NCBI GenBank assembly: GCA_964016885.1 | Contig: OZ024744.1 | Location: 99,572,001 to 99,636,000 of the forward strand | DNA: 64,000 bases | Reading direction: 5' to 3' | Source: Eledone cirrhosa | Lineage: Eukaryota | Shown: piece after piece, positions 1-64,000 of the stretch | Numbering within the stretch: position 1 is the stretch's first letter | Layout of the letters: the number at the start of each line of letters is the position of its first letter | Program-made: the position numbers and the translations under genes | Notes under the pieces: generated by a model | Told to the model about the DNA's origin: nothing | What the model saw: the letters and a program-made list of their open reading frames with translations, nothing else | Databases searched by the model: none

Positions 1-565
1 AGAGAAGTAGCGGCTCTACCTGGAGTGACTCACTGATCACCGTGTTACAAATCTGTCCAGTGATTCTTTCCTGAGACATTCTAATCACATGTCCATAGTA
101 TCAGAGCTGTGATCTCTCAATTTGAAGAAGTAGCAGCTCTACCTGGAGTGACTCACTGATCACCGCGTTACAAATCTGTCCAGTGATTCTTTCCTGAGAC
201 ATTCTAATCACATGTCCATAAGTATCGGAGCTGTGATCTCTCAATTTGAAGAAGTAGCAGCTCTACCTGGAGTGACTCACTGATCACCGTGTTACAAATC
301 TGTCCAGTGATTCTTTCCTGAGACATTCTAACCACATGTCCATAGTATCAGAGCTGTGATCTCTCAATTCAGAGAAGTAGCGGCTCTACCTGGAGTGACT
401 CACTGATCACCATGTTACAAATCTGTCCAGTGATTCTTTCCTGAGACGTTCTAACCACATGTCCATAAGTATCGGAGCTGTGATCTCTCAATTTGGAAAA
501 GTAACAGCTCTACCTGGAGTGACTCTCTGATTTCTGAGCTACGCACTCTATCTAGTGTGGTTTCA
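1..565 (-). repeat. 123/124-bp tandem repeat (>=4.3 units, runs off the window start) made from an RTE LINE ORF C-terminal fragment
   Basis: The GAAGTAG anchor recurs at 4, 127, 251, 374 and (degenerate) 498. The minus strand reads approximately LDRVRSSEIRESLQVE(P)LLLQIERSQLRYYGHVIRMSQERI, an RTE-type QLRW/YxGHVxRM motif. Confidence 0.85.
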
Positions 566-582
566 TGTACAATTCCATTGTG

Positions 583-1170
583 AGTGCAGCATGGCTGAAT
601 GGTTTAAGAAGTTTTCTTCTCAATCATTAAGTCTCAGGTTCAATTCCACTATGTGACATCTTAGACAAGTGTTATTTACCATAGCTTCAGGTTGACCCAA
701 GTCTTGTCATTGAAATTGAGTAGACAGAAACTGTTTGGAAGCCTTTTGAATGGACCGTGTCTGTAATTCAAAACTCCATCATTGTCACATACCGTTTCAT
801 GCTGAATCTCCCTGAGAAATACATGTCTATGGAATACTCAGCCACTTACACTATAATACAACATAGACTGTACCTGTAATTCAACAGGGTCAGGTTTGTT
901 ACACATTGTCTAACACTGAATCTCCCTGAGAACTATGTTAAGGGTACACTGTGTCTGTGGAATACTCAGCCATGTATGTTAAAATATAATATAGACTATA
1001 CCCGTAATTCAACAGGGTCAAACTTGTTACACAATATGTTATGCTGAATCTCCCTGAGAATTAAGGGTACACTGTGTCTGTGGAATACTCAGCCATGTAT
1101 GCTACAATACAACAATGGATGGTACCTGTAATTCAACAGGGTCAGCTGTGTTACACAATATGTCATACTG
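583..1170 (+). mobile_element. Degenerate tRNA-derived SINE followed by ~3.5 tandem copies of a ~110-120-bp tail segment
   Basis: A-box-like TGGCTGAATGG and B-box-like GGTTCAATTCC. The downstream unit TGTAATTCAA...CTGAATCTCCCTGAGAA...TGGAATACTCAGCCA is repeated over 760-1170. Confidence 0.6.
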
Positions 1171-1237
1171 GAGAGCAGTAGAACAAAGGGAACATTTGTA
1201 CTAATTCACATATCCCACTTATTGTTATATGTCTTAA

Positions 1238-2229
1238 CTAGCTGAAAGACTGACATTGCTGTATTTATTCAGATCAGTTAAACAATAAATATGAAGATAT
1301 ATTTTTTTTATCATAATTATTTCAAAATATCTATATTTTATAAAACAAAATATCAAAATTGTAATCATAATAGAATTTAGAAATGAAAATCTGTCAATGT
1401 TGAAGCACCTCAGGGTAAACAATATTCATTGTGTAATTTTTTGTTGGTGTGCAAATGAATAAATTGTTGCTGCTTCCAACATGTGAGTAACCAACATAGA
1501 GTTAACTGTGGGAGAAACATGTAGTAGAGAGATCAAGTCCAACTACCTTGAGGGATTGACCCTGAGATTTGTTAATTGAAATAACAAAACTTAGTTTGAC
1601 TGGAAACTGAAGCCTCTTAAATTCAAATGGAACATCTGTAGGTTTGAGAGGAATTTTTAGGATAAAGACATTTTTTTTCAATATTGTAAACAAATAAGTC
1701 TCAACATCCAAAAGAAATATATATTAATCTCTATTTTTGTATGCAGTGTAAATTAACCAAATATAAGCAAATGTTTTAATTGTTAATTTAACCATATGAG
1801 TATGTAAATATAAACGAACAGACACACGTATATTCACACAAACATACACTTATAAAAAACACACAGAGACATACATTCATACAAACACACAGAGTTTCAC
1901 CCGCAGATTTCATTATGTCAGTCGGCACAGTAATGTGTGTATACTCACACACATATGCTTGTCAGTCAACACATGTGTAGATGTGTGTGTGTGTGTTTTT
2001 AATTCTCTGTGTATCTGATTAAATATTTACGCGAAGATGTGTGTGTATGTAACTTACTAAGGCCTAACGTATGTAACGAACATGCAAATGCACACACTCG
2101 CAGACACATACACACTCATATACAAAATGTGACGTCGTCGTCATCGTGTTGATTTGATTTGGTAGAGCTGTTTGAGAATGCATTAGGAAAAGACAGACAG
2201 ACAGACAACAAATTTTATATAGAGAGAGA
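1238..2229 (-). mobile_element. Non-autonomous Helitron carrying a PIF1-helicase C-terminal remnant
   Basis: ORF 1502-1711 contains FKRLQFPVKLSFVISINKSQGQSLKVVGLDL..CFSH (Helitron PIF1 motifs). The minus strand starts TCTCTCTCTATAT...GTCTGTCTGTC and ends ...TCAGCTAG|T at 1238. Confidence 0.85.
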
Positions 2230-2889
2230 CTAGCTGAGGTACTCAGCTTTGCCTGGGAAAATAGTTAAGAGAAGATGGATAAAAGAGGAAACAACTGTAT
2301 TGGATGTGTTGTCTGGTATGAGGTGAGACTGTAATGTGTGTGAGTGTGTGAGAGAGACATTAAAAAAAACAATCATGAAACTTCCTTATTAGGCTGAGGG
2401 AGTAAACTGCTAATTAAATGGTAGCCTTGGATTTTAAATGTTGTGAAATAACCATAGTCAGTATGATCTTTTTCACCTCCAAAGGACGTCATCTGAAACA
2501 CAGCAATATACTGCATAACATTGCTTCTGGAGTGTTTAGCTTCGTTAGTACGGACTGTAAGTAGTATATGGATAAAAGCTGGAGGCTAGATTCATTTCAA
2601 ATAGTATCAATTTTTCTTTGTTCTGTAAAATCAAAGATTCTAAAACGACTTTATAAAAGCTAATACAATATTGTTAAACCTTCAACTGATACTTTTGTGG
2701 GACGTCACTCTCTCTCTCTCTCTCTTGCTCTCTCTGAATATCCAACACTTTAATTGTATCTCTCTCTGTATAACAGTTTATCTCTCCCTCTGTGTCTCTC
2801 TCTCTCTCTTTAGATGTGTGAGTGTATGTAGTTTTCATGTCAATCAACCAACCAACCAATAAACATCTTTCTATTATATTATATATAGA
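2230..2889 (-). mobile_element. Second non-autonomous Helitron, head-to-tail with the first
   Basis: Minus-strand 5' end A|TCTATATATAATA...TTGGTTGGTTGG at 2889. The 3' end CCCAGGCAAAGCTGAGTACCTCAGCTAG at 2230 directly abuts the TC start of the first Helitron. Confidence 0.65.
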
Positions 2890-3559
2890 TTTTGATGAAC
2901 AATAAATACTCTTGTGTCTTAATAATTGTCTCCCTACCCCACAACCCGCTTGATAATTTTTTTCGTTTTTTTTTTTTTTTTCCCACACACACACCGCTCT
3001 TATTCTACTTCCTCCACCCCACACCCCTGCTTATTAAATGTTGCTAATCTCCAGTGAAATATTATTTTAAATGGTAGCATTCCTGTGACAATTAATTTTC
3101 TTTATACATTAAAATACATTATACATGACAAAAAAAACAAAAACAACATTACTACAAATCCCATAGTTATAAAATAAATAGGATGGTTTTTTTTTTAGGG
3201 GGGGGGGTCTCAATTTGTAAATGTTTTAAACGTTTCACTGTTTGTTACTTCAATTCATTGATGCTATAGAATGACCATACAAAAAACATTTGGTTGAACT
3301 CACAAAGTTGGCTTAAAAACCATTGATATTTACATATATATGAAAAAAGGAAGATAAAAACAAAATTATGTAATGAGAAAATGAGGAAGGAGTAAAGAAG
3401 GCAGATCTGGCTGTATGGGAAAGTAGAGGAAAGGACTATAAATGCCATAAATGAGAGGGAAAAGAAAGAAAAAGCAAGGATTCTTGGGCCACAGAAAAAA
3501 AAGGGAGGGGAAGGGGAGAGGGTGATGGGCTCTGGGCCTTGGGCAGGGCCGTATTTGGG

Positions 3560-3941
3560 CTGCGTTCAGTGGACAAAAACTGCAAAGGCATTCCACAGAC
3601 AATGTCCAGTGACACCCGCTGCTACAGCCACCCAACCTCGCAGGGCTCGTCCCTCAGGCAGGCTGCTGGTGTTTTGATTTTGCGGAGGAGCTCGGCAGTA
3701 CGGGGTCTTAGGATGCCTGACGTCTCGATGGTGACCGATGGTGACCGATGTGAAGAGGAAGCAGCTGGACAAGCCCTAGTATTTCTTTGTTATCTTGTCC
3801 TCTGCATTGTGGGCCACAGTACTGGGGTTCGACGCTGAAGAAACAAGCTGGAGGTGGGGAATGTGTCACAACATGTGGCGTGCCAGATGAGAGATTTACA
3901 TCCTTCGAATGAGAAGAGGGTAATTCCGTCAGGGCACTTGC
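3560..3941 (-). pseudogene. CRE-like non-LTR retrotransposon restriction-like endonuclease remnant
   Basis: Manual frameshifted translation gives GKCPDGITLF..KSLIWHATCCDT..AEDKITKKY*GL..ETSGIL.P..QRVSLDIV. This resembles the CRE RLE pattern GKRPDG..LxWDAT..K..KY..ET.G..QRIS. Confidence 0.7.
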
Positions 3942-6900
3942 CACATTAACAAGACACTGTTGAAATGTACAAAACAGTACTGTGACTGTATCACATTAAC
4001 TGTTAACATCCTGTACCACATTAAACCACAATAACAAGACACTGTTGAAAAGTACAAAACAGTACTATGACTGCATCACATTAACTCTTAACATCCTGTA
4101 CCACATGAAACCACATTAACAAGACATTGTTGAAAAGTACAAAACAGTACTATGACTGTATCACATTAACTCTTAACATCCTGTACCACATGAAACCACA
4201 TTAACAAGACACTGTTGAAATGTACAAAACAGTACTGTGACTGTATCACATTAACTGTTAACATCCTGTACCACATTAAACCACAATAACAAGACACTGT
4301 TGAAAAGTACAAAACAGTACTATGACTGTATCACATTAACTGTTAACATCCTGTACCACACAAAACCACATTAACAAGACACTGTTGAAATGTACAAAAC
4401 AGTACTATGACTGTATCACATTAACTATTAACATCCTGTACCACATGAAACCACATTAACAAGACATTGTTGAAATGTACAAAACAGTACTATGACTGTA
4501 TCACATTAACTGTTAACATCCTGTACCACATGAAACCACATTAACAAGACATTGTTGAAAAGTACAAAACAGTACTGTGACTGTATCACATTAACTATTA
4601 ACATCCTGTACCACATGAAACCACATTAACAAGACACTGTTGAAATGTACAAAACAGTACTATGACTGTATCACATTAACTCTTAACATCCTGTACCACA
4701 TGAAACCACATTAACAAGACATTGTTGAAAAGTACAAAACAGTACTATGACTGTATCACATTAACTGTTAACATCCTGTACCACGTGAAACCACATTAAC
4801 AAGACATTGTTGAAAAGTACAAAACAGTACTGTGACTGTATCACATTAACTGTTACCATCCTGTACCACATGAAACCACATTAACAAGACATTGTTGAAA
4901 AGTACAAAACAGTACTATGACTATCACATTAACTCATAACATCCTGTACCACATGAAACCACATTAACAAGACATTGTTGAAAAGTACAAAACAGTACTA
5001 TGACTGTATCACATTAACTGTTAACATCCTGTACCACGTGAAACCACATTAACAAGACATTGTTGAAAAGTACAAAACAGTACTATGACTGTATCACATT
5101 AACTGTTAACATCCTGTACCACGTGAAACCACATTAACAAGACATTCTTGAAAAGTACAAAACAGTACTGTGACTGTATCACATTAACTCTTAACATCCT
5201 GTACCACATGAAACCACAATAACAAGACATTGTTGAAAAGTACAAAACAGTACTATGACTGTATCACATTAACTGTTAACATCCTGTACCACATCAAACC
5301 ACATTAGCAAGACATTGTTGAAAAGTACAAAACAGTATTATGACTGTATCACATTAACTCTTAACATCCTGTACCACATGAAACCACATTAACAAGACAT
5401 TGTTGAAAAGTACAAAACAGTACTATGACTGTATCACATTAACTCTTAACATCCTGTACCACATGAAACCACATTAACAAGACATTGTTGAAAAGTACAA
5501 AACAGTACTGTGACTGTATCACATTAACTGTTACCATCCTGTACCACATGAAACCACATTAACAAGACATTGTTGAAAAGTACAAAACAGTACTATGACT
5601 GTATCACATTAACTGTTAACATCCTGTACCACATGAAACCACATTAGCAAGACATTGTTGAAAAGTACAAAACAGTATTATGACTGTATCACATTAACTC
5701 TTAACATCCTGTACCACATGAAACCACATTAACAAGACATTGTTGAAAAGTACAAAACAGTACTATGACTGTATCACATTAACTCTTAACATCCTGTACC
5801 ACATGAAACCACATTAACAAGACATTGTTGAAAAGTACAAAACAGTACTATGACTGTATCACATTAACTCTTAACATCATGTACCACGTGAAACCACATT
5901 AACAAGACATTGTTGAAATGTACAAAACAGTACTATGACTGTATCACATTAACTGTTAATATCCTGTACCACATGAAACCACAATAACAAGACATTGTTG
6001 AAAAGTACAAAACAGTACTATGACTGTATCACATTAACTCTTAACATCCTGTACCACGTGAAACCACATTAACAAGACATTGTTGAAATGTACAAAACAG
6101 TACTATGACTGTATCACATTAACTCTTAACATCCTGTACCACATGAAACCACATTAACAAGACATTGTTGAAAAGTACAAAACAGTACTATGACTGTATC
6201 ACATTAACTCTTAACATCCTGTACCACGTGAAACCACATTAACAAGACATTCTTGAAATGTACAAAACAGTACTATGACTGTATCACATTAACTGTTAAC
6301 ATCCTGTACCACATGAAACCACATTAACAAGACATTGTTGAAAAGTACAAAACAGTACTATGACTGTATCACATTAACTGTTAACATCCTGTACCACATG
6401 AAACCACATTAACAAGACATTGTTGAAATGTACAAAACAGTACTATGACTGTATCACATTAACTCTTAACATCCTGTACCACGTGAAACCACATTAACAA
6501 GACATTGTTGAAATGTACAAAACAGTACTATGACTGTATCACATTAACTCTTAACATCCTGTACCACATGAAACCACATTAACAAGACATTGTTGAAAAG
6601 TACAAAACAGTACTATGACTGTATCACATTCACTCTTAACATCCTGTACCACATGAAACCACATTAACAAGACATTGTTGAACAGTACAAAACAGTACTA
6701 TGACTGTATCACATTAACTCTTAACATCCTGTACCACATGAAACCACATTAACAAGACATTGTTGAAAAGTACAAAACAGTACTATGACTGTATCACATT
6801 AACTGTTAACGTCCTGTACCACGTGAAACCACAATAACAAGACATTGTTGAAAAGTACAAAACAGTACTATGACTGTATCACATTAACTCTTAACATCCT

Positions 6901-9900
6901 GTACCACATGAAACCACATTAACAAGATATTGTTGAAAACTACAAAACAGTATTATGACTGTATCACATTAACTCTTAACATCCTGTACCACATGAAACC
7001 ACATTAACAAGACATTGTTGAAAAGTACAAAACAGTACTATGACTGTATCACATTCACTCTTAACATCCTGTACCACATGAAACCACATTAACAAGACAT
7101 TGTTGAACAGTACAAAACAGTACTATGACTGTATCACATTAACTCTTAACATCCTGTACCACATGAAACCACATTAACAAGACATTGTTGAAAAGTACAA
7201 AACAGTACTATGACTGTATCACATTAACTCTTAACATCCTGTACCACATGAAACCACATTAACAAGACATTCGTAAAAAGTACAACACAGTACTATGACT
7301 GTATCACATTAACTGTTAACATCCTGTACCACATTAAACCACATTAACAAGACATTGTTGAAAAGTACAAAACAGTACGGTGACTGTATCACATTCACTG
7401 TTAACATCCTGTACCACATGAAACCACATTAACAAGACATTGTTGAAAAGTACAAAACAGTACTGTGACTGTATCACATTAACTGTTAACATCCTGTACC
7501 ACATGAAACCACATTAACAAGACATTGTTGAAAAGTACAAAACAGTACTATGACTGTATCACATTAACTGTTAACATCCTGTACCACATAAAACCACATT
7601 AACAAGACATTCTTGAAAAGTACAAAACAGTACAATGACTGTATCACATTAACTCTTAACATCCTGTACCACATGAAACCACATTAACAAGACATTGTTG
7701 AAAAGTACAAAACAGTATTATGACTGTATCACATTAACTCTTAACATCCTGTACTACATGAAACCACATTAACAAGACATTCTTGAAAAGTACAAAACAG
7801 TACTATGACTGTATCACATTAACTCTTAACATCCTGTACCACATTAAACCACATTAACAAGACATTGTTGAAAAGTACAAAACAGTACTATGACTGTATC
7901 ACATTAACTCAACATCCTGTACCACATGAAACCACACTAACAAGACATTCTTGAAAAGTACAAAACAGTACTGTGACTGTATCACATTAACTGTTAACAT
8001 CCTGTACCACATGAAACCACATTAACAAGACATTGTTGAAAAGTACAAAACAGTACTATGACTGTATCACATTAACTCTTAACATCCTGTACCACATGAA
8101 ACCACATTAACAAGACATTGTTGAAAAGTACAAAACAGTATTATGACTGTATCACATTAACTGTTAACAGCCTGTACCACATGAAACCACATTAACAAGA
8201 CATTCTTGAAAAGTACAAAACAGTACAATGACTGTATCACATTAACTCTTAACATCCTGTACCACATGAAACCACATTAACAAGACATTGTTGAAAAGTA
8301 CAAAACAGTACTATGACTGTATCACATTAACTCTTAACATCCTGTACCACATGAAACCACATTAACAAGACATTGTTGAAAAGTACAACACAGTACTATG
8401 ACTGTATCACATTAACTCTTAACATCCTGTACCACATGAAACCACATTAACAAGACATTCGTAAAAAGTACAACACAGTACTATGACTGTATCACATTAA
8501 CTGTTAACATCCTGTCCCACATTAAACCATATTAACAAGACATTGTTGAAAAGTACAAAACAGTACTGTGACTGTATCACATTAACTGTTAACATCCTGT
8601 ACCACATGAAACCACATTAACAAGACATTGTTGAAAAGTACAAAACAGTACTGTGACTATATCACATTAACTGTTAACATCCTGTACCACATGAAACCAC
8701 ATTAACAAGACATTGTTGAAAAGTACAAAACAGTACTATGACTGTATCACATTAACTGTTAACATCCTGTACCACATAAAACCACATTAACAAGACATTC
8801 TTGAAAAGTACAAAACAGTACAATGACTGTATCACATTAACTCTTAACATCCTGTACCACATGAAACCACATTAAGAAGACATTGTTGAAAAGTACAAAA
8901 CAGTATTATGACTGTATCACATTAACTGTTAACATCCTGTACCACATGAAACCACATTAACAAGACATTCTTGAAAAGTACAAAACAGTACAATGACTGT
9001 ATCACATTAACTCTTAACATCCTGTACCACATGAAACCACATTAACCAGAGATTGTTGAAAAGTACAAAACATTACTATGACTGTATCACATTAACTCTT
9101 AACATCCTGTACCACATGAAACCACATTAACAAGACATTCTTGAAAAGTACAAAACAGTACTATGACTGTATCACATTAACTCTTAACATCCTGTACAAC
9201 ATTAAACCACATTAACAAGACATTGTTGAAAAGTACAAAACAGTACTATGACTGTATCACATTAACTCAACATCCTGTACCACATGAAACCATACTAACA
9301 AGACATTGTTGAAAAGTACAAAACAGTACTATGACTGTATCACATTAACTCAACATCCTGTACCACATGAAACCACACTAACAAGACATTCTTGAAAAGT
9401 ACAAAACAGTACTGTGACTGTATCACATTAACTGTTAACATCCTGTACCACATGAAACCACATTAACAAGACATTGTTGAAAAGTACAAAACAGTACTAT
9501 GACTGTATCACATTAACTCTTAACATCCTGTACCACATGAAACCACATTAACAAGACATTGTTGAAAAGTACAAAACAGTATTATGACTGTATCACATTA
9601 ACCGTTAACAGCCTGTACCACATGAAACCACATTAACAAGACATTCTTGAAAAGTACAAAACAGTACAATGACTGTATCACATTAACTCTTAACATCCTG
9701 TACCACATGAAACCACATTAACAAGACATTCTTGAAAAGTACAAAACAGTACTATGACTGTATCACATTAACTGTTAACATCCTGTACCACATGAAACCA
9801 CATTAACAAGACATTCTTGAAAAGTACAAAACAGTACAATGACTGTATCACATTAACTCTTAACATCCTGTACCACATGAAACCACATTAACCAGACATT

Positions 9901-12900
9901 GTTGAAAAGTACAAAACATTACTATGACTGTATCACATTAACTCTTAACATCCTGTACCACATGAAACCACATTAACAAGACATTCTTGAAAAGTACAAA
10001 ACAGTACTATGACTGTATCACATTAACTCTTAACATCCTGTACCACATTAAACCACATTAACAAGACATTGTTGAAAAGTACAAAACAGTACTATGACTT
10101 TATCACATTAACTCAACATCCTGTACCACATGAAACCACACTAACAAGACATTCTTGAAAAGTACAAAACAGTACTGTGACTGTATCACATTAACTCTTA
10201 ACATCCTGTACCACATGAAACCACATTAACAAGACATTGTTGAAAAGTACAAAACAGTACTGTGACTGTATCACATTAACTGTTAACATCCTGTACCACA
10301 TGAAACCACGTTAACAAGACATTGTTGAAAAGTACAAAACAGTATTATGACTGTATCACATTAACTGTTAACATCCTGTACCACATGAAACCACATTAAC
10401 AAGACATTCTTGAAAAGTACAAAACAGTACAATGACTGTATCACATTAACTCTTAACATCCTGTACCACATGAAACCACATTAACCAGACATTGTTGAAA
10501 AGTACAAAACATTACTATGAGTGTATCACATTAACTCTTAACATCCTGTACCACATGAAACCACATTAACAAGACATTGTTGAAAAGTACAAAACAGTAC
10601 TATGACTGTATCACATTAACTGTTGACATCCTGTACCACATGAAACCACATTAACAAGACATTGTTGAAAAGTAGAAAACAGTACTATGACTGTATCACA
10701 TTAACTCAACATCCTGTACCACATGAAACCACACTAACAAGACATTGTTGAAAAGTACAAAACAGTACTGTGACTGTATCACATTAACTGTCAACATCCT
10801 GTACCACATTAACAAGACATTGTTGAAAAGTACAAAACAGTACTATGACTGTATCACATTAACTCTTAACATCCTGTACCACATGAAACCACATTAACAA
10901 GATATTGTTGAAAAGTACAAAACAGTACTATGACTGTATCACATTAACTCTTAACATCCTGTACCACATGTAACCACATTAACAAGACATTGTTGAAAAG
11001 TACAAAACAGTACTATGACTGTATCACATTAACTCTTAACATCCTGTACCACATGAAACCACATTAACAAGACATTGTTGAAAAGTACAAAACAGTACTA
11101 TGACTGTATCACATTAACTCAACATCCTGTACCACATGAAACCACACTAACAAGACATTGTTGAAAAGTACAAAACAGTACAATGACTGTATCACATTAA
11201 CTCTTAACATCCTGTACCACATGAAACCACATTAACCAGACATTGTTGAAAAGTACAAAACATTACTATGACTGTATCACATTAACTCTTAACATCCTGT
11301 ACCACATGAAACCACATTAACCAGACATTGTTGAAAAGTACAAAACAGTACTATGACTGTATCACATTAACTGTTAACATCCTGTACCACATGAAACCAC
11401 ATTAACAAGACATTCTTGAAACGTACAAAACAGTACAATGACTGTATCACATTAACTCTTAACATCCTGTACCACATGAAACCACATTAACAAGACATTG
11501 TTGAAAAGTACAAAACATTACTATGACTGTATCACATTAACTGTTGACATCCTGTACCACATGAAACCACATTAACAAGACATTGTTGAAAAGTACAAAA
11601 CAGTACTATGACTGTATCACATTAACTGTTGACATCCTGTACCACATGAAACCACATTAACAAGACATTGTTGAAAAGTACAAAACAGTACTATGACTGT
11701 ATCACATTAACTCAACATCCTGTACCACATGAAACCACACTAACAAGACATTGTTGAAAAGTACAAAACAGTACAATGACTGTATCACATTAACTCTTAA
11801 CATCCTGTACCACATGAAACCACATTAACCAGACATTGTTGAAAAGTACAAAACATTACTATGACTGTATCACATTAACTCTTAACATCCTGTACCACAT
11901 GAAACCACATTAACCAGACATTGTTGAAAAGTACAAAACAGTACTATGACTGTATCACATTAACTCTTAACATCCTGTACCACATGAAACCACATTAACA
12001 AGACATTGTTGAAAAGTACAAAACAGTACTGTGACTGTATCACATTAACTGTTAACATCCTGTACCACATGAAACCACATTAACAAGACATTGTTGAAAA
12101 GTACAAAACAGTACTGTGACTGTATCACATTAACTCTTAACATCCTGTACCACATGAAACCACATTAACAAGACATTGTTGAAAAGTACAAAACAGTACT
12201 ATGACTGTATCACATTAACTGCTAACATCCTGTACCACATGAAACCACATTAACAAGACATTGTTGAAAAGTACAAAACAGTACTGTGACTGTATCACAT
12301 TAACTCTTAACATCCTGTACCACATGAAACCACATTAACAAGACATTGTTGAAAAGTACAAAACAGTACTATGACTGTATCACATTAACTCTTAACATCC
12401 TGTACCACATGAAACCACATTAACAAGACATTGTTGAAAAGTACAAAACAGTATTATGACTGTATCACATTAACTGTTAACATCCTGTACCACATGAAAC
12501 CACATTAACAAGACATTGTTGAAAAGTACAAAACAGTACTATGACTGTATCACATTAACTGTTGACATCCTGTACCACATGAAACCACATTAACAAGACA
12601 TTGTTGAAAAGTACAAAACAGTACTATGACTGTATCACATTAACTCAACATCCTGTACCACATGAAACCACACTAACAAGACATTGTTGAAAAGTACAAA
12701 ACAGTACAATGACTGTATCACATTAACTGTTAACATCCTGTACCACATGAAACCACATTAACCAGACATTGTTGAAAAGTACAAAACATTACTATGACTG
12801 TATCACATTAACTCTTAACATCCTGTACCACATGAAACCACATTAACCAGACATTGTTGAAAAGTACAAAACAGTACTATGACTGTATCACATTAACTCT

Positions 12901-13948
12901 TAACATCCTGTACCACATGAAACCACATTAACAAGACATTGTTGAAAAGTACAAAACAGTACTGTGACTGTATCACATTAACTGTTAACATCCTGTACCA
13001 CATGAAACCACATTAACAAGACATTGTTGAAAAGTACAAAACAGTACTGTGACTGTATCACATTAACTGTTAACATCCTGTACCACATGAAACCACATTA
13101 ACAAGACATTGTTGAAAAGTACAAAACAGTACTATGACTGTATCACATTAACTGCTAACATCCTGTACCTCATGAAACCACATTAACAAGACATTGTTGA
13201 AAAGTACAAAACAGTACTGTGACTGTATCACATTAACTCTTAACATCCTGTACCACATGAAACCACATTAACAAGACATTGTTGAAAAGTACAAAACAGT
13301 ACTATGACTGTATCACATTAACTCTTAACATCCTGTACCACATGAAACCACATTAACAAGACATTGTTGAAAAGTACAAAACAGTATTATGACTGTATCA
13401 CATTAACTGTTAACATCCTGTACCACATGAAACCACATTAACAAGACATTCTTGTAAAGTACAAAACAGTACTATGACTGTATCACATTAACTCTTAACA
13501 TCCTGTACCACATGAAACCACATTAACCAGACATTGTTGAAAAGTACAAAACATTACTATGACTGTATCACATTAACTGTTAACATCCTGTACCACATGA
13601 AACCACATTAACTCTTAACATCCTGTACCACATGAAACCACATTAACAAGACATTGTTGAAAAGTACAAAACAACACTATGACTGTATCACATTAACTCT
13701 TAACATCCTGTACCACATGAAACCACATTAACAAGACATTGTTGAAAAGTACAAAACAGTACTATGACTGTATCACATTAACTCTTAACATCCTGTACCA
13801 CATGAAACCACATTAGCAAGACATTGTTGAAAAGTACAAAACAGTACTATGACTGTATCACATTAACTGTTAACATCCTGTACCACATGAAACCACATTA
13901 GCAAGACATTCTTGAAAAGTACAAAACAGTACTATGACTGTAACACAT
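3941..13948. repeat. 85-bp satellite, ~10.0 kb, ~118 monomers
   Basis: Monomer TTAACTCTTAACATCCTGTACCACATGAAACCACATTAACAAGACATTGTTGAAAAGTACAAAACAGTACTATGACTGTATCACA. Anchors at 3941, 4026, 4111 and 4196, with recurrent 83-bp deletion variants. Confidence 0.98.
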
Positions 13949-14080
13949 AATTAAAAATGGAAAATTTTCCTCTAATATTGCAAATGTCCACAACAATTGT
14001 CTACTGGTAAAAATATTTGAATTAACTAACCTGTTTTTAGCTATTTTCTGTTTAAATTATTACAAGATGTTAAAAGTTAA
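13863..14080. mobile_element. ~215-bp TTAA-flanked MITE (piggyBac-like) whose left end is the last satellite monomer
   Basis: Left end TTAA-CTGTTAACATCCTGTA and right end TACAAGATGTTAAAAG-TTAA are inverted termini. The whole unit aligns in reverse to 47392-47600. Confidence 0.7.
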
Positions 14081-14139
14081 TAAACAATTATTTTTGTAAA
14101 ATGATTGTAGTAAATTTTAGGTCCATAAATTTTTGTTTA

Positions 14140-14458
14140 CCACTCATACTGATGTTGAGGTATTTTTTTCAAAATATATAACATCAAAATCTCATAGATT
14201 CGATATTATGTGAGATATTATGTGAGATAAAGTGTTTAACGTGAAAATAGGATAGAAAATATAGAGTAATGTAAATGCTAAAGGATTAAAAGAAAAAAGA
14301 TTTGGCTTACTTTGGCCTTACTACTCATACTGATGTTAAGGTATTGCTCTCAAAATAAATAATATCAAAATCTCATAGATTCAATATTAAGTGAGATAAA
14401 GCCTTTACCTCAAAAATAGTACAGTAAATATAGAGTAATGTAAATGCTAAAGGGTTAA
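14140..14458 (+). mobile_element. Two tandem 3' halves of a piggyBac-type MITE (CCCTTTAGCATT TIR family)
   Basis: Both halves end GTAAATGCTAAAGG(A/G)TTAA and match the full copies at 47601-48003 and 51068-51298. Confidence 0.7.
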
Positions 14459-14776
14459 ATATTTCAATTGCTACCTACATAAAATTAATTTTTAAAAAAA
14501 TATTTGTTAGTATTGGCAGGAGTGGTTGACAGAACAAACATCCGCATCCCTATTTTCTCTCTTTTATTTTGACTGATTAGAGAACAATATTTTGCTGATA
14601 TGTTCCATATTTGGGCATTATTTCTATAGCTGAATGCCATTCCTTTGCAAGACTGAAAAGTTCTCTCTACCATTGTCTCTATTCAATCACCAACAACTTT
14701 ACAGAGTGTACTGGGTGCATTATATCGTAGCATCAACACTAGAGAGGTTGTTGAGTCCCTGACAACACCTAACCTA

Positions 14777-14944
14777 CCCTAGTTCCTGGCGTCGAAGACG
14801 CTACTTTTTTCCTAAAATAAGTCTAAAAAATCTACCATGCGTCCTGGAGGCCAAAGGTTGTTTGTTATTTTTTTTCAAATTTTTGTTTGTCAAAATTAGG
14901 GTGCGTTCTCGAGGACAAAGTGTCTTCAGCACCGGGAAATACAG
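14777..14944. mobile_element. Tc1/mariner-superfamily MITE
   Basis: TA flanks on both sides. Degenerate TIRs CCCTAGTTCCTGGCGTCGAAGAC and GTCTTCAGCACCGGGAAATACAG. Confidence 0.55.
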
Positions 14945-15245
14945 TATGTTTACTTGGTTTGTTCATCCACCACATTAACAGGAGGTACTCAGTGCATACC
15001 ATCATGATACCAATTACTAAAGAGATTGTCTCGTTCACTGCAAGCTAAAAAGAACCTCTCCACTCCATATAGTCTCCAATCTCACACTACATTAATATTT
15101 AACATCCCAATCTTGAGTCATGACCTTTGTCAAGGTTCAGTTTCTGGAGGTCATACTTCCCAACTTCATCTATCGTGTCTTTCTAGGTCTCCCTCTTCTG
15201 CAGATTCTATCTACTTCTATTGCTTGGTACATTTTTTAAAATACA

Positions 15246-15305
<60 letters not shown>

Positions 15306-15310
<5 letters not shown>

Positions 15311-15429
15311 CGTTTCTGAATTTGTTTAGCAAGATTCTTTATCTGAAATCGTGTGTTGAAACCGATATTGTTATACTTTGGGAACTGGTGCATGTGTTTC
15401 CTATTGGCAACATGACCCTCCCAAAGTAT

Positions 15430-15437
<8 letters not shown>
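15306..15437. mobile_element. Mini inverted-arm element in (TA)n, same family as 32425-33386
   Basis: Inverted arms ATATTGTTATACTTTGGGA and TCCCAAAGTATAACAATAT. The left arm carries a tail matching the reverse complement of 33343-33386. Confidence 0.75.
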
Positions 15438-15464
<27 letters not shown>

Positions 15465-15465
<1 letters not shown>

Positions 15466-17200
15466 ACATCATCATCATTTTACATCCGCTTTTCCCTGCT
15501 TGCAAGGGTGGGATGGGTCCTATTCAGCACAGCATCTCTGCACTTGCCACGGTCCTTTGTCATCTCTTCAGTGAGTTCCAGCGATCTGAGGTCTGCTCTC
15601 ACCACCTCCGCCCATGTTTTTTGAGGTCTACCTCTACTGCGTCTTCCTTCTACTGGGATTTCTTGGCACTTCTTTACCCAGCGGTCATCCTCCATGCACA
15701 TCACATGTCCATACCATCGCAGTCTTCTCTCCCACACACCACAACTTATCCCTCTCGTCTATGCTTGGTCGTTCACGCACATTGACATTGCACATCCAAT
15801 GGAGCATGCTTGCTTAATTTCTCTCCCATGATTGCATATCCTCTGCAGTTGCTGCGCATGTCTCACTACGATGCAGCATCGCGCATCTTACACAGGCATT
15901 ATATAACTGGCCTTTCGTATGCAGGGAGAAACCCTTCTTTGTCAACAGAAGAAGCAGCTCCCTAAACTTCTTCCAATCCGTCCTTATTCTAGATACTATG
16001 GCCTCGGAACACCCCCACCCCCCCTCCCATGCTAATCTGATCTCCTAGGTACCGGAAGCTATCCACCACTTCTATAGCGCCCTCTTGCATTTGAAAAATG
16101 TGTCTATCAGTGCGACTTCTACTGTCTAATTTCCCTGTACATCTACTGCATACATATTTCTCCCAGCTATCCCGCTACATCTCTTGTGTACCCAGGATCT
16201 GCATTGTGTGCATTTTATAGAATTTATGCCAGTTCCTTTTCTGCATTTCAAACATGGCCATTTCCCTGACGGAATCAGGGTTTTGTCCTCTTTTCTACTC
16301 ATCAACACTTTTGTCTTAGCTAGGTTCACTGTCAGTCCTCTTGCTTCCAACTGCTGTTTCCATAGCCAGAATAATTTATTCTCTAGCTCCTCTACTGATT
16401 CTGCTATAAGAACCAGATCATCAGCATAGAGAAGTTCCCATGGACAGCCAGTCTTAAACTCCTGTGTTATGGCTTGGAGGACTATAAGGAACAAGAGGGG
16501 GCTGAGGACCGAACCCTGATATACTCCTACTTGTATCTGGAATTCCTCACTAAACTCCATTCCTACCCTCACTTTATTGACAGCACCTCTGTACATAGCT
16601 TGCACTGTCCTCACAAGCCATTCCTCTACCCCCTAGTTTCCTTAGGGACCATCAGATGACAGATCGGGGTACCCTATCAAAGGTTTTCTCTAGGTCAACA
16701 AAAGCTAAGTTTAGTGGCTTATTCTTCTCTAAGAACCTCTCTTGTAATTGCCTCACTAAGAAGAGGGCATCTGTTGTACTTTTCCCAGGCACAAAACCAA
16801 ACTGCATCTCATCTAGTTTGACCCTTTCTCTAATTAGTTGTGCTAGCACTCTTTCGGTCACTTTCATAACCTGATCCATCAGTTTTATACCCCTATAATT
16901 GCTCCTCTCCAGAGCATCCCCTTTACCTTTGTAGCAATTTATGAGAATACTGCTGCACCAGTCTTTGGGTATGACACCACCATATATAGCCTGATTGATG
17001 ATGCGTGCAACCAGCTTAGTGCCTACGTTCTCTGATGCCTTCAGCATCTCAGCAACTATTCCCGATGGTCCGGCAGCCTTACCATTTTTCATTTCCCTAA
17101 TCGCCTCTTGGACCCTATATTCGTCAATCTCAATAGCTGGTCCCTCTGTCGGGTCTACTGAGGGTAATTTCTCTCTCTCTCATTCATTCTCCACATTCAT
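15465..17200 (-). mobile_element. 5'-truncated, disrupted RTE-clade LINE (RT and C-terminus)
   Basis: ORFs 16652-17092 (KGKGD..NYRGI..QFGF..DLEKTFD), 16126-16614 (QGSVLSP..YADD) and 15480-15737 (RRLRWYGHV). Ends in a (GAT)n tail. Confidence 0.95.
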
Positions 17201-17207
17201 ATATATA

Positions 17208-17878
17208 TGTAGCAAAATCTGTCCACGCCTTGAACCTTGGGTGACACCTAGAGGTCAAATTCTAGGTCACCACCCTTTTGGTGTGGACAGGTTCGAGGTG
17301 GGGGACAGGAAGCGACAGGCATATAAAGTCTATATCATCCCACTTTAGCAATAGAGACATCGGAGCGCTAGGATACACAACAAATTATGTAAAGATTAAC
17401 CGCTAACTTCAGACCCCAGAGGTCTACAGAAAACCCAGAGACATCAGAGCATTACACCTACAACAAGCTATGTAAAGATTCACAGTTACTACAGACCCCA
17501 GAGGTCTACAGAAATACAGAGTGATTTGAACCCTATTACTACAGAACACAAATGTGGAAGATTCACCGCTGTCTGCAGGCCACGGTGGTTCACAGTTACT
17601 ACAGACCATAACAGAGGTATACAAACCATATCTCTCTCTCTCTTACTAACTACGGTCTCACAATTACTACCACGGACTCCAACTTCCAACAACAACATTA
17701 TCTGTTTGCTCGCTGTTTTCACATCAACAACAATAACAAAATTAACAACTCTTGGTAACTGTTTTATTGTACTTTTTAATTGATTCACGTGAAGTAAACC
17801 ATATATAAACCATATCATTTATTCTTATTATTCATGTTATAATCATTTCTAATAACCACATATAACCATCCTATTACA
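17208..17878 (+). mobile_element. Probable solo LTR
   Basis: TGTA...TACA termini, TATAAA near 17323, AGTAAA near 17793 and short internal repeats. Flanks are TATA/TATT (imperfect TSD). Confidence 0.5.
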
Positions 17879-17909
17879 TATTTATACCTTTCGTTAAATA
17901 TATATACAC

Positions 17910-18971
17910 ACCACCATTCTTTGCCCCAAATGCAAACAATGGGTACACAAGAGATGTAGCGGGATCTCAGGAAGCTTAATTAAGAATGTAGGCTTCACAT
18001 GTAGCAGCTGTGCTGGGACAGCAAGCAGCAAACAGCCACAGGAAACAAGTACCACCAATCTCTGGGAAGGCTCTGTAGAGACAGTAGACAGCTTCTGCTA
18101 CCTAGGTGACTGAATTAGCAGCAGAGGTGGGTGTTCAGAAAGTACAATAGGGTAAGAATGGGATGGAAGAAGTTCAGGGAACTACTGCCACTGCTAGCTG
18201 CAAAAAGGCTTCTCCCTCAAAATGAAAGGCAGACTGTTTGATGTGTGTATACGAACAGCGATGTTGCATGGTAGTGAGACCTGGGCGCTGAAGGTGGAAG
18301 ACTTACGTAGATTAGAGAGAAACGAAGCCTGCATGCTCCGATGGATGTGTAACAGTAATATACGTGAACGACAAAGCATAAATGAATTGAGAGAGAGACT
18401 GAGCATAAGAGGAATCATGCTGTGTGCAGGAGAGGCGGTTGCGTTGGTATGGACATGTGATGCGTATGATGGATGACAGCTGCATAAAAAGGTGCAGAGC
18501 ACTAGAAGTCAATGGAAACCACGGAGTGGGGAGACCCAAGATGACCTGGGATGAGGTGATAAAAGCCGACCTTACTCAATTACACCTCTCAAAGGCGATG
18601 ACACACGACCGTGACCTCTGGCGTCACGCAGTAGTACAGAGTACCCGACCTCCCATGGGTACAAGCTGAAGCATATAGACAATATGCCCCACACCCTCCC
18701 ACTGCAAGGTGGTCGTGGAGGTGCCATGGCAAAAAAGCACCCAGCCCACACTGTAAAGTGGACGTGTAGGCGCCACGGAAAAAGCACCCAGCACTCACTG
18801 TAAATGAGGTTGGTGTTAGGAAGGGCATCCAACTGTAGAAATCAAGCCAAATCAGTTCCTGTATGAGCAAGGCATGGTCAGCCGACCAGACACTGCCCAC
18901 AACAGGACAACCCGTCTAACCCATGCTAGCGTGGAAGAATGGACGTAAAACGGTGATGATGATGATGATGA
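17910..18971 (+). mobile_element. RTE LINE 3' fragment with 3' UTR and (GAT)n tail
   Basis: ORFs 18222-18476 (MLHGSETW) and 18424-18669 (RRLRWYGHVMRM). The UTR contains AGGAAGGGCATCC and ends in GATGATGAT. Confidence 0.92.
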
Positions 18972-20970
18972 CACCACATGACCATACCAGTACAATTGTC
19001 TATCTTGTTACAATACATTCAGTTCATCTTATACTCAGGTGACTTGTACTCTGTCATTCACACACACTAACATTACATATCCAGTGAAGCATACATGCTA
19101 CATTTCTTTTTAGCTAACGTAGATCTTCTGTACTCAGGGTTCATGTCTCGCTGTCATGTAGCATAACAGTTCAAACATGGACATCATATAATCTAACCTT
19201 CACTTTGAGTGAGAGGTCCTTTGTTACCAGCAGAGATAACAGCTCCCTAAACTTCTTCCATCATAAACTCAGGCTGTAACACTTTCAGTACATCCTTCTC
19301 CACTGCTAATGAGGTCAACTAGATAGAAAAAGCTTTCTACTACTTCTAGTGAACTATCTAAACATTTGAGAGAGCAGCTTTACTGTTGACTACTCCTGTG
19401 TACCTGTCATATATAAAGTCTACCTTCTCTGTCAGCCTACCTGTGATCCCACATCTCTTGTGTGTCTACCTGTTCACAAGAGAGCAGCTTTACTGTTGAC
19501 TACTCCTGTGTACCTGTCATATATAAAGTCTACCTTCTCTGTCAGCCTACCTGTGATCCCACATCTCTTGTGTGTCTACCTGTTCACAAGAGAGTAGCTT
19601 TACTGTTGACTACTCCTGTGTACCTGTCATATATAAAGTCTACCTTCTCTGTCAGCCTACCTGTGATCCCACATCTCTTGTGTGTCTACCTGTTCACAAG
19701 AGAGTAGCTTTACTGTTGACTACTCCTGTGTACCTGTCATATATAAAGTCTACCTTCTCTGTCAGCCTACCTGTGATCCCACATCTCTTGTGTGTCTACC
19801 TGTTCACAAGAGAGTAGCTTTACTGTTGACTACTCCTGTGTACCTGTCATATATAAAGTCTACCTTCTCTGTCAGCCTACCTGTGATCCCACATCTCTTG
19901 TGTGTCTACCTGTTCACAAGAGAGTAGCTTTACTGTTGACTACTCCTGTGTACCTGTCATATGTAAAGTCTACCTTCTCTGTCAGCCTACCTGTGATCCC
20001 ACAACATCTCTTGTGTGTCTACCTGTTCACAAGAGAGTAGCTTTACTGTTGACTACTCCTGTGTACCTGTCATATATAAAGTCTACCTTCTCTGTCAGCC
20101 TACCTGTGATCCCACAACATCTCTTGTGTGTCCATTGTTCACAAGAGAGCAGCTTTACTGTTGACTACTCCTGTGTACCTGTCATATATAAAGTCTACCT
20201 TCTCTGTCAGCCTACCTGTGATCCCACAACATCTCTTGTGTGTCCATTGTTCACAAGAGAGCAGCTTTACTGTTGACTACTCCTGTGTACCTGTCATATA
20301 TAAAGTCTACCTTCTCTGTCAGCCTACCTGTGATCCCACAACATCTCTTGTGTGTCCATTGTTCACAAGAGAGCAGCTTTACTGTTGACTACTCCTGTGT
20401 ACCTGTCATATATAAAGTCTACCTTCTCTGTCAGCCTACCTGTGATCCCACAACATCTCTTGTGTGTCCATTGTTCACAAGAGAGTAGCTTTACTGTTGA
20501 CTACTCCTGTGTACCTGTTATATATAAAGTCTACCTTCTCTGTCAGCCTACCTGTGATCCCACATCTCTTGTGTGTCTACCTGTTCACAAGAGAGTAGCT
20601 TTACTGTTGACTACTCCTGTGTACCTGTCATATATAAAGTCTACCTTCTCTGTCAGCCTACCTGTGATCCCACAACATCTCTTGTGTGTCTACCTGTTCA
20701 CAAGAGAGCAGCTTTACTGTTGACTACTCCTGTGTACCTGTCATATATAAAGTCTACCTTCTCTGTCAGCCTACCTGTGATCCCACTACATCTCTTGCGT
20801 GTCTACACTTGATATACCATACAGAGTTTCCTCCAATCTCTTTTCTATATATTGAGCATAGCTATCTCCCTGGTGGTAACAGCATTACCTTCTTTATCAC
20901 TTACTAAAACTGTACTCCTTGCTAGGTTTACTTTGAGGCTCTTTAATTCAAGGTTGTACTACAGCTCCCA
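18972..20970 (-). mobile_element. Degenerate RTE LINE fragment hosting an internal tandem array
   Basis: Both flanks of the array translate on the minus strand as decayed RTE: LYWYGHV near 18980, WKKFRELL near 19250 and LKVNLA near 20930. Confidence 0.75.
19371..20807. repeat. 110-113-bp tandem repeat, 13 copies, amplified from the Cys-rich RTE segment
   Basis: Units start at 19371, 19481, 19591 and so on. The minus strand reads (W)THKRC(C)GITGRLTEKVDFIYDRYTGVVNSK, matching WVHKRCSGITGKLTRNIDFICGRCSGAISS of the 35-38 kb LINE. Confidence 0.95.
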
Positions 20971-21077
20971 CCTCTCGGCTATTCTGTTGATGAAACAACT
21001 GTAAGACTCATCTGGAATTTCTACATGCACATACGCATACACACACACACAGATGTATATATATATATATATATAAT

Positions 21078-21503
21078 CATCATCATCATCATCATTGTTT
21101 AACATCCACTTTTCATGATGGCATGGGTTAGACAGGTTGTTCCATTTGAGGCAAGTTGGGTCAAGTGACCATGTCTTGCTCTCATATAGAACTGTTTCTG
21201 GCTAGATTTCTATGGCTAGATGCCCTTTCCTAGCACCAACCACATTTACAGTGTATGCTGCGTGCTTTTTGTTGTGACCCCTACACGACCACTTCACAAT
21301 GTGAACTGAGTGTTTTTTATCATGACACCTACACGTCCAATTTACAGTGTGGGCTGGATGCTTTTTGTGATACCAACATAACTTTACATAACTTCCGTGT
21401 CGAGTGAGGCATGGTCACCCGACCATTCCCGCATCCAATGGAACAAAACCGTCTAACCCATGCTAGTGTGGAAGATGGACGTTAAACGATGATGATGATG
21501 ATG
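21078..21503. mobile_element. RTE 3'-UTR/SINE-tail fragments in opposite orientations
   Basis: (CAT)n plus a minus-strand UTR at 21078-21380. A plus-strand terminal CCGTCTAACCCATGCTAG..GGACGTTAAACGATGAT lies at about 21400-21503. Confidence 0.7.
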
Positions 21504-22922
21504 TATGTAGAGAAATTTAGTATACAGGTAGGCATCCACCAAGGCTCTATTCTTAGCCCTCTCCTGTTTATTATCATATTGCAGGCTATAACAGAGGAGT
21601 TTAAGTAAGGCTGCCCATGAGAACCCCTGTAGGTGGATGATCTTACACTCATAGCTGAATCCATGGTGGAACTAAAGAAGAAATTCCAAATATGGAAGCA
21701 GAGCCTAGAAAGGAGGGTTCTTAAAGTCAATCTGACAAAGACTAAGGTCCTATGAAGTAGAAGAGAAAGCAGAAGCCAGATCCCCTCTTGGAAATGGCCT
21801 TGCTCAGTGTATAGGAAAGGTGTGGGTAGAAATTCCATCCTCTGTCCCATATGCAAACTATGGGTACACAAGAGATGTAGTGTGATCTCAGGAAGTTTAG
21901 CTAAAAATGTAGGCTTTACATGTAGCAGTTGCACCGGGACAGTAAGCAGCAAATAACCACAGGAAACAAATACTACCAAATTCTGGGAGGGCTTGGTAAA
22001 ACAGTAGACAGCTTCTGTTACCCAGAGGTGGGTGTTTTGAAATTACAGTAGCCAGAGTAAGAACATGATGGAAGAAGTTCAGGGAGCTACTACCACTGCT
22101 GGCTACAGAATGAGAAGCCGACTGCATGATGTGTGCATATGAACAGCAATGTTGCATGGTAGTGAGACCTGGGCCCTGTGTGCAGAGGACTTGTATAGAT
22201 TGGAAAGAAATGAAGCTTGCATGCTCCGATGGATGTGTAATAGTAATATACGCAAACGTATATAATAATAATAAGGATAAGTGTACTGAGAGAGAAACTA
22301 GGCACAAGAGGAATCAAATGCAGTGTGCAGAAGAGGAGATTACATTGGTATGGACATGTTATGTATATGAAGGATGACAGCCGCCTAAAAAGGTACAGAG
22401 CTCTCAAATTTGATGGACGCCTTGGAGTGGAGAGACCCAGGGAGATTTGGGATGATGTGATAAAAGCTGACCTTGCCCAATTGCACCTCTCAAAGGTGAT
22501 GACACAGGACCGAGATCCCTGGCGTTATGCAGTAATGCAGAACACCCGACTTCTCACAGACGCAGGCCGAAGCTGAAGCATATAGACAGTATGCACCCCT
22601 CCACCCTCCCATACATCTCCCATGAGAACTGGCTGAAGTATTCATCCAGTGAAGCCTCCAGCCCACACTGTAAAGGGCTCGTGATGGCGACACAACAAAA
22701 AGTGCCCAGCCCACACTGTAAAGTGGTTGTGTAGGTATCACAACCCAGTACTCACTGTAAAAGAGGTTGACGTTAGGAAGGGTGCCCAGCCAAACCAAGC
22801 CAAAATCAGTTCTGTACGAACAAGACATGGTCATCTGACCTAGCATTGCCTACAACAGGACAACTCATCTAACCCATTCTAACATGGAAAAATAGACGTA
22901 AAACAGTGATGATGATGATGAT
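21504..22922 (+). mobile_element. Disrupted RTE LINE 3' half
   Basis: Translates as GIHQGSILSPLLF..GCP..DDL..KWPCSV..MLHGSETW..RLHWYGHV with many stops. Has a UTR and (GAT)n tail. Confidence 0.9.
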
Positions 22923-23521
22923 AATGTGGTATGGTCACGTGATGCGCATGAAAGATGACAGCTGTATAAAAGAGTGCAGGGCAATAAAAATAGACGGTAG
23001 CCACGGAGTAAGCAGACCCAGAAAAACCTGGGACGACTTGATAAATTCCGACCTCACACACTTACACCTCTCCAAGACAATGTCACTGGACCGAGATCTT
23101 TGGCGCTACGCAGTAATACAGAAGACCCGCCTTACCTAAGTACAAACTGAAATCTACTAGAGTCAGTAGGTACCTCTAACAAAAATACACCCCCGTTCCA
23201 CTACCCCCACCCCATCCACACCACCCCTTTCAATGTAAAGTTATGTTGGTACCACAACATCCAGCCCGAAACAAATGAGGTCGTGTAGGTGTCACGACAA
23301 AAAAACACACAGTCCACGCTGTAATGTGGCCTTGTAGGTAACACGGTAAAAACCTCCCAGCCCCACACTGTAAACGTGGTTGGTGTTAGGAAGGGCATCC
23401 AGCCGTAGAAAACCCGCCAGACACTCCTATGCGAGCAAGACAACCACTCTTACCTCAAGTGGGAAAACTCCCGTCCAAACCCATGCAAGCGTGGAAGATG
23501 GACTTTAAACGATGATGATGA
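22923..23521 (+). mobile_element. RTE LINE 3' end, same subfamily as 35218-38841
   Basis: WYGHVMRMKDDSCIKECRAIKIDGSHG is nearly identical to ORF 35674-35949, and the UTR matches the reverse complement of 35218-35640. Confidence 0.92.
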
Positions 23522-23534
23522 TTATATATATATA

Positions 23535-23724
23535 TATGAAAAGATTCAGGACCCCGACGGCTGAGCTCCAGCCGTTTCGACAGCTAAATCCAATATAGCT
23601 GTCGAAACGGCTGGAGCTCAGCCGTCGGGGTCCTGAATCCTTTCATATTACCTACTCTACTACCCCAAGTATCGAGTACTCTGGTACCATGGTCCACTTG
23701 GTATCTTACCACACCCTCTTTGTT
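23535..23724. mobile_element. Mini fold-back element (~52-bp arms, 9-nt loop, one-sided tail), same family as 27337-28854
   Basis: 23535-23586 is the reverse complement of 23596-23648 with one mismatch. The tail 23649-23724 resembles the reverse complement of 27337-27416. TA tracts lie on both sides. Confidence 0.85.
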
Positions 23725-23747
23725 ATATATATATATATCATCATCAT

Positions 23748-24726
<979 letters not shown>

Positions 24727-24741
24727 CATGGCTTAGTGATT

Positions 24742-25086
24742 GGAAGCACATGGCTCAGTGGTTAGAGCATTGGCCTTGCAATCGAAAGGTTGTGAGTTCA
24801 ATTCTCAGACCGGGTGATGTGTTGTTTCCTTGAGCAAGACACTTCATTTCACATTGCTCCAGTTTACTCAGCTGTAGAAATGAGATGATAGGGACTGGAG
24901 TCCATATCATTCCACTGCAAAGTGGTCGTGGAGGTGCCACGGCAAAAAAGCACCCAGCACTCACTGTAAATGAGGTTGGTGTTAGGAAGGGCATCCAGCT
25001 GTAGAAATCAAGCCAGAATCAGTTCCCGTCCCACCCTTGCAAGCAGGGAAAAGCAGACGTAAAATGAAATGATGATGAAATGATGA
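24742..25086 (+). mobile_element. tRNA-derived SINE of the same family, head-to-head with 23748-24081
   Basis: A box TGGCTCAGTGG, B box GAGTTCAATTC, and the same body and tail. Confidence 0.88.
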
Positions 25087-25111
25087 TATATATATATATA
25101 TATATATATAT

Positions 25112-25430
25112 GAGAATTAAAATACTAGAGTGTGTTGGAGTTAAACACCCTCTTCATATTATAGAAATGACAGTAAAAGATATAGCTCAATGTAATTAAA
25201 CAGAGCCGAAGAATTATGAAAATATACCAAAGAAGCCTTCAATACATCAAAAGTCTTTATTAGCCAACAATGTTTCGTCCTATTAAGGACTCATCGGGGC
25301 AAGTAAAGCTATAAGAAGCACTATCGGCCAATACAAGCCAAAAACTCAGAAGAATATGGAGTATACATCTATTAAAGCTTAGGAAAATTATCAAGTAAAA
25401 ATTGCTAAGGAAGTGAATAACATTTTGCAC
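25112..25430 (-). mobile_element. Penelope-like pseudo-LTR remnant, homologous to 29150-29472
   Basis: Its reverse complement aligns by eye with 29150-29472. It contains a hammerhead motif followed by AATAAA and ends in (TA)n. Confidence 0.7.
25261..25302 (-). ncRNA. Minimal type I hammerhead ribozyme, U4C variant (probably impaired)
   Basis: TTGCC CCGATGA GTCCT-TAAT-AGGAC GAAAC-ATT-GTT GGCTA. Confidence 0.65.
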
Positions 25431-25592
25431 CCATATTACAAATATAGTAAAATGCAAAAACTAAAGCTAAACACAAGTGGTGATATAAAGCGAGAATTAC
25501 AGTACGATATATAATATAATATAATATAATATAATTAATAATGATAATAATAATAATATTAAAAGGCCCAATATACATATATATATATATAC

Positions 25593-25646
<54 letters not shown>

Positions 25647-26159
25647 ATACACATATCCATCAATACAAACACAAACTAACACTTATTAAGAGTTTAAATA
25701 TAAATATAATACATATATTATTTACAGAAGAAAATGATAAAGAAATGAATAAAAATAAAAATATAATATATAATATACTATATAATTTATAATCTCTGGT
25801 CAATTTGCACAAATAATATAAATATTACAATAACACTATAATAACAATATTATAATATATTGGCATATAACTTAACAAATCATATAAAGTTACACACAGG
25901 GTGAGAAAAAAATCATACAGAATTTTAATTGTGTTGAAAAAAATTTTGCTGGAAAAATATCTATACCGTTGTAACAAAACAGACAGGGGTCGAGTTTTTA
26001 TACAATTGGTATAAATAAATATTATCTAAACATTATAAAAATTATAAAAATATAAACATATTACAGAATTTACAAAATTTAACATAAGGGTACATCGAAT
26101 AATCGGTAAATATTTAAGATCTATAGTACGATTAGATAAAGAGATATGATATAACAACT

Positions 26160-27210
26160 TCAATATCAAATAACAAACATTCAGGATTTGGGCACCATGG
26201 CCCATTCGAGAAGAGAATTACTGTTTGCGGAGACATATCCGGGTGTGGGTGGTTTGTCCAGGATTACTTGGAGGAATTTGTCCAAAGACTTCTTGAATTT
26301 TGTGTGGTCAGTTTCTGTTTTGACGTGTCCTGGTGTGATGTTGAAGAGAGCAGGGCCAATTGAGGTGAAATAATTGTGCCGTATTGTTATTATGAGTTGC
26401 GATTTAGATTTTTGTTTGGGACGGATAGCACGGGGCCCAAGCCTTGGGTGTATTTTGATTTTGAAGGTGATGCTAACATCATTTGGGCAGTGCTGATGAA
26501 ACATTTTCCACATCATGCAGATAATATAACGCTCACGGCGACGTTGGAGTGAGTAAAGTTTCAGCTTTTCTAGTCGACCCCAGTAGTCAAGGTCTGACAT
26601 GCCATCTATCTTTTTCGTGATTGCCCTTTGGGGAGCTTCAAGTTTCATGATACTTTGTTTCGTGTGGGGAGACAACAGTGGACAACAGTATTCAAGGTGT
26701 GGTCGGGCAAAATTGGAGAAGAGAAGGATAATGGTGTGGGAATCTCTCAACTGGAAGGTTCTGAGGATCCAGGAAAACATTCTGCGGGCCATGTCAACTT
26801 TGCTGCTTATATGCGTGGCCCAGCTTATGTTGCTGTCCACGGTTTCTCCCAAGTCTCTGATGTTGTTAGATGCCATGAGAGTTTCACCGGAGGGAAGGGA
26901 GTACGGGAGTTTCAGAGCATCCTCTTTTCCAAAGTGGATCAGTTCGGATTTGTCTTCGTTCAGTAACATGTTGTTCTTTTCCGCCCATTGGGTAACAGCC
27001 AGTAGGTCTGACTGAAGGCTTATCCGGTCATCCACGCCATTGATGACCTTTTGAAGCTTGGAATCATCAGCGAAAATTCTAATGTTGCTGTGTTTGATGA
27101 TGTCAGTGATGTCATTAATATAGATGATGAAGAGAAATGGGCCCAACACAGCGCCTTGTGGGACCCCACTACTGACTTTGGCTGGGCTGGATTTCACTCC
27201 TTCAACTACA
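26160..27210 (-). mobile_element. 5'-truncated CR1-group LINE (RT C-terminal half, 338-aa open frame)
   Basis: ORF 26181-27197 contains [39 protein letters not shown] and RLEKLKLYSLQRRRER. Confidence 0.93.
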
Positions 27211-27429
27211 ACATATATACATATATATATACTTATATATATTTATATATATACATATATATATACATATATATACATATATATATACATATATATATAT
27301 ATATACATATATATATACATATATATATACATATATAACGAAAGAAATGTGGTAAGGAACCAGGTGGACCATAACGCACCAAAGTACTCAATACTTAGGG
27401 TAGTAGAGTGGGTAATAGGAACCAGTAAG

Positions 27430-27524
27430 ACCCCGACGGCTGAGCTCAAGCCGTTTCGACGGCTAAATTCTGGACTAAATGAAAATTTATCCTGGTATAT
27501 AAATAGCCGAGCTTCTCAAGGGGT
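27430..27524 (-). ncRNA. Type I hammerhead ribozyme candidate, U3-A8 core variant
   Basis: ACCCC TTGAGAA G-CT-CGGCTA...TAGCCG-T-C GAAACGGCT-TGAGCTC-AGCCGTC GGGGT: helix I of 5 bp, helix III of 6 bp, GUC cleavage site. Confidence 0.65.
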
Positions 27525-28745
27525 AATTCCATATATGGTCAAAGTGATTGTCACAAGGATTGGTCACAAGTTAGTAGTAATTCTGTGATGGCAAATTAGT
27601 AGGGGAGAGGGTGGCTAAACCTGCCAGTAGGAGAAAAAGGGGAGGGGGTGGAGTAGACCCAATCATGCGTTGGTAGTGCCGGCTACAGCTGGGCATGAGG
27701 TCAAAGAAGATACTAGGGAGGGGGAGGGGGAGGAAGTCGAAATGGTAAGTAGGACAATGAAGGGTAAAAATATATATATATGAAAAAAAAAATACTGAGA
27801 GTGATAAAAAGCGAATAAATGTAAAGAAAAAAATATAAGCAATTTCTACGACCTAAGTCTCTAGCTATTGCTAGGCTAGATAAATAAATAAAGAAAGAAA
27901 TAAAGAAATAAAGAAACGAGATAAAGAAATAAAAAAATAAGTAAATAAACTAGGTGGGACGAAATAGGAAAGGACCCTTTTAAGAGGTATAAGTACGTAT
28001 ATCATACGGTGACGGGTCAACAATGGGGGCCAAAATACTAAAGAAACTACCACGAAATAATTAATAAAGGTTTCTACCCCGGGCACAAGGCCAGCAACCA
28101 CCCAGTGCAGAAAAGTAAACTAGTACGAGATAATAATTCTGAGTCCCGAAAAAAATATACTAATGCTAACTCTAAGGGTACCGCCACGCTACAAAAGTTC
28201 TTATACAAGCTACATGAAAGTTCGTACGAGGTAAAAGTAGAATACGGAAAAATAAATTCAGAATCCACCCCGCCCAAAAGAAAAGAGAAGAAAGAAATAC
28301 TGAAACGAGAAATTAAGGCAGAGGTGCCCCTAAGAAATATAGAAGGCACGGAAAAAAGGGGGAGCGGTCGGATAAGGGGGCAAGTATCCGAGGTCTAACA
28401 CAACTGCTATAGAAAGCGGAGTCCGCCAACTCTATCATAGACTAGGGGAGGGGGTGGGGGTAATGAGGCTACAAGGGGCCAAAGGGCTGCCTCGGGTGGG
28501 CGAGAAAAATACGGCGACAAAGAAAAAGAACGACTTCCTCCCCCTCCCCCTCGCTAGTATCTTCTTTGACCTCATGCCCAGCTGTAGCCGGCACTACCAA
28601 CGCATGATTGGGTCTACTCCACCCCCTCCCCTTTTTCTCCTACTGGCAGGTTTAGCCACCCTCTCCCCTACTAATTTGCCATCACAGAATTACTACTAAC
28701 TTGTGACCAATCCTTGTGACAATCACTTTGACCATATATGGAATT

Positions 28746-28839
28746 ACCCCTTGAGAAGCTCAGCTATTTATATACCAGGATAAATTTTCATTTAGTCCAG
28801 AATTAGCCGTCGAAACGGCTTGAGCTCAGCCGTCGGGGT
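28746..28839 (+). ncRNA. Second copy of the U3-A8 hammerhead candidate
   Basis: Same fold in the right arm, with one extra helix II mismatch (CAGCTA instead of CGGCTA). Confidence 0.62.
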
Positions 28840-28849
28840 CTTACTGGTT

Positions 28850-29128
<279 letters not shown>

Positions 29129-29149
29129 TGTTGCAACATCCTAGACCTT

Positions 29150-29472
29150 GCCTCCTTATCCTGTTTTTATATTACCTGCATATTATATCTTATAATGTAA
29201 CATTTAAATTTCTATTTTTCTATTTCTCTATTCTTCTGAATTTTGGCTTGTTCTAGCCGTTGATATTTTTTGTCTTTTCCTTGCTCTGAAGAGTCCTAAT
29301 TACTGGGATGAAACATTGTCAGCGAATAAAGATTTTTAATGTATTAAAGGCTTCTTTGTTGATTTATATAATTTTTTCGGCTCTGTTTGATAACATTGAG
29401 CTATCTCTTGTACTGTCATTTCTCTAATGTGATGAGTGTGTTTGACTCTAATGCACTCAAGTGTTTTTATCT
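29150..29472 (+). mobile_element. Penelope-like pseudo-LTR remnant
   Basis: Contains a canonical hammerhead immediately followed by AATAAA. Homologous to 25112-25430. Confidence 0.72.
29281..29325 (+). ncRNA. Canonical minimal type I hammerhead ribozyme
   Basis: TTGCT CTGAAGA GTCCTA-ATTAC-TGGGAT GAAAC-ATT-GTC AGCGA. All core nucleotides are present, three helices form, and cleavage is predicted after C29320. Confidence 0.8.
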
Positions 29473-29479
29473 TATAACC

Positions 29480-30610
29480 TCTCCCCACCTCCTGTATACT
29501 AACACCCACTAACACCTCTTCATCAAACTACACACACACCAGTACACCACACTCCCTCCATAGAACCACACACACCCTTCTCTCCCCGCTCCACCCACAC
29601 CCTCGCTCCACACTCACTCATCCCACTAACACCCCTACTAATACACACACACACACACCCTCCTCACTCCAACTTTCACACCTACCCATCCTCGCCCCCT
29701 TACCATTCCACCGACTGCTGCTGTGCCCTCTGACCACCTCCCAGCACTAACAGACCACAGCACTCCCACTGCTGACCACTTCCTGTTGCGCGCGCACCCC
29801 ACATCTCTCCTCTTCCGACCACCGCTTCATGGATTACCCACACGCAGAAATTGACTTACAACCAATCCACTAAACATCCTTGGAACTTACCAACTTTTCA
29901 ACCATCCTCTTACGTAATCACCTATATAACTCACCCACACACACACCCCAAAAAAATTTTTTCTCCACACGCCACCCACACCCACAACACGCTTAAACCC
30001 CATACACACGTGCTTCCCACCACATATTTACACCCTCAGCCTCCTGATTCCTCTCCCCCACCCCCCCTATCCACACACGCACAGACACTCCGACCCCCCC
30101 CCCCCCCCACACACACACACCTCTTCCTGAACATGCAACCCCGTTCTTCCCCCAACCCTTACTTTCACATACACACACACACACACACGCACTACCTACA
30201 CACACACACCCACCTTCAGCCCTCCCCGCTCGGACACCCCGTCTCCCCTCTCCCCACTCCACCCGCCACCACCCCTACTCACCCACACCCTTCCACCACC
30301 TGTTTACCCCCCCTTTTAATTTCAGTTTATTTTGATCATGCCTTTATTTTTAAATTTTCTCATTCCTTGTATTTTGATCATGCTTTATTTTTATTTTTTA
30401 TCTTTATTTGTTATTTTTTCATTCGCACCGTTTCCTTTCGCTATATGTCTCTCCACCACTCCCCTACACACCTTTTGAACTCTGTTCCCACACACTTCTC
30501 ACCTGAGGAAGGGCTTATGCCCGAAACGTCGTCCCCCCCCCCCACCCCACTCCTCCTGAGCGTGAAATTAATAAACATTTATTGTACTGCCTCTCTGTTC
30601 AAATTTTTCC

Positions 30611-30612
<2 letters not shown>
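29480..30612 (+). mobile_element. Highly decayed Penelope-like element 3' end (GIY-YIG remnant plus pLTR)
   Basis: One frame at 29715-29900 reads AVPSDHLPALTDHSTPTADHFLLRAH..LHGLPTRRN..ILGTYQ, resembling the RFxDH..PVAxHF..LGT GIY-YIG tail. A hammerhead-like CTGAGGAA GGGC-TTAT-GCCC GAAACGTC at 30503-30530 lacks helix I and is followed by AATAAA and (TA)n. Confidence 0.6.
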
Positions 30613-30648
<36 letters not shown>

Positions 30649-30695
30649 AAGGAAAAGCGAAGTAGTTTCAGATGTTCAAGTCCTTTAATAATAAT

Positions 30696-30881
30696 TGTTT
30701 CTACTTTAGGCACAAGGCCAGCAATTACCCAGTGCATTACTGGTACTTTATTTTATCGACCCCGTAAGGATGAAAGGCAAAGTCAACCTCAGCGTGATTT
30801 GAACTCAGATTGTAAAGGGACGTAACTATGCTGGAAAGCATGGCGTCCAACCCTCTACTGATACTGCCAATCCACCGCCCT
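30696..30881 (-). mobile_element. tRNA-like SINE (Nin/Deu-like core) with a 17-bp TSD, inserted in the left arm
   Basis: TSD AGTCCTTTAATAATAAT at 30679-30695 and 30882-30898. B box GAGTTCAAATC and core GCCTTTCATCCTTACGGGGTCGATAAAATAAAGTACCAG. Confidence 0.9.
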
Positions 30882-30898
30882 AGTCCTTTAATAATAAT

Positions 30899-30972
30899 GC
30901 TGTGATATATATTTCAGTGACGACACTGGCCACACTGTTCTGTGTCCGAGTGCCGTGTCATCATCAGACAGC
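30899..30972 (-). ncRNA. Hammerhead-like fold (left arm copy)
   Basis: Reverse complement of 31925-31998. Confidence 0.5.
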
Positions 30973-31924
30973 TTGTTACATAATAAGGTTATGTTTCCGA
31001 GGCAATCCAAATAGGATAAACCCCTATTTTCCTGCACCAAATCGCATTTGAACAGAAGCCCCCTCAATTCAATCTATACATGGACAGATGGACAATCATA
31101 TGGATCATTTTGCATATATGTACTCTGTGTTTTTGCATTTATTCACTATTGGTTCTGTTCTTTTCTTTTGTGTACTTTATGTCTGTTTTTCTTTGATTTT
31201 GTTCCATGTGATTATGACCGTGTAACAGATTGACTAATGCCTACAGCCAAGTAGTTTGCCCTTAGTTATAATGTACGGCACTGTCGTTCAATATGTGGTT
31301 AGAGTAACTGTGACACTAGAATCCCTCTCCGAACATATTACTTAAACATCTCTCTCCATATTATTTACTCACTTCAGTCTATATTTTTACTAACCTCAAT
31401 CCGAATTATCACCTGAAAAGAATTTTTTTTTTTAAATTCTTTAATTTCTAATCGTTTAAATTATAATTTCTGATATTTGATTTAGGATTTTAATTTTTAT
31501 TTCCAACTCTCACTCTTAACTTCCAACGTAAAACCATGATACCTAGAATTAAGTTTATCTTCCCTTATAAGGTCGTACCGTCAACGCTTAGTGAGGGGTA
31601 GTGTTATGACCTGTAAAAACTAACACCCTCCCATCCCCTCTGGCTCTCGGCTGACTGCCACAGCCGTGATGGGTAGCAGTAAAATATGGTACAGGCATTG
31701 GTGGGCCATTGTTTTGACTGAGAGGGTGAACTGACTAACCGAATTTCGTTAAAATCTGCGGTGGCTAATGGTCAACTTCCTTCGGACATGCGCTTGCACA
31801 GGCCGGTGGGCGTGAATTGGTACTCACAAGGGAGCGGATGAAAAACCCCAAAGCACGCAATTCATCCGTTCCCATGTCGATCCAATTTGGATTGCCTCGG
31901 CAACATAACCTTATTATGTAACAA

Positions 31925-31998
31925 GCTGTCTGATGATGACACGGCACTCGGACACAGAACAGTGTGGCCAGTGTCGTCACTGAAATATATATCACAGC
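31925..31998 (+). ncRNA. Hammerhead-like fold with long helix II and 5 extra nt before GAAA
   Basis: GCTGT CTGATGA TGACAC-GGC...GCC-A-GTGTCG TCACT GAAA-TATATA-TC ACAGC. Helix I is a perfect 5 bp, helix III is palindromic and minimal, and the cleavage site is AUC. Confidence 0.52.
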
Positions 31999-32124
31999 AT
32001 TATTATTAAAGGACTTGAACATCTGAAACTACTTCGCTTTTCCTTATTCGATATTTACTCCGTCACTCCTATGTGGAAAAAGTACGTTGAGTGCTTGAAT
32101 TGAATTGCATCAATATTTACCCTA

Positions 32125-32156
<32 letters not shown>

Positions 32157-32360
32157 GTGAGGTTTTTTTTACAAAATGAAAAATAACCGAGGTGTCCTAC
32201 ACGAGTGGAAGTATAAAGAAAAAGAGATGAAATCGAAAATGCAACTGAAGTCTTATTTTTTTTAAAATATATATATTTATTTGGTTCCTTTACCGGTTTC
32301 GCAGTTCTTCTGCTTTTCAAAAGGTGAGTTGAGATGGAGGGTCTGTGGTTTTTCTCACAT

Positions 32361-32424
<64 letters not shown>

Positions 32425-32432
<8 letters not shown>

Positions 32433-33386
32433 ATACTTTGGGAGGGTCATGCTGCCAATAAAAACATACACACCTGTTAGTTTTCACTTCAATTTATTAT
32501 AAATTTCCAGCTGGCTGGTTGGTTGGTTCGATAAACAGATGGTTGTTTATATATTGGATATCCATTTGAAAGATCCCTCTGTGCTGATAGGAAATGCATA
32601 GTCTGCAAGCTAAGCCTGCAAACTAACTGCAAAGCTAGGAACGTAGTATATAACATAAGATGTACTGAGGGACAGTGTAGGAATAAGAATATAACATACA
32701 TAGCATAGGAGAAAGGTTAAGTGAACACTGGTGAGAACTCCAGGATGGGAAAAACTCATCAGTTCTCCACCAACATGCCAAAATAGAACATAGGAGCACA
32801 TTAGAGAACATAGAGATAAAAATTATATCCACACACAGAAAAGATGCAATGCTCAGATAAATCACAGAGGCGACAAACATAAACGAACTCCAACCAAAAT
32901 TAAATAGAAAACATGAGTGGAATAGCAACATCACAACTAGTAATTAAGGACAAAATGAAGACATACAGATACACACAAAACCAAACTAACAAAACAAATC
33001 AGACACACAGATAGAACAAACAACCAACTAGTGACAAGTAAATAAACACATAAATAAATAAACACACACACATACTCGGATGTAATGCATGCACAAACTA
33101 AGCACAACACACAATACACAAAAACAAGATGGTGTAGGACAGAACAAAGGAGAGACACAAAATAAAAACCCAGTGACTGAGGAGGTCACAGAATGTGGGA
33201 CAAAAGAGCTTTGACAATATATAAATAGTCATCTGGTTATCGAACCAACCAACCAACCGGAAATTTATAATAAATTGAAGTGAAAACCAACAAGTGTGTG
33301 TGTTTATTTTGGCAGCATGGCCCTCCCAAAGTATAACAATATCTGTATCAACATACGTCTTCAGATAAGAAATCTTGCAAAACAAA
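32425..33386. mobile_element. Third family of non-coding inverted-arm element (~130-bp diverged arms, ~45-nt tail)
   Basis: 32425-32556 approximates the reverse complement of 33213-33342. A decayed hammerhead GTGA CTGAGGA GGTC..GGAC AAAA GAGCTT TGAC lies at 33173-33215. Flanked by (TA)n. Confidence 0.72.
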
Positions 33387-33410
33387 TATATATATGTATA
33401 TATATATATA

Positions 33411-34003
33411 TGGTGGCTGCCAACTCGTTTTCGAGTACGGCCACTACTTTATATCCATGTAGGAGAGCCTCTACCGATACGCTGAACGAGTGTGACTTTT
33501 TAGTCCAGCCAGCGACTTGAAAACTCTGGTACAAACACTACACTTGTGACAATTATTGACACATAGTGCTGGGCCCATGGTACCATGTGACGACAAGTGC
33601 AGAGAGATCTCCAGATATAAAGCAATGCCTGTGCCGTGAAGCTTTTATAGTGAGCAAAGGCACTGCACGAAGCCAGTCTCACTCTCTTACCAAAAAGAAG
33701 AACAAGTCAAGATCATTGGATACCATCAGGATTGCAGGTGTTATATCAGAGTTTTCCTTCTCCTAGAATTCTGCCTTAACAAAGGCTAAGGGGTCATCTC
33801 TCCCGGTGATTTTGGATGGCCATTGACTCTTAAGAGCTCCTTTGCCCTTTGACAGGTTTTGTTTTTAGTCCTGCAGGATGTCCAAAGTCACCCTCCTCAC
33901 CAAGAAACCTTGGTGGGGTTGCCAGTTTAGTCGCCAACGACCCGACCATGAGACAGGTTGTACTGGAATACATGTTACCAGTAGCACCAACTGGTGACCT
34001 GAC
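33411..34003 (-). mobile_element. Non-coding retroposon-like element with RTE 5'-UTR-like motifs
   Basis: Minus-strand CTGGCAACCCCACC and CTAGGAGAAGGAAAACTCTGA motifs, recognised from RTE-type 5' regions. The 3' end TACTCGAAAACGAGTTGGCAGCCA resembles that of 34047-34305. Confidence 0.45.
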
Positions 34004-34046
34004 ATATATATATATACATGCATACATACATACATACGTACATGAT

Positions 34047-34305
34047 ATGATGGCTGCCCCCTCGTTATTGAGTAGGGCTATTGCACGACAAACCACTACC
34101 AATAACTACCAATCAATTCTATCGTGCAACGCCTGTGTGTGAAGATATTTTTTAAAGTGAGGAAAGACTGTGCACTGAGCCAATCCAACTCTCTGAGTGA
34201 CAGTAACTATGACCCAAAAAGAAGAAAAGATCAACATCATCGGTAACTACCGAGCCGCAGGTTTTATATTGGATTTATCCCAGTTTCCTGAGTTGCCTTC
34301 TCCTA
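34047..34305 (-). mobile_element. Shorter relative of 33411-34003
   Basis: Starts TAGGAGAAGGCAACTC and ends TACTCAATAACGAGGGGGCAGCCA. Confidence 0.4.
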
Positions 34306-34321
34306 CATACATACATACATA

Positions 34322-34752
34322 CATGAGAAATCTGCAGATACTCCACCCTGATTACACCTTCAGATTTATGCCTGTGATTATTGAGGTACTGGGATATGTT
34401 AGTAACTGCCGCAATACAAATCTTGAGAAGCTAGGCTTCACAGGAACAGAAAGAACACAACTAGTAGGGAAATTACAAGTACAATCCATTAATGGAACAG
34501 TAAAAATATGTAAAACATTCCAAAAATGTTGCATCTAATTACTGCATATACACATGTACAGATACAAAGCATATACACATGCACACATACAACTCAAAAC
34601 ATCCACATCTACACATGCATGCATACATACATATCTACCTAGTTAATGTTGTGTAAATTCCAATGAGAGAGTCTTGTGTCTATGTTAGAAACCGACTCCC
34701 TCTCTCTCTATTGGGAAAACTTTGTGAAATTATAAAACCAGAAGAACATACA
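34322..34752 (+). mobile_element. R4/Dong-like LINE 3' end in (CATA)n
   Basis: Translates MRNLQILHPDYTFRFMPVII..LGYV..GTVKICKTF. The UTR ends AGAAGAA-CATACATAC and the element nearly matches 39408-40320. Confidence 0.75.
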
Positions 34753-35214
34753 TACAAAATAAAAACTGCCACCAAATTAAAGCACAACCGGCCTGATATT
34801 TTTGTTTGGGACCACACATTGAAACCATGTTCTGTTGTGGAGATCAGCTGCCCACTTGATGTAAACGTTGTCAGAAAAATACAGGAGAAGGAGGACATCT
34901 ACGGACCATTGATGAGGAGTTTACAAATCCAGTATCCAAGATACACCTTTAGCTTCATACCCATCATTATTGGAGCTACGGGTTATATACCAACCCGGTT
35001 GGACCAATGTATAACTGAACTTGGATTTGCGGACAAAGAGCGCAGCTCCCTAATTCATAGTCTACAAATGGCTGCGATAGCTGGCACCTTCAAAATTTGC
35101 AAAATATTCTTGCGATTCAAGGGATGACAATTTCTTTTCTTTTACAACCTTGCCACCAGGAAGGTGGCCGGTCAAAAATATACTCAAAATTAAGAGAAAG
35201 AGAGAACATACATA

Positions 35215-35215
<1 letters not shown>
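34753..35215 (+). mobile_element. R4/Dong-like LINE RLE domain plus 3' UTR (second subfamily)
   Basis: HNRPDIFVWD..VVEISCP..EKEDIY..PIIIGATG (PD-(D/E)xK RLE). Ends GAGAA-CATACATAC. Confidence 0.8.
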
Positions 35216-35217
<2 letters not shown>

Positions 35218-35245
<28 letters not shown>

Positions 35246-38200
35246 GTTTAACGTCCATCTTCCACGCTTGCATGGGTTTGGATGGGAGTTTTCCCACTTG
35301 AGGCAAGATTGGTTGTCTTGCTCATATAGGACTGTCTGGCGGGTTTTCTACGGCTGGATGCCCTTCCTAACACCAACCACGTTTACAGTGTGGACTGGGA
35401 GGTTTTTACTGTGTTACCTACACGGCCACATTACAGCGTGAACTGTGTGTTTTTTTGTTGTGACACCTACACGACCTCATTTGTTTCGGACTGGATGTTG
35501 TGGTACCAACATAGCTTTACATCGAAAGGGGTGGTGTGGATGGGGTGGGGATAGTGGGACGGGGTGTATTTTGTTAGAGGTGCCTACTGACTGTAGGTTT
35601 CGCTTTGTACTTAGGCAAGGTGGGTCTTCTGTATGACTGTGTAGCGCCAAAGATCTCGGTCCAGTGACATTGTCTAGGAGAGGTGTAAGTGTGTGAGGTC
35701 GGAATTTATCAAGTCGTCCCAGGTTTTTCTGGGTCTGCCTACTCCGTGGCTACCGTCTATTTTTATCGCCCTGCACTTTTTTATACAGCTGTCGTCTTTC
35801 ATGCGCATCACATGACCATACCAACGTAGTCTTCTCTCGAGTAAACAACATCTGATCCCTCTTATTCCTAATTTCTCACTTAGTTCGTTTATGCTTTGCG
35901 GAGCATGCAAGCTTCGTTTCTCTCCAGTCTGTGTATATCCTCTGCACACAATGCCCAGGTCTCACTGCCATGTAACATTGCTGTTCGTATGCAGGCATCA
36001 TACAACCTGCCTTTCATTTTTAGAGAGAACCCTTTAGCGGCCAATAGTGGTATAAGCTCTCTGAACTTTTTCCATCCCGTTCTGACTCTAGCTATTGTAC
36101 TTTCAGAGCACCCTCCCCCACTGCTAATTTTGTCACCCAGGTAATGGAAGGTGTCCACTATTTCTATAGAACCATCTGTGCAATGGAATGAGCTAGTATT
36201 CTGTGGGCACTTGCTGCTACTTATTGCACCAGAGCACCGGCCACATATAAAATCTATATTCCTAGTTAGCTTACCTGTGATCCCACTACATCTTTTATGC
36301 ACCCATACTTTGCATTTGGAACATAAAATTGAATTTCTGCCTACTCCTTTCCTACACACTGAGCATGGCCATTTCCCAGATGGGACCGGTGCCCTATTTT
36401 CCTTCCTTCAAACTAGAACTTTAGTCTTAGACAAGTTAACTTTAAGGCCTTTTGATTCTAGGCCATGCTTCCATGGTTGGAATTTTTTCTCTAGTTCAGC
36501 CATTGATTCAGCTATGAGCGTTAGATCATCTGCATATAGGAGTTCCCATGGGCAGCCAGTCTTGAACTCCTCTGTTATAGCCTGAAGGGCAATAATAAAT
36601 AGTAGGGGGTTAAGAACGGAGCCCTGATGAACACCAACTTTTACGCTAAACTCTTCACTATATTCGTTGTTAATTCTAACCTTGCTGACTGTTTCTTTAT
36701 ACATGGCTTGTATAGCTCTCACAAGCCATTCATCAACACCTAGTTTTCTAAGCGCCCACCAGATAATGGAGTGGGGGACTCTGTCAAAGGCTTTCTCCAA
36801 GTCAACAAAAGCTAAGTATAGGGGTTTACTTTTAGCTAGGTACTTCTCTTGTAGTTGTCGTACAATGAAAAGAGCGTCTGTGGTACTTTTACCTGACACA
36901 AACCCGAACTGCATTTCATCTAGATCAATTCGTTCTCTGATTAATTGTGCTATTACTTTTTCTGTGACCTTCATGACCTGGTCGATTAATTTAATGCCTC
37001 TATAGTTACCCCTATCAAGAGCATCTCCTTTACCTTTGTAGCAGTTAATGATGATGCTGCTATGCCAGTCCTTCGGAACGGCCCCATTCTGTATGACTTG
37101 GTTTACTATCCGGGTGACCATAGTGTGTCCCACCGTTCCAGATGCTTTCAGCATTTCACCAACTATTTCCGAAGGCCCAGCCGCCTTATCCGTCTTCATA
37201 TCTCTGATTGCCTTACTTATTATACTACCTTCAACTAGCACTGCTGGTCCCTCTATTGGATCGATGTGGGAGAGACTGTCTTTCTCCCATTTATTCTCCT
37301 CATTTAGTAGCCTTTCGTAGTGACACTTCCAAGCTACCTTCTTATCAGCGTCAGTGATGGCAAGTACACCATCATCATTAAGGACACACTTCTCCCCGAC
37401 AATATCACGGTTTTTCTTGACACATTGCCTAGCAATCCTGAACACCTCACGTTTTTGGTCCTCGCATTGTAGATCATGCTTGAACTTTCTTTCCTCTGCT
37501 TCCCTTCTTGCGAAGTACACTTGTCTCCTAGCTTCCCTCCTGGCCACTTGATAGTCTTCTCTACTTCCCCCATCCCGCCATACTTTCCAAGCCTGCTTTT
37601 TGGCCTTAATTGACTCCTCCACCTTACTATTCCACCACCAAGTTACTCTCCTCCTGCCTATAGGCCTGCTCCAGCCACAGATTTCATGTCGCCTTGAGCA
37701 GGTTAACTTTCAGGAATTCCCACTGTTCCTCTATATTGTACGACTCTAATTGCTCTTCCTTACTGTCGAAAGCATCAAGTAATATGCTTTTAAATTTATT
37801 ACTGGCTGTGGGGTCCTTTAGCTTCCATATTTTTCTCCTGAGGATAGTACTCCTCTGTTGTCGAGTATGTCTTGTCCTGACTATGAGGTCGCTGACTATG
37901 AGTCTATGTTGGGAGGTGCATTCTTCATGGGGGAGGGATTTAGTGTTTACAACAGACACTCTATCACGTCTTCTGGTAAGGATAAAATCTATCTGACTGG
38001 CGTGTTCCCCTGATCTATAGGTGATCAAGTGATTGTCTCGTTTTTTGAAGTTAGTGTTACAGATAGTTAGGTTATTTGCGTCGCAGAATTCCAGGATTCT
38101 GGAGCCTTCTTCATTTCTAGTACCAAACCCATAGCCTCCATGGATTCCATCATAGCCATTACAATGTTGTCCAACGTGACCATTTAGGTCGCCAGTAATA

Positions 38201-38841
38201 ATTATGTAGTCACTGTCAGTTATTTGGGAGGTAGTGAGCATCAAGGTTTCATAGAATCTGTCTTTTATAATGCCAGGCAGTCCGGTTTGGGGTGCATACG
38301 CAGATATTACTGTCACAGTAGTTCTATTTAGGAGAAGTCTTATTTTAATTATTCTGTCGTTCACTCTATTTACGTCTATTATCTTATCCACCCATTTTTC
38401 TGCTAACATGATTCCTACCCCACCCAGCCCATTTTCAAATCCCACCCAGAAAAGCTTATAGCATCGTTTTTTACCCACAATGAATCTAGCAGACCCACCC
38501 CTCCACCTGGTCTCTTGGATACAGCAAACATCAACCTCCTTACGTTCAAGCATTTCTACAACCTCGTTAGAGCAACCTTTTAAGGTGCCTACATTCATGG
38601 TACCAACTCTGAAGTTTTGGATTGCGTTTGGTGGGTGGGAACGGTGGGGCGCGGGGAGGGGTGAGGGGGATGGGGTTGGGGTTATGTTGGCCATCTGCGG
38701 CCGAAACAAAGAGGAGGAGTCCTTGTCTTTTCGTCCGGCAGCATGTGGTGAATTTGTCTTTATCTTTAGCATTGTCACTGAGTGTCCAGATTTTTCAGAC
38801 TCTCCAGAATTCCATAGTCCATCCATCATATCGGCAAGCAA
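35218..38841 (-). mobile_element. Near full-length RTE-clade LINE (APE + RT), about three disablements
   Basis: APE motifs in 37684-38841 (TMNV, CIQET, SAYAP, GDLNGH, IDFIL, SQHR) and RT in 36408-37622 (YADD). There is a frameshift near 37684, a stop at 36408 and a ~31-nt deletion near 35900. 3' UTR and (GAT)n tail are present. Confidence 0.97.
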
Positions 38842-38964
38842 CCTGAAGTGATAGCATAAGCCGCTGACTTATGATTGGTCCTAATAATAATGGTGGAGAG
38901 TGGGGGCGGGTGGGAGGGGTATGGGGTAGTTAGCGAGAGGGTTTAAATGAAATCTTTGAATTTT

Positions 38965-39207
38965 GGGCATAATTGGAGAAGCATATAACAGTAATAATAA
39001 GCGAATAATGGGGTTTTAAAATACAAGAAGATTATTTAGAAACAACCAGACAGAATTATAGAATAGCATTGAGAGAGAGCAAAAGATTGGATTCTGGGCG
39101 ATGATTCGAAGATATGAATGAATGGACCGATAGGCTGTGGGCATAATTGGAGAAGCATATAACAGTAATAATAAGCGAATAATGAGGTTTTAAAATACAA
39201 GAAGATT
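38965..39207. repeat. ~68-bp direct repeat pair
   Basis: GGGCATAATTGGAGAAGC...AAATACAAGAAGATT at about 38965 and 39139. Confidence 0.85.
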
Positions 39208-39249
39208 TACACACACATACATACAGGCACATATACAGACATACATATG

Positions 39250-40320
39250 TTCGAGTCAAAACCCCAATAAAATGTAGGCACAACAGACCAGATATTATGA
39301 TATGGGACATGGAGAAGAAAACATGCACAGTAGTGGAAGTTAGCTGCCCAGCAGATGCCAATATAATATCAAAGATTAGTGAAAAGTAGAATATTTATGC
39401 AGAACTGATGAGAAATCTGCAAATACTCCACCCTGATTATACCTTCAGATTATGCCTGTGATTATTGGGGCACTGGGGTATGTTAGTAACTGCCTCAAAA
39501 CAAATCTTGAGAAGCTAGGCTTCACAGGAACAGAAAGAACACAACTAGTTAGGAAATTACAAGTACAATCCATTAATGGAACAGTAAAAATATGTAAAAC
39601 ATTCGAAAAATTTTGCATCTAATAACTGCATATACACATGTACAGATACAAAGCATATACATATACTTACTTGTACTTGTGTCGACATTCACCCTGGACG
39701 GGTTGAGCCGGCTTCTTCCTTTGTCCTGATGGGGGGGCATCCTGAACCATGGCAGCCCACGCACAATGGTCCCAGGCTAGGTCACTGGAGATAGCAAACC
39801 AGTCACGGTTCCATCGGCGCAGGCGGACCTGACCTGAGAGTTCGGAGAGGCCCTCCTTGATCGTCGTTGCCCAGGTCATCAGCTGCCCGTCAACGAGCTT
39901 GCGCCAGTTAGGGAGTGTATGTGGGAGGAGAACATCACGGATCAGCCCACCCTCAAGCGCCGTTGCAGAAGCACTGAAGGAAGGGGTCGAAGATTCATGT
40001 GAAGACGAAGACTGGTGGTAGGTACCCGATCAATGCATCAGCAGCGAAGAATACGGCGGAGACAGTCATTTTCGAAGACCTCCAGCCCCCGTTGATCGAC
40101 TACCCTCATAGGCATATATACACATGCACACATACAACTCAAAACATCCACATCCACACATACAATAACATCCATATCTACACATGCATGCATACATACA
40201 TATCTACCTAGTTGATGTTGTGTAAATTCCAATGAGAGAGTCTTGTGTCTATGTTAAAAACCGACTCTCTCTCTATTGGTAAAACTTTGTGAAATTATAA
40301 AACCAGAAGAACATACATAC
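39250..40320 (+). mobile_element. R4/Dong-like LINE 3' part, interrupted by an RTE fragment
   Basis: Translates HNRPDIMIWDMEKKTCTVVEVSCPAD..EK*NIY. The UTR resumes at about 40090 and ends AGAAGAA-CATACATAC. Confidence 0.8.
39666..40088 (-). mobile_element. 3' fragment of a different, GC-richer RTE family
   Basis: LEVFENDCLRRILR..GQLMTWATTIKE..WNRDW..DLAWDH..W, with tail ACAAGTACAAGTAAG. Confidence 0.75.
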
Positions 40321-40535
40321 ATGCATTCATACCATATATAGATCTATATGAGCCAACCCCCCCACCTCACCCCAATTCTATATCTGAGAAATAGACAAAA
40401 ATCCAAACCCTATTTATAAGCCAAGACAGCTAATGAACACATTATGGTGCTGTTTTGTAATTCTCATGAGTGGAGAAAATATTTACAAAGTTTTAATATT
40501 TTGATATTTAAAATGTTTTTAAGTGTCGTTTATAG

Positions 40536-41816
40536 CAGGCATGTCAAACTGGGGGTCTTCTGACGGCCACATGAGTCACATATGTGTTATCTGAGGGCCA
40601 CATGAGTCACATATGTGTTGTCTGAGAGCCACATGGGTCACATATGTGTTGTCTGACGGCCACATGGGTCACATATGTTTTGTCTGAGGGTCACATGTGT
40701 GTTGTCTGAGGGCCACATGGTTCACATATGTGTTGTCTAAGGGCCAGATAGGTTACATATGTGTTGTCTGAGGGCCACATGAGCCACGTATGTGTTGTTT
40801 GAGGGCCACATGGTTCACATATGTGTTGTCTGAAGGTCACATGGGTCACATATGAGTTGTCTGAGGGTCACATGAGTCACATATGTGTTGTCTGAGGGCC
40901 ACATGGTTCACATATGTGTTGTCTAAGGGCCAGATAGGTTACATATGTGTTGTCTGAGGGCCACATGAGCCACGTATGTGTTGTTTGAGGGCCACATGGG
41001 TCACAAATGTGTTGTCTGAAGGTCACATGAGTCACATATGTGTTGTCTGAGGGCCAGATGGGTCACATATGTGTTGTCTGGGTGTCACATGAGTCACATA
41101 TGTGTTGTCTGAGGACCACATGAGTCACATTTGTGTTGTCTGAAAGCCACATGGGTCACATTTGTGTTGTCTGAAGGCCACATGAGTCACATATGTTTTA
41201 TCTGAGAGCCACATGGGTCACAAATGTGTTGTCTGAGGGCCACATGGTGCACATAGGTGTTGTCTGAGGGCCAGATGGGTCACACATGTGTTGTCTGAGG
41301 GTCACATGGTTCACATATGTGTTGTCTGAGGGCCACGTGGGTCACATATGTGTTGTCTGAGGGTCAATGAGTCACATATGTGTTGTCTGAGGACCACATG
41401 GGTCACATATGTGTTGTCTGAGGGCCACATGGTTCACATATGTGTTGTCTAAGGGCCAGATAGGTCACACATGTGTTGTCTGAGGGCCACATGGGTCACA
41501 AATGTGTTGTCTGAGGGCCACATGAGTTACACATGTGTTGTCTGAGGGCCACATGAGTCACATATGTGTTGTCTGGGGGCCACATGAGTCACATATGTGT
41601 TGTCTGAGGACCACATGAGTCACATTTGTGTTGTCTGAAGGCCACATGGGTCACATATGTGTTGTCTGAGGGCAACACATGACAACTAATTGCGCACATT
41701 ACAACTAATTTTTTAAATTTTATATTACGGTCGCGCTGTAAAATCCTTTGTGCAAGCCGGAGGTGTGCTTGTAAAGGGCCGTATGTGGCTTGAGGGCCAT
41801 ATGTTACACATGCCTG
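40536..41816. mobile_element. hAT (Charlie-like) MITE with an expanded internal minisatellite
   Basis: TIRs CAGGCATGTCAAAC and GTTACACATGCCTG. The 8-bp flanks GTTTATAG and CTTTAGAG match at 6 of 8 positions. Confidence 0.75.
40558..41680. repeat. 31-bp minisatellite, ~36 copies
   Basis: Unit GGCCACATGAGTCACATATGTGTTGTCTGAG, with anchors at 40565, 40596 and 40627. Confidence 0.95.
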
Positions 41817-41923
41817 CTTTAGAGTATAGCTTTTGTTTCACAGATCCTCTATGTAATGAATTTAGAAGGGAGAGGAAGAGACTGCAAATGAGAGAGAGAC
41901 AGACGATAGGCTAGGCAAGAAAA

Positions 41924-41925
<2 letters not shown>

Positions 41926-41996
<71 letters not shown>

Positions 41997-42075
41997 GAGA
42001 GAGAGAGAGGGAGAGAGAGAGTGTGAGAGAGAGTGAGAGAGAGAGAGAGTGAGAGAGAGAGTGAGAGAAAGAGAA
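41926..42075. repeat. (GA)n microsatellite
   Basis: Read directly from the sequence. Confidence 0.97.
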
Positions 42076-42134
42076 ATAAAACAAAAGAAGATTGAATAAA
42101 AAGTATAATTATGTTAAGTCAGAGAGAAATAGAG

Positions 42135-42215
42135 TTTGTACTCTCAGTTGCTTAAGGCCACCGAAACTGGGATAAGTACCGGTCTGATGAGCTTCCGAGC
42201 TCAAGACTGACTTTA
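42135..42215 (+). mobile_element. Possible MetaSINE-like central-domain remnant
   Basis: CTCTCAGTTGCTT..GAAACTGGGATAAGTACCGGTCTGATGAGC..GCTC..GACTTT resembles the Meta domain as I recall it. Not verified. Confidence 0.35.
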
Positions 42216-42247
42216 GGCTCAGTGTTGTAAGGAAAATATTGAGCTAA

Positions 42248-42443
42248 ATAATAATTGTTTCTACTTTTGGCACAAGGCCAGCAATTACGCCAGTGCATTA
42301 CTGGTACTTTATTTTATCGACCCCCGTAAGGATGAAAGGCAAAGTTAACCCTGGTGGGATTTGAACTCAGACTGTAAAGGGCCGTAACTCTATGCTGCAA
42401 AGCATGGCGTCCGACCCTCTACCGATACTGTGAAACCACCGTC
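42248..42443 (-). mobile_element. SINE, same family as 30696-30881
   Basis: Direct sequence match to that copy. Confidence 0.88.
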
Positions 42444-42689
42444 ACACTGTCTATTTGGCATGTCAAAGGACTTTGATCCAGCCAATAGTGAGGATGTATT
42501 ATCAACAATTATCAGAAAATGGTTATTGTCCTTATTAATTTACAAAAATATTATCAAAGTCTTTTTGTGAGGATATGAGAATCCTCCTCCTTGTCATCAT
42601 CGCCATCATCATCATTCTCATCATCAACATACTCATCATCAACACCATCATCATTATCAACAGCATCATCACCATCAGTGTTTCATCGT

Positions 42690-44165
42690 GGCTCCAGTAC
42701 AACCACCTCACATAGTGGACTGAGTGATTTTGGTTGTGGCACCTACACTACCACCTTACAGAGTTGACTGGGGGCTTTTTGTTGTGGTACCAGCACAACC
42801 ACCTCACATAGTGGACTGAGTGCTTTTTGTTGTGTCACCAGCACAACCACCTTACAGAGTGGACTGGGGTGCTTTTTGTTGTGGTACCAGCACAACCACC
42901 TTACAGAGTTGACTGGGGTGCTTTTTGTTGTGGTACCAGCACAACCACCTTACAGAGTTGACTGGGGTGCTTTTTGTTGTGTCACCAGCACTACCACCTT
43001 ACAGAGTGGACTGGGGGCTTTTTGTTGGGGTACCAGCACAACCACCTTACAGAGTGGACTGGGGTGCTTTTTGTTGTGGTACCAGCACAACCACCTTACA
43101 GAGTTGACTGGGGTGCTTTTTGTTGTGGTACCAGCACAACCACCTTACAGAGTTGACTGGGGTGCTTTTTGTTGTGTCACCAGCACAACCACCTTACAGA
43201 GTTGACTGGGGTGCTTTTTGTTGTGGTACCAGCACAACCACCTTACAGAGTTGACTGGGGTGCTTTTTGTTGTGGTACCAGCACAACCACCTTACAGAGT
43301 TGACTGGGGTGCTTTTTGTTGTGTCACCAGCACTACCACCTTACAGAGTTGACTGGGGTGCTTTTTGTTGTGGTACCAGCACAACCACCTTACAGAGTGG
43401 ACTGGAGGCTTTTTGTTGGGGCACTAACACTACCACCTTACAGAGTGGACTGGGGGCTTTTTGTTGTAGTACCAGCACAACCACCTTACAGAGTGGACTG
43501 GGTGCTTTTTGTTGTGTCACCAGCACAACCACCTTATAGAGTGGACTGGGGGCTTTTTGTTGGGGCACTAAGACTACCACCTTACAGAGTGGACTGGGTG
43601 CTTTTTGTTGTGTCACCAGCACAACCACCTTACAGAGTGGACTGGGGGCTTTTTGTTGGGGCACTAACACTACCACCTTACAGAGTGGATAGGGGTGCTT
43701 TGTGTTGTGTCACCAGCACAACCACCTTACAGAGTGGACTGGGTGATTTTTGTTGTGGTACCAGCACAACCACCTTACAGAGTGGACAGGGGGCTTTTTG
43801 TTGGGGCACTAGCACAACCACGTTACAGGGTAGGCGGGGGGGGGGGGGGGCTTTTTGTTGCTGTGTCACCATTACAATCACCTTACAGAGTAGACTGGGG
43901 CTTTTTATTGTGGCACCAGCACTACCACCTTACCTAGTGGACTGGGAGCTTTTTGTTGTGGCACCAGCACTACCACCTTACCTAGTGGACTGGGAGCTTT
44001 TTGTTGTGGCACCAGCACTACCACCTTACCTAGTGGACTGAGAGCTTTTTGTTGTGACACCAGCACTACCACCTTACAGTTTTGACTGGGGGCTTTTTGT
44101 TGTGTCACCAGTACAGAGTAGACTGGGTACTTTTTGTTGCAGCACCAACACTAGCACCTTTTGGA
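42690..44165. repeat. 48-49-bp minisatellite, ~30 copies, derived from an RTE 3'-UTR sub-repeat
   Basis: Unit GCTTTTTGTTGTGGTACCAGCACAACCACCTTACAGAGTGGACTGGGGT, compared with 21262-21360 and the reverse complement of 18720-18800. Confidence 0.9.
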
Positions 44166-44404
44166 GCAGACAAGGTGCTTTTTTTTCTGGGAGTTAAAAA
44201 TAAAACATTCTCACAAACCAAAGTTAAGATACAAAGAATACCTTAACTTTAAATCTGATCTGGAAAAATTAAATATTCAAGTGAAAAACTGAGAATGAAA
44301 TGCAATTCATTGGGTATCACAGAGAAAAAAATGTATTCCTTGTGTACAAACATTTTTAAAAGAATTGCATTAAACACAAAATAAGATGGCGGAAAACACA
44401 AGTG

Positions 44405-44612
44405 TATTATTAACATCCTGTAATGATTTAGCAGAAAATATCTAAAAACAGGTTTGTTAATTCATATGTTTATAGTACTTTACTAGTGGACAGATTGTTG
44501 TGAATATTTGAAGTATTATCTCTTAACATCCTGTAATGATTTAGCAGAAAATATCTAAAAACAGGTTTGTTAATTCATATGTTTATAGTATCTTCATTAA
44601 CGAACAGATTAG
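44405..44612. repeat. Degenerate ~114-bp tandem units (continuing at 46722-46825 and 47279-47480) from the other end of the TTAA MITE
   Basis: TTAACATCCTGTAATGATTTAGCAGAAAATATCTAAAAACAGG occurs at 44410 and 44524, with variants near 46725, 47285 and 47399. Confidence 0.8.
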
Positions 44613-44949
44613 TATTAGTGAGAGCTGGACAACAGATGGTCTTCAGGGAAAAAAACCCAACCCCCTCAAGCCAGTGTTTTGGCCCTTAACTTCTTGCACT
44701 CTAAGGCAATCAGGTTGTACCCAGTCATGACTCCTGGGTATCCTTCTACTGAGATTTAGCCAATCGGATATCAGTGACTTTTTATGTATTTAAATCATAT
44801 GCAGATTTTGTTTGCAAGATCTAGATGGAACTCCTCTCCATTACCACTGATTTCAAACTTATTTAAAAGCTTTCTTGAGTTGGGAAAAATAACATCAGTA
44901 GCCACGATAGTGATGAAACATCAACAGTGTTGCTGCCGTCAACACTACC

Positions 44950-46721
44950 ACCAAGATTCATCACTTGGGGTTACTTTCCTGGGTGTACGTTAAAATACAA
45001 ATGTATTACCCTCATAGAGCACGGAGGTCGTTTTTGTTCCCCCTCAACTAGATCTAGCTGGAACTCTTTTCTGCTGCCTCTGCTAGTGTCTTTAGGGCTT
45101 TGGTCTTGTCTTCTCAGAGATTGAGAGTTGTTTCATGAGATTGTAGTTGGATTTACCTACAAACCATCTGGCTCCATGTACAATCTTCTTTAGCACTTGA
45201 TTGTGTCTCCATGTATGTCTTCCTACGGCTGGTGTTACTCTGCATGAGTTCAGAACGTGTTCCACTGTCTGTCTACCCTGGCAGAGTGGGCAGTCAGGAT
45301 TATCTGATTTACCCTATCATTAGGTTTGTATCTGGGGCTTCTATGACAACAAATTTGATCTGGAAGTGAACTTCTCCCAGGCTGTTGGCTAAGGTTAGGG
45401 TTAGGGCAGAGTGTGCACTCAGGGTTATCTGATTTACCCTATCATTAGGTTTGTATCTGGGGCCTGGAGTTCATAGACAGATCTGAGGATAAAGCTGATC
45501 CTAAGAGGTGCCATATACCACAAATTATTCCAGTTGATATTCCTCTAGAGTACACCTCTCTAAGTCATCCATTTCCTCTGTTAGCTCTGCTGTACTGTCT
45601 TCTAGATTTTTATAGCATCTTCTTTATTCACCTCCTGTAATATCAAATCTCTCCTCATCTTTCCCATTAGGCTCGGACCACTGTTCCATTTTTGTTATTC
45701 TCAGTCCTTACCTCTTGACCTGAGTGTGTCCCATTATATCTCTGATCATAAGTCTTTCCTTTGCTGCATCTACCGCCTTCTAGACTTTCCATTTTCTGCC
45801 TTGGGCCAGATAAACCTCACAACCTTGTCTTCCAAGTCCTCAAGCATGTTCAAGAGTCTTGCTTTTCTGACTTCGTATTCCCCTATGAAAGATTTGAGAG
45901 GTAGCAACAGCTTGGCCTGGTGACAGTAGAGTGCAATATTAATGAGATCTGGTAGGACACCAAACCACTTCCTTGTGTATTTGTTGATTTTGGCACCCAT
46001 GGACCTCACCATACTAGAACTGATATTGTATATACTAGAGGCCTGAAAAGGTTTGGAATCAACATGCACTGCAAACACCAAACCAGAGAGGCCACATTTT
46101 TCTATGACCCGCAGATCTTTTTCTACCATTTATCTGGTTTTGGTTACCCTCCATTTCATATATTTCAGGGTGTTTATGTACCACCTTCAGAGGTTTTTGA
46201 CTGGTTCCTCAGCCACTGTTGGCATAATTTGGTTGGCTACTGTAAACACCACTGATCCTGCTACTTTCCCCTTCTGCAGAGAGAGGCCCCAGGATTTCTT
46301 TGGTTTGTACCTCATTCTGGAAGGTGCAGCTACCTCACCCAACTGTCCCAGGAGCCTATGTATTTCATCCTCCTTTATGGCAAGGACTGTAATGTCGTCC
46401 ATGAAGGCTTTTAGAAGAGGCATTTAAAATCCATCTCTGAGCACTGTTGGATCTGACCAGCCCATTGTTGCCTTCAAGATCACCTCCATTGTGAACAGAA
46501 ACAGTATAGGAGAGATTACACAGCCCATTGCTATACCAACATCCACATTGATCCAGATTGTTGTGTACGCTTTGATGGAGAATTGCATAGAGAAACTATG
46601 AAAATACTTCTTCAGCACTTCTCGGATATTCTTTGGAACATAATACATCTCGAGAGCTATTTGGATCATATTGTTTGGGACCAGATGCTAGGTATTTTCC
46701 AGATCAAGTCACACTACATCT
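44950..46721 (-). mobile_element. Decayed Hero/NeSL-like RLE LINE fragment
   Basis: GIAMGCVISPILF and KAFMDDITV, plus the zinc knuckle CPLCQGRQTVEHVLNSC..TWRHNQVL at about 45195-45295. Confidence 0.8.
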
Positions 46722-46825
46722 TAGCCTGTAAAGATTTAGCAGAAAATATCTAAAAACAGGTTTGTAAATTCAAATATTTATAGTATCTTTACAAGTGGAC
46801 AGATTGTTGCAAAAATTTGTAGTAC

Positions 46826-47274
46826 TTTAGTGTGCTGCTAGACCCGGAGTTATTCACTTGACTAAATAGCACCGGAATCTAACTACTAAGTTTATAAAGG
46901 AAAGATAAGAGATTTTACTTAACACCATGTCGAGTGAGAGTTAATTTCTCAACACAAAGGTAATGATAAAAACGCAGGCAATATCTCAAAACGAGTATCA
47001 AATTTAAATCTTCATTTTATTGGTGCTTGATGTTACAATTGGGGTTAGTAAATATTCTTCTGCATATTAAGTATTCCGGGTCCATAGTGTGTGACTAGAG
47101 AGAAGATAACATGCTTGTGTCCTGTGTTGTCAATCCGAAAGGAAAGCGCCAAAAAATGAGAGAGCTTGATTGCGTTGCCGCTATTTATATCCTCTTTCCG
47201 GAAGTTACAAAGAGGGTTCTAGACTTTCGACGAGAAGTAACTCTAGCTACTTCCCTTGTCTAGAGAGCACTACA
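46826..47274 (-). mobile_element. Solo LTR (449 bp) with 4-bp TSD, Gypsy-like
   Basis: TSD GTAC at 46822-46825 and 47275-47278. The minus strand runs TGTAGTG...CACTAAA and contains TATAAATA and AATAAA. Removing it restores a ~114-bp repeat unit. Confidence 0.8.
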
Positions 47275-47391
47275 GTACTAAATCTTAACAACCTGTAATG
47301 ATTTAGTAGAAAATATCTAAAAACATGTTTGTTAATTCAAATGTTTATAGTATCTTTAGTGATGGACAGATTGTTGCAAACATTTGCAGTA

Positions 47392-47600
47392 TTAACTCTT
47401 GACATCCTATAAAAACTTTTCAGAAAATATCTAAAAACAAGTTTCTTTATTCAAATATTCATAGTATCTTATCTGGTGGACATTGTGAAAAAATTGTTAT
47501 ATTAGAGTAAAGACACATTTTTTATGCAATACAGTCATAGTATATTTGGATTTTTCAAGAATGTTTTGTTAATGCTATTTCATGTGGTAGAGTATGTTAA
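47392..47600. mobile_element. Single copy of the ~215-bp TTAA MITE, inverted relative to 13863-14080
   Basis: 47526-47600 aligns to the reverse complement of one 85-bp monomer. The right TIR is split at its internal TTAA by the next MITE and finishes at about 48004-48014. Confidence 0.75.
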
Positions 47601-48003
47601 CCCTTTAGCATTTAAACCCTGTCATATCCGGCCTGAATTCTCTCACCTCTTTCTCAAACCAGCTGTAACTGGCCACACTCTCTCTCTCTCCCCTCTCTCT
47701 CTCTCTCTCTCTCTCTCTTGCGCGCAACATGTATAAAATACATCCAGCCTAACCTGCATAAAATACTCCCCACCTCATCCTGGGTTTTTTTAAATTTATT
47801 TTCTCTTTACCATTTAAATTTTCTCACCTCTTTCTATTCAAACCAGCCATAACCAGCTGCTCATACCTTCATTAAGGTATTGTTCTCAAAATAAATAATA
47901 TTAAAATCTCATAGATACAATATTATGTGAGATAATTATGTGAGATAAAGCCTTTACCGAGAAAATACAATAGTAAATATAGAGTAATGTAAATGCTAAA
48001 GGT
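47601..48003 (+). mobile_element. piggyBac-type MITE
   Basis: TTAA|CCCTTTAGCATTTA ... TAAATGCTAAAGGT|TTGA. Confidence 0.8.
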
Positions 48004-48722
48004 TTGAGAATTAATAATCCTTTCAAATGTTCAGTTAGTGACGAAGCTTGTTTCTTTAAAGCTGGTCTTACTAGCCACTCAATAGATCACCAACTAAAAC
48101 AATATATACCTGACAACCAAATAACATTGTCTTTCTATTGGTTATCTAAAGAGACATATGTCTGTTCACAATGACAAATGTCTTGATATTGTATTGTACC
48201 CAGAAAAGACGTTTATGTTATAGCTGTAACATAAACTAGGTTAAAAAGTTGTTTTGCTTTATAGTTCGTTAACATCTAAACTATAAAAAGGGAGGAGCGT
48301 GGGCCTGAGTACGGTTTATAATGTTTTATCCCATTAGTAAAATAAGTTGCATTAGTTTGAATAAATAATGAATGAATATTACATAATTTATCTACTAAAT
48401 TTCGTGGCTGTTGATTAAATATATTTTGTTTATTTAAAGATTCACTTCTTTAAAATTTCTGAAATGTCAACACTTCCGGTTGGCCATCACTTAAATAAAC
48501 ATATTAATGTTCTGTCACTAATTTTCTCCTAATGTAGTTTATATATAATATCGTCTTTTTTTAATGTATCATGGATTATGTTACTGATTACATAAGACAC
48601 TATAACGTACTCTTCGTTCAATTTCTATGCATTATATATATTGTCAATTACGATTTTATTTGATGTATCATATCTACATGTATATATACTTGCGTATAAT
48701 ATCAATATACACACTACACATG

Positions 48723-48760
48723 CTAGCAGAAAACCACCCGAAGGGTGGTTTTTCTGCTAG
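48723..48760. other. Near-perfect 38-nt hairpin bounded by CTAG on both sides
   Basis: CTAGCAGAAAACCACCC GAA GGGTGGTTTTTCTGCTAG. Confidence 0.85.
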
Positions 48761-49264
48761 TGTAATTAATGTTCATAAAGGCCCAAAATTGTCCGTAACT
48801 CCAGAATGTACGGGGAGGGGGCTGGTTCAAAATTACGACCTAATCTTCAAGCACTTAAACTTGTATAAGCTCCTGAAGATTAAGCCACAATTTTGATACT
48901 CCGTAACATTCTGAAGATATGGACAATATTGGACTTTGATGCAACTGAGAAACCAAGCGAAAATCACTTCTATATGAGTGAAACATGGTCCTTTGACCTG
49001 GATCTCTCACAATGGGATAGCCCGTCAAAGAAAGAAGTTGGTGATAGGATGAGGTGGGTAAAAGGTCCAGTCTGGGGTGCAGGTATGGGGGTGGCATGGA
49101 TGTGTGTGTGTGTGTGTGTGTCTGTGTGTGTGTGTCGAAGGGAAGAATTTGTTTGATATGGATGGTTTCAGTCTCTGTATCCCAGAGTCTTATAATATGA
49201 AGTGTGCACACTGGTATGTGTGTGTGTTTGTCAGTAAGGTTATAGTTTTGTGAGTATGTGTGTG

Positions 49265-49555
49265 TTGGTGGTGGTGGTGGTGGTGGTGGTGGTGGTGGTG
49301 GTGGTGGTGGGGGCTTTTTCTGTAATTTCTAGATATGTGAGTGTGTCCGATTGCATGTGAGTGTGTATTATCATGTGTGTGTTGAACAAGTGTGTGTGTG
49401 AGAGTGTTTTAAGGTAGGTATACATTACATGTCCCTGGTGGTGGTGGTGGTGGTGGTGTAATTGTTGTTGTTGTTGTTGGTGGTGGTGATGGTGATGATG
49501 GTATTTGATGATTATGATGAGTGAGGTGGTGGTGGTGCTGGTGCTGGTGGAGGTG

Positions 49556-49587
<32 letters not shown>

Positions 49588-49597
49588 GGTGGTGTTG

Positions 49598-49629
<32 letters not shown>

Positions 49630-49815
49630 GGTGGTGGTGGTGGTGGTGGTGATGATGATGATGATGATTATGATGAGGATGGTGGTGGTGGTGGTGGTGG
49701 TGATGGAAGTGGTGGTGGGGATAATGACGATGATTATGATGAGGGTGTTGGTGTTGGTGGTGGTGGTGGTGGTGGTGGTTGTGTTGATACTGATAATGAT
49801 ATGATGATGATGACA

Positions 49816-49860
<45 letters not shown>

Positions 49861-49882
49861 GTGATGGTGATGATGATGATGG
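49265..49882. repeat. Compound (GGT)n/(GTT)n/(GAT)n microsatellites
   Basis: Read directly from the sequence. Confidence 0.97.
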
Positions 49883-50785
49883 TAAATAGAGTAAATGACC
49901 GAATGATTAAACTTAGACTTGTACTAAACAGAACAACTATGACAATTATATCTACCTACGCTCCTCAGTATGGACTTCCAGACATACAAAAAGACAGGTT
50001 CTATAAGTCCCTAAGGCTCATTATCTCTCAAAATAATTTTTCTACTTTTGGCACAAGGCCAGCAATTACCCAGTGTATTACTGGTACTTTATTTTATCGA
50101 CCCCGTAAGGATGAAAGGCAAAGTTAACCTCGGCGGGATTTGAACTGAGAATGGCAAGGGCCGTAACTCTATGCGTCAAAGCATGGCGTCCGTCCCTCTA
50201 CCGATACTGCCAATTCCCTAAACCTCTAGTATAGTACTACATAGAATAATACACAAATGTCAGGGAAGTACATGTGTGTATGTGTTAGTTGTAGTGTGTG
50301 TTATTTGGTACACTTAGATTATTTTGATACTGCACTTAGTATAAAATAAGCAATAGAACTGTTTTATATTCTTCTCAAATAATCCTTTAGATACCAACAT
50401 ACCTAAAACCAGCTCTGCTTCAGTGGTAAGATTATCAGTGATAAGTTAACCTCGGCGGGATTTGAACTCAGAATGGCAAGGGCCGTAACTCTATGCGTCA
50501 AAGCATGGCGTCCGTCCCTCTACCGATACTGGCAATTCACCGCCCTTAATGAAACTTCCTACTCATTGCAGGTGATTTCAACGGACATGTGGGACAACTC
50601 TACGATGGCTTTGATGGGATCCACGGGTGTTACGGATACGGTCCTAGAAACGAGGAAGGCTTCAGACTACTGGAATTCTGTGATGCCAATGACCTATCTA
50701 TCTGTAACACGAACTTCAGAAAACGATACAGCCACCTAATTACATATAGATCAGGTGACCACACCAGCCAAATTAATTTCATCGT
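49880..50785 (+). mobile_element. RTE APE-domain fragment split by SINE pieces
   Basis: VNRVNDRMIKLRL..TYAPQ (49880-50030) and GDFNGHVG..RNEEG..LLEFC..NTNF (50560-50780). SINE pieces of the 30696 family lie on the minus strand at 50032-50215 and 50443-50546. Confidence 0.88.
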
Positions 50786-51067
50786 GGTGGTGATAATGAT
50801 GGTGATGATGATGCATTTCAGCCTAGTTGTGCTGTTATCAAGAGCTATATTTATATCTGTAGACAGTAGACAGATTTCTGTTATCATGATTTCAACTTGC
50901 TGAAATTATCCTAAATATCCACTGAGAGATATGATAATTATAGTGACCTGCCTTTAAATAAATATCAATCTAGGTTATATAATAAATGATGGAGTAATAT
51001 ATGGACTCAATGATAACAATATAATAACCTTAACAAATTTTGGCCTAGATGTCTTGTTGTTACTTAA

Positions 51068-51298
51068 CCCTTTAGCATTTAAACCGTCTCTATCCAGTCA
51101 GAATTCTCTCACCTCTTTCTGATCAAACTGGCTGCAACCGTCTGTAACTGGCTGCTCATTCTGATGTTAAAGTATTGTTCTCAAAATAAATAACATCAAA
51201 ATCTCATAGATTCAATATTATGTGAGGTAATTATGTGAGATAAAGCCATTACATGAAAATACGATGGTAAATATAGAGTAAGGTAAATACTAAATGGG
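51068..51298 (+). mobile_element. piggyBac-type MITE, same family as 47601-48003
   Basis: Starts TTAA|CCCTTTAGCATTTA, has the same body, and has a decayed right TIR. Confidence 0.75.
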
Positions 51299-51511
51299 TA
51301 GATGTACAAAGATTAGTCAGTTGCAAGATATCCATGAAATCAAGTGTTAGTAATAAGATAAATGCACCCAATACACCCTGTAAAGTGGTTGGTGATAGGA
51401 AGAGTATCCAATCATGGAAAACCTGCCAAACAATGAATCGAGAAGATTCTTCAGTTGTGTCAAAGATATGACACCCTCCTTAGTGTTGGTGACACCAACC
51501 AATACGCCCAG

Positions 51512-54500
51512 CCCATAAAGTCTGGGAGTGTATGTAAGCCGAGATATATCCCCTCCCCCATAAAGACTGGGAGTGTATGTAAGCTGAGATATATCCTTCC
51601 CCCATAAAGTCTGGGAGTGTATGTAAGCTGACATATATCCCTTCCCCCATAAAGTCTGGGAGAGTATGTAAGCTGAGATATATCCCTTCCCCCTTAAAGT
51701 CTGGGAGTGTATGTAAGCTGAGATATATCCCTTCCCCCATAAAGTCTGGGAGTGTATGTAAGCCGAGATATATCCCCCCTCCCCCATAAAGTCTGGGAGT
51801 GTATGTAACCTGAGATATATCCCTTCCCCCATAAAGTCTGGGAGTGTATGTAAGCTGAGATATATCCCCTGCCCCTTAAAGTCTGGGAGTGTATGTAAGC
51901 TGAGATATATCCATTCCCTCATAAAGTCTGGGAGTGTATGTAAGCTGAGATATATCCCTTGCCCCATAAAGTCTGGGAGTGTATGTAAGCTTAGATATAT
52001 CCCCTCCCCCATAAAGTCTGGGAGTGTATGTAAGCTGAGATATATCCCCTCCCCCATAAAGTCTGGGAATGTATGTAAGCCAAGATATATCCCCTCCCCC
52101 ACAAAGTCTGGGAGTGTATGTAAGCTGAGATATGTCCCTTCCCCCATAAAGTCTGGGAGTGTATGTAAGCTGAGATATATCCCCCCTCCCCCATAAAGTC
52201 TGGGAGTGTATGTAAGCTGAGATATATCCCCTGCCCCATAAAGTCTGGGAGTGTATGTAAGCTGAGATATATCCCCCCTCCCCCATAAAGTCTGGGAGTG
52301 TATGTAAGCTGAGATATATCCCCCCTCCCCCATAAAGTCTGGGAGTGTATGTAAGCTGAGATATATCCCCTCCCCCATAAAGTCTGGGAGTGTATGTAAG
52401 CTGAGATATGTCCCTTCCCCCATAAAGTCTGGGAGTGTATGTAAGCTGAGATATATCCCCCTCCCCCATAAAGTCTGGGAGTGTATGTAAGCTGAGATAT
52501 ATCCCCCCTCCCCCATAAAGTCTGGGAGTGTATGTAAGCTGAGATATATCCCCCCTCCCCCATAAAGTCTGGGAGTGTATGTAAGCTGAGATATATCCCT
52601 TCCCCCATAAAGTCTGGGAGTGTATGTAAGCTGAGATATATCCCTTCCCTCATAAAGTCTGGGAGTGTATGTAAGCTGAGATATATCCCCCTCCCCCATA
52701 AAGTCTGGGAGTGTATGTAAGCTGAGATATATACCCTGCCCCATAAAGTCTGGGAGTGTATGTAAGCTGAGATATATCCCTTGCCCCATAAAGTCTGGGA
52801 GTGTATGTAAGCTGAGATATATCCCTTGCCCCATAAAGTCTGGGAGTGTATGTAAGCTGAGATATATACCCTGCCCCATAAAGTCTGGGAGTGTATGTAA
52901 GCTGAGATATATACCCTGCCCCATAAAGTCTGGGAGTGTATGTAAGCTGAGATATATCCCCCCTCCCCCATAAAGTCTGGGAGTGTATGTAAGTCGAGAT
53001 ATATCCCTTCCCCCATAAAGTCTGGGAGTGTATGTAAGCTGAGATATATCCCTTGCCCCATAAAGTCTGGGAGTGTATGTAAGCTGAGATATATCCCCTG
53101 CCCCATAAAGTCTGGGAGTGTATGTAAGCTGAGATATATCCCCTGCCCCATAAAGTCTGGGAGTGTATGTAAGCTGAGATATATCCCTTCCCCCATAAAG
53201 TCTGGGAGTGTATGTAAGCTGAGATATATCCCCCCTCCCCCATAAAGTCTGGGAGTGTATGTAAGCTGAGATATATCCCCTGCCCCATAAAGTCTGGGAG
53301 TGTATGTAAGCTGAGATATATCCCCCCTCCCCCATAAAGTCTGGGAGTGTATGTAAGCTGAGATATATCCCCCCTCCCCCATAAAGTCTGGAAGTGTATG
53401 TAAGCTGAGATATATCCCCCCTCCCCCATAAAGTCTGGGAGTGTATGTAAGCTGAGATATATCCCCCTGCCCCATAAAGTCTGGGAGTGTATGTAAGCTG
53501 AGATATATCCCTTCCCCAAAAAGTCTGGGAGTGTATGTAAGCTTAGATATATTCCCTCCCCCATAAAGTCTGGGAGTGTATGTAAGCTGAGATATATCCC
53601 TTTCCCCATAAAGTCTGGGAGTGTATGTAAGCTGAGATATATCCCTTTCCCCATAAAGTCTGGGAGTGTATGTAAGCTGAGATATATCCCCCCTCCCCCA
53701 TAAAGTCTGGGAGTGTATGTAAGCTGAGATATATCCCCTTCCCCATAAAGTCTGGAAGTGTATGTAAGCTGAGATATATCCCCCCTCCCCCATAAAGTCT
53801 GGGAGTGTATGTAAGCTGAGATATATCCCTTCCCCCATAAAGTCTGGGAGTGTATGTAAGCTGAGATATATCCCCCTGCCCCATAAAGTCTGGGAGTGTA
53901 TGTAAGCTGAGATATATCCCCCCTCCCCCATAAAGTCTGGGAGTGTATGTAAGCTGAGATATATCCCCCTCCCCCATAAAGTCTGGGAGTGTATGTAAGC
54001 TGAGATATATCCCCTCCCCCATAAAGTCTGGGAGTGTATGTAAGCTGAGATATATCCCCCCTCCCCCATAAAGTCTGGGAGTGTATGTAAGCTGAGATAT
54101 ATCCCCCTGCCCCATAAAGTCTGGGAGTGTATGTAAGCTGAGATATATCCTCCTGCCCCATAAAGTCTGGGAGTGTATGTAAGCTGAGATATATCCCTTC
54201 CCCCATAAAGTCTGGGAGTGTATGTAAGCTGAGATATATCCCCCTGCCCCATAAAGTCTGGGAGTGTATGTAAGCCGAGATATATCCCTTCCCCCATAAA
54301 GTCTGGGAGTGTATGTAAGCTGAGATATATCCCTTCCCCCATAAAGTCTGGGAGTGTATGTAAGCTGAGATATATCCCCCCTCCCCCATAAAGTCTGGGA
54401 GTGTATGTAAGCTGAGATATATCCCCTGCCCCATAAAGTCTGGGAGTGTATGTAAGCTGACATATATCCCTTCCCCCATAAATCTGGGAGTGTATGTAAG

Positions 54501-57500
54501 CCAAGATATATCCCTTCCCCATAAAGTCTGGAAGTGTATGTAAGCCGAGATATATCCCCCCTCCCCCATAAAGTCTGGGAGTGTATGTAAGCTGAGATAT
54601 ATCCCCCCTCCCCCATAAAGTCTGGGAGTGTATGTAAGCTGAGATATATCCCCCCTCCCCCATAAAGTCTGGGAGTGTATGTAAGCCGAGATATATCCCC
54701 CCTCCCCCATAAAGTCTGGGAGTGTATGTAAGCCGAGATATATCCCCCCTCCCCCATAAAGTCTGGGAGTGTATGTAAGCCGAGATATATCCCCCCTCCC
54801 CCATAAAGTCTGGGAGTGTATGTAAGCCGAGATATATCCCCTCCCCCATAAAGTCTGGGAGTGTATGTAAGCTGAGATATATCCCCTCCCCCATAAAGTC
54901 TGGGAGTGTATGTAAGCTGAGATATATCCCTTCCCCCATAAAGTCTGGGAGTGTATGTAAGCTGAGATATATCCCCCTGCCCCATAAAGTCTGGGAGTGT
55001 ATGTAAGCTGAGATATATCCCCTGCCCCATAAATCTGGGAGTGTATGTAAGCCAAGATATATCCCTTCCCCATAAAGTCTGGAAGTGTATGTAAGCCGAG
55101 ATATATCCCCTCCCCCATAAAGTCTGGGAGTGTATGTAAGCTGAGATATATCCCCTCCCCATAAATCTGGGAGTGTATGTAAGCCAAGATATATCCCTTC
55201 CCCATAAAGTCTGGAAGTGTATGTAAGCCGAGATATATCCCCTCCCCCATAAAGTCTGGGAGTGTATGTAAGCCGAGATATATCCCTTCCCCCATAAAGT
55301 CTGGGAGTGTATGTAAGCTGAGATATATCCCCCTCCCCCATAAAGTCTGGGAGTGTATGTAAGCTGAGATATATCCCCTCCCCCATAAAGTCTGGGAGTG
55401 TATGTAAGCCGAGATATATCCCTTCCCCCATAAAGTCTGGGAGTGTATGTAAGCTGAGATATATCCCCCTCCCCCATAAAGTCTGGGAGTGTATGTAAGC
55501 TGAGATATATCCCCTCCCCCATAAAGTCTGGGAGTGTATGTAAGCCAAGATATATCCCCTGCCCCATTAAGTCTGGGAGTGTATGTAAGCTGAGATATAT
55601 CCCCTCCCCCATAAAGTCTGGGAGTGTATGTAAGCTGAGATATATCCCCCTGCCCCATAAAGTCTGGAAGTGTATGTAAGCCGAGATATATCCCCCCTCC
55701 CCCATAAAGTCTGGGAGTGTATGTAAGCCGAGATATATCCCTTCCCCCATAAAGTCTGGGAGTGTATGTAAGCTGAGATATATCCCCCCCCCATAAAATC
55801 TGGGAGTGTATGTAAGCTGAGATATATCCCCTCCCCCATAAAGTCTGGGAGTGTATGTAAGCTGAGATATATCCCCTCCCCCATAAAGTCTGGGAGTGTA
55901 TGTAAGCTGAGATATATCCCCCCCCCATAAAATCTGGGAGTGTATGTAAGCTGAGATATATCCCCTGCCCCATAAAGTCTGGGAGTGTATGTAAGCCGAG
56001 ATATATCCCTTCCCCCATAAAGTCTGGGAGTGTATGTAAGCTGAGATATATCCCCCTCCCCCATAAAGTCTGGGAGTGTATGTAAGCTGAGATATATCCC
56101 CCTCCCCCATAAAGTCTGGGAGTGTATGTAAGCCGAGATATATCCCTTCCCCCATAAAGTCTGGGAGTGTATGTAAGCTGAGATATATCCCCCTCCCCCA
56201 TAAAGTCTGGGAGTGTATGTAAGCTGAGATATATCCCCTCCCCCATAAAGTCTGGGAGTGTATGTAAGCCAAGATATATCCCCTGCCCCATAAAGTCTGG
56301 GAGTGTATGTAAGCTGAGATATATCCCCTCCCCCATAAAGTCTGGGAGTGTATGTAAGCTGAGATATATCCCCCTGCCCCATAAAGTCTGGAAGTGTATG
56401 TAAGCCGAGATATATCCCCCCTCCCCCATAAAGTCTGGGAGTGTATGTAAGCCGAGATATATCCCTTCCCCCATAAAGTCTGGGAGTGTATGTAAGCTGA
56501 GATATATCCCCCCCCCATAAAATCTGGGAGTGTATGTAAGCTGAGATATATCCCCTCCCCCATAAAGTCTGGGAGTGTATGTAAGCTGAGATATATCCCC
56601 CCCCCATAAAATCTGGGAGTGTATGTAAGCTGAGATATATCCCCTGCCCCATAAAGTCTGGGAGTGTATGTAAGCTGAGATATATCCCCTGCCCCATAAA
56701 GTCTGGGAGTGTATGTAAGCTGAGATATATCCCCTGCCCCATAAAGTCTGGGAATGTATGTAAGCTGAGATATATCCCCTCCCCCATAAAGTCTGGGAGT
56801 GTATGTAAGCTGAGATATATCCCCCCCCCCCCATAAAATCTGGGAGTGTATGTAAGCTGAGATATATCCCCTCCCCCATAAAGTCTGGGAGTGTATGTAA
56901 GCCGAGATATATCCCCTGCCCCATAAAGTCTGGGAGTGTATGTAAGCTGAGATATATCCCCTGCCCCATAAAGTCTGGGAGTGTATGTAAGCTGAGATAT
57001 ATCCCCTGCCCCATAAAGTCTGGGAGTGTATGTAAGCTGAGATATATCCCTTGCCCCATAAAGTCTGGGAGTGTATGTAAGCTGAGATATATCCCCTGCC
57101 CCATAAAGTCTGGGAATGTATGTAAGCCGAGATATATCCCCTGCCCCATAAAGTCTGGGAGTGTATGTAAGCTGAGATATATCCCCCCTCCCCCATAAAG
57201 TCTGGGAGTGTATGTAAGCTGAGATATATCCCTTCCCCCATAAAGTCTGGGAGTGTATGTAAGCCGAGATATATCCCCTCCCCCATAAAGTCTGGGAGTG
57301 TATGTAAGCTGAGATATATCCCCTCCCCCATAAAGTCTGGGAGTGTATGTAAGCTGAGATATATCCCTTCCCCCATAAAGTCTGGGAGTGTATGTAAGCT
57401 GAGATATATCCCCTGCCCCATAAAGTCTGGGAATGTATGTAAGCCGAGATATATCCCCTGCCCCATAAAGTCTGGGAGTGTATGTAAGCTGAGATATATC

Positions 57501-60500
57501 CCCCCTCCCCCATAAAGTCTGGGAGTGTATGTAAGCTGAGATATATCCCTTCCCCCATAAAGTCTGGGAGTGTATGTAAGCCGAGATATATCCCCTCCCC
57601 CATAAAGTCTGGGAGTGTATGTAAGCTGAGATATATCCCCCTGCCCCATAAAGTCTGGGAGTGTATGTAAGCTGAGATATATCCCCCCCCCATAAAATCT
57701 GGGAGTGTATGTAAGCTGAGATATATCCCCTCCCCCATAAAGTCTGGGAGTGTATGTAAGCTGAGATATATCCCCTCCCCCATAAAGTCTGGGAGTGTAT
57801 GTAAGCTGAGATATATCCCCCCCCCATAAAATCTGGGAGTGTATGTAAGCTGAGATATATCCCCTGCCCCATAAAGTCTGGGAGTGTATGTAAGCCGAGA
57901 TATATCCCTTCCCCCATAAAGTCTGGGAGTGTATGTAAGCTGAGATATATCCCCCTCCCCCATAAAGTCTGGGAGTGTATGTAAGCTGAGATATATCCCC
58001 TCCCCCATAAAGTCTGGGAGTGTATGTAAGCCGAGATATATCCCTTCCCCCATAAAGTCTGGGAGTGTATGTAAGCTGAGATATATCCCCCTCCCCCATA
58101 AAGTCTGGGAGTGTATGTAAGCTGAGATATATCCCCTCCCCCATAAAGTCTGGGAGTGTATGTAAGCCAAGATATATCCCCTGCCCCATAAAGTCTGGGA
58201 GTGTATGTAAGCTGAGATATATCCCCTCCCCCATAAAGTCTGGGAGTGTATGTAAGCTGAGATATATCCCCCTGCCCCATAAAGTCTGGAAGTGTATGTA
58301 AGCCGAGATATATCCCCCCTCCCCCATAAAGTCTGGGAGTGTATGTAAGCCGAGATATATCCCTTCCCCCATAAAGTCTGGGAGTGTATGTAAGCTGAGA
58401 TATATCCCCCCCCCATAAAATCTGGGAGTGTATGTAAGCTGAGATATATCCCCTCCCCCATAAAGTCTGGGAGTGTATGTAAGCTGAGATATATCCCCCC
58501 CCCATAAAATCTGGGAGTGTATGTAAGCTGAGATATATCCCCTGCCCCATAAAGTCTGGGAGTGTATGTAAGCTGAGATATATCCCCTGCCCCATAAAGT
58601 CTGGGAGTGTATGTAAGCTGAGATATATCCCCTGCCCCATAAAGTCTGGGAATGTATGTAAGCTGAGATATATCCCCTCCCCCATAAAGTCTGGGAGTGT
58701 ATGTAAGCTGAGATATATCCCCCCCCCCCCATAAAATCTGGGAGTGTATGTAAGCTGAGATATATCCCCTCCCCCATAAAGTCTGGGAGTGTATGTAAGC
58801 CGAGATATATCCCCTGCCCCATAAAGTCTGGGAGTGTATGTAAGCTGAGATATATCCCCTGCCCCATAAAGTCTGGGAGTGTATGTAAGCTGAGATATAT
58901 CCCCTGCCCCATAAAGTCTGGGAGTGTATGTAAGCTGAGATATATCCCTTGCCCCATAAAGTCTGGGAGTGTATGTAAGCTGAGATATATCCCCTGCCCC
59001 ATAAAGTCTGGGAATGTATGTAAGCCGAGATATATCCCCTGCCCCATAAAGTCTGGGAGTGTATGTAAGCTGAGATATATCCCCCCTCCCCCATAAAGTC
59101 TGGGAGTGTATGTAAGCTGAGATATATCCCTTCCCCCATAAAGTCTGGGAGTGTATGTAAGCCGAGATATATCCCCTCCCCCATAAAGTCTGGGAGTGTA
59201 TGTAAGCTGAGATATATCCCCTCCCCCATAAAGTCTGGGAGTGTATGTAAGCTGAGATATATCCCTTCCCCCATAAAGTCTGGGAGTGTATGTAAGCTGA
59301 GATATATCCCCTGCCCCATAAAGTCTGGGAATGTATGTAAGCCGAGATATATCCCCTGCCCCATAAAGTCTGGGAGTGTATGTAAGCTGAGATATATCCC
59401 CCCTCCCCCATAAAGTCTGGGAGTGTATGTAAGCTGAGATATATCCCTTCCCCCATAAAGTCTGGGAGTGTATGTAAGCCGAGATATATCCCCTCCCCCA
59501 TAAAGTCTGGGAGTGTATGTAAGCTGAGATATATCCCCCTGCCCCATAAAGTCTGGGAGTGTATGTAAGCTGAGATATATCCCCTCCCCATAAAGTCTGG
59601 GAGTGTATGTAAGCTGAGATATATCCCCCTCCCCCATAAAGTCTGGGAGTGTATGTAAGCTGAGATATATCCCCCCTCCCCCATAAAGTCTGGGAGTGTA
59701 TGTAAGCTGAGATATATCCCCCTGCCCCATAAAGTCTGGGAGTGTATGTAAGCTTAGATATATCCCCCTCCCCCATAAAGTCTGGGAGTGTATGTAAGCT
59801 GAGATATATCCCCCCTCCCCCATAAAGTCTGGGAGTGTATGTAAGCTGAGATATATCCCCTGCCCCATAAAGTCTGGGAGTGTATGTAAGCTGAGATATA
59901 TCCCTCACCCATAAAGTCTGGGAGTGTATGTAAGCTGAGATATATCCCCCTGCCCCATAAAGTCTGGGAGTGTATGTAAGCTGAGATATATCCCCCTCCC
60001 CCATAAAGTCTGGGAGTGTATGTAAGCTGAGATATATCCCCCCTCCCCCATAAAGTCTGGGAGTGTATGTAAGCTGAGATATATCCCCCTGCCCCATAAA
60101 GTCTGGGAGTGTATGTAAGCTTAGATATATCCCCCTCCCCCATAAAGTCTGGGAGTGTATGTAAGCTGAGATATATCCCCCCTCCCCCATAAAGTCTGGG
60201 AGTGTATGTAAGCTGAGATATATCCCCTGCCCCATAAAGTCTGGGAGTGTATGTAAGCTGAGATATATCCCCCCTCCCCCATAAAGTCTGGGAGTGTATG
60301 TAAGCTGAGATATATCCCCCCTCCCCCATAAAGTCTGGGAGTGTATGTAAGCTGAGATATATCCCCTGCCCCATAAAGTCTGGGAGTGTATGTAAGCTGA
60401 GATATATCCCCCTGCCCCATAAAGTCTGGGAGTGTATGTAAGCTGAGATATATCCCCCTGCCCCATAAAGTCTGGGAGTGTATGTAAGCTGAGATATATC

Positions 60501-61540
60501 CCCCCTCCCCCATAAAGTCTGGGAGTGTATGTAAGCTGAGATATATCCCCTGCCCCATAAAGTCTGGGAGTGTATGTAAGCTGAGATATATCCCCCTGCC
60601 CCATAAAGTCTGGGAGTGTATGTAAGCTGAGATATATCCCCCTCCCCCATAAAGTCTGGGAGTGTATGTAAGCTGAGATATATCCCCTCCCCCATAAAGT
60701 CTGGGAGTGTATGTAAGCTGAGATATATCCCCTCCCCCATAAAGTCTGGGAGTGTATGTAAGCTGAGATATATCCCCCCTCCCCCATAAAGTCTGGGAGT
60801 GTATGTAAGTCGAGATATATCCCTTCCCCCATAAAGTCTGGGAGTGTATGTAAGCTGAGACATATCCCCTGCGCCATAAAGTCTGGGAGTGTATGTAAGC
60901 TGAGATATATCCCTTCCCTCATAAAGTCTGGGAGTGTATGTAAGCTGAGATATATCCCTTCCCCCATAAAGTCTGGGAGTGTATGTAAGCCGAGATATAT
61001 CCCTTCCCCCATAAAGTCTGGGAGTGTATGTAAGCTGAGATATATCCCCCCTCCCCCATAAAGTCTGGGAGTGTATGTAAGCTGAGATATGTCCCTTCCC
61101 CCATAAAGTCTGGGAGTGTATGTAAGCTGAGATTTATCCCCTGCCCCATAAAGTCTGGGAGTGTATGTAAGCTGAGATATATCCCTTCCCCCATAAAGTC
61201 TGGGAGTGTATGTAAGCTGAGATATATCCCCTCCCCCATAAAGTCTGGGAGTGTATGTAAGCTGAGATATATCCCCCCTCCCCCATAAAGTCTGGGAGTG
61301 TATGTAAGCTGAGATATATCCCCCCTTCCCCCTTAAAGTCTGGGAATGTATGTAAGCCGAGATATGTCCCCCCTCACCCATAAAGTCTGGGAGTGTATGT
61401 AAGCTGAGATATATCCCTTCCCCCATAAAGTCTGGGAGTGTATGTAAGCCGAGATATATCCCCCCCGTGCCCCATAAAGTCTGGGAGTGTATATAAGCTG
61501 AGATATATCCCTACCCCCATAAAGTCTGGGAATGTATGTA
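51512..61540. repeat. 44-47-bp satellite, ~10.0 kb, ~220 monomers
   Basis: Constant ATAAAGTCTGGGAGTGTATGTAAGCTGAGATATAT plus a variable C-run block such as CCCCTCCCCC. Confidence 0.98.
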
Positions 61541-62101
61541 GAGTGGGATATTCCACTGCAGTGTCTGCTCCACAATGATGTGTAAACTGGTGATCTGATC
61601 AACACAAGATCTGTTGATGTAGAGTGGGATATTCCACTCCAGTGACTGCTCCACAATGATGTATAGACTGGTGATCTGATCAACACAAGATCTGTTGATG
61701 TAGAGTGGGATATTCCACTCCAGTGACTGCTCCACAATGATGTATAGACTGGTGATCTGATCAACACAAGATCTGTTGATGTAGAGTGGGATATTCCACT
61801 CCAGTGACTGCTCCACAATGATGTATAGACTGGTGATCTGATCAACACAAGATCTGTTGATGTAGAGTGGGATATTCCACTCTAGTGACTGCTCCACAAT
61901 GATGTATAGACTGGTGATCTGATCAACACAAGATCTGTTGATGTAGAGTGGGATATTCCACTCCAGTGACTGCTCCACAATGATGTGTAGGCTGGTGATC
62001 TGATCAACACAAGATCTGTTGATGTAGAGTGGGATATTCCACTCCAGTGACTGCTCCACAATGATGTATAGACTGGTGATCTGATCAGCACAAGATCTGT
62101 T
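61541..62101 (-). repeat. 81-bp (27-codon) tandem repeat, 7 copies, from an RTE RT segment
   Basis: Anchors at 61541, 61622 and 61703. ORF 61511-62116 is (NRSCVDQITSLYIIVEQSLEWNIPLYI)x7. Confidence 0.95.
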
Positions 62102-62285
62102 CCTGCAGAATCCCACTTACTGAACCTGGGGCTTGGGGCTGACTGCTTTCCTTTATCTTCTCCAGTAGTACTCTGTTGAGAACCTTGCCCGGCAATGACA
62201 GGAGATGATCCCTTGGTAGTTGCTGCAGTCCTTGAGGTCACCCTTCTTTGGCAGTTTGATGATGATCCCTTTGCATCTCCAAGTC
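62102..62285 (-). mobile_element. RTE RT N-terminal fragment contiguous with the 81-bp array
   Basis: KGIIIKLPKKGDLKDCSNYQGI..GF.RNRSC. Confidence 0.85.
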
Positions 62286-62665
62286 CAATATGAAGGCGGT
62301 ACTGCTATATGAAGGACCACAAAGAAGATAAAGCAGAAGACCCAGACATTCTTCAACACCTGTCTGAGGTACATCTACAACATCAAATGGCTGGAGAAGA
62401 TCAGAAATAAAGATCTGTGTGAGTGAGCAAGACAGGAACCAGTGGCTAAGCAGATCCTGCAGAGGAACTGGAGGTAGATTTGACATACCCTCAGGTAAAA
62501 CCAGAATCCAGTACCACACACCAACCCTGACTTGGAACCCACAGGGTAAAAGTAAGAAAGGCCAGCCCTGTGGCAACAGGTGTGACATTGAGGCTGAATT
62601 TAGAAAACTGGAAGCCAATTGGAGTGGAGTGGAGTGATGAGAGCAGCCCAGAATCATGTATGATG
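62286..62665 (+). mobile_element. RTE C-terminal fragment in the opposite orientation
   Basis: TKKIKQKTQTFFNTCLRYIYNIKW..HTLR..LTWNPQGKSKKGQP. Confidence 0.82.
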
Positions 62666-62674
62666 GCAGCTCGA

Positions 62675-63225
62675 CTCCTTTTTGTCCTTTCTCTGCTCCT
62701 TCCACCCCACCTTTGAGTTCACCACCTCAGAGTTCTCCACTTCTGTTAACTTCCTGGATATCTTTGTAACCTTTGACTCTTCCAATCACTCCATCTCCAC
62801 CTCCACCTACTTCAAGCCCTTGGATTCCCACACCCACCTCGACTTCTCCTCCTCACACTCCACCCACACAAAACACTCCCTCCCCTATTCCCAGTTCCTC
62901 CGCCTACGCCACCTGAGATTAAGTCTCATTACATGACCAGACATTACACTAGATGTAGATACCCCCTACCCTGATCCAAGCCACCCTCATCCATGCCCAT
63001 GGAATCAAACACACAACTGCTCTTACTCCATGCTATCACACCCCTACCAACTGACTGCCCTTCTCCCTCACCTACCACCCTTCTATCTTGTCCCTCCAAA
63101 ACATGATCCCCCATCTTTTCCACTGCCTACAGTCTGATCCTTTAACCTCAGCCTTTTCCCCCTCCCACCCCTCCCTTTATTCAAGTGCGCTCGTAACCTT
63201 TGGAACCTTCTCGTCCACAGTGATC
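62675..63225 (+). mobile_element. Penelope-like RT/thumb remnant
   Basis: FHPTFEFT..VNFLDI..STYFKPLDSHTHLDFSSSH..SLPYSQFLRLR, followed by PFSLTYHP. Confidence 0.85.
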
Positions 63226-63579
63226 AGATGTGGGAGATGCATGGAGGAGGGAGGGAGGATAGTGGTTAAGAGGTTCATACTAGATGTATGCTTCAATCCA
63301 TGTGCATGGGAAGACGGGTCTTCTGTATTACTGTATAACACCAAAGCTCTCGAGAGATCCCGCTTTAGGGTGAAAACAGAAATTGTTTGCTTAAACTTTT
63401 AATCTATACTAATATTAAATATTTGCTCTACAGGCTTAAATATACTTATATATACACAACCCTTGTTGACTTCTTTCTAGGTTTTGCTCTTTGTATTTAT
63501 TAATACTACTGTGCATATATATCGCGACGACTTTACAGTGTGGACTGGGGGGGCTTCACTAGATGTATGATTTAGCCTG

Positions 63580-63830
63580 TCCTCATAGGAGGTGTATGGA
63601 AGATTGTGATGGAGTGGAGGTGTATATAGTACCTTCTTCTGTTATATTAAGCTGGAAGTCCAGCAGAGATAAGGGACTATGTTTATCGGGGTGTTCTACC
63701 GTGAATCTTATGTTGTTATCTATGTTTGAGAATGTCGTAGATATTATGTCAGCCTCTTGACGGGATGATGTGAGGATGAGTATATCATCCATGTATCGGG
63801 TGAAGAAGATACTGGAGCTAAATCCGGATA
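63580..63830 (-). mobile_element. Penelope-like RT remnant (second family)
   Basis: FFTRYMDDILIL..NIRFTVE..LSLLD. Confidence 0.8.
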
Positions 63831-64000
63831 CATAAGAAATGAACTTATGTGTATGTGGAATAATTGCAGCAAGACGGATGACCAGATCACTCACACTGCA
63901 TACTACTGAAGACAAACGGACACCCAACATCTACAGTGAATTGTCTTAGGAATCGAAGGTGCGAGAATCATAAGAACTTCTCTAACACCTGCTTCATGAA

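What the first reader, a model, noticed from the sequence alone, without database searches (positions are those of the whole stretch)
27430..28839. Hammerhead candidate with U3-A8 core swap and long palindromic helix III, present on both strands of one element
Seen: helix I is ACCCC/GGGGT and the core is UUGAGAA instead of CUGANGA. Helix II is extended with an internal loop. GAAA is followed by helix III ACGGCT/AGCCGT ending in GUC, and the whole helix III region (ACGGC[T]TGAG|CTCAGCCGT) is a palindrome with one bulged base. Established: C3-G8 is a tertiary Watson-Crick pair, and U3-A8 is a known tolerated but rare covariant that CUGANGA searches miss. Inference: transcripts from either strand would be self-cleaved at symmetric sites (after 28834 on +, after 27435 on -), possibly as dimers. 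The arms are nearly identical, so the insertion is young.
Basis: partly seen in the sequence, partly recalled or inferred. Interest (0 to 1): 0.8.

Follow-up and report, generated by a model that had tools for sequence, protein, structure and literature searches.

The report
Penelope hammerhead with in-vivo cut scars
This is a truncated, two-armed insertion of a Penelope-like jumping gene whose odd-cored hammerhead motif is a known type, but rare genomic copies carry A/U-rich tails exactly at its predicted cut site, which likely records self-cleavage in living germ cells, even in copies whose core pair is mismatched.

Summary
The motif is real and correctly placed. The element is a 5'-truncated Hydra-clade Penelope-like retroelement (PLE) in (TA)n, with an inverted second arm. 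U3-A8 cores, opposite-strand pairs and palindromic helix III in PLEs were published in 2014, so the headline is known. Symmetric cutting of read-through RNA is unlikely: the arms would pair into a 324-bp duplex.

The family shows more. (1) Against 33,162 seamless junctions, 16 insertions carry 5-30 nt non-templated A/U-rich tails exactly at the predicted scissile bond; two control bonds give 0 of 52 and 0 of 13. Copies also start preferentially at +1. This is likely a genomic record of in-vivo cleavage, which was not seen for the anole PLE. (2) Along a ladder-like tree, twelve core positions never change, but positions 3/8 run U-A, then C·A (about 1,000 copies), then U-A; canonical C-G never founds a subfamily. 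Three tailed copies are C·A.

Most likely: a slow, dimer-favoured ribozyme cuts a minority of templates, and the RT jumps across the cut. No RNA data; cleavage untested. The scan noted starts at the cut site in other genomes before, with mixed verdicts.

The parts
27337..28531 (-). 5'-truncated copy of the retroelement: last 1.1 kb of the 3' UTR, hammerhead, and a 98-100 nt tail that is the 5' leader of the next unit
   Evidence: 93.6% to positions 2493-3662 of a full-length unit plus leader, L131; in tandem copies the tail runs on into the ORF
28531..28852 (+). Inverted second arm: last 304 nt of the unit through the hammerhead, ending 18-20 nt past the cut site
   Evidence: inverted pairs with varied junction points in L003, L006, L008, L011, L022
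27430..27524 (-). Type I hammerhead, U3-A8 core (27519-27513), helix II intact, predicted cut between 27435 and 27434
   Evidence: sequence; folding; pair counts on alignment A1
28746..28839 (+). Type I hammerhead, U3-A8 core (28751-28757), predicted cut after C28834; A28762 breaks one helix II pair
   Evidence: predicted share of the active 2D fold 3e-5 against 0.02 for the - arm
28815..28833 (+). Helix III (6 bp) with a 7-nt loop holding the self-complementary hexamer GAGCUC (28822-28827)
   Evidence: 6 of 7 loop columns unchanged over 11 subfamily grades; pairs in trans in the predicted two-copy fold
28805..28820 (+). Competing hairpin AGCCGU-CGAA-ACGGCU that would bury the GAAA core in a monomer
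   Evidence: predicted probability 0.99 (+ arm), 0.90 (- arm), 0.80 (L005); 0.00-0.21 in five other copies
27213..27336 (.). (TA)n target, left flank
28853..29129 (.). (TA)n target, right flank
23528..23713 (.). 186-nt fold-back stub of the oldest sampled subfamily (3' half of the hammerhead on both strands, tail on +)

Best explanation
The element is a 5'-truncated, two-armed insertion of a Hydra-clade Penelope-like retrotransposon, and its hammerhead is likely a slow, dimer-favoured ribozyme that likely cuts a minority of element RNAs in vivo at C17, after which the reverse transcriptase would jump from the cut 5' end to an RNA 3' end. Shown: the unit is about 3.55 kb, the hammerhead lies about 190 nt before the start codon in tandem copies, insertion ends fall at +18-20 or +98-100 in (TA)n, copies start preferentially at +1, and rare copies carry non-templated A/U-rich inserts at the scissile bond. 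Inferred: RT starts at two internal leader sites (shown in vitro for another PLE), one for each arm; most templates are uncut tandem RNA or are rejoined without trace; a cut 5' product is sometimes tailed with U and A before the jump; U3-A8 and C3·A8 cores are slow but not dead.
For: Identity: full-length tandem copies with one RT-endonuclease ORF that carries every Hydra-clade mark listed in PMC8557442 section 11. Constraint: 12 core columns and 10 helix I columns show 0 changes over 11 subfamily grades, against 1.62 changes per column in 271 upstream columns; a pattern that leaves the core free still returns the core in nearly all of the first 100 of 4,426 matches; helix II has 3 pairs changed on both sides. 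Cleavage record: 17 of 82 rows (16 insertions) with an insert at C17|+1 are 5-30 nt, 78-100% A/U, not found in the unit except one 5-mer; 0 of 52 at -6|-5 and 0 of 13 at +6|+7, all local duplications or run expansions, read by eye. Starts at +1 with four foreign bases: 195, of which 61 of the first 100 are not the extra-G class, against 24 at +5 and 25 at -5. Among the first 100 of 362 ORF-leading copies, 7 of 24 junctions within 40 nt fall in -3..+1 (binomial p about 1e-4, window chosen afterwards). Linear cut template: in 6 of the 7 tailed insertions with a visible partner arm, that arm is leader only and starts at +1. Ribozyme-less stubs made of repeated [+1..+n] pieces (L360, L362, L363, L364, L423, L424). 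Dimer: double hammerhead is the minimum-energy fold of two linked copies for the - arm (-69.8 against 2 x -30.1 kcal/mol) and 6 of 8 other family copies folded.
Against: No cleavage assay and no RNA reads. Tailed junctions are 17 against 33,162 seamless ones, so they speak for a small minority of events. In one deep mutational scan of another hammerhead, only the G3-C8 swap was rescued; other single and double changes in the CUGA region were low (PMC9901934 passages). For the anole PLE, ribozyme mutants did not change insertion in vitro and no reads began or ended at the cut (PMC11167929). Many copies were fetched with patterns that fix core letters, which inflates conservation; only frees the core, and it fixes the helices. 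Covariation rests on one subfamily split, so it is about three events, and the shuffle test on pair counts is not significant (113 of 500). RNAalifold did not recover helix I. In L462 both arms share the insert, and L364 and L360 repeat one junction two or three times, which fits a circle as well as a jump. In 5 of 5 extra-G insertions whose partner arm was seen, that arm is seamless; G-run slippage is not excluded.
Confidence: 0.75

Rival explanations
1. The ribozyme cuts most element RNAs and a host ligase closes them into unit-length circles, which are reverse-transcribed more than once round; seamless junctions are ligation products.
For: Proposed in PMC4209133; RtcB circularises retrozyme RNA in vitro (PMC7229834 passages). 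Head-to-tail arrays at 3,531-3,546 nt spacing. L364 repeats the same +160|+1 joint three times, L360 the +161|+1 joint at least twice, L462 has one insert in both arms.
Against: In 6 of 7 tailed insertions the second arm stops at +1, which a closed circle would not cause. L423/L424 joints differ by two G between rounds. A tailed 3'-OH and a 5'-OH are not RtcB substrates (own knowledge).
Confidence: 0.3
2. The motif does not cut; it is a conserved fold (protein-binding or packaging signal) at which the RT stalls, adds bases and restarts or falls off.
For: About 1,000 copies with a C3·A8 mismatch form a long grade of the source lineage, and canonical C3-G8 occurs in only 4 of 3,213. Ribozyme activity was not needed in vitro for the anole PLE. 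Fold-backs by short homology occur at -5 and +5 too.
Against: Inserts are A-rich on the RNA strand, one holds a run of 28 A, and 8 of 16 begin with U, as RNA 3' tails would be; they sit at the one bond the hammerhead predicts and at neither control bond. The invariant columns are the catalytic ones.
Confidence: 0.12
3. A transcription start at +1 and a separate 3'-end signal explain the junctions without cleavage.
For: PLE promoters lie in the pseudo-LTR (PMC6765202 passage); a start site would give 5' ends at one place.
Against: It does not explain 3' ends exactly at C17, the base next to +1, in 16 insertions.
Confidence: 0.05
4. One reading: a symmetric unit whose transcripts from either strand self-cleave at mirror sites.
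For: Both arms hold a full motif.
Against: The antisense arm is transcribed first on either strand and pairs 93 of 94 ribozyme bases in the predicted fold; the junction between arms differs in every insertion examined; the + arm has a broken helix II pair.
Confidence: 0.05

Closest known systems
Hydra clade of C-terminal EN+ Penelope-like elements (Craig et al. 2021, PMC8557442), e.g. Hydra-1_Obim, Hydra-1_Amil, Penelope-1_SK
   Same: RW[K/R], DKT, CxCX5C linker, CxxC and CxH around the conserved E and N, no CCHH, (TA)n target, type I hammerhead near the 3' end, inverted 5'-truncated copies, tail.
   Different: Unit about 3.55 kb with a 1.2-kb 3' UTR (listed Hydra families 1.1-3.0 kb); tail about 80 nt (30-40 usual); all 26 Hydra hammerhead rows in their File S2 have CUGANGA, stem III of 3-4 bp and loops of 1-3 nt, here U3-A8 or C3·A8, 5-6 bp and a hexamer palindrome. 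Not Hydra-1_Obim (2,507 bp, another hammerhead); compared by eye only.
PLE hammerheads of Cervera and de la Pena 2014 (PMC4209133), including the U3-A8 variant of Schistosoma Cercyon elements
   Same: U3-A8 core (about 1,300 hits there), pairs on opposite strands 100-700 bp apart, palindromic helix III and loop, long helix II, short helix I, conserved G10.1-C11.1, dimer hypothesis.
   Different: Helix III is long enough to form in a monomer, as described there for fungal and protist PLEs; a competing hairpin is predicted to keep young subfamilies dimer-dependent; a C3·A8 lineage and in-vivo traces are not in the parts I read.
Poseidon PAc of Anolis (Frangieh et al. 2024, PMC11167929)
   Same: Two internal RT start sites that define the tail; AT-rich target; ribozyme near the ORF start.
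   Different: Canonical C3-G8 core, cut site inside the ORF, no ends seen at the cut site in RNA reads; here genomic junctions mark the cut site.
Non-LTR retrozymes (Cervera and de la Pena 2020, PMC7229834; bioRxiv 10.64898/2026.07.22.740005)
   Same: Type I hammerheads, dimer cleavage, tandem units, PLE origin proposed.
   Different: Retrozymes are short non-coding tandem units with a ribozyme in each; this family is autonomous, and its short tandem stubs lack the ribozyme.

Membership tests
Hydra-clade PLE | Single ORF, RT followed by C-terminal GIY-YIG-type endonuclease | tested here: met
   731-codon open frame in L136 with YRDD and a C-terminal VIY...YIG domain; Pfam and PDB gave no hit, so the call rests on motifs and on likeness by eye to Hydra-1_Obim and Hydra-2_Amil
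Hydra-clade PLE | RWK motif and DKG changed to DKT | tested here: met
   KRLRWR and HSDKTGN in P0001; definition
Hydra-clade PLE | CxCX5C linker; CCHH absent; CxxC and CxH beside conserved E and N | tested here: met
   CNCPDRSIC; CNLCSEE; LNK...CKH
Hydra-clade PLE | Insertion into (TA)n | tested here: met
   window flanks and most of 30 loci
Hydra-clade PLE | Canonical hammerhead (CUGANGA) | tested here: not met
   C3-G8 in 4 of 3,213 matches; reported as a shared trait of the clade, found with a CUGANGA descriptor, not as its definition
Hydra-clade PLE | Placement in the Hydra clade on an RT tree | not tested
   published clade sequences were read but not put into a tree
PLE insertion structure | Partial tandem pseudo-LTRs, inverted 5'-truncated copy, tail at one end | tested here: met
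Type I hammerhead ribozyme | Three helices round U4 G5 A6, A9, G12 A13 A14, A15.1-U16.1, H17, open helix I | tested here: met
Type I hammerhead ribozyme | Watson-Crick pair between positions 3 and 8 | tested here: inconclusive
   U-A in the window and 2,154 of 3,213 matches; C·A in 1,032; U·G in 23; C-G in 4
Type I hammerhead ribozyme | Match to a curated Rfam hammerhead model | tested here: not met
Type I hammerhead ribozyme | Self-cleavage 3' of H17 | not testable with these tools
   indirect support from genomic junctions
Type I hammerhead ribozyme | Loop 1 - loop 2 tertiary contact | not tested
   helix I extension and distal helix II hairpins are predicted but no contact was modelled
MITE / fold-back DNA transposon | Fixed-length terminal inverted repeats | tested here: not met
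   arm length and junction vary between insertions; arms are pieces of a retroelement unit
Non-LTR retrozyme | Short non-coding tandem unit with a hammerhead in each repeat | tested here: not met
   tandem unit is the 3.5-kb coding element

The most novel reading that the evidence does not exclude
This family keeps a fossil record of Penelope ribozyme cleavage in the germ line: the RNA is cut at C17, the cut 3' end is tailed by host enzymes, and the element's RT rebuilds the pseudo-LTR by jumping end to end across the cut. The source lineage did this for a long span with a mismatched C3·A8 core, so a hammerhead without a Watson-Crick 3-8 pair (or with C3 pairing to G7 in a shifted register) is active in nature.
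Probability: 0.5. Interest if true: 0.75.

Novelty: new variant of a known kind. Interest (0 to 1): 0.6.

Why it matters
Whether Penelope hammerheads cut in living cells, and what for, is stated as open in all three PLE papers read here: 'absence of in vivo evidence' (PMC4209133), 'still unclear' (PMC8557442), no reads at the cut site and no need in vitro (PMC11167929). Tailed junctions at the scissile bond give a genome-only test that can be run on any large PLE family, and they separate a jump from ligation. The U-A to C·A to U-A history gives a natural series for asking how little activity a retroelement ribozyme needs, and warns that CUGANGA and UUGANAA searches both miss a whole grade of copies.

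Tried and rejected
Rfam: no hammerhead model matches. Pfam and PDB sequence searches do not recognise the ORF. The protein collection gave 391 relatives among 8,000 scored candidates, 38-57% identical among the 120 listed, almost all unnamed. Sequencing runs: no RNA holder listed, so no reads were laid; this says nothing on expression. My first guesses of Neptune or Nematis clade were dropped when the Hydra marks fitted. MITE or fold-back transposon rejected. C3-G8 / U3-A8 covariation inside the family was looked for and not found. A shifted register without position 7 was rejected for U3 subfamilies, because that column takes all four bases, and left open for the C3 grade, where 95 of the first 100 listed have G7 (by eye). 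A rough regex sorting into subfamilies was unreliable and was replaced by tree grades. The extra-G class (39 of the first 100 rows) was left out of the counts because slippage in the G run explains it. Kinetic papers on 3-8 mismatches (Nelson and Uhlenbeck 2008, Przybilski and Hammann 2007), Lunse et al. 2017 and Scott et al. 2013 are not held; they may report C3·A8 rates or natural cases. Supplements of PMC4209133 and PMC11167929 were not read and may bear on novelty.

Full report
OBSERVATION. On the + strand helix I is 28746-28750 with 28835-28839, the core UUGAGAA is 28751-28757, GAAA is 28812-28815 and C17 is 28834; the mirror copy on the - strand runs 27524 to 27430 with C17 at 27435. The arms are 99.08% complementary over 325 columns. 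One of the three differences, A for G at 28762, breaks a helix II pair in the + arm. Of the 18-base palindrome, 12 bases are the helix III stem; the extra is the loop hexamer GAGCUC. Rfam has no matching hammerhead.

WHAT THE ELEMENT IS. The window lies in a 3.0-Gb genome with at least 1,632 candidate copies of the arm. Longer copies lead upstream into an ORF, and full-length copies are partial or full tandems with a unit of about 3.55 kb (arrays at 3,531-3,546 nt spacing). In tandems the hammerhead is followed by a leader and, about 190 nt after the cut site, the start codon. The window insertion is a 5'-truncated copy on the - strand (27337-28531, ending at +98-100) joined to an inverted shorter copy (28531-28852, ending at +18-20), in (TA)n. 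Inverted 5'-truncated copies and a tail at one end are standard for PLEs (PMC8557442 passages). The protein has RWR, DKT, a CxCX5C linker, CxxC and CxH round the conserved E and N and no CCHH, the marks of the Hydra clade (section 11). It is homologous to, but not the same family as, Hydra-1_Obim (supplement; compared by eye). No RT tree was built.

WHAT IS ALREADY KNOWN. Cervera and de la Pena 2014 (parts 1-2 of 4 read) describe U3-A8 cores in Schistosoma PLEs (about 1,300 hits), pairs on opposite strands 100-700 bp apart, palindromic helix III and dimer action. Perreault et al. 2011 report natural U3-A8 (passage). The flagged features are therefore published.

SYMMETRIC CLEAVAGE IS UNLIKELY. 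On either strand a read-through RNA makes the antisense arm first; in the minimum-energy fold 93 of 94 ribozyme bases pair more than 500 nt away. The junction between arms differs between insertions, so the symmetry is a by-product of integration.

FOLDING. For the window's subfamily the monomer is predicted to prefer a hairpin AGCCGU-CGAA-ACGGCU that buries GAAA (0.90 for the - arm, 0.99 for the + arm, 0.80 for L005, 0.83 and 0.58 for two C3 copies), while five copies of other subfamilies show 0.00-0.21. For two linked copies the double hammerhead is the minimum-energy fold for the - arm and 6 of 8 other copies; one chosen locus, L190, gave no usable stretch. These are nearest-neighbour predictions without tertiary contacts.

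CONSTRAINT. I built a tree of 48 copies, hand-picked for length and spread from 213 held, over up to 620 nt, with positions 3, 7 and 8 masked and rooted on the most distant subfamily. It is a ladder with 24 of 45 inner branches strongly supported. Majority states of 11 grades show 0 changes in 12 core columns and 10 helix I columns, 1 in 7 loop III columns, 3 at position 7, against 1.62 per column in 271 upstream columns. On a 40-copy alignment 87.3% of cells pair, and helix II has three pairs changed on both sides, all from one subfamily split. Retrieval patterns fixed many of these letters; frees the core, and by eye 81 of the first 100 of 4,426 matches have U3, 17 C3 and 2 G3, with only scattered changes elsewhere. 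RNAalifold recovered helices II and III but not helix I.

POSITIONS 3 AND 8. Exact patterns give 3,213 matches with pyrimidine 3 and purine 8: 1,032 C3·A8, 27 with G8, of which 4 are C3-G8, leaving 2,154 U3-A8. This pattern misses one young U3 subfamily, so the C3 share lies between about 17% and 32%. On the tree the order is U3-A8, a U3·G8 side clade of three copies, U3-A8, a long C3·A8 grade, then U3-A8 again, which holds the window copy. Holding the C3 grade together as one clade is rejected (p-AU 1e-73; the group was named after the tree was seen, and two U3 copies inside it and one C3 copy outside it were assigned by position). So there is no C-G to U-A covariation in this family, and a mismatched core did not stop amplification. 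In one deep mutational scan such changes were low in activity (PMC9901934 passages); kinetic papers were not held.

TRACES OF CLEAVAGE. Two of 30 ORF-bearing copies began at the cut site, which prompted direct tests. (a) Among the first 100 of 362 ORF-leading copies, 53 were aligned by script and 47 judged intact by eye; 24 junctions fall within 40 nt of the site and 7 in -3..+1 after correcting two alignment overruns by hand (p about 1e-4, window chosen afterwards). (c) Against 33,162 seamless junctions, 82 have 2-30 extra bases at C17|+1. Of these 65 are local duplications, G-run expansions or a 2-nt insert, and 17 rows from 16 insertions are 5-30 nt, 78-100% A/U and absent from the unit except one 5-mer; one holds 28 consecutive A and 8 of 16 begin with U. 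The same search at -6|-5 and +6|+7 gives 0 of 52 and 0 of 13. Three of the 16 have a C3·A8 core (L414/L469, L461, L468). (d) A partner arm was visible for 7 of the 16; in 6 it is leader only and starts at +1, in 1 it shares the insert. (e) Short insertions without a ribozyme consist of [+1..+n] pieces head to tail, n about 64 to 290.

MECHANISM. Frangieh et al. 2024 (parts 1-3 of 4 read) showed for an anole PLE that RT starts at two internal sites that define the tail, that the ribozyme needs the protein, that ribozyme mutants insert normally in vitro, and that no reads end at the cut. The ends at +18-20 and +98-100 here fit two such starts (inferred). If the template is an uncut tandem, both arms run through a seamless ribozyme, as in the window. 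If it has been cut, RT reaches a free end at +1 and either stops, folds onto the other arm, or jumps to an RNA 3' end; a tailed C17 end leaves the A/U insert (inferred). Precise jumps or ligation would also be seamless, so the true share of cut templates is unknown; the visible share is of the order of a few percent. L364, L360 and L462 keep a circular template in play. In a dimer the core comes from the partner RNA, so a tailed C3·A8 copy could have been cut by another subfamily's core; the ladder makes this less likely but does not exclude it.

NOVELTY. Paper searches found no report of tailed junctions at a PLE cut site or of a natural C3·A8 lineage; the library lacks most subscription papers, and Lunse et al. 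2017 could not be read. Other papers seen as passages only: PMC6765202, PMC3884650, PMC7151607, PMC7229834; bioRxiv 10.64898/2026.07.22.740005 part 1 of 5. The scan's earlier notes, looked up after my counts, record arms starting at the cut site in other genomes, with verdicts from 'hints' to 'not borne out'; none shown mentions tails.

VERDICT. Known kind of element and ribozyme; new family and variant, with a likely in-vivo cleavage record and a mismatched-core lineage. Interest 0.6.

Noticed in passing
window 23528-23713 and G000: The oldest sampled subfamily survives mostly as 150-250 nt fold-back stubs that turn near the helix II loop; 758 matches to one pattern. Many young insertions are likewise two short arms 60-100 nt apart.
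   Followed up: partly
L423, L424 (G000:C2 near 332357000 and 332360700): Two neighbouring insertions made of three leader pieces, each restarting at +1 from about +64-66, with joints that differ by two G.
   Followed up: partly
G000:C1:91476610-91487384; C1:437200226-437210966: Arrays of four full-length units head to tail in the youngest subfamily, which also gained an A10.2-U11.2 pair and a G·U pair in helix III; likely recently active.
   Followed up: no
rows: About 30 copies carry a 21-nt duplication from GAAAC to C17, made possible by the repeated AGCCGUC in helix II and helix III.
   Followed up: no
window 23740-24065 and 24725-25070: A tRNA-related SINE-like sequence (Rfam tRNA 24751-24808, 29.3 bits) present as an inverted pair round a 640-nt (TA)n, ending in (GAT)n.
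   Followed up: no
window 26181-27242 (-), 16652-17179 (-), 35889-38868 (-): LINE-type fragments: RVT_1 hits, and an endonuclease + RT + PHD-finger set.
   Followed up: no
window 3941-13948, 51512-61540, 19369-20806, 40559-41677, 42688-44115: Satellite arrays with periods 85, 45, 110, 31 and 48.
   Followed up: no
L061 182-1063 (-); L065 5743-6498 (-); L070 4913-6074 (-): A different GIY-YIG-bearing PLE-like fragment beside one copy, and a related family with a longer RT-endonuclease linker beside two others.
   Followed up: no
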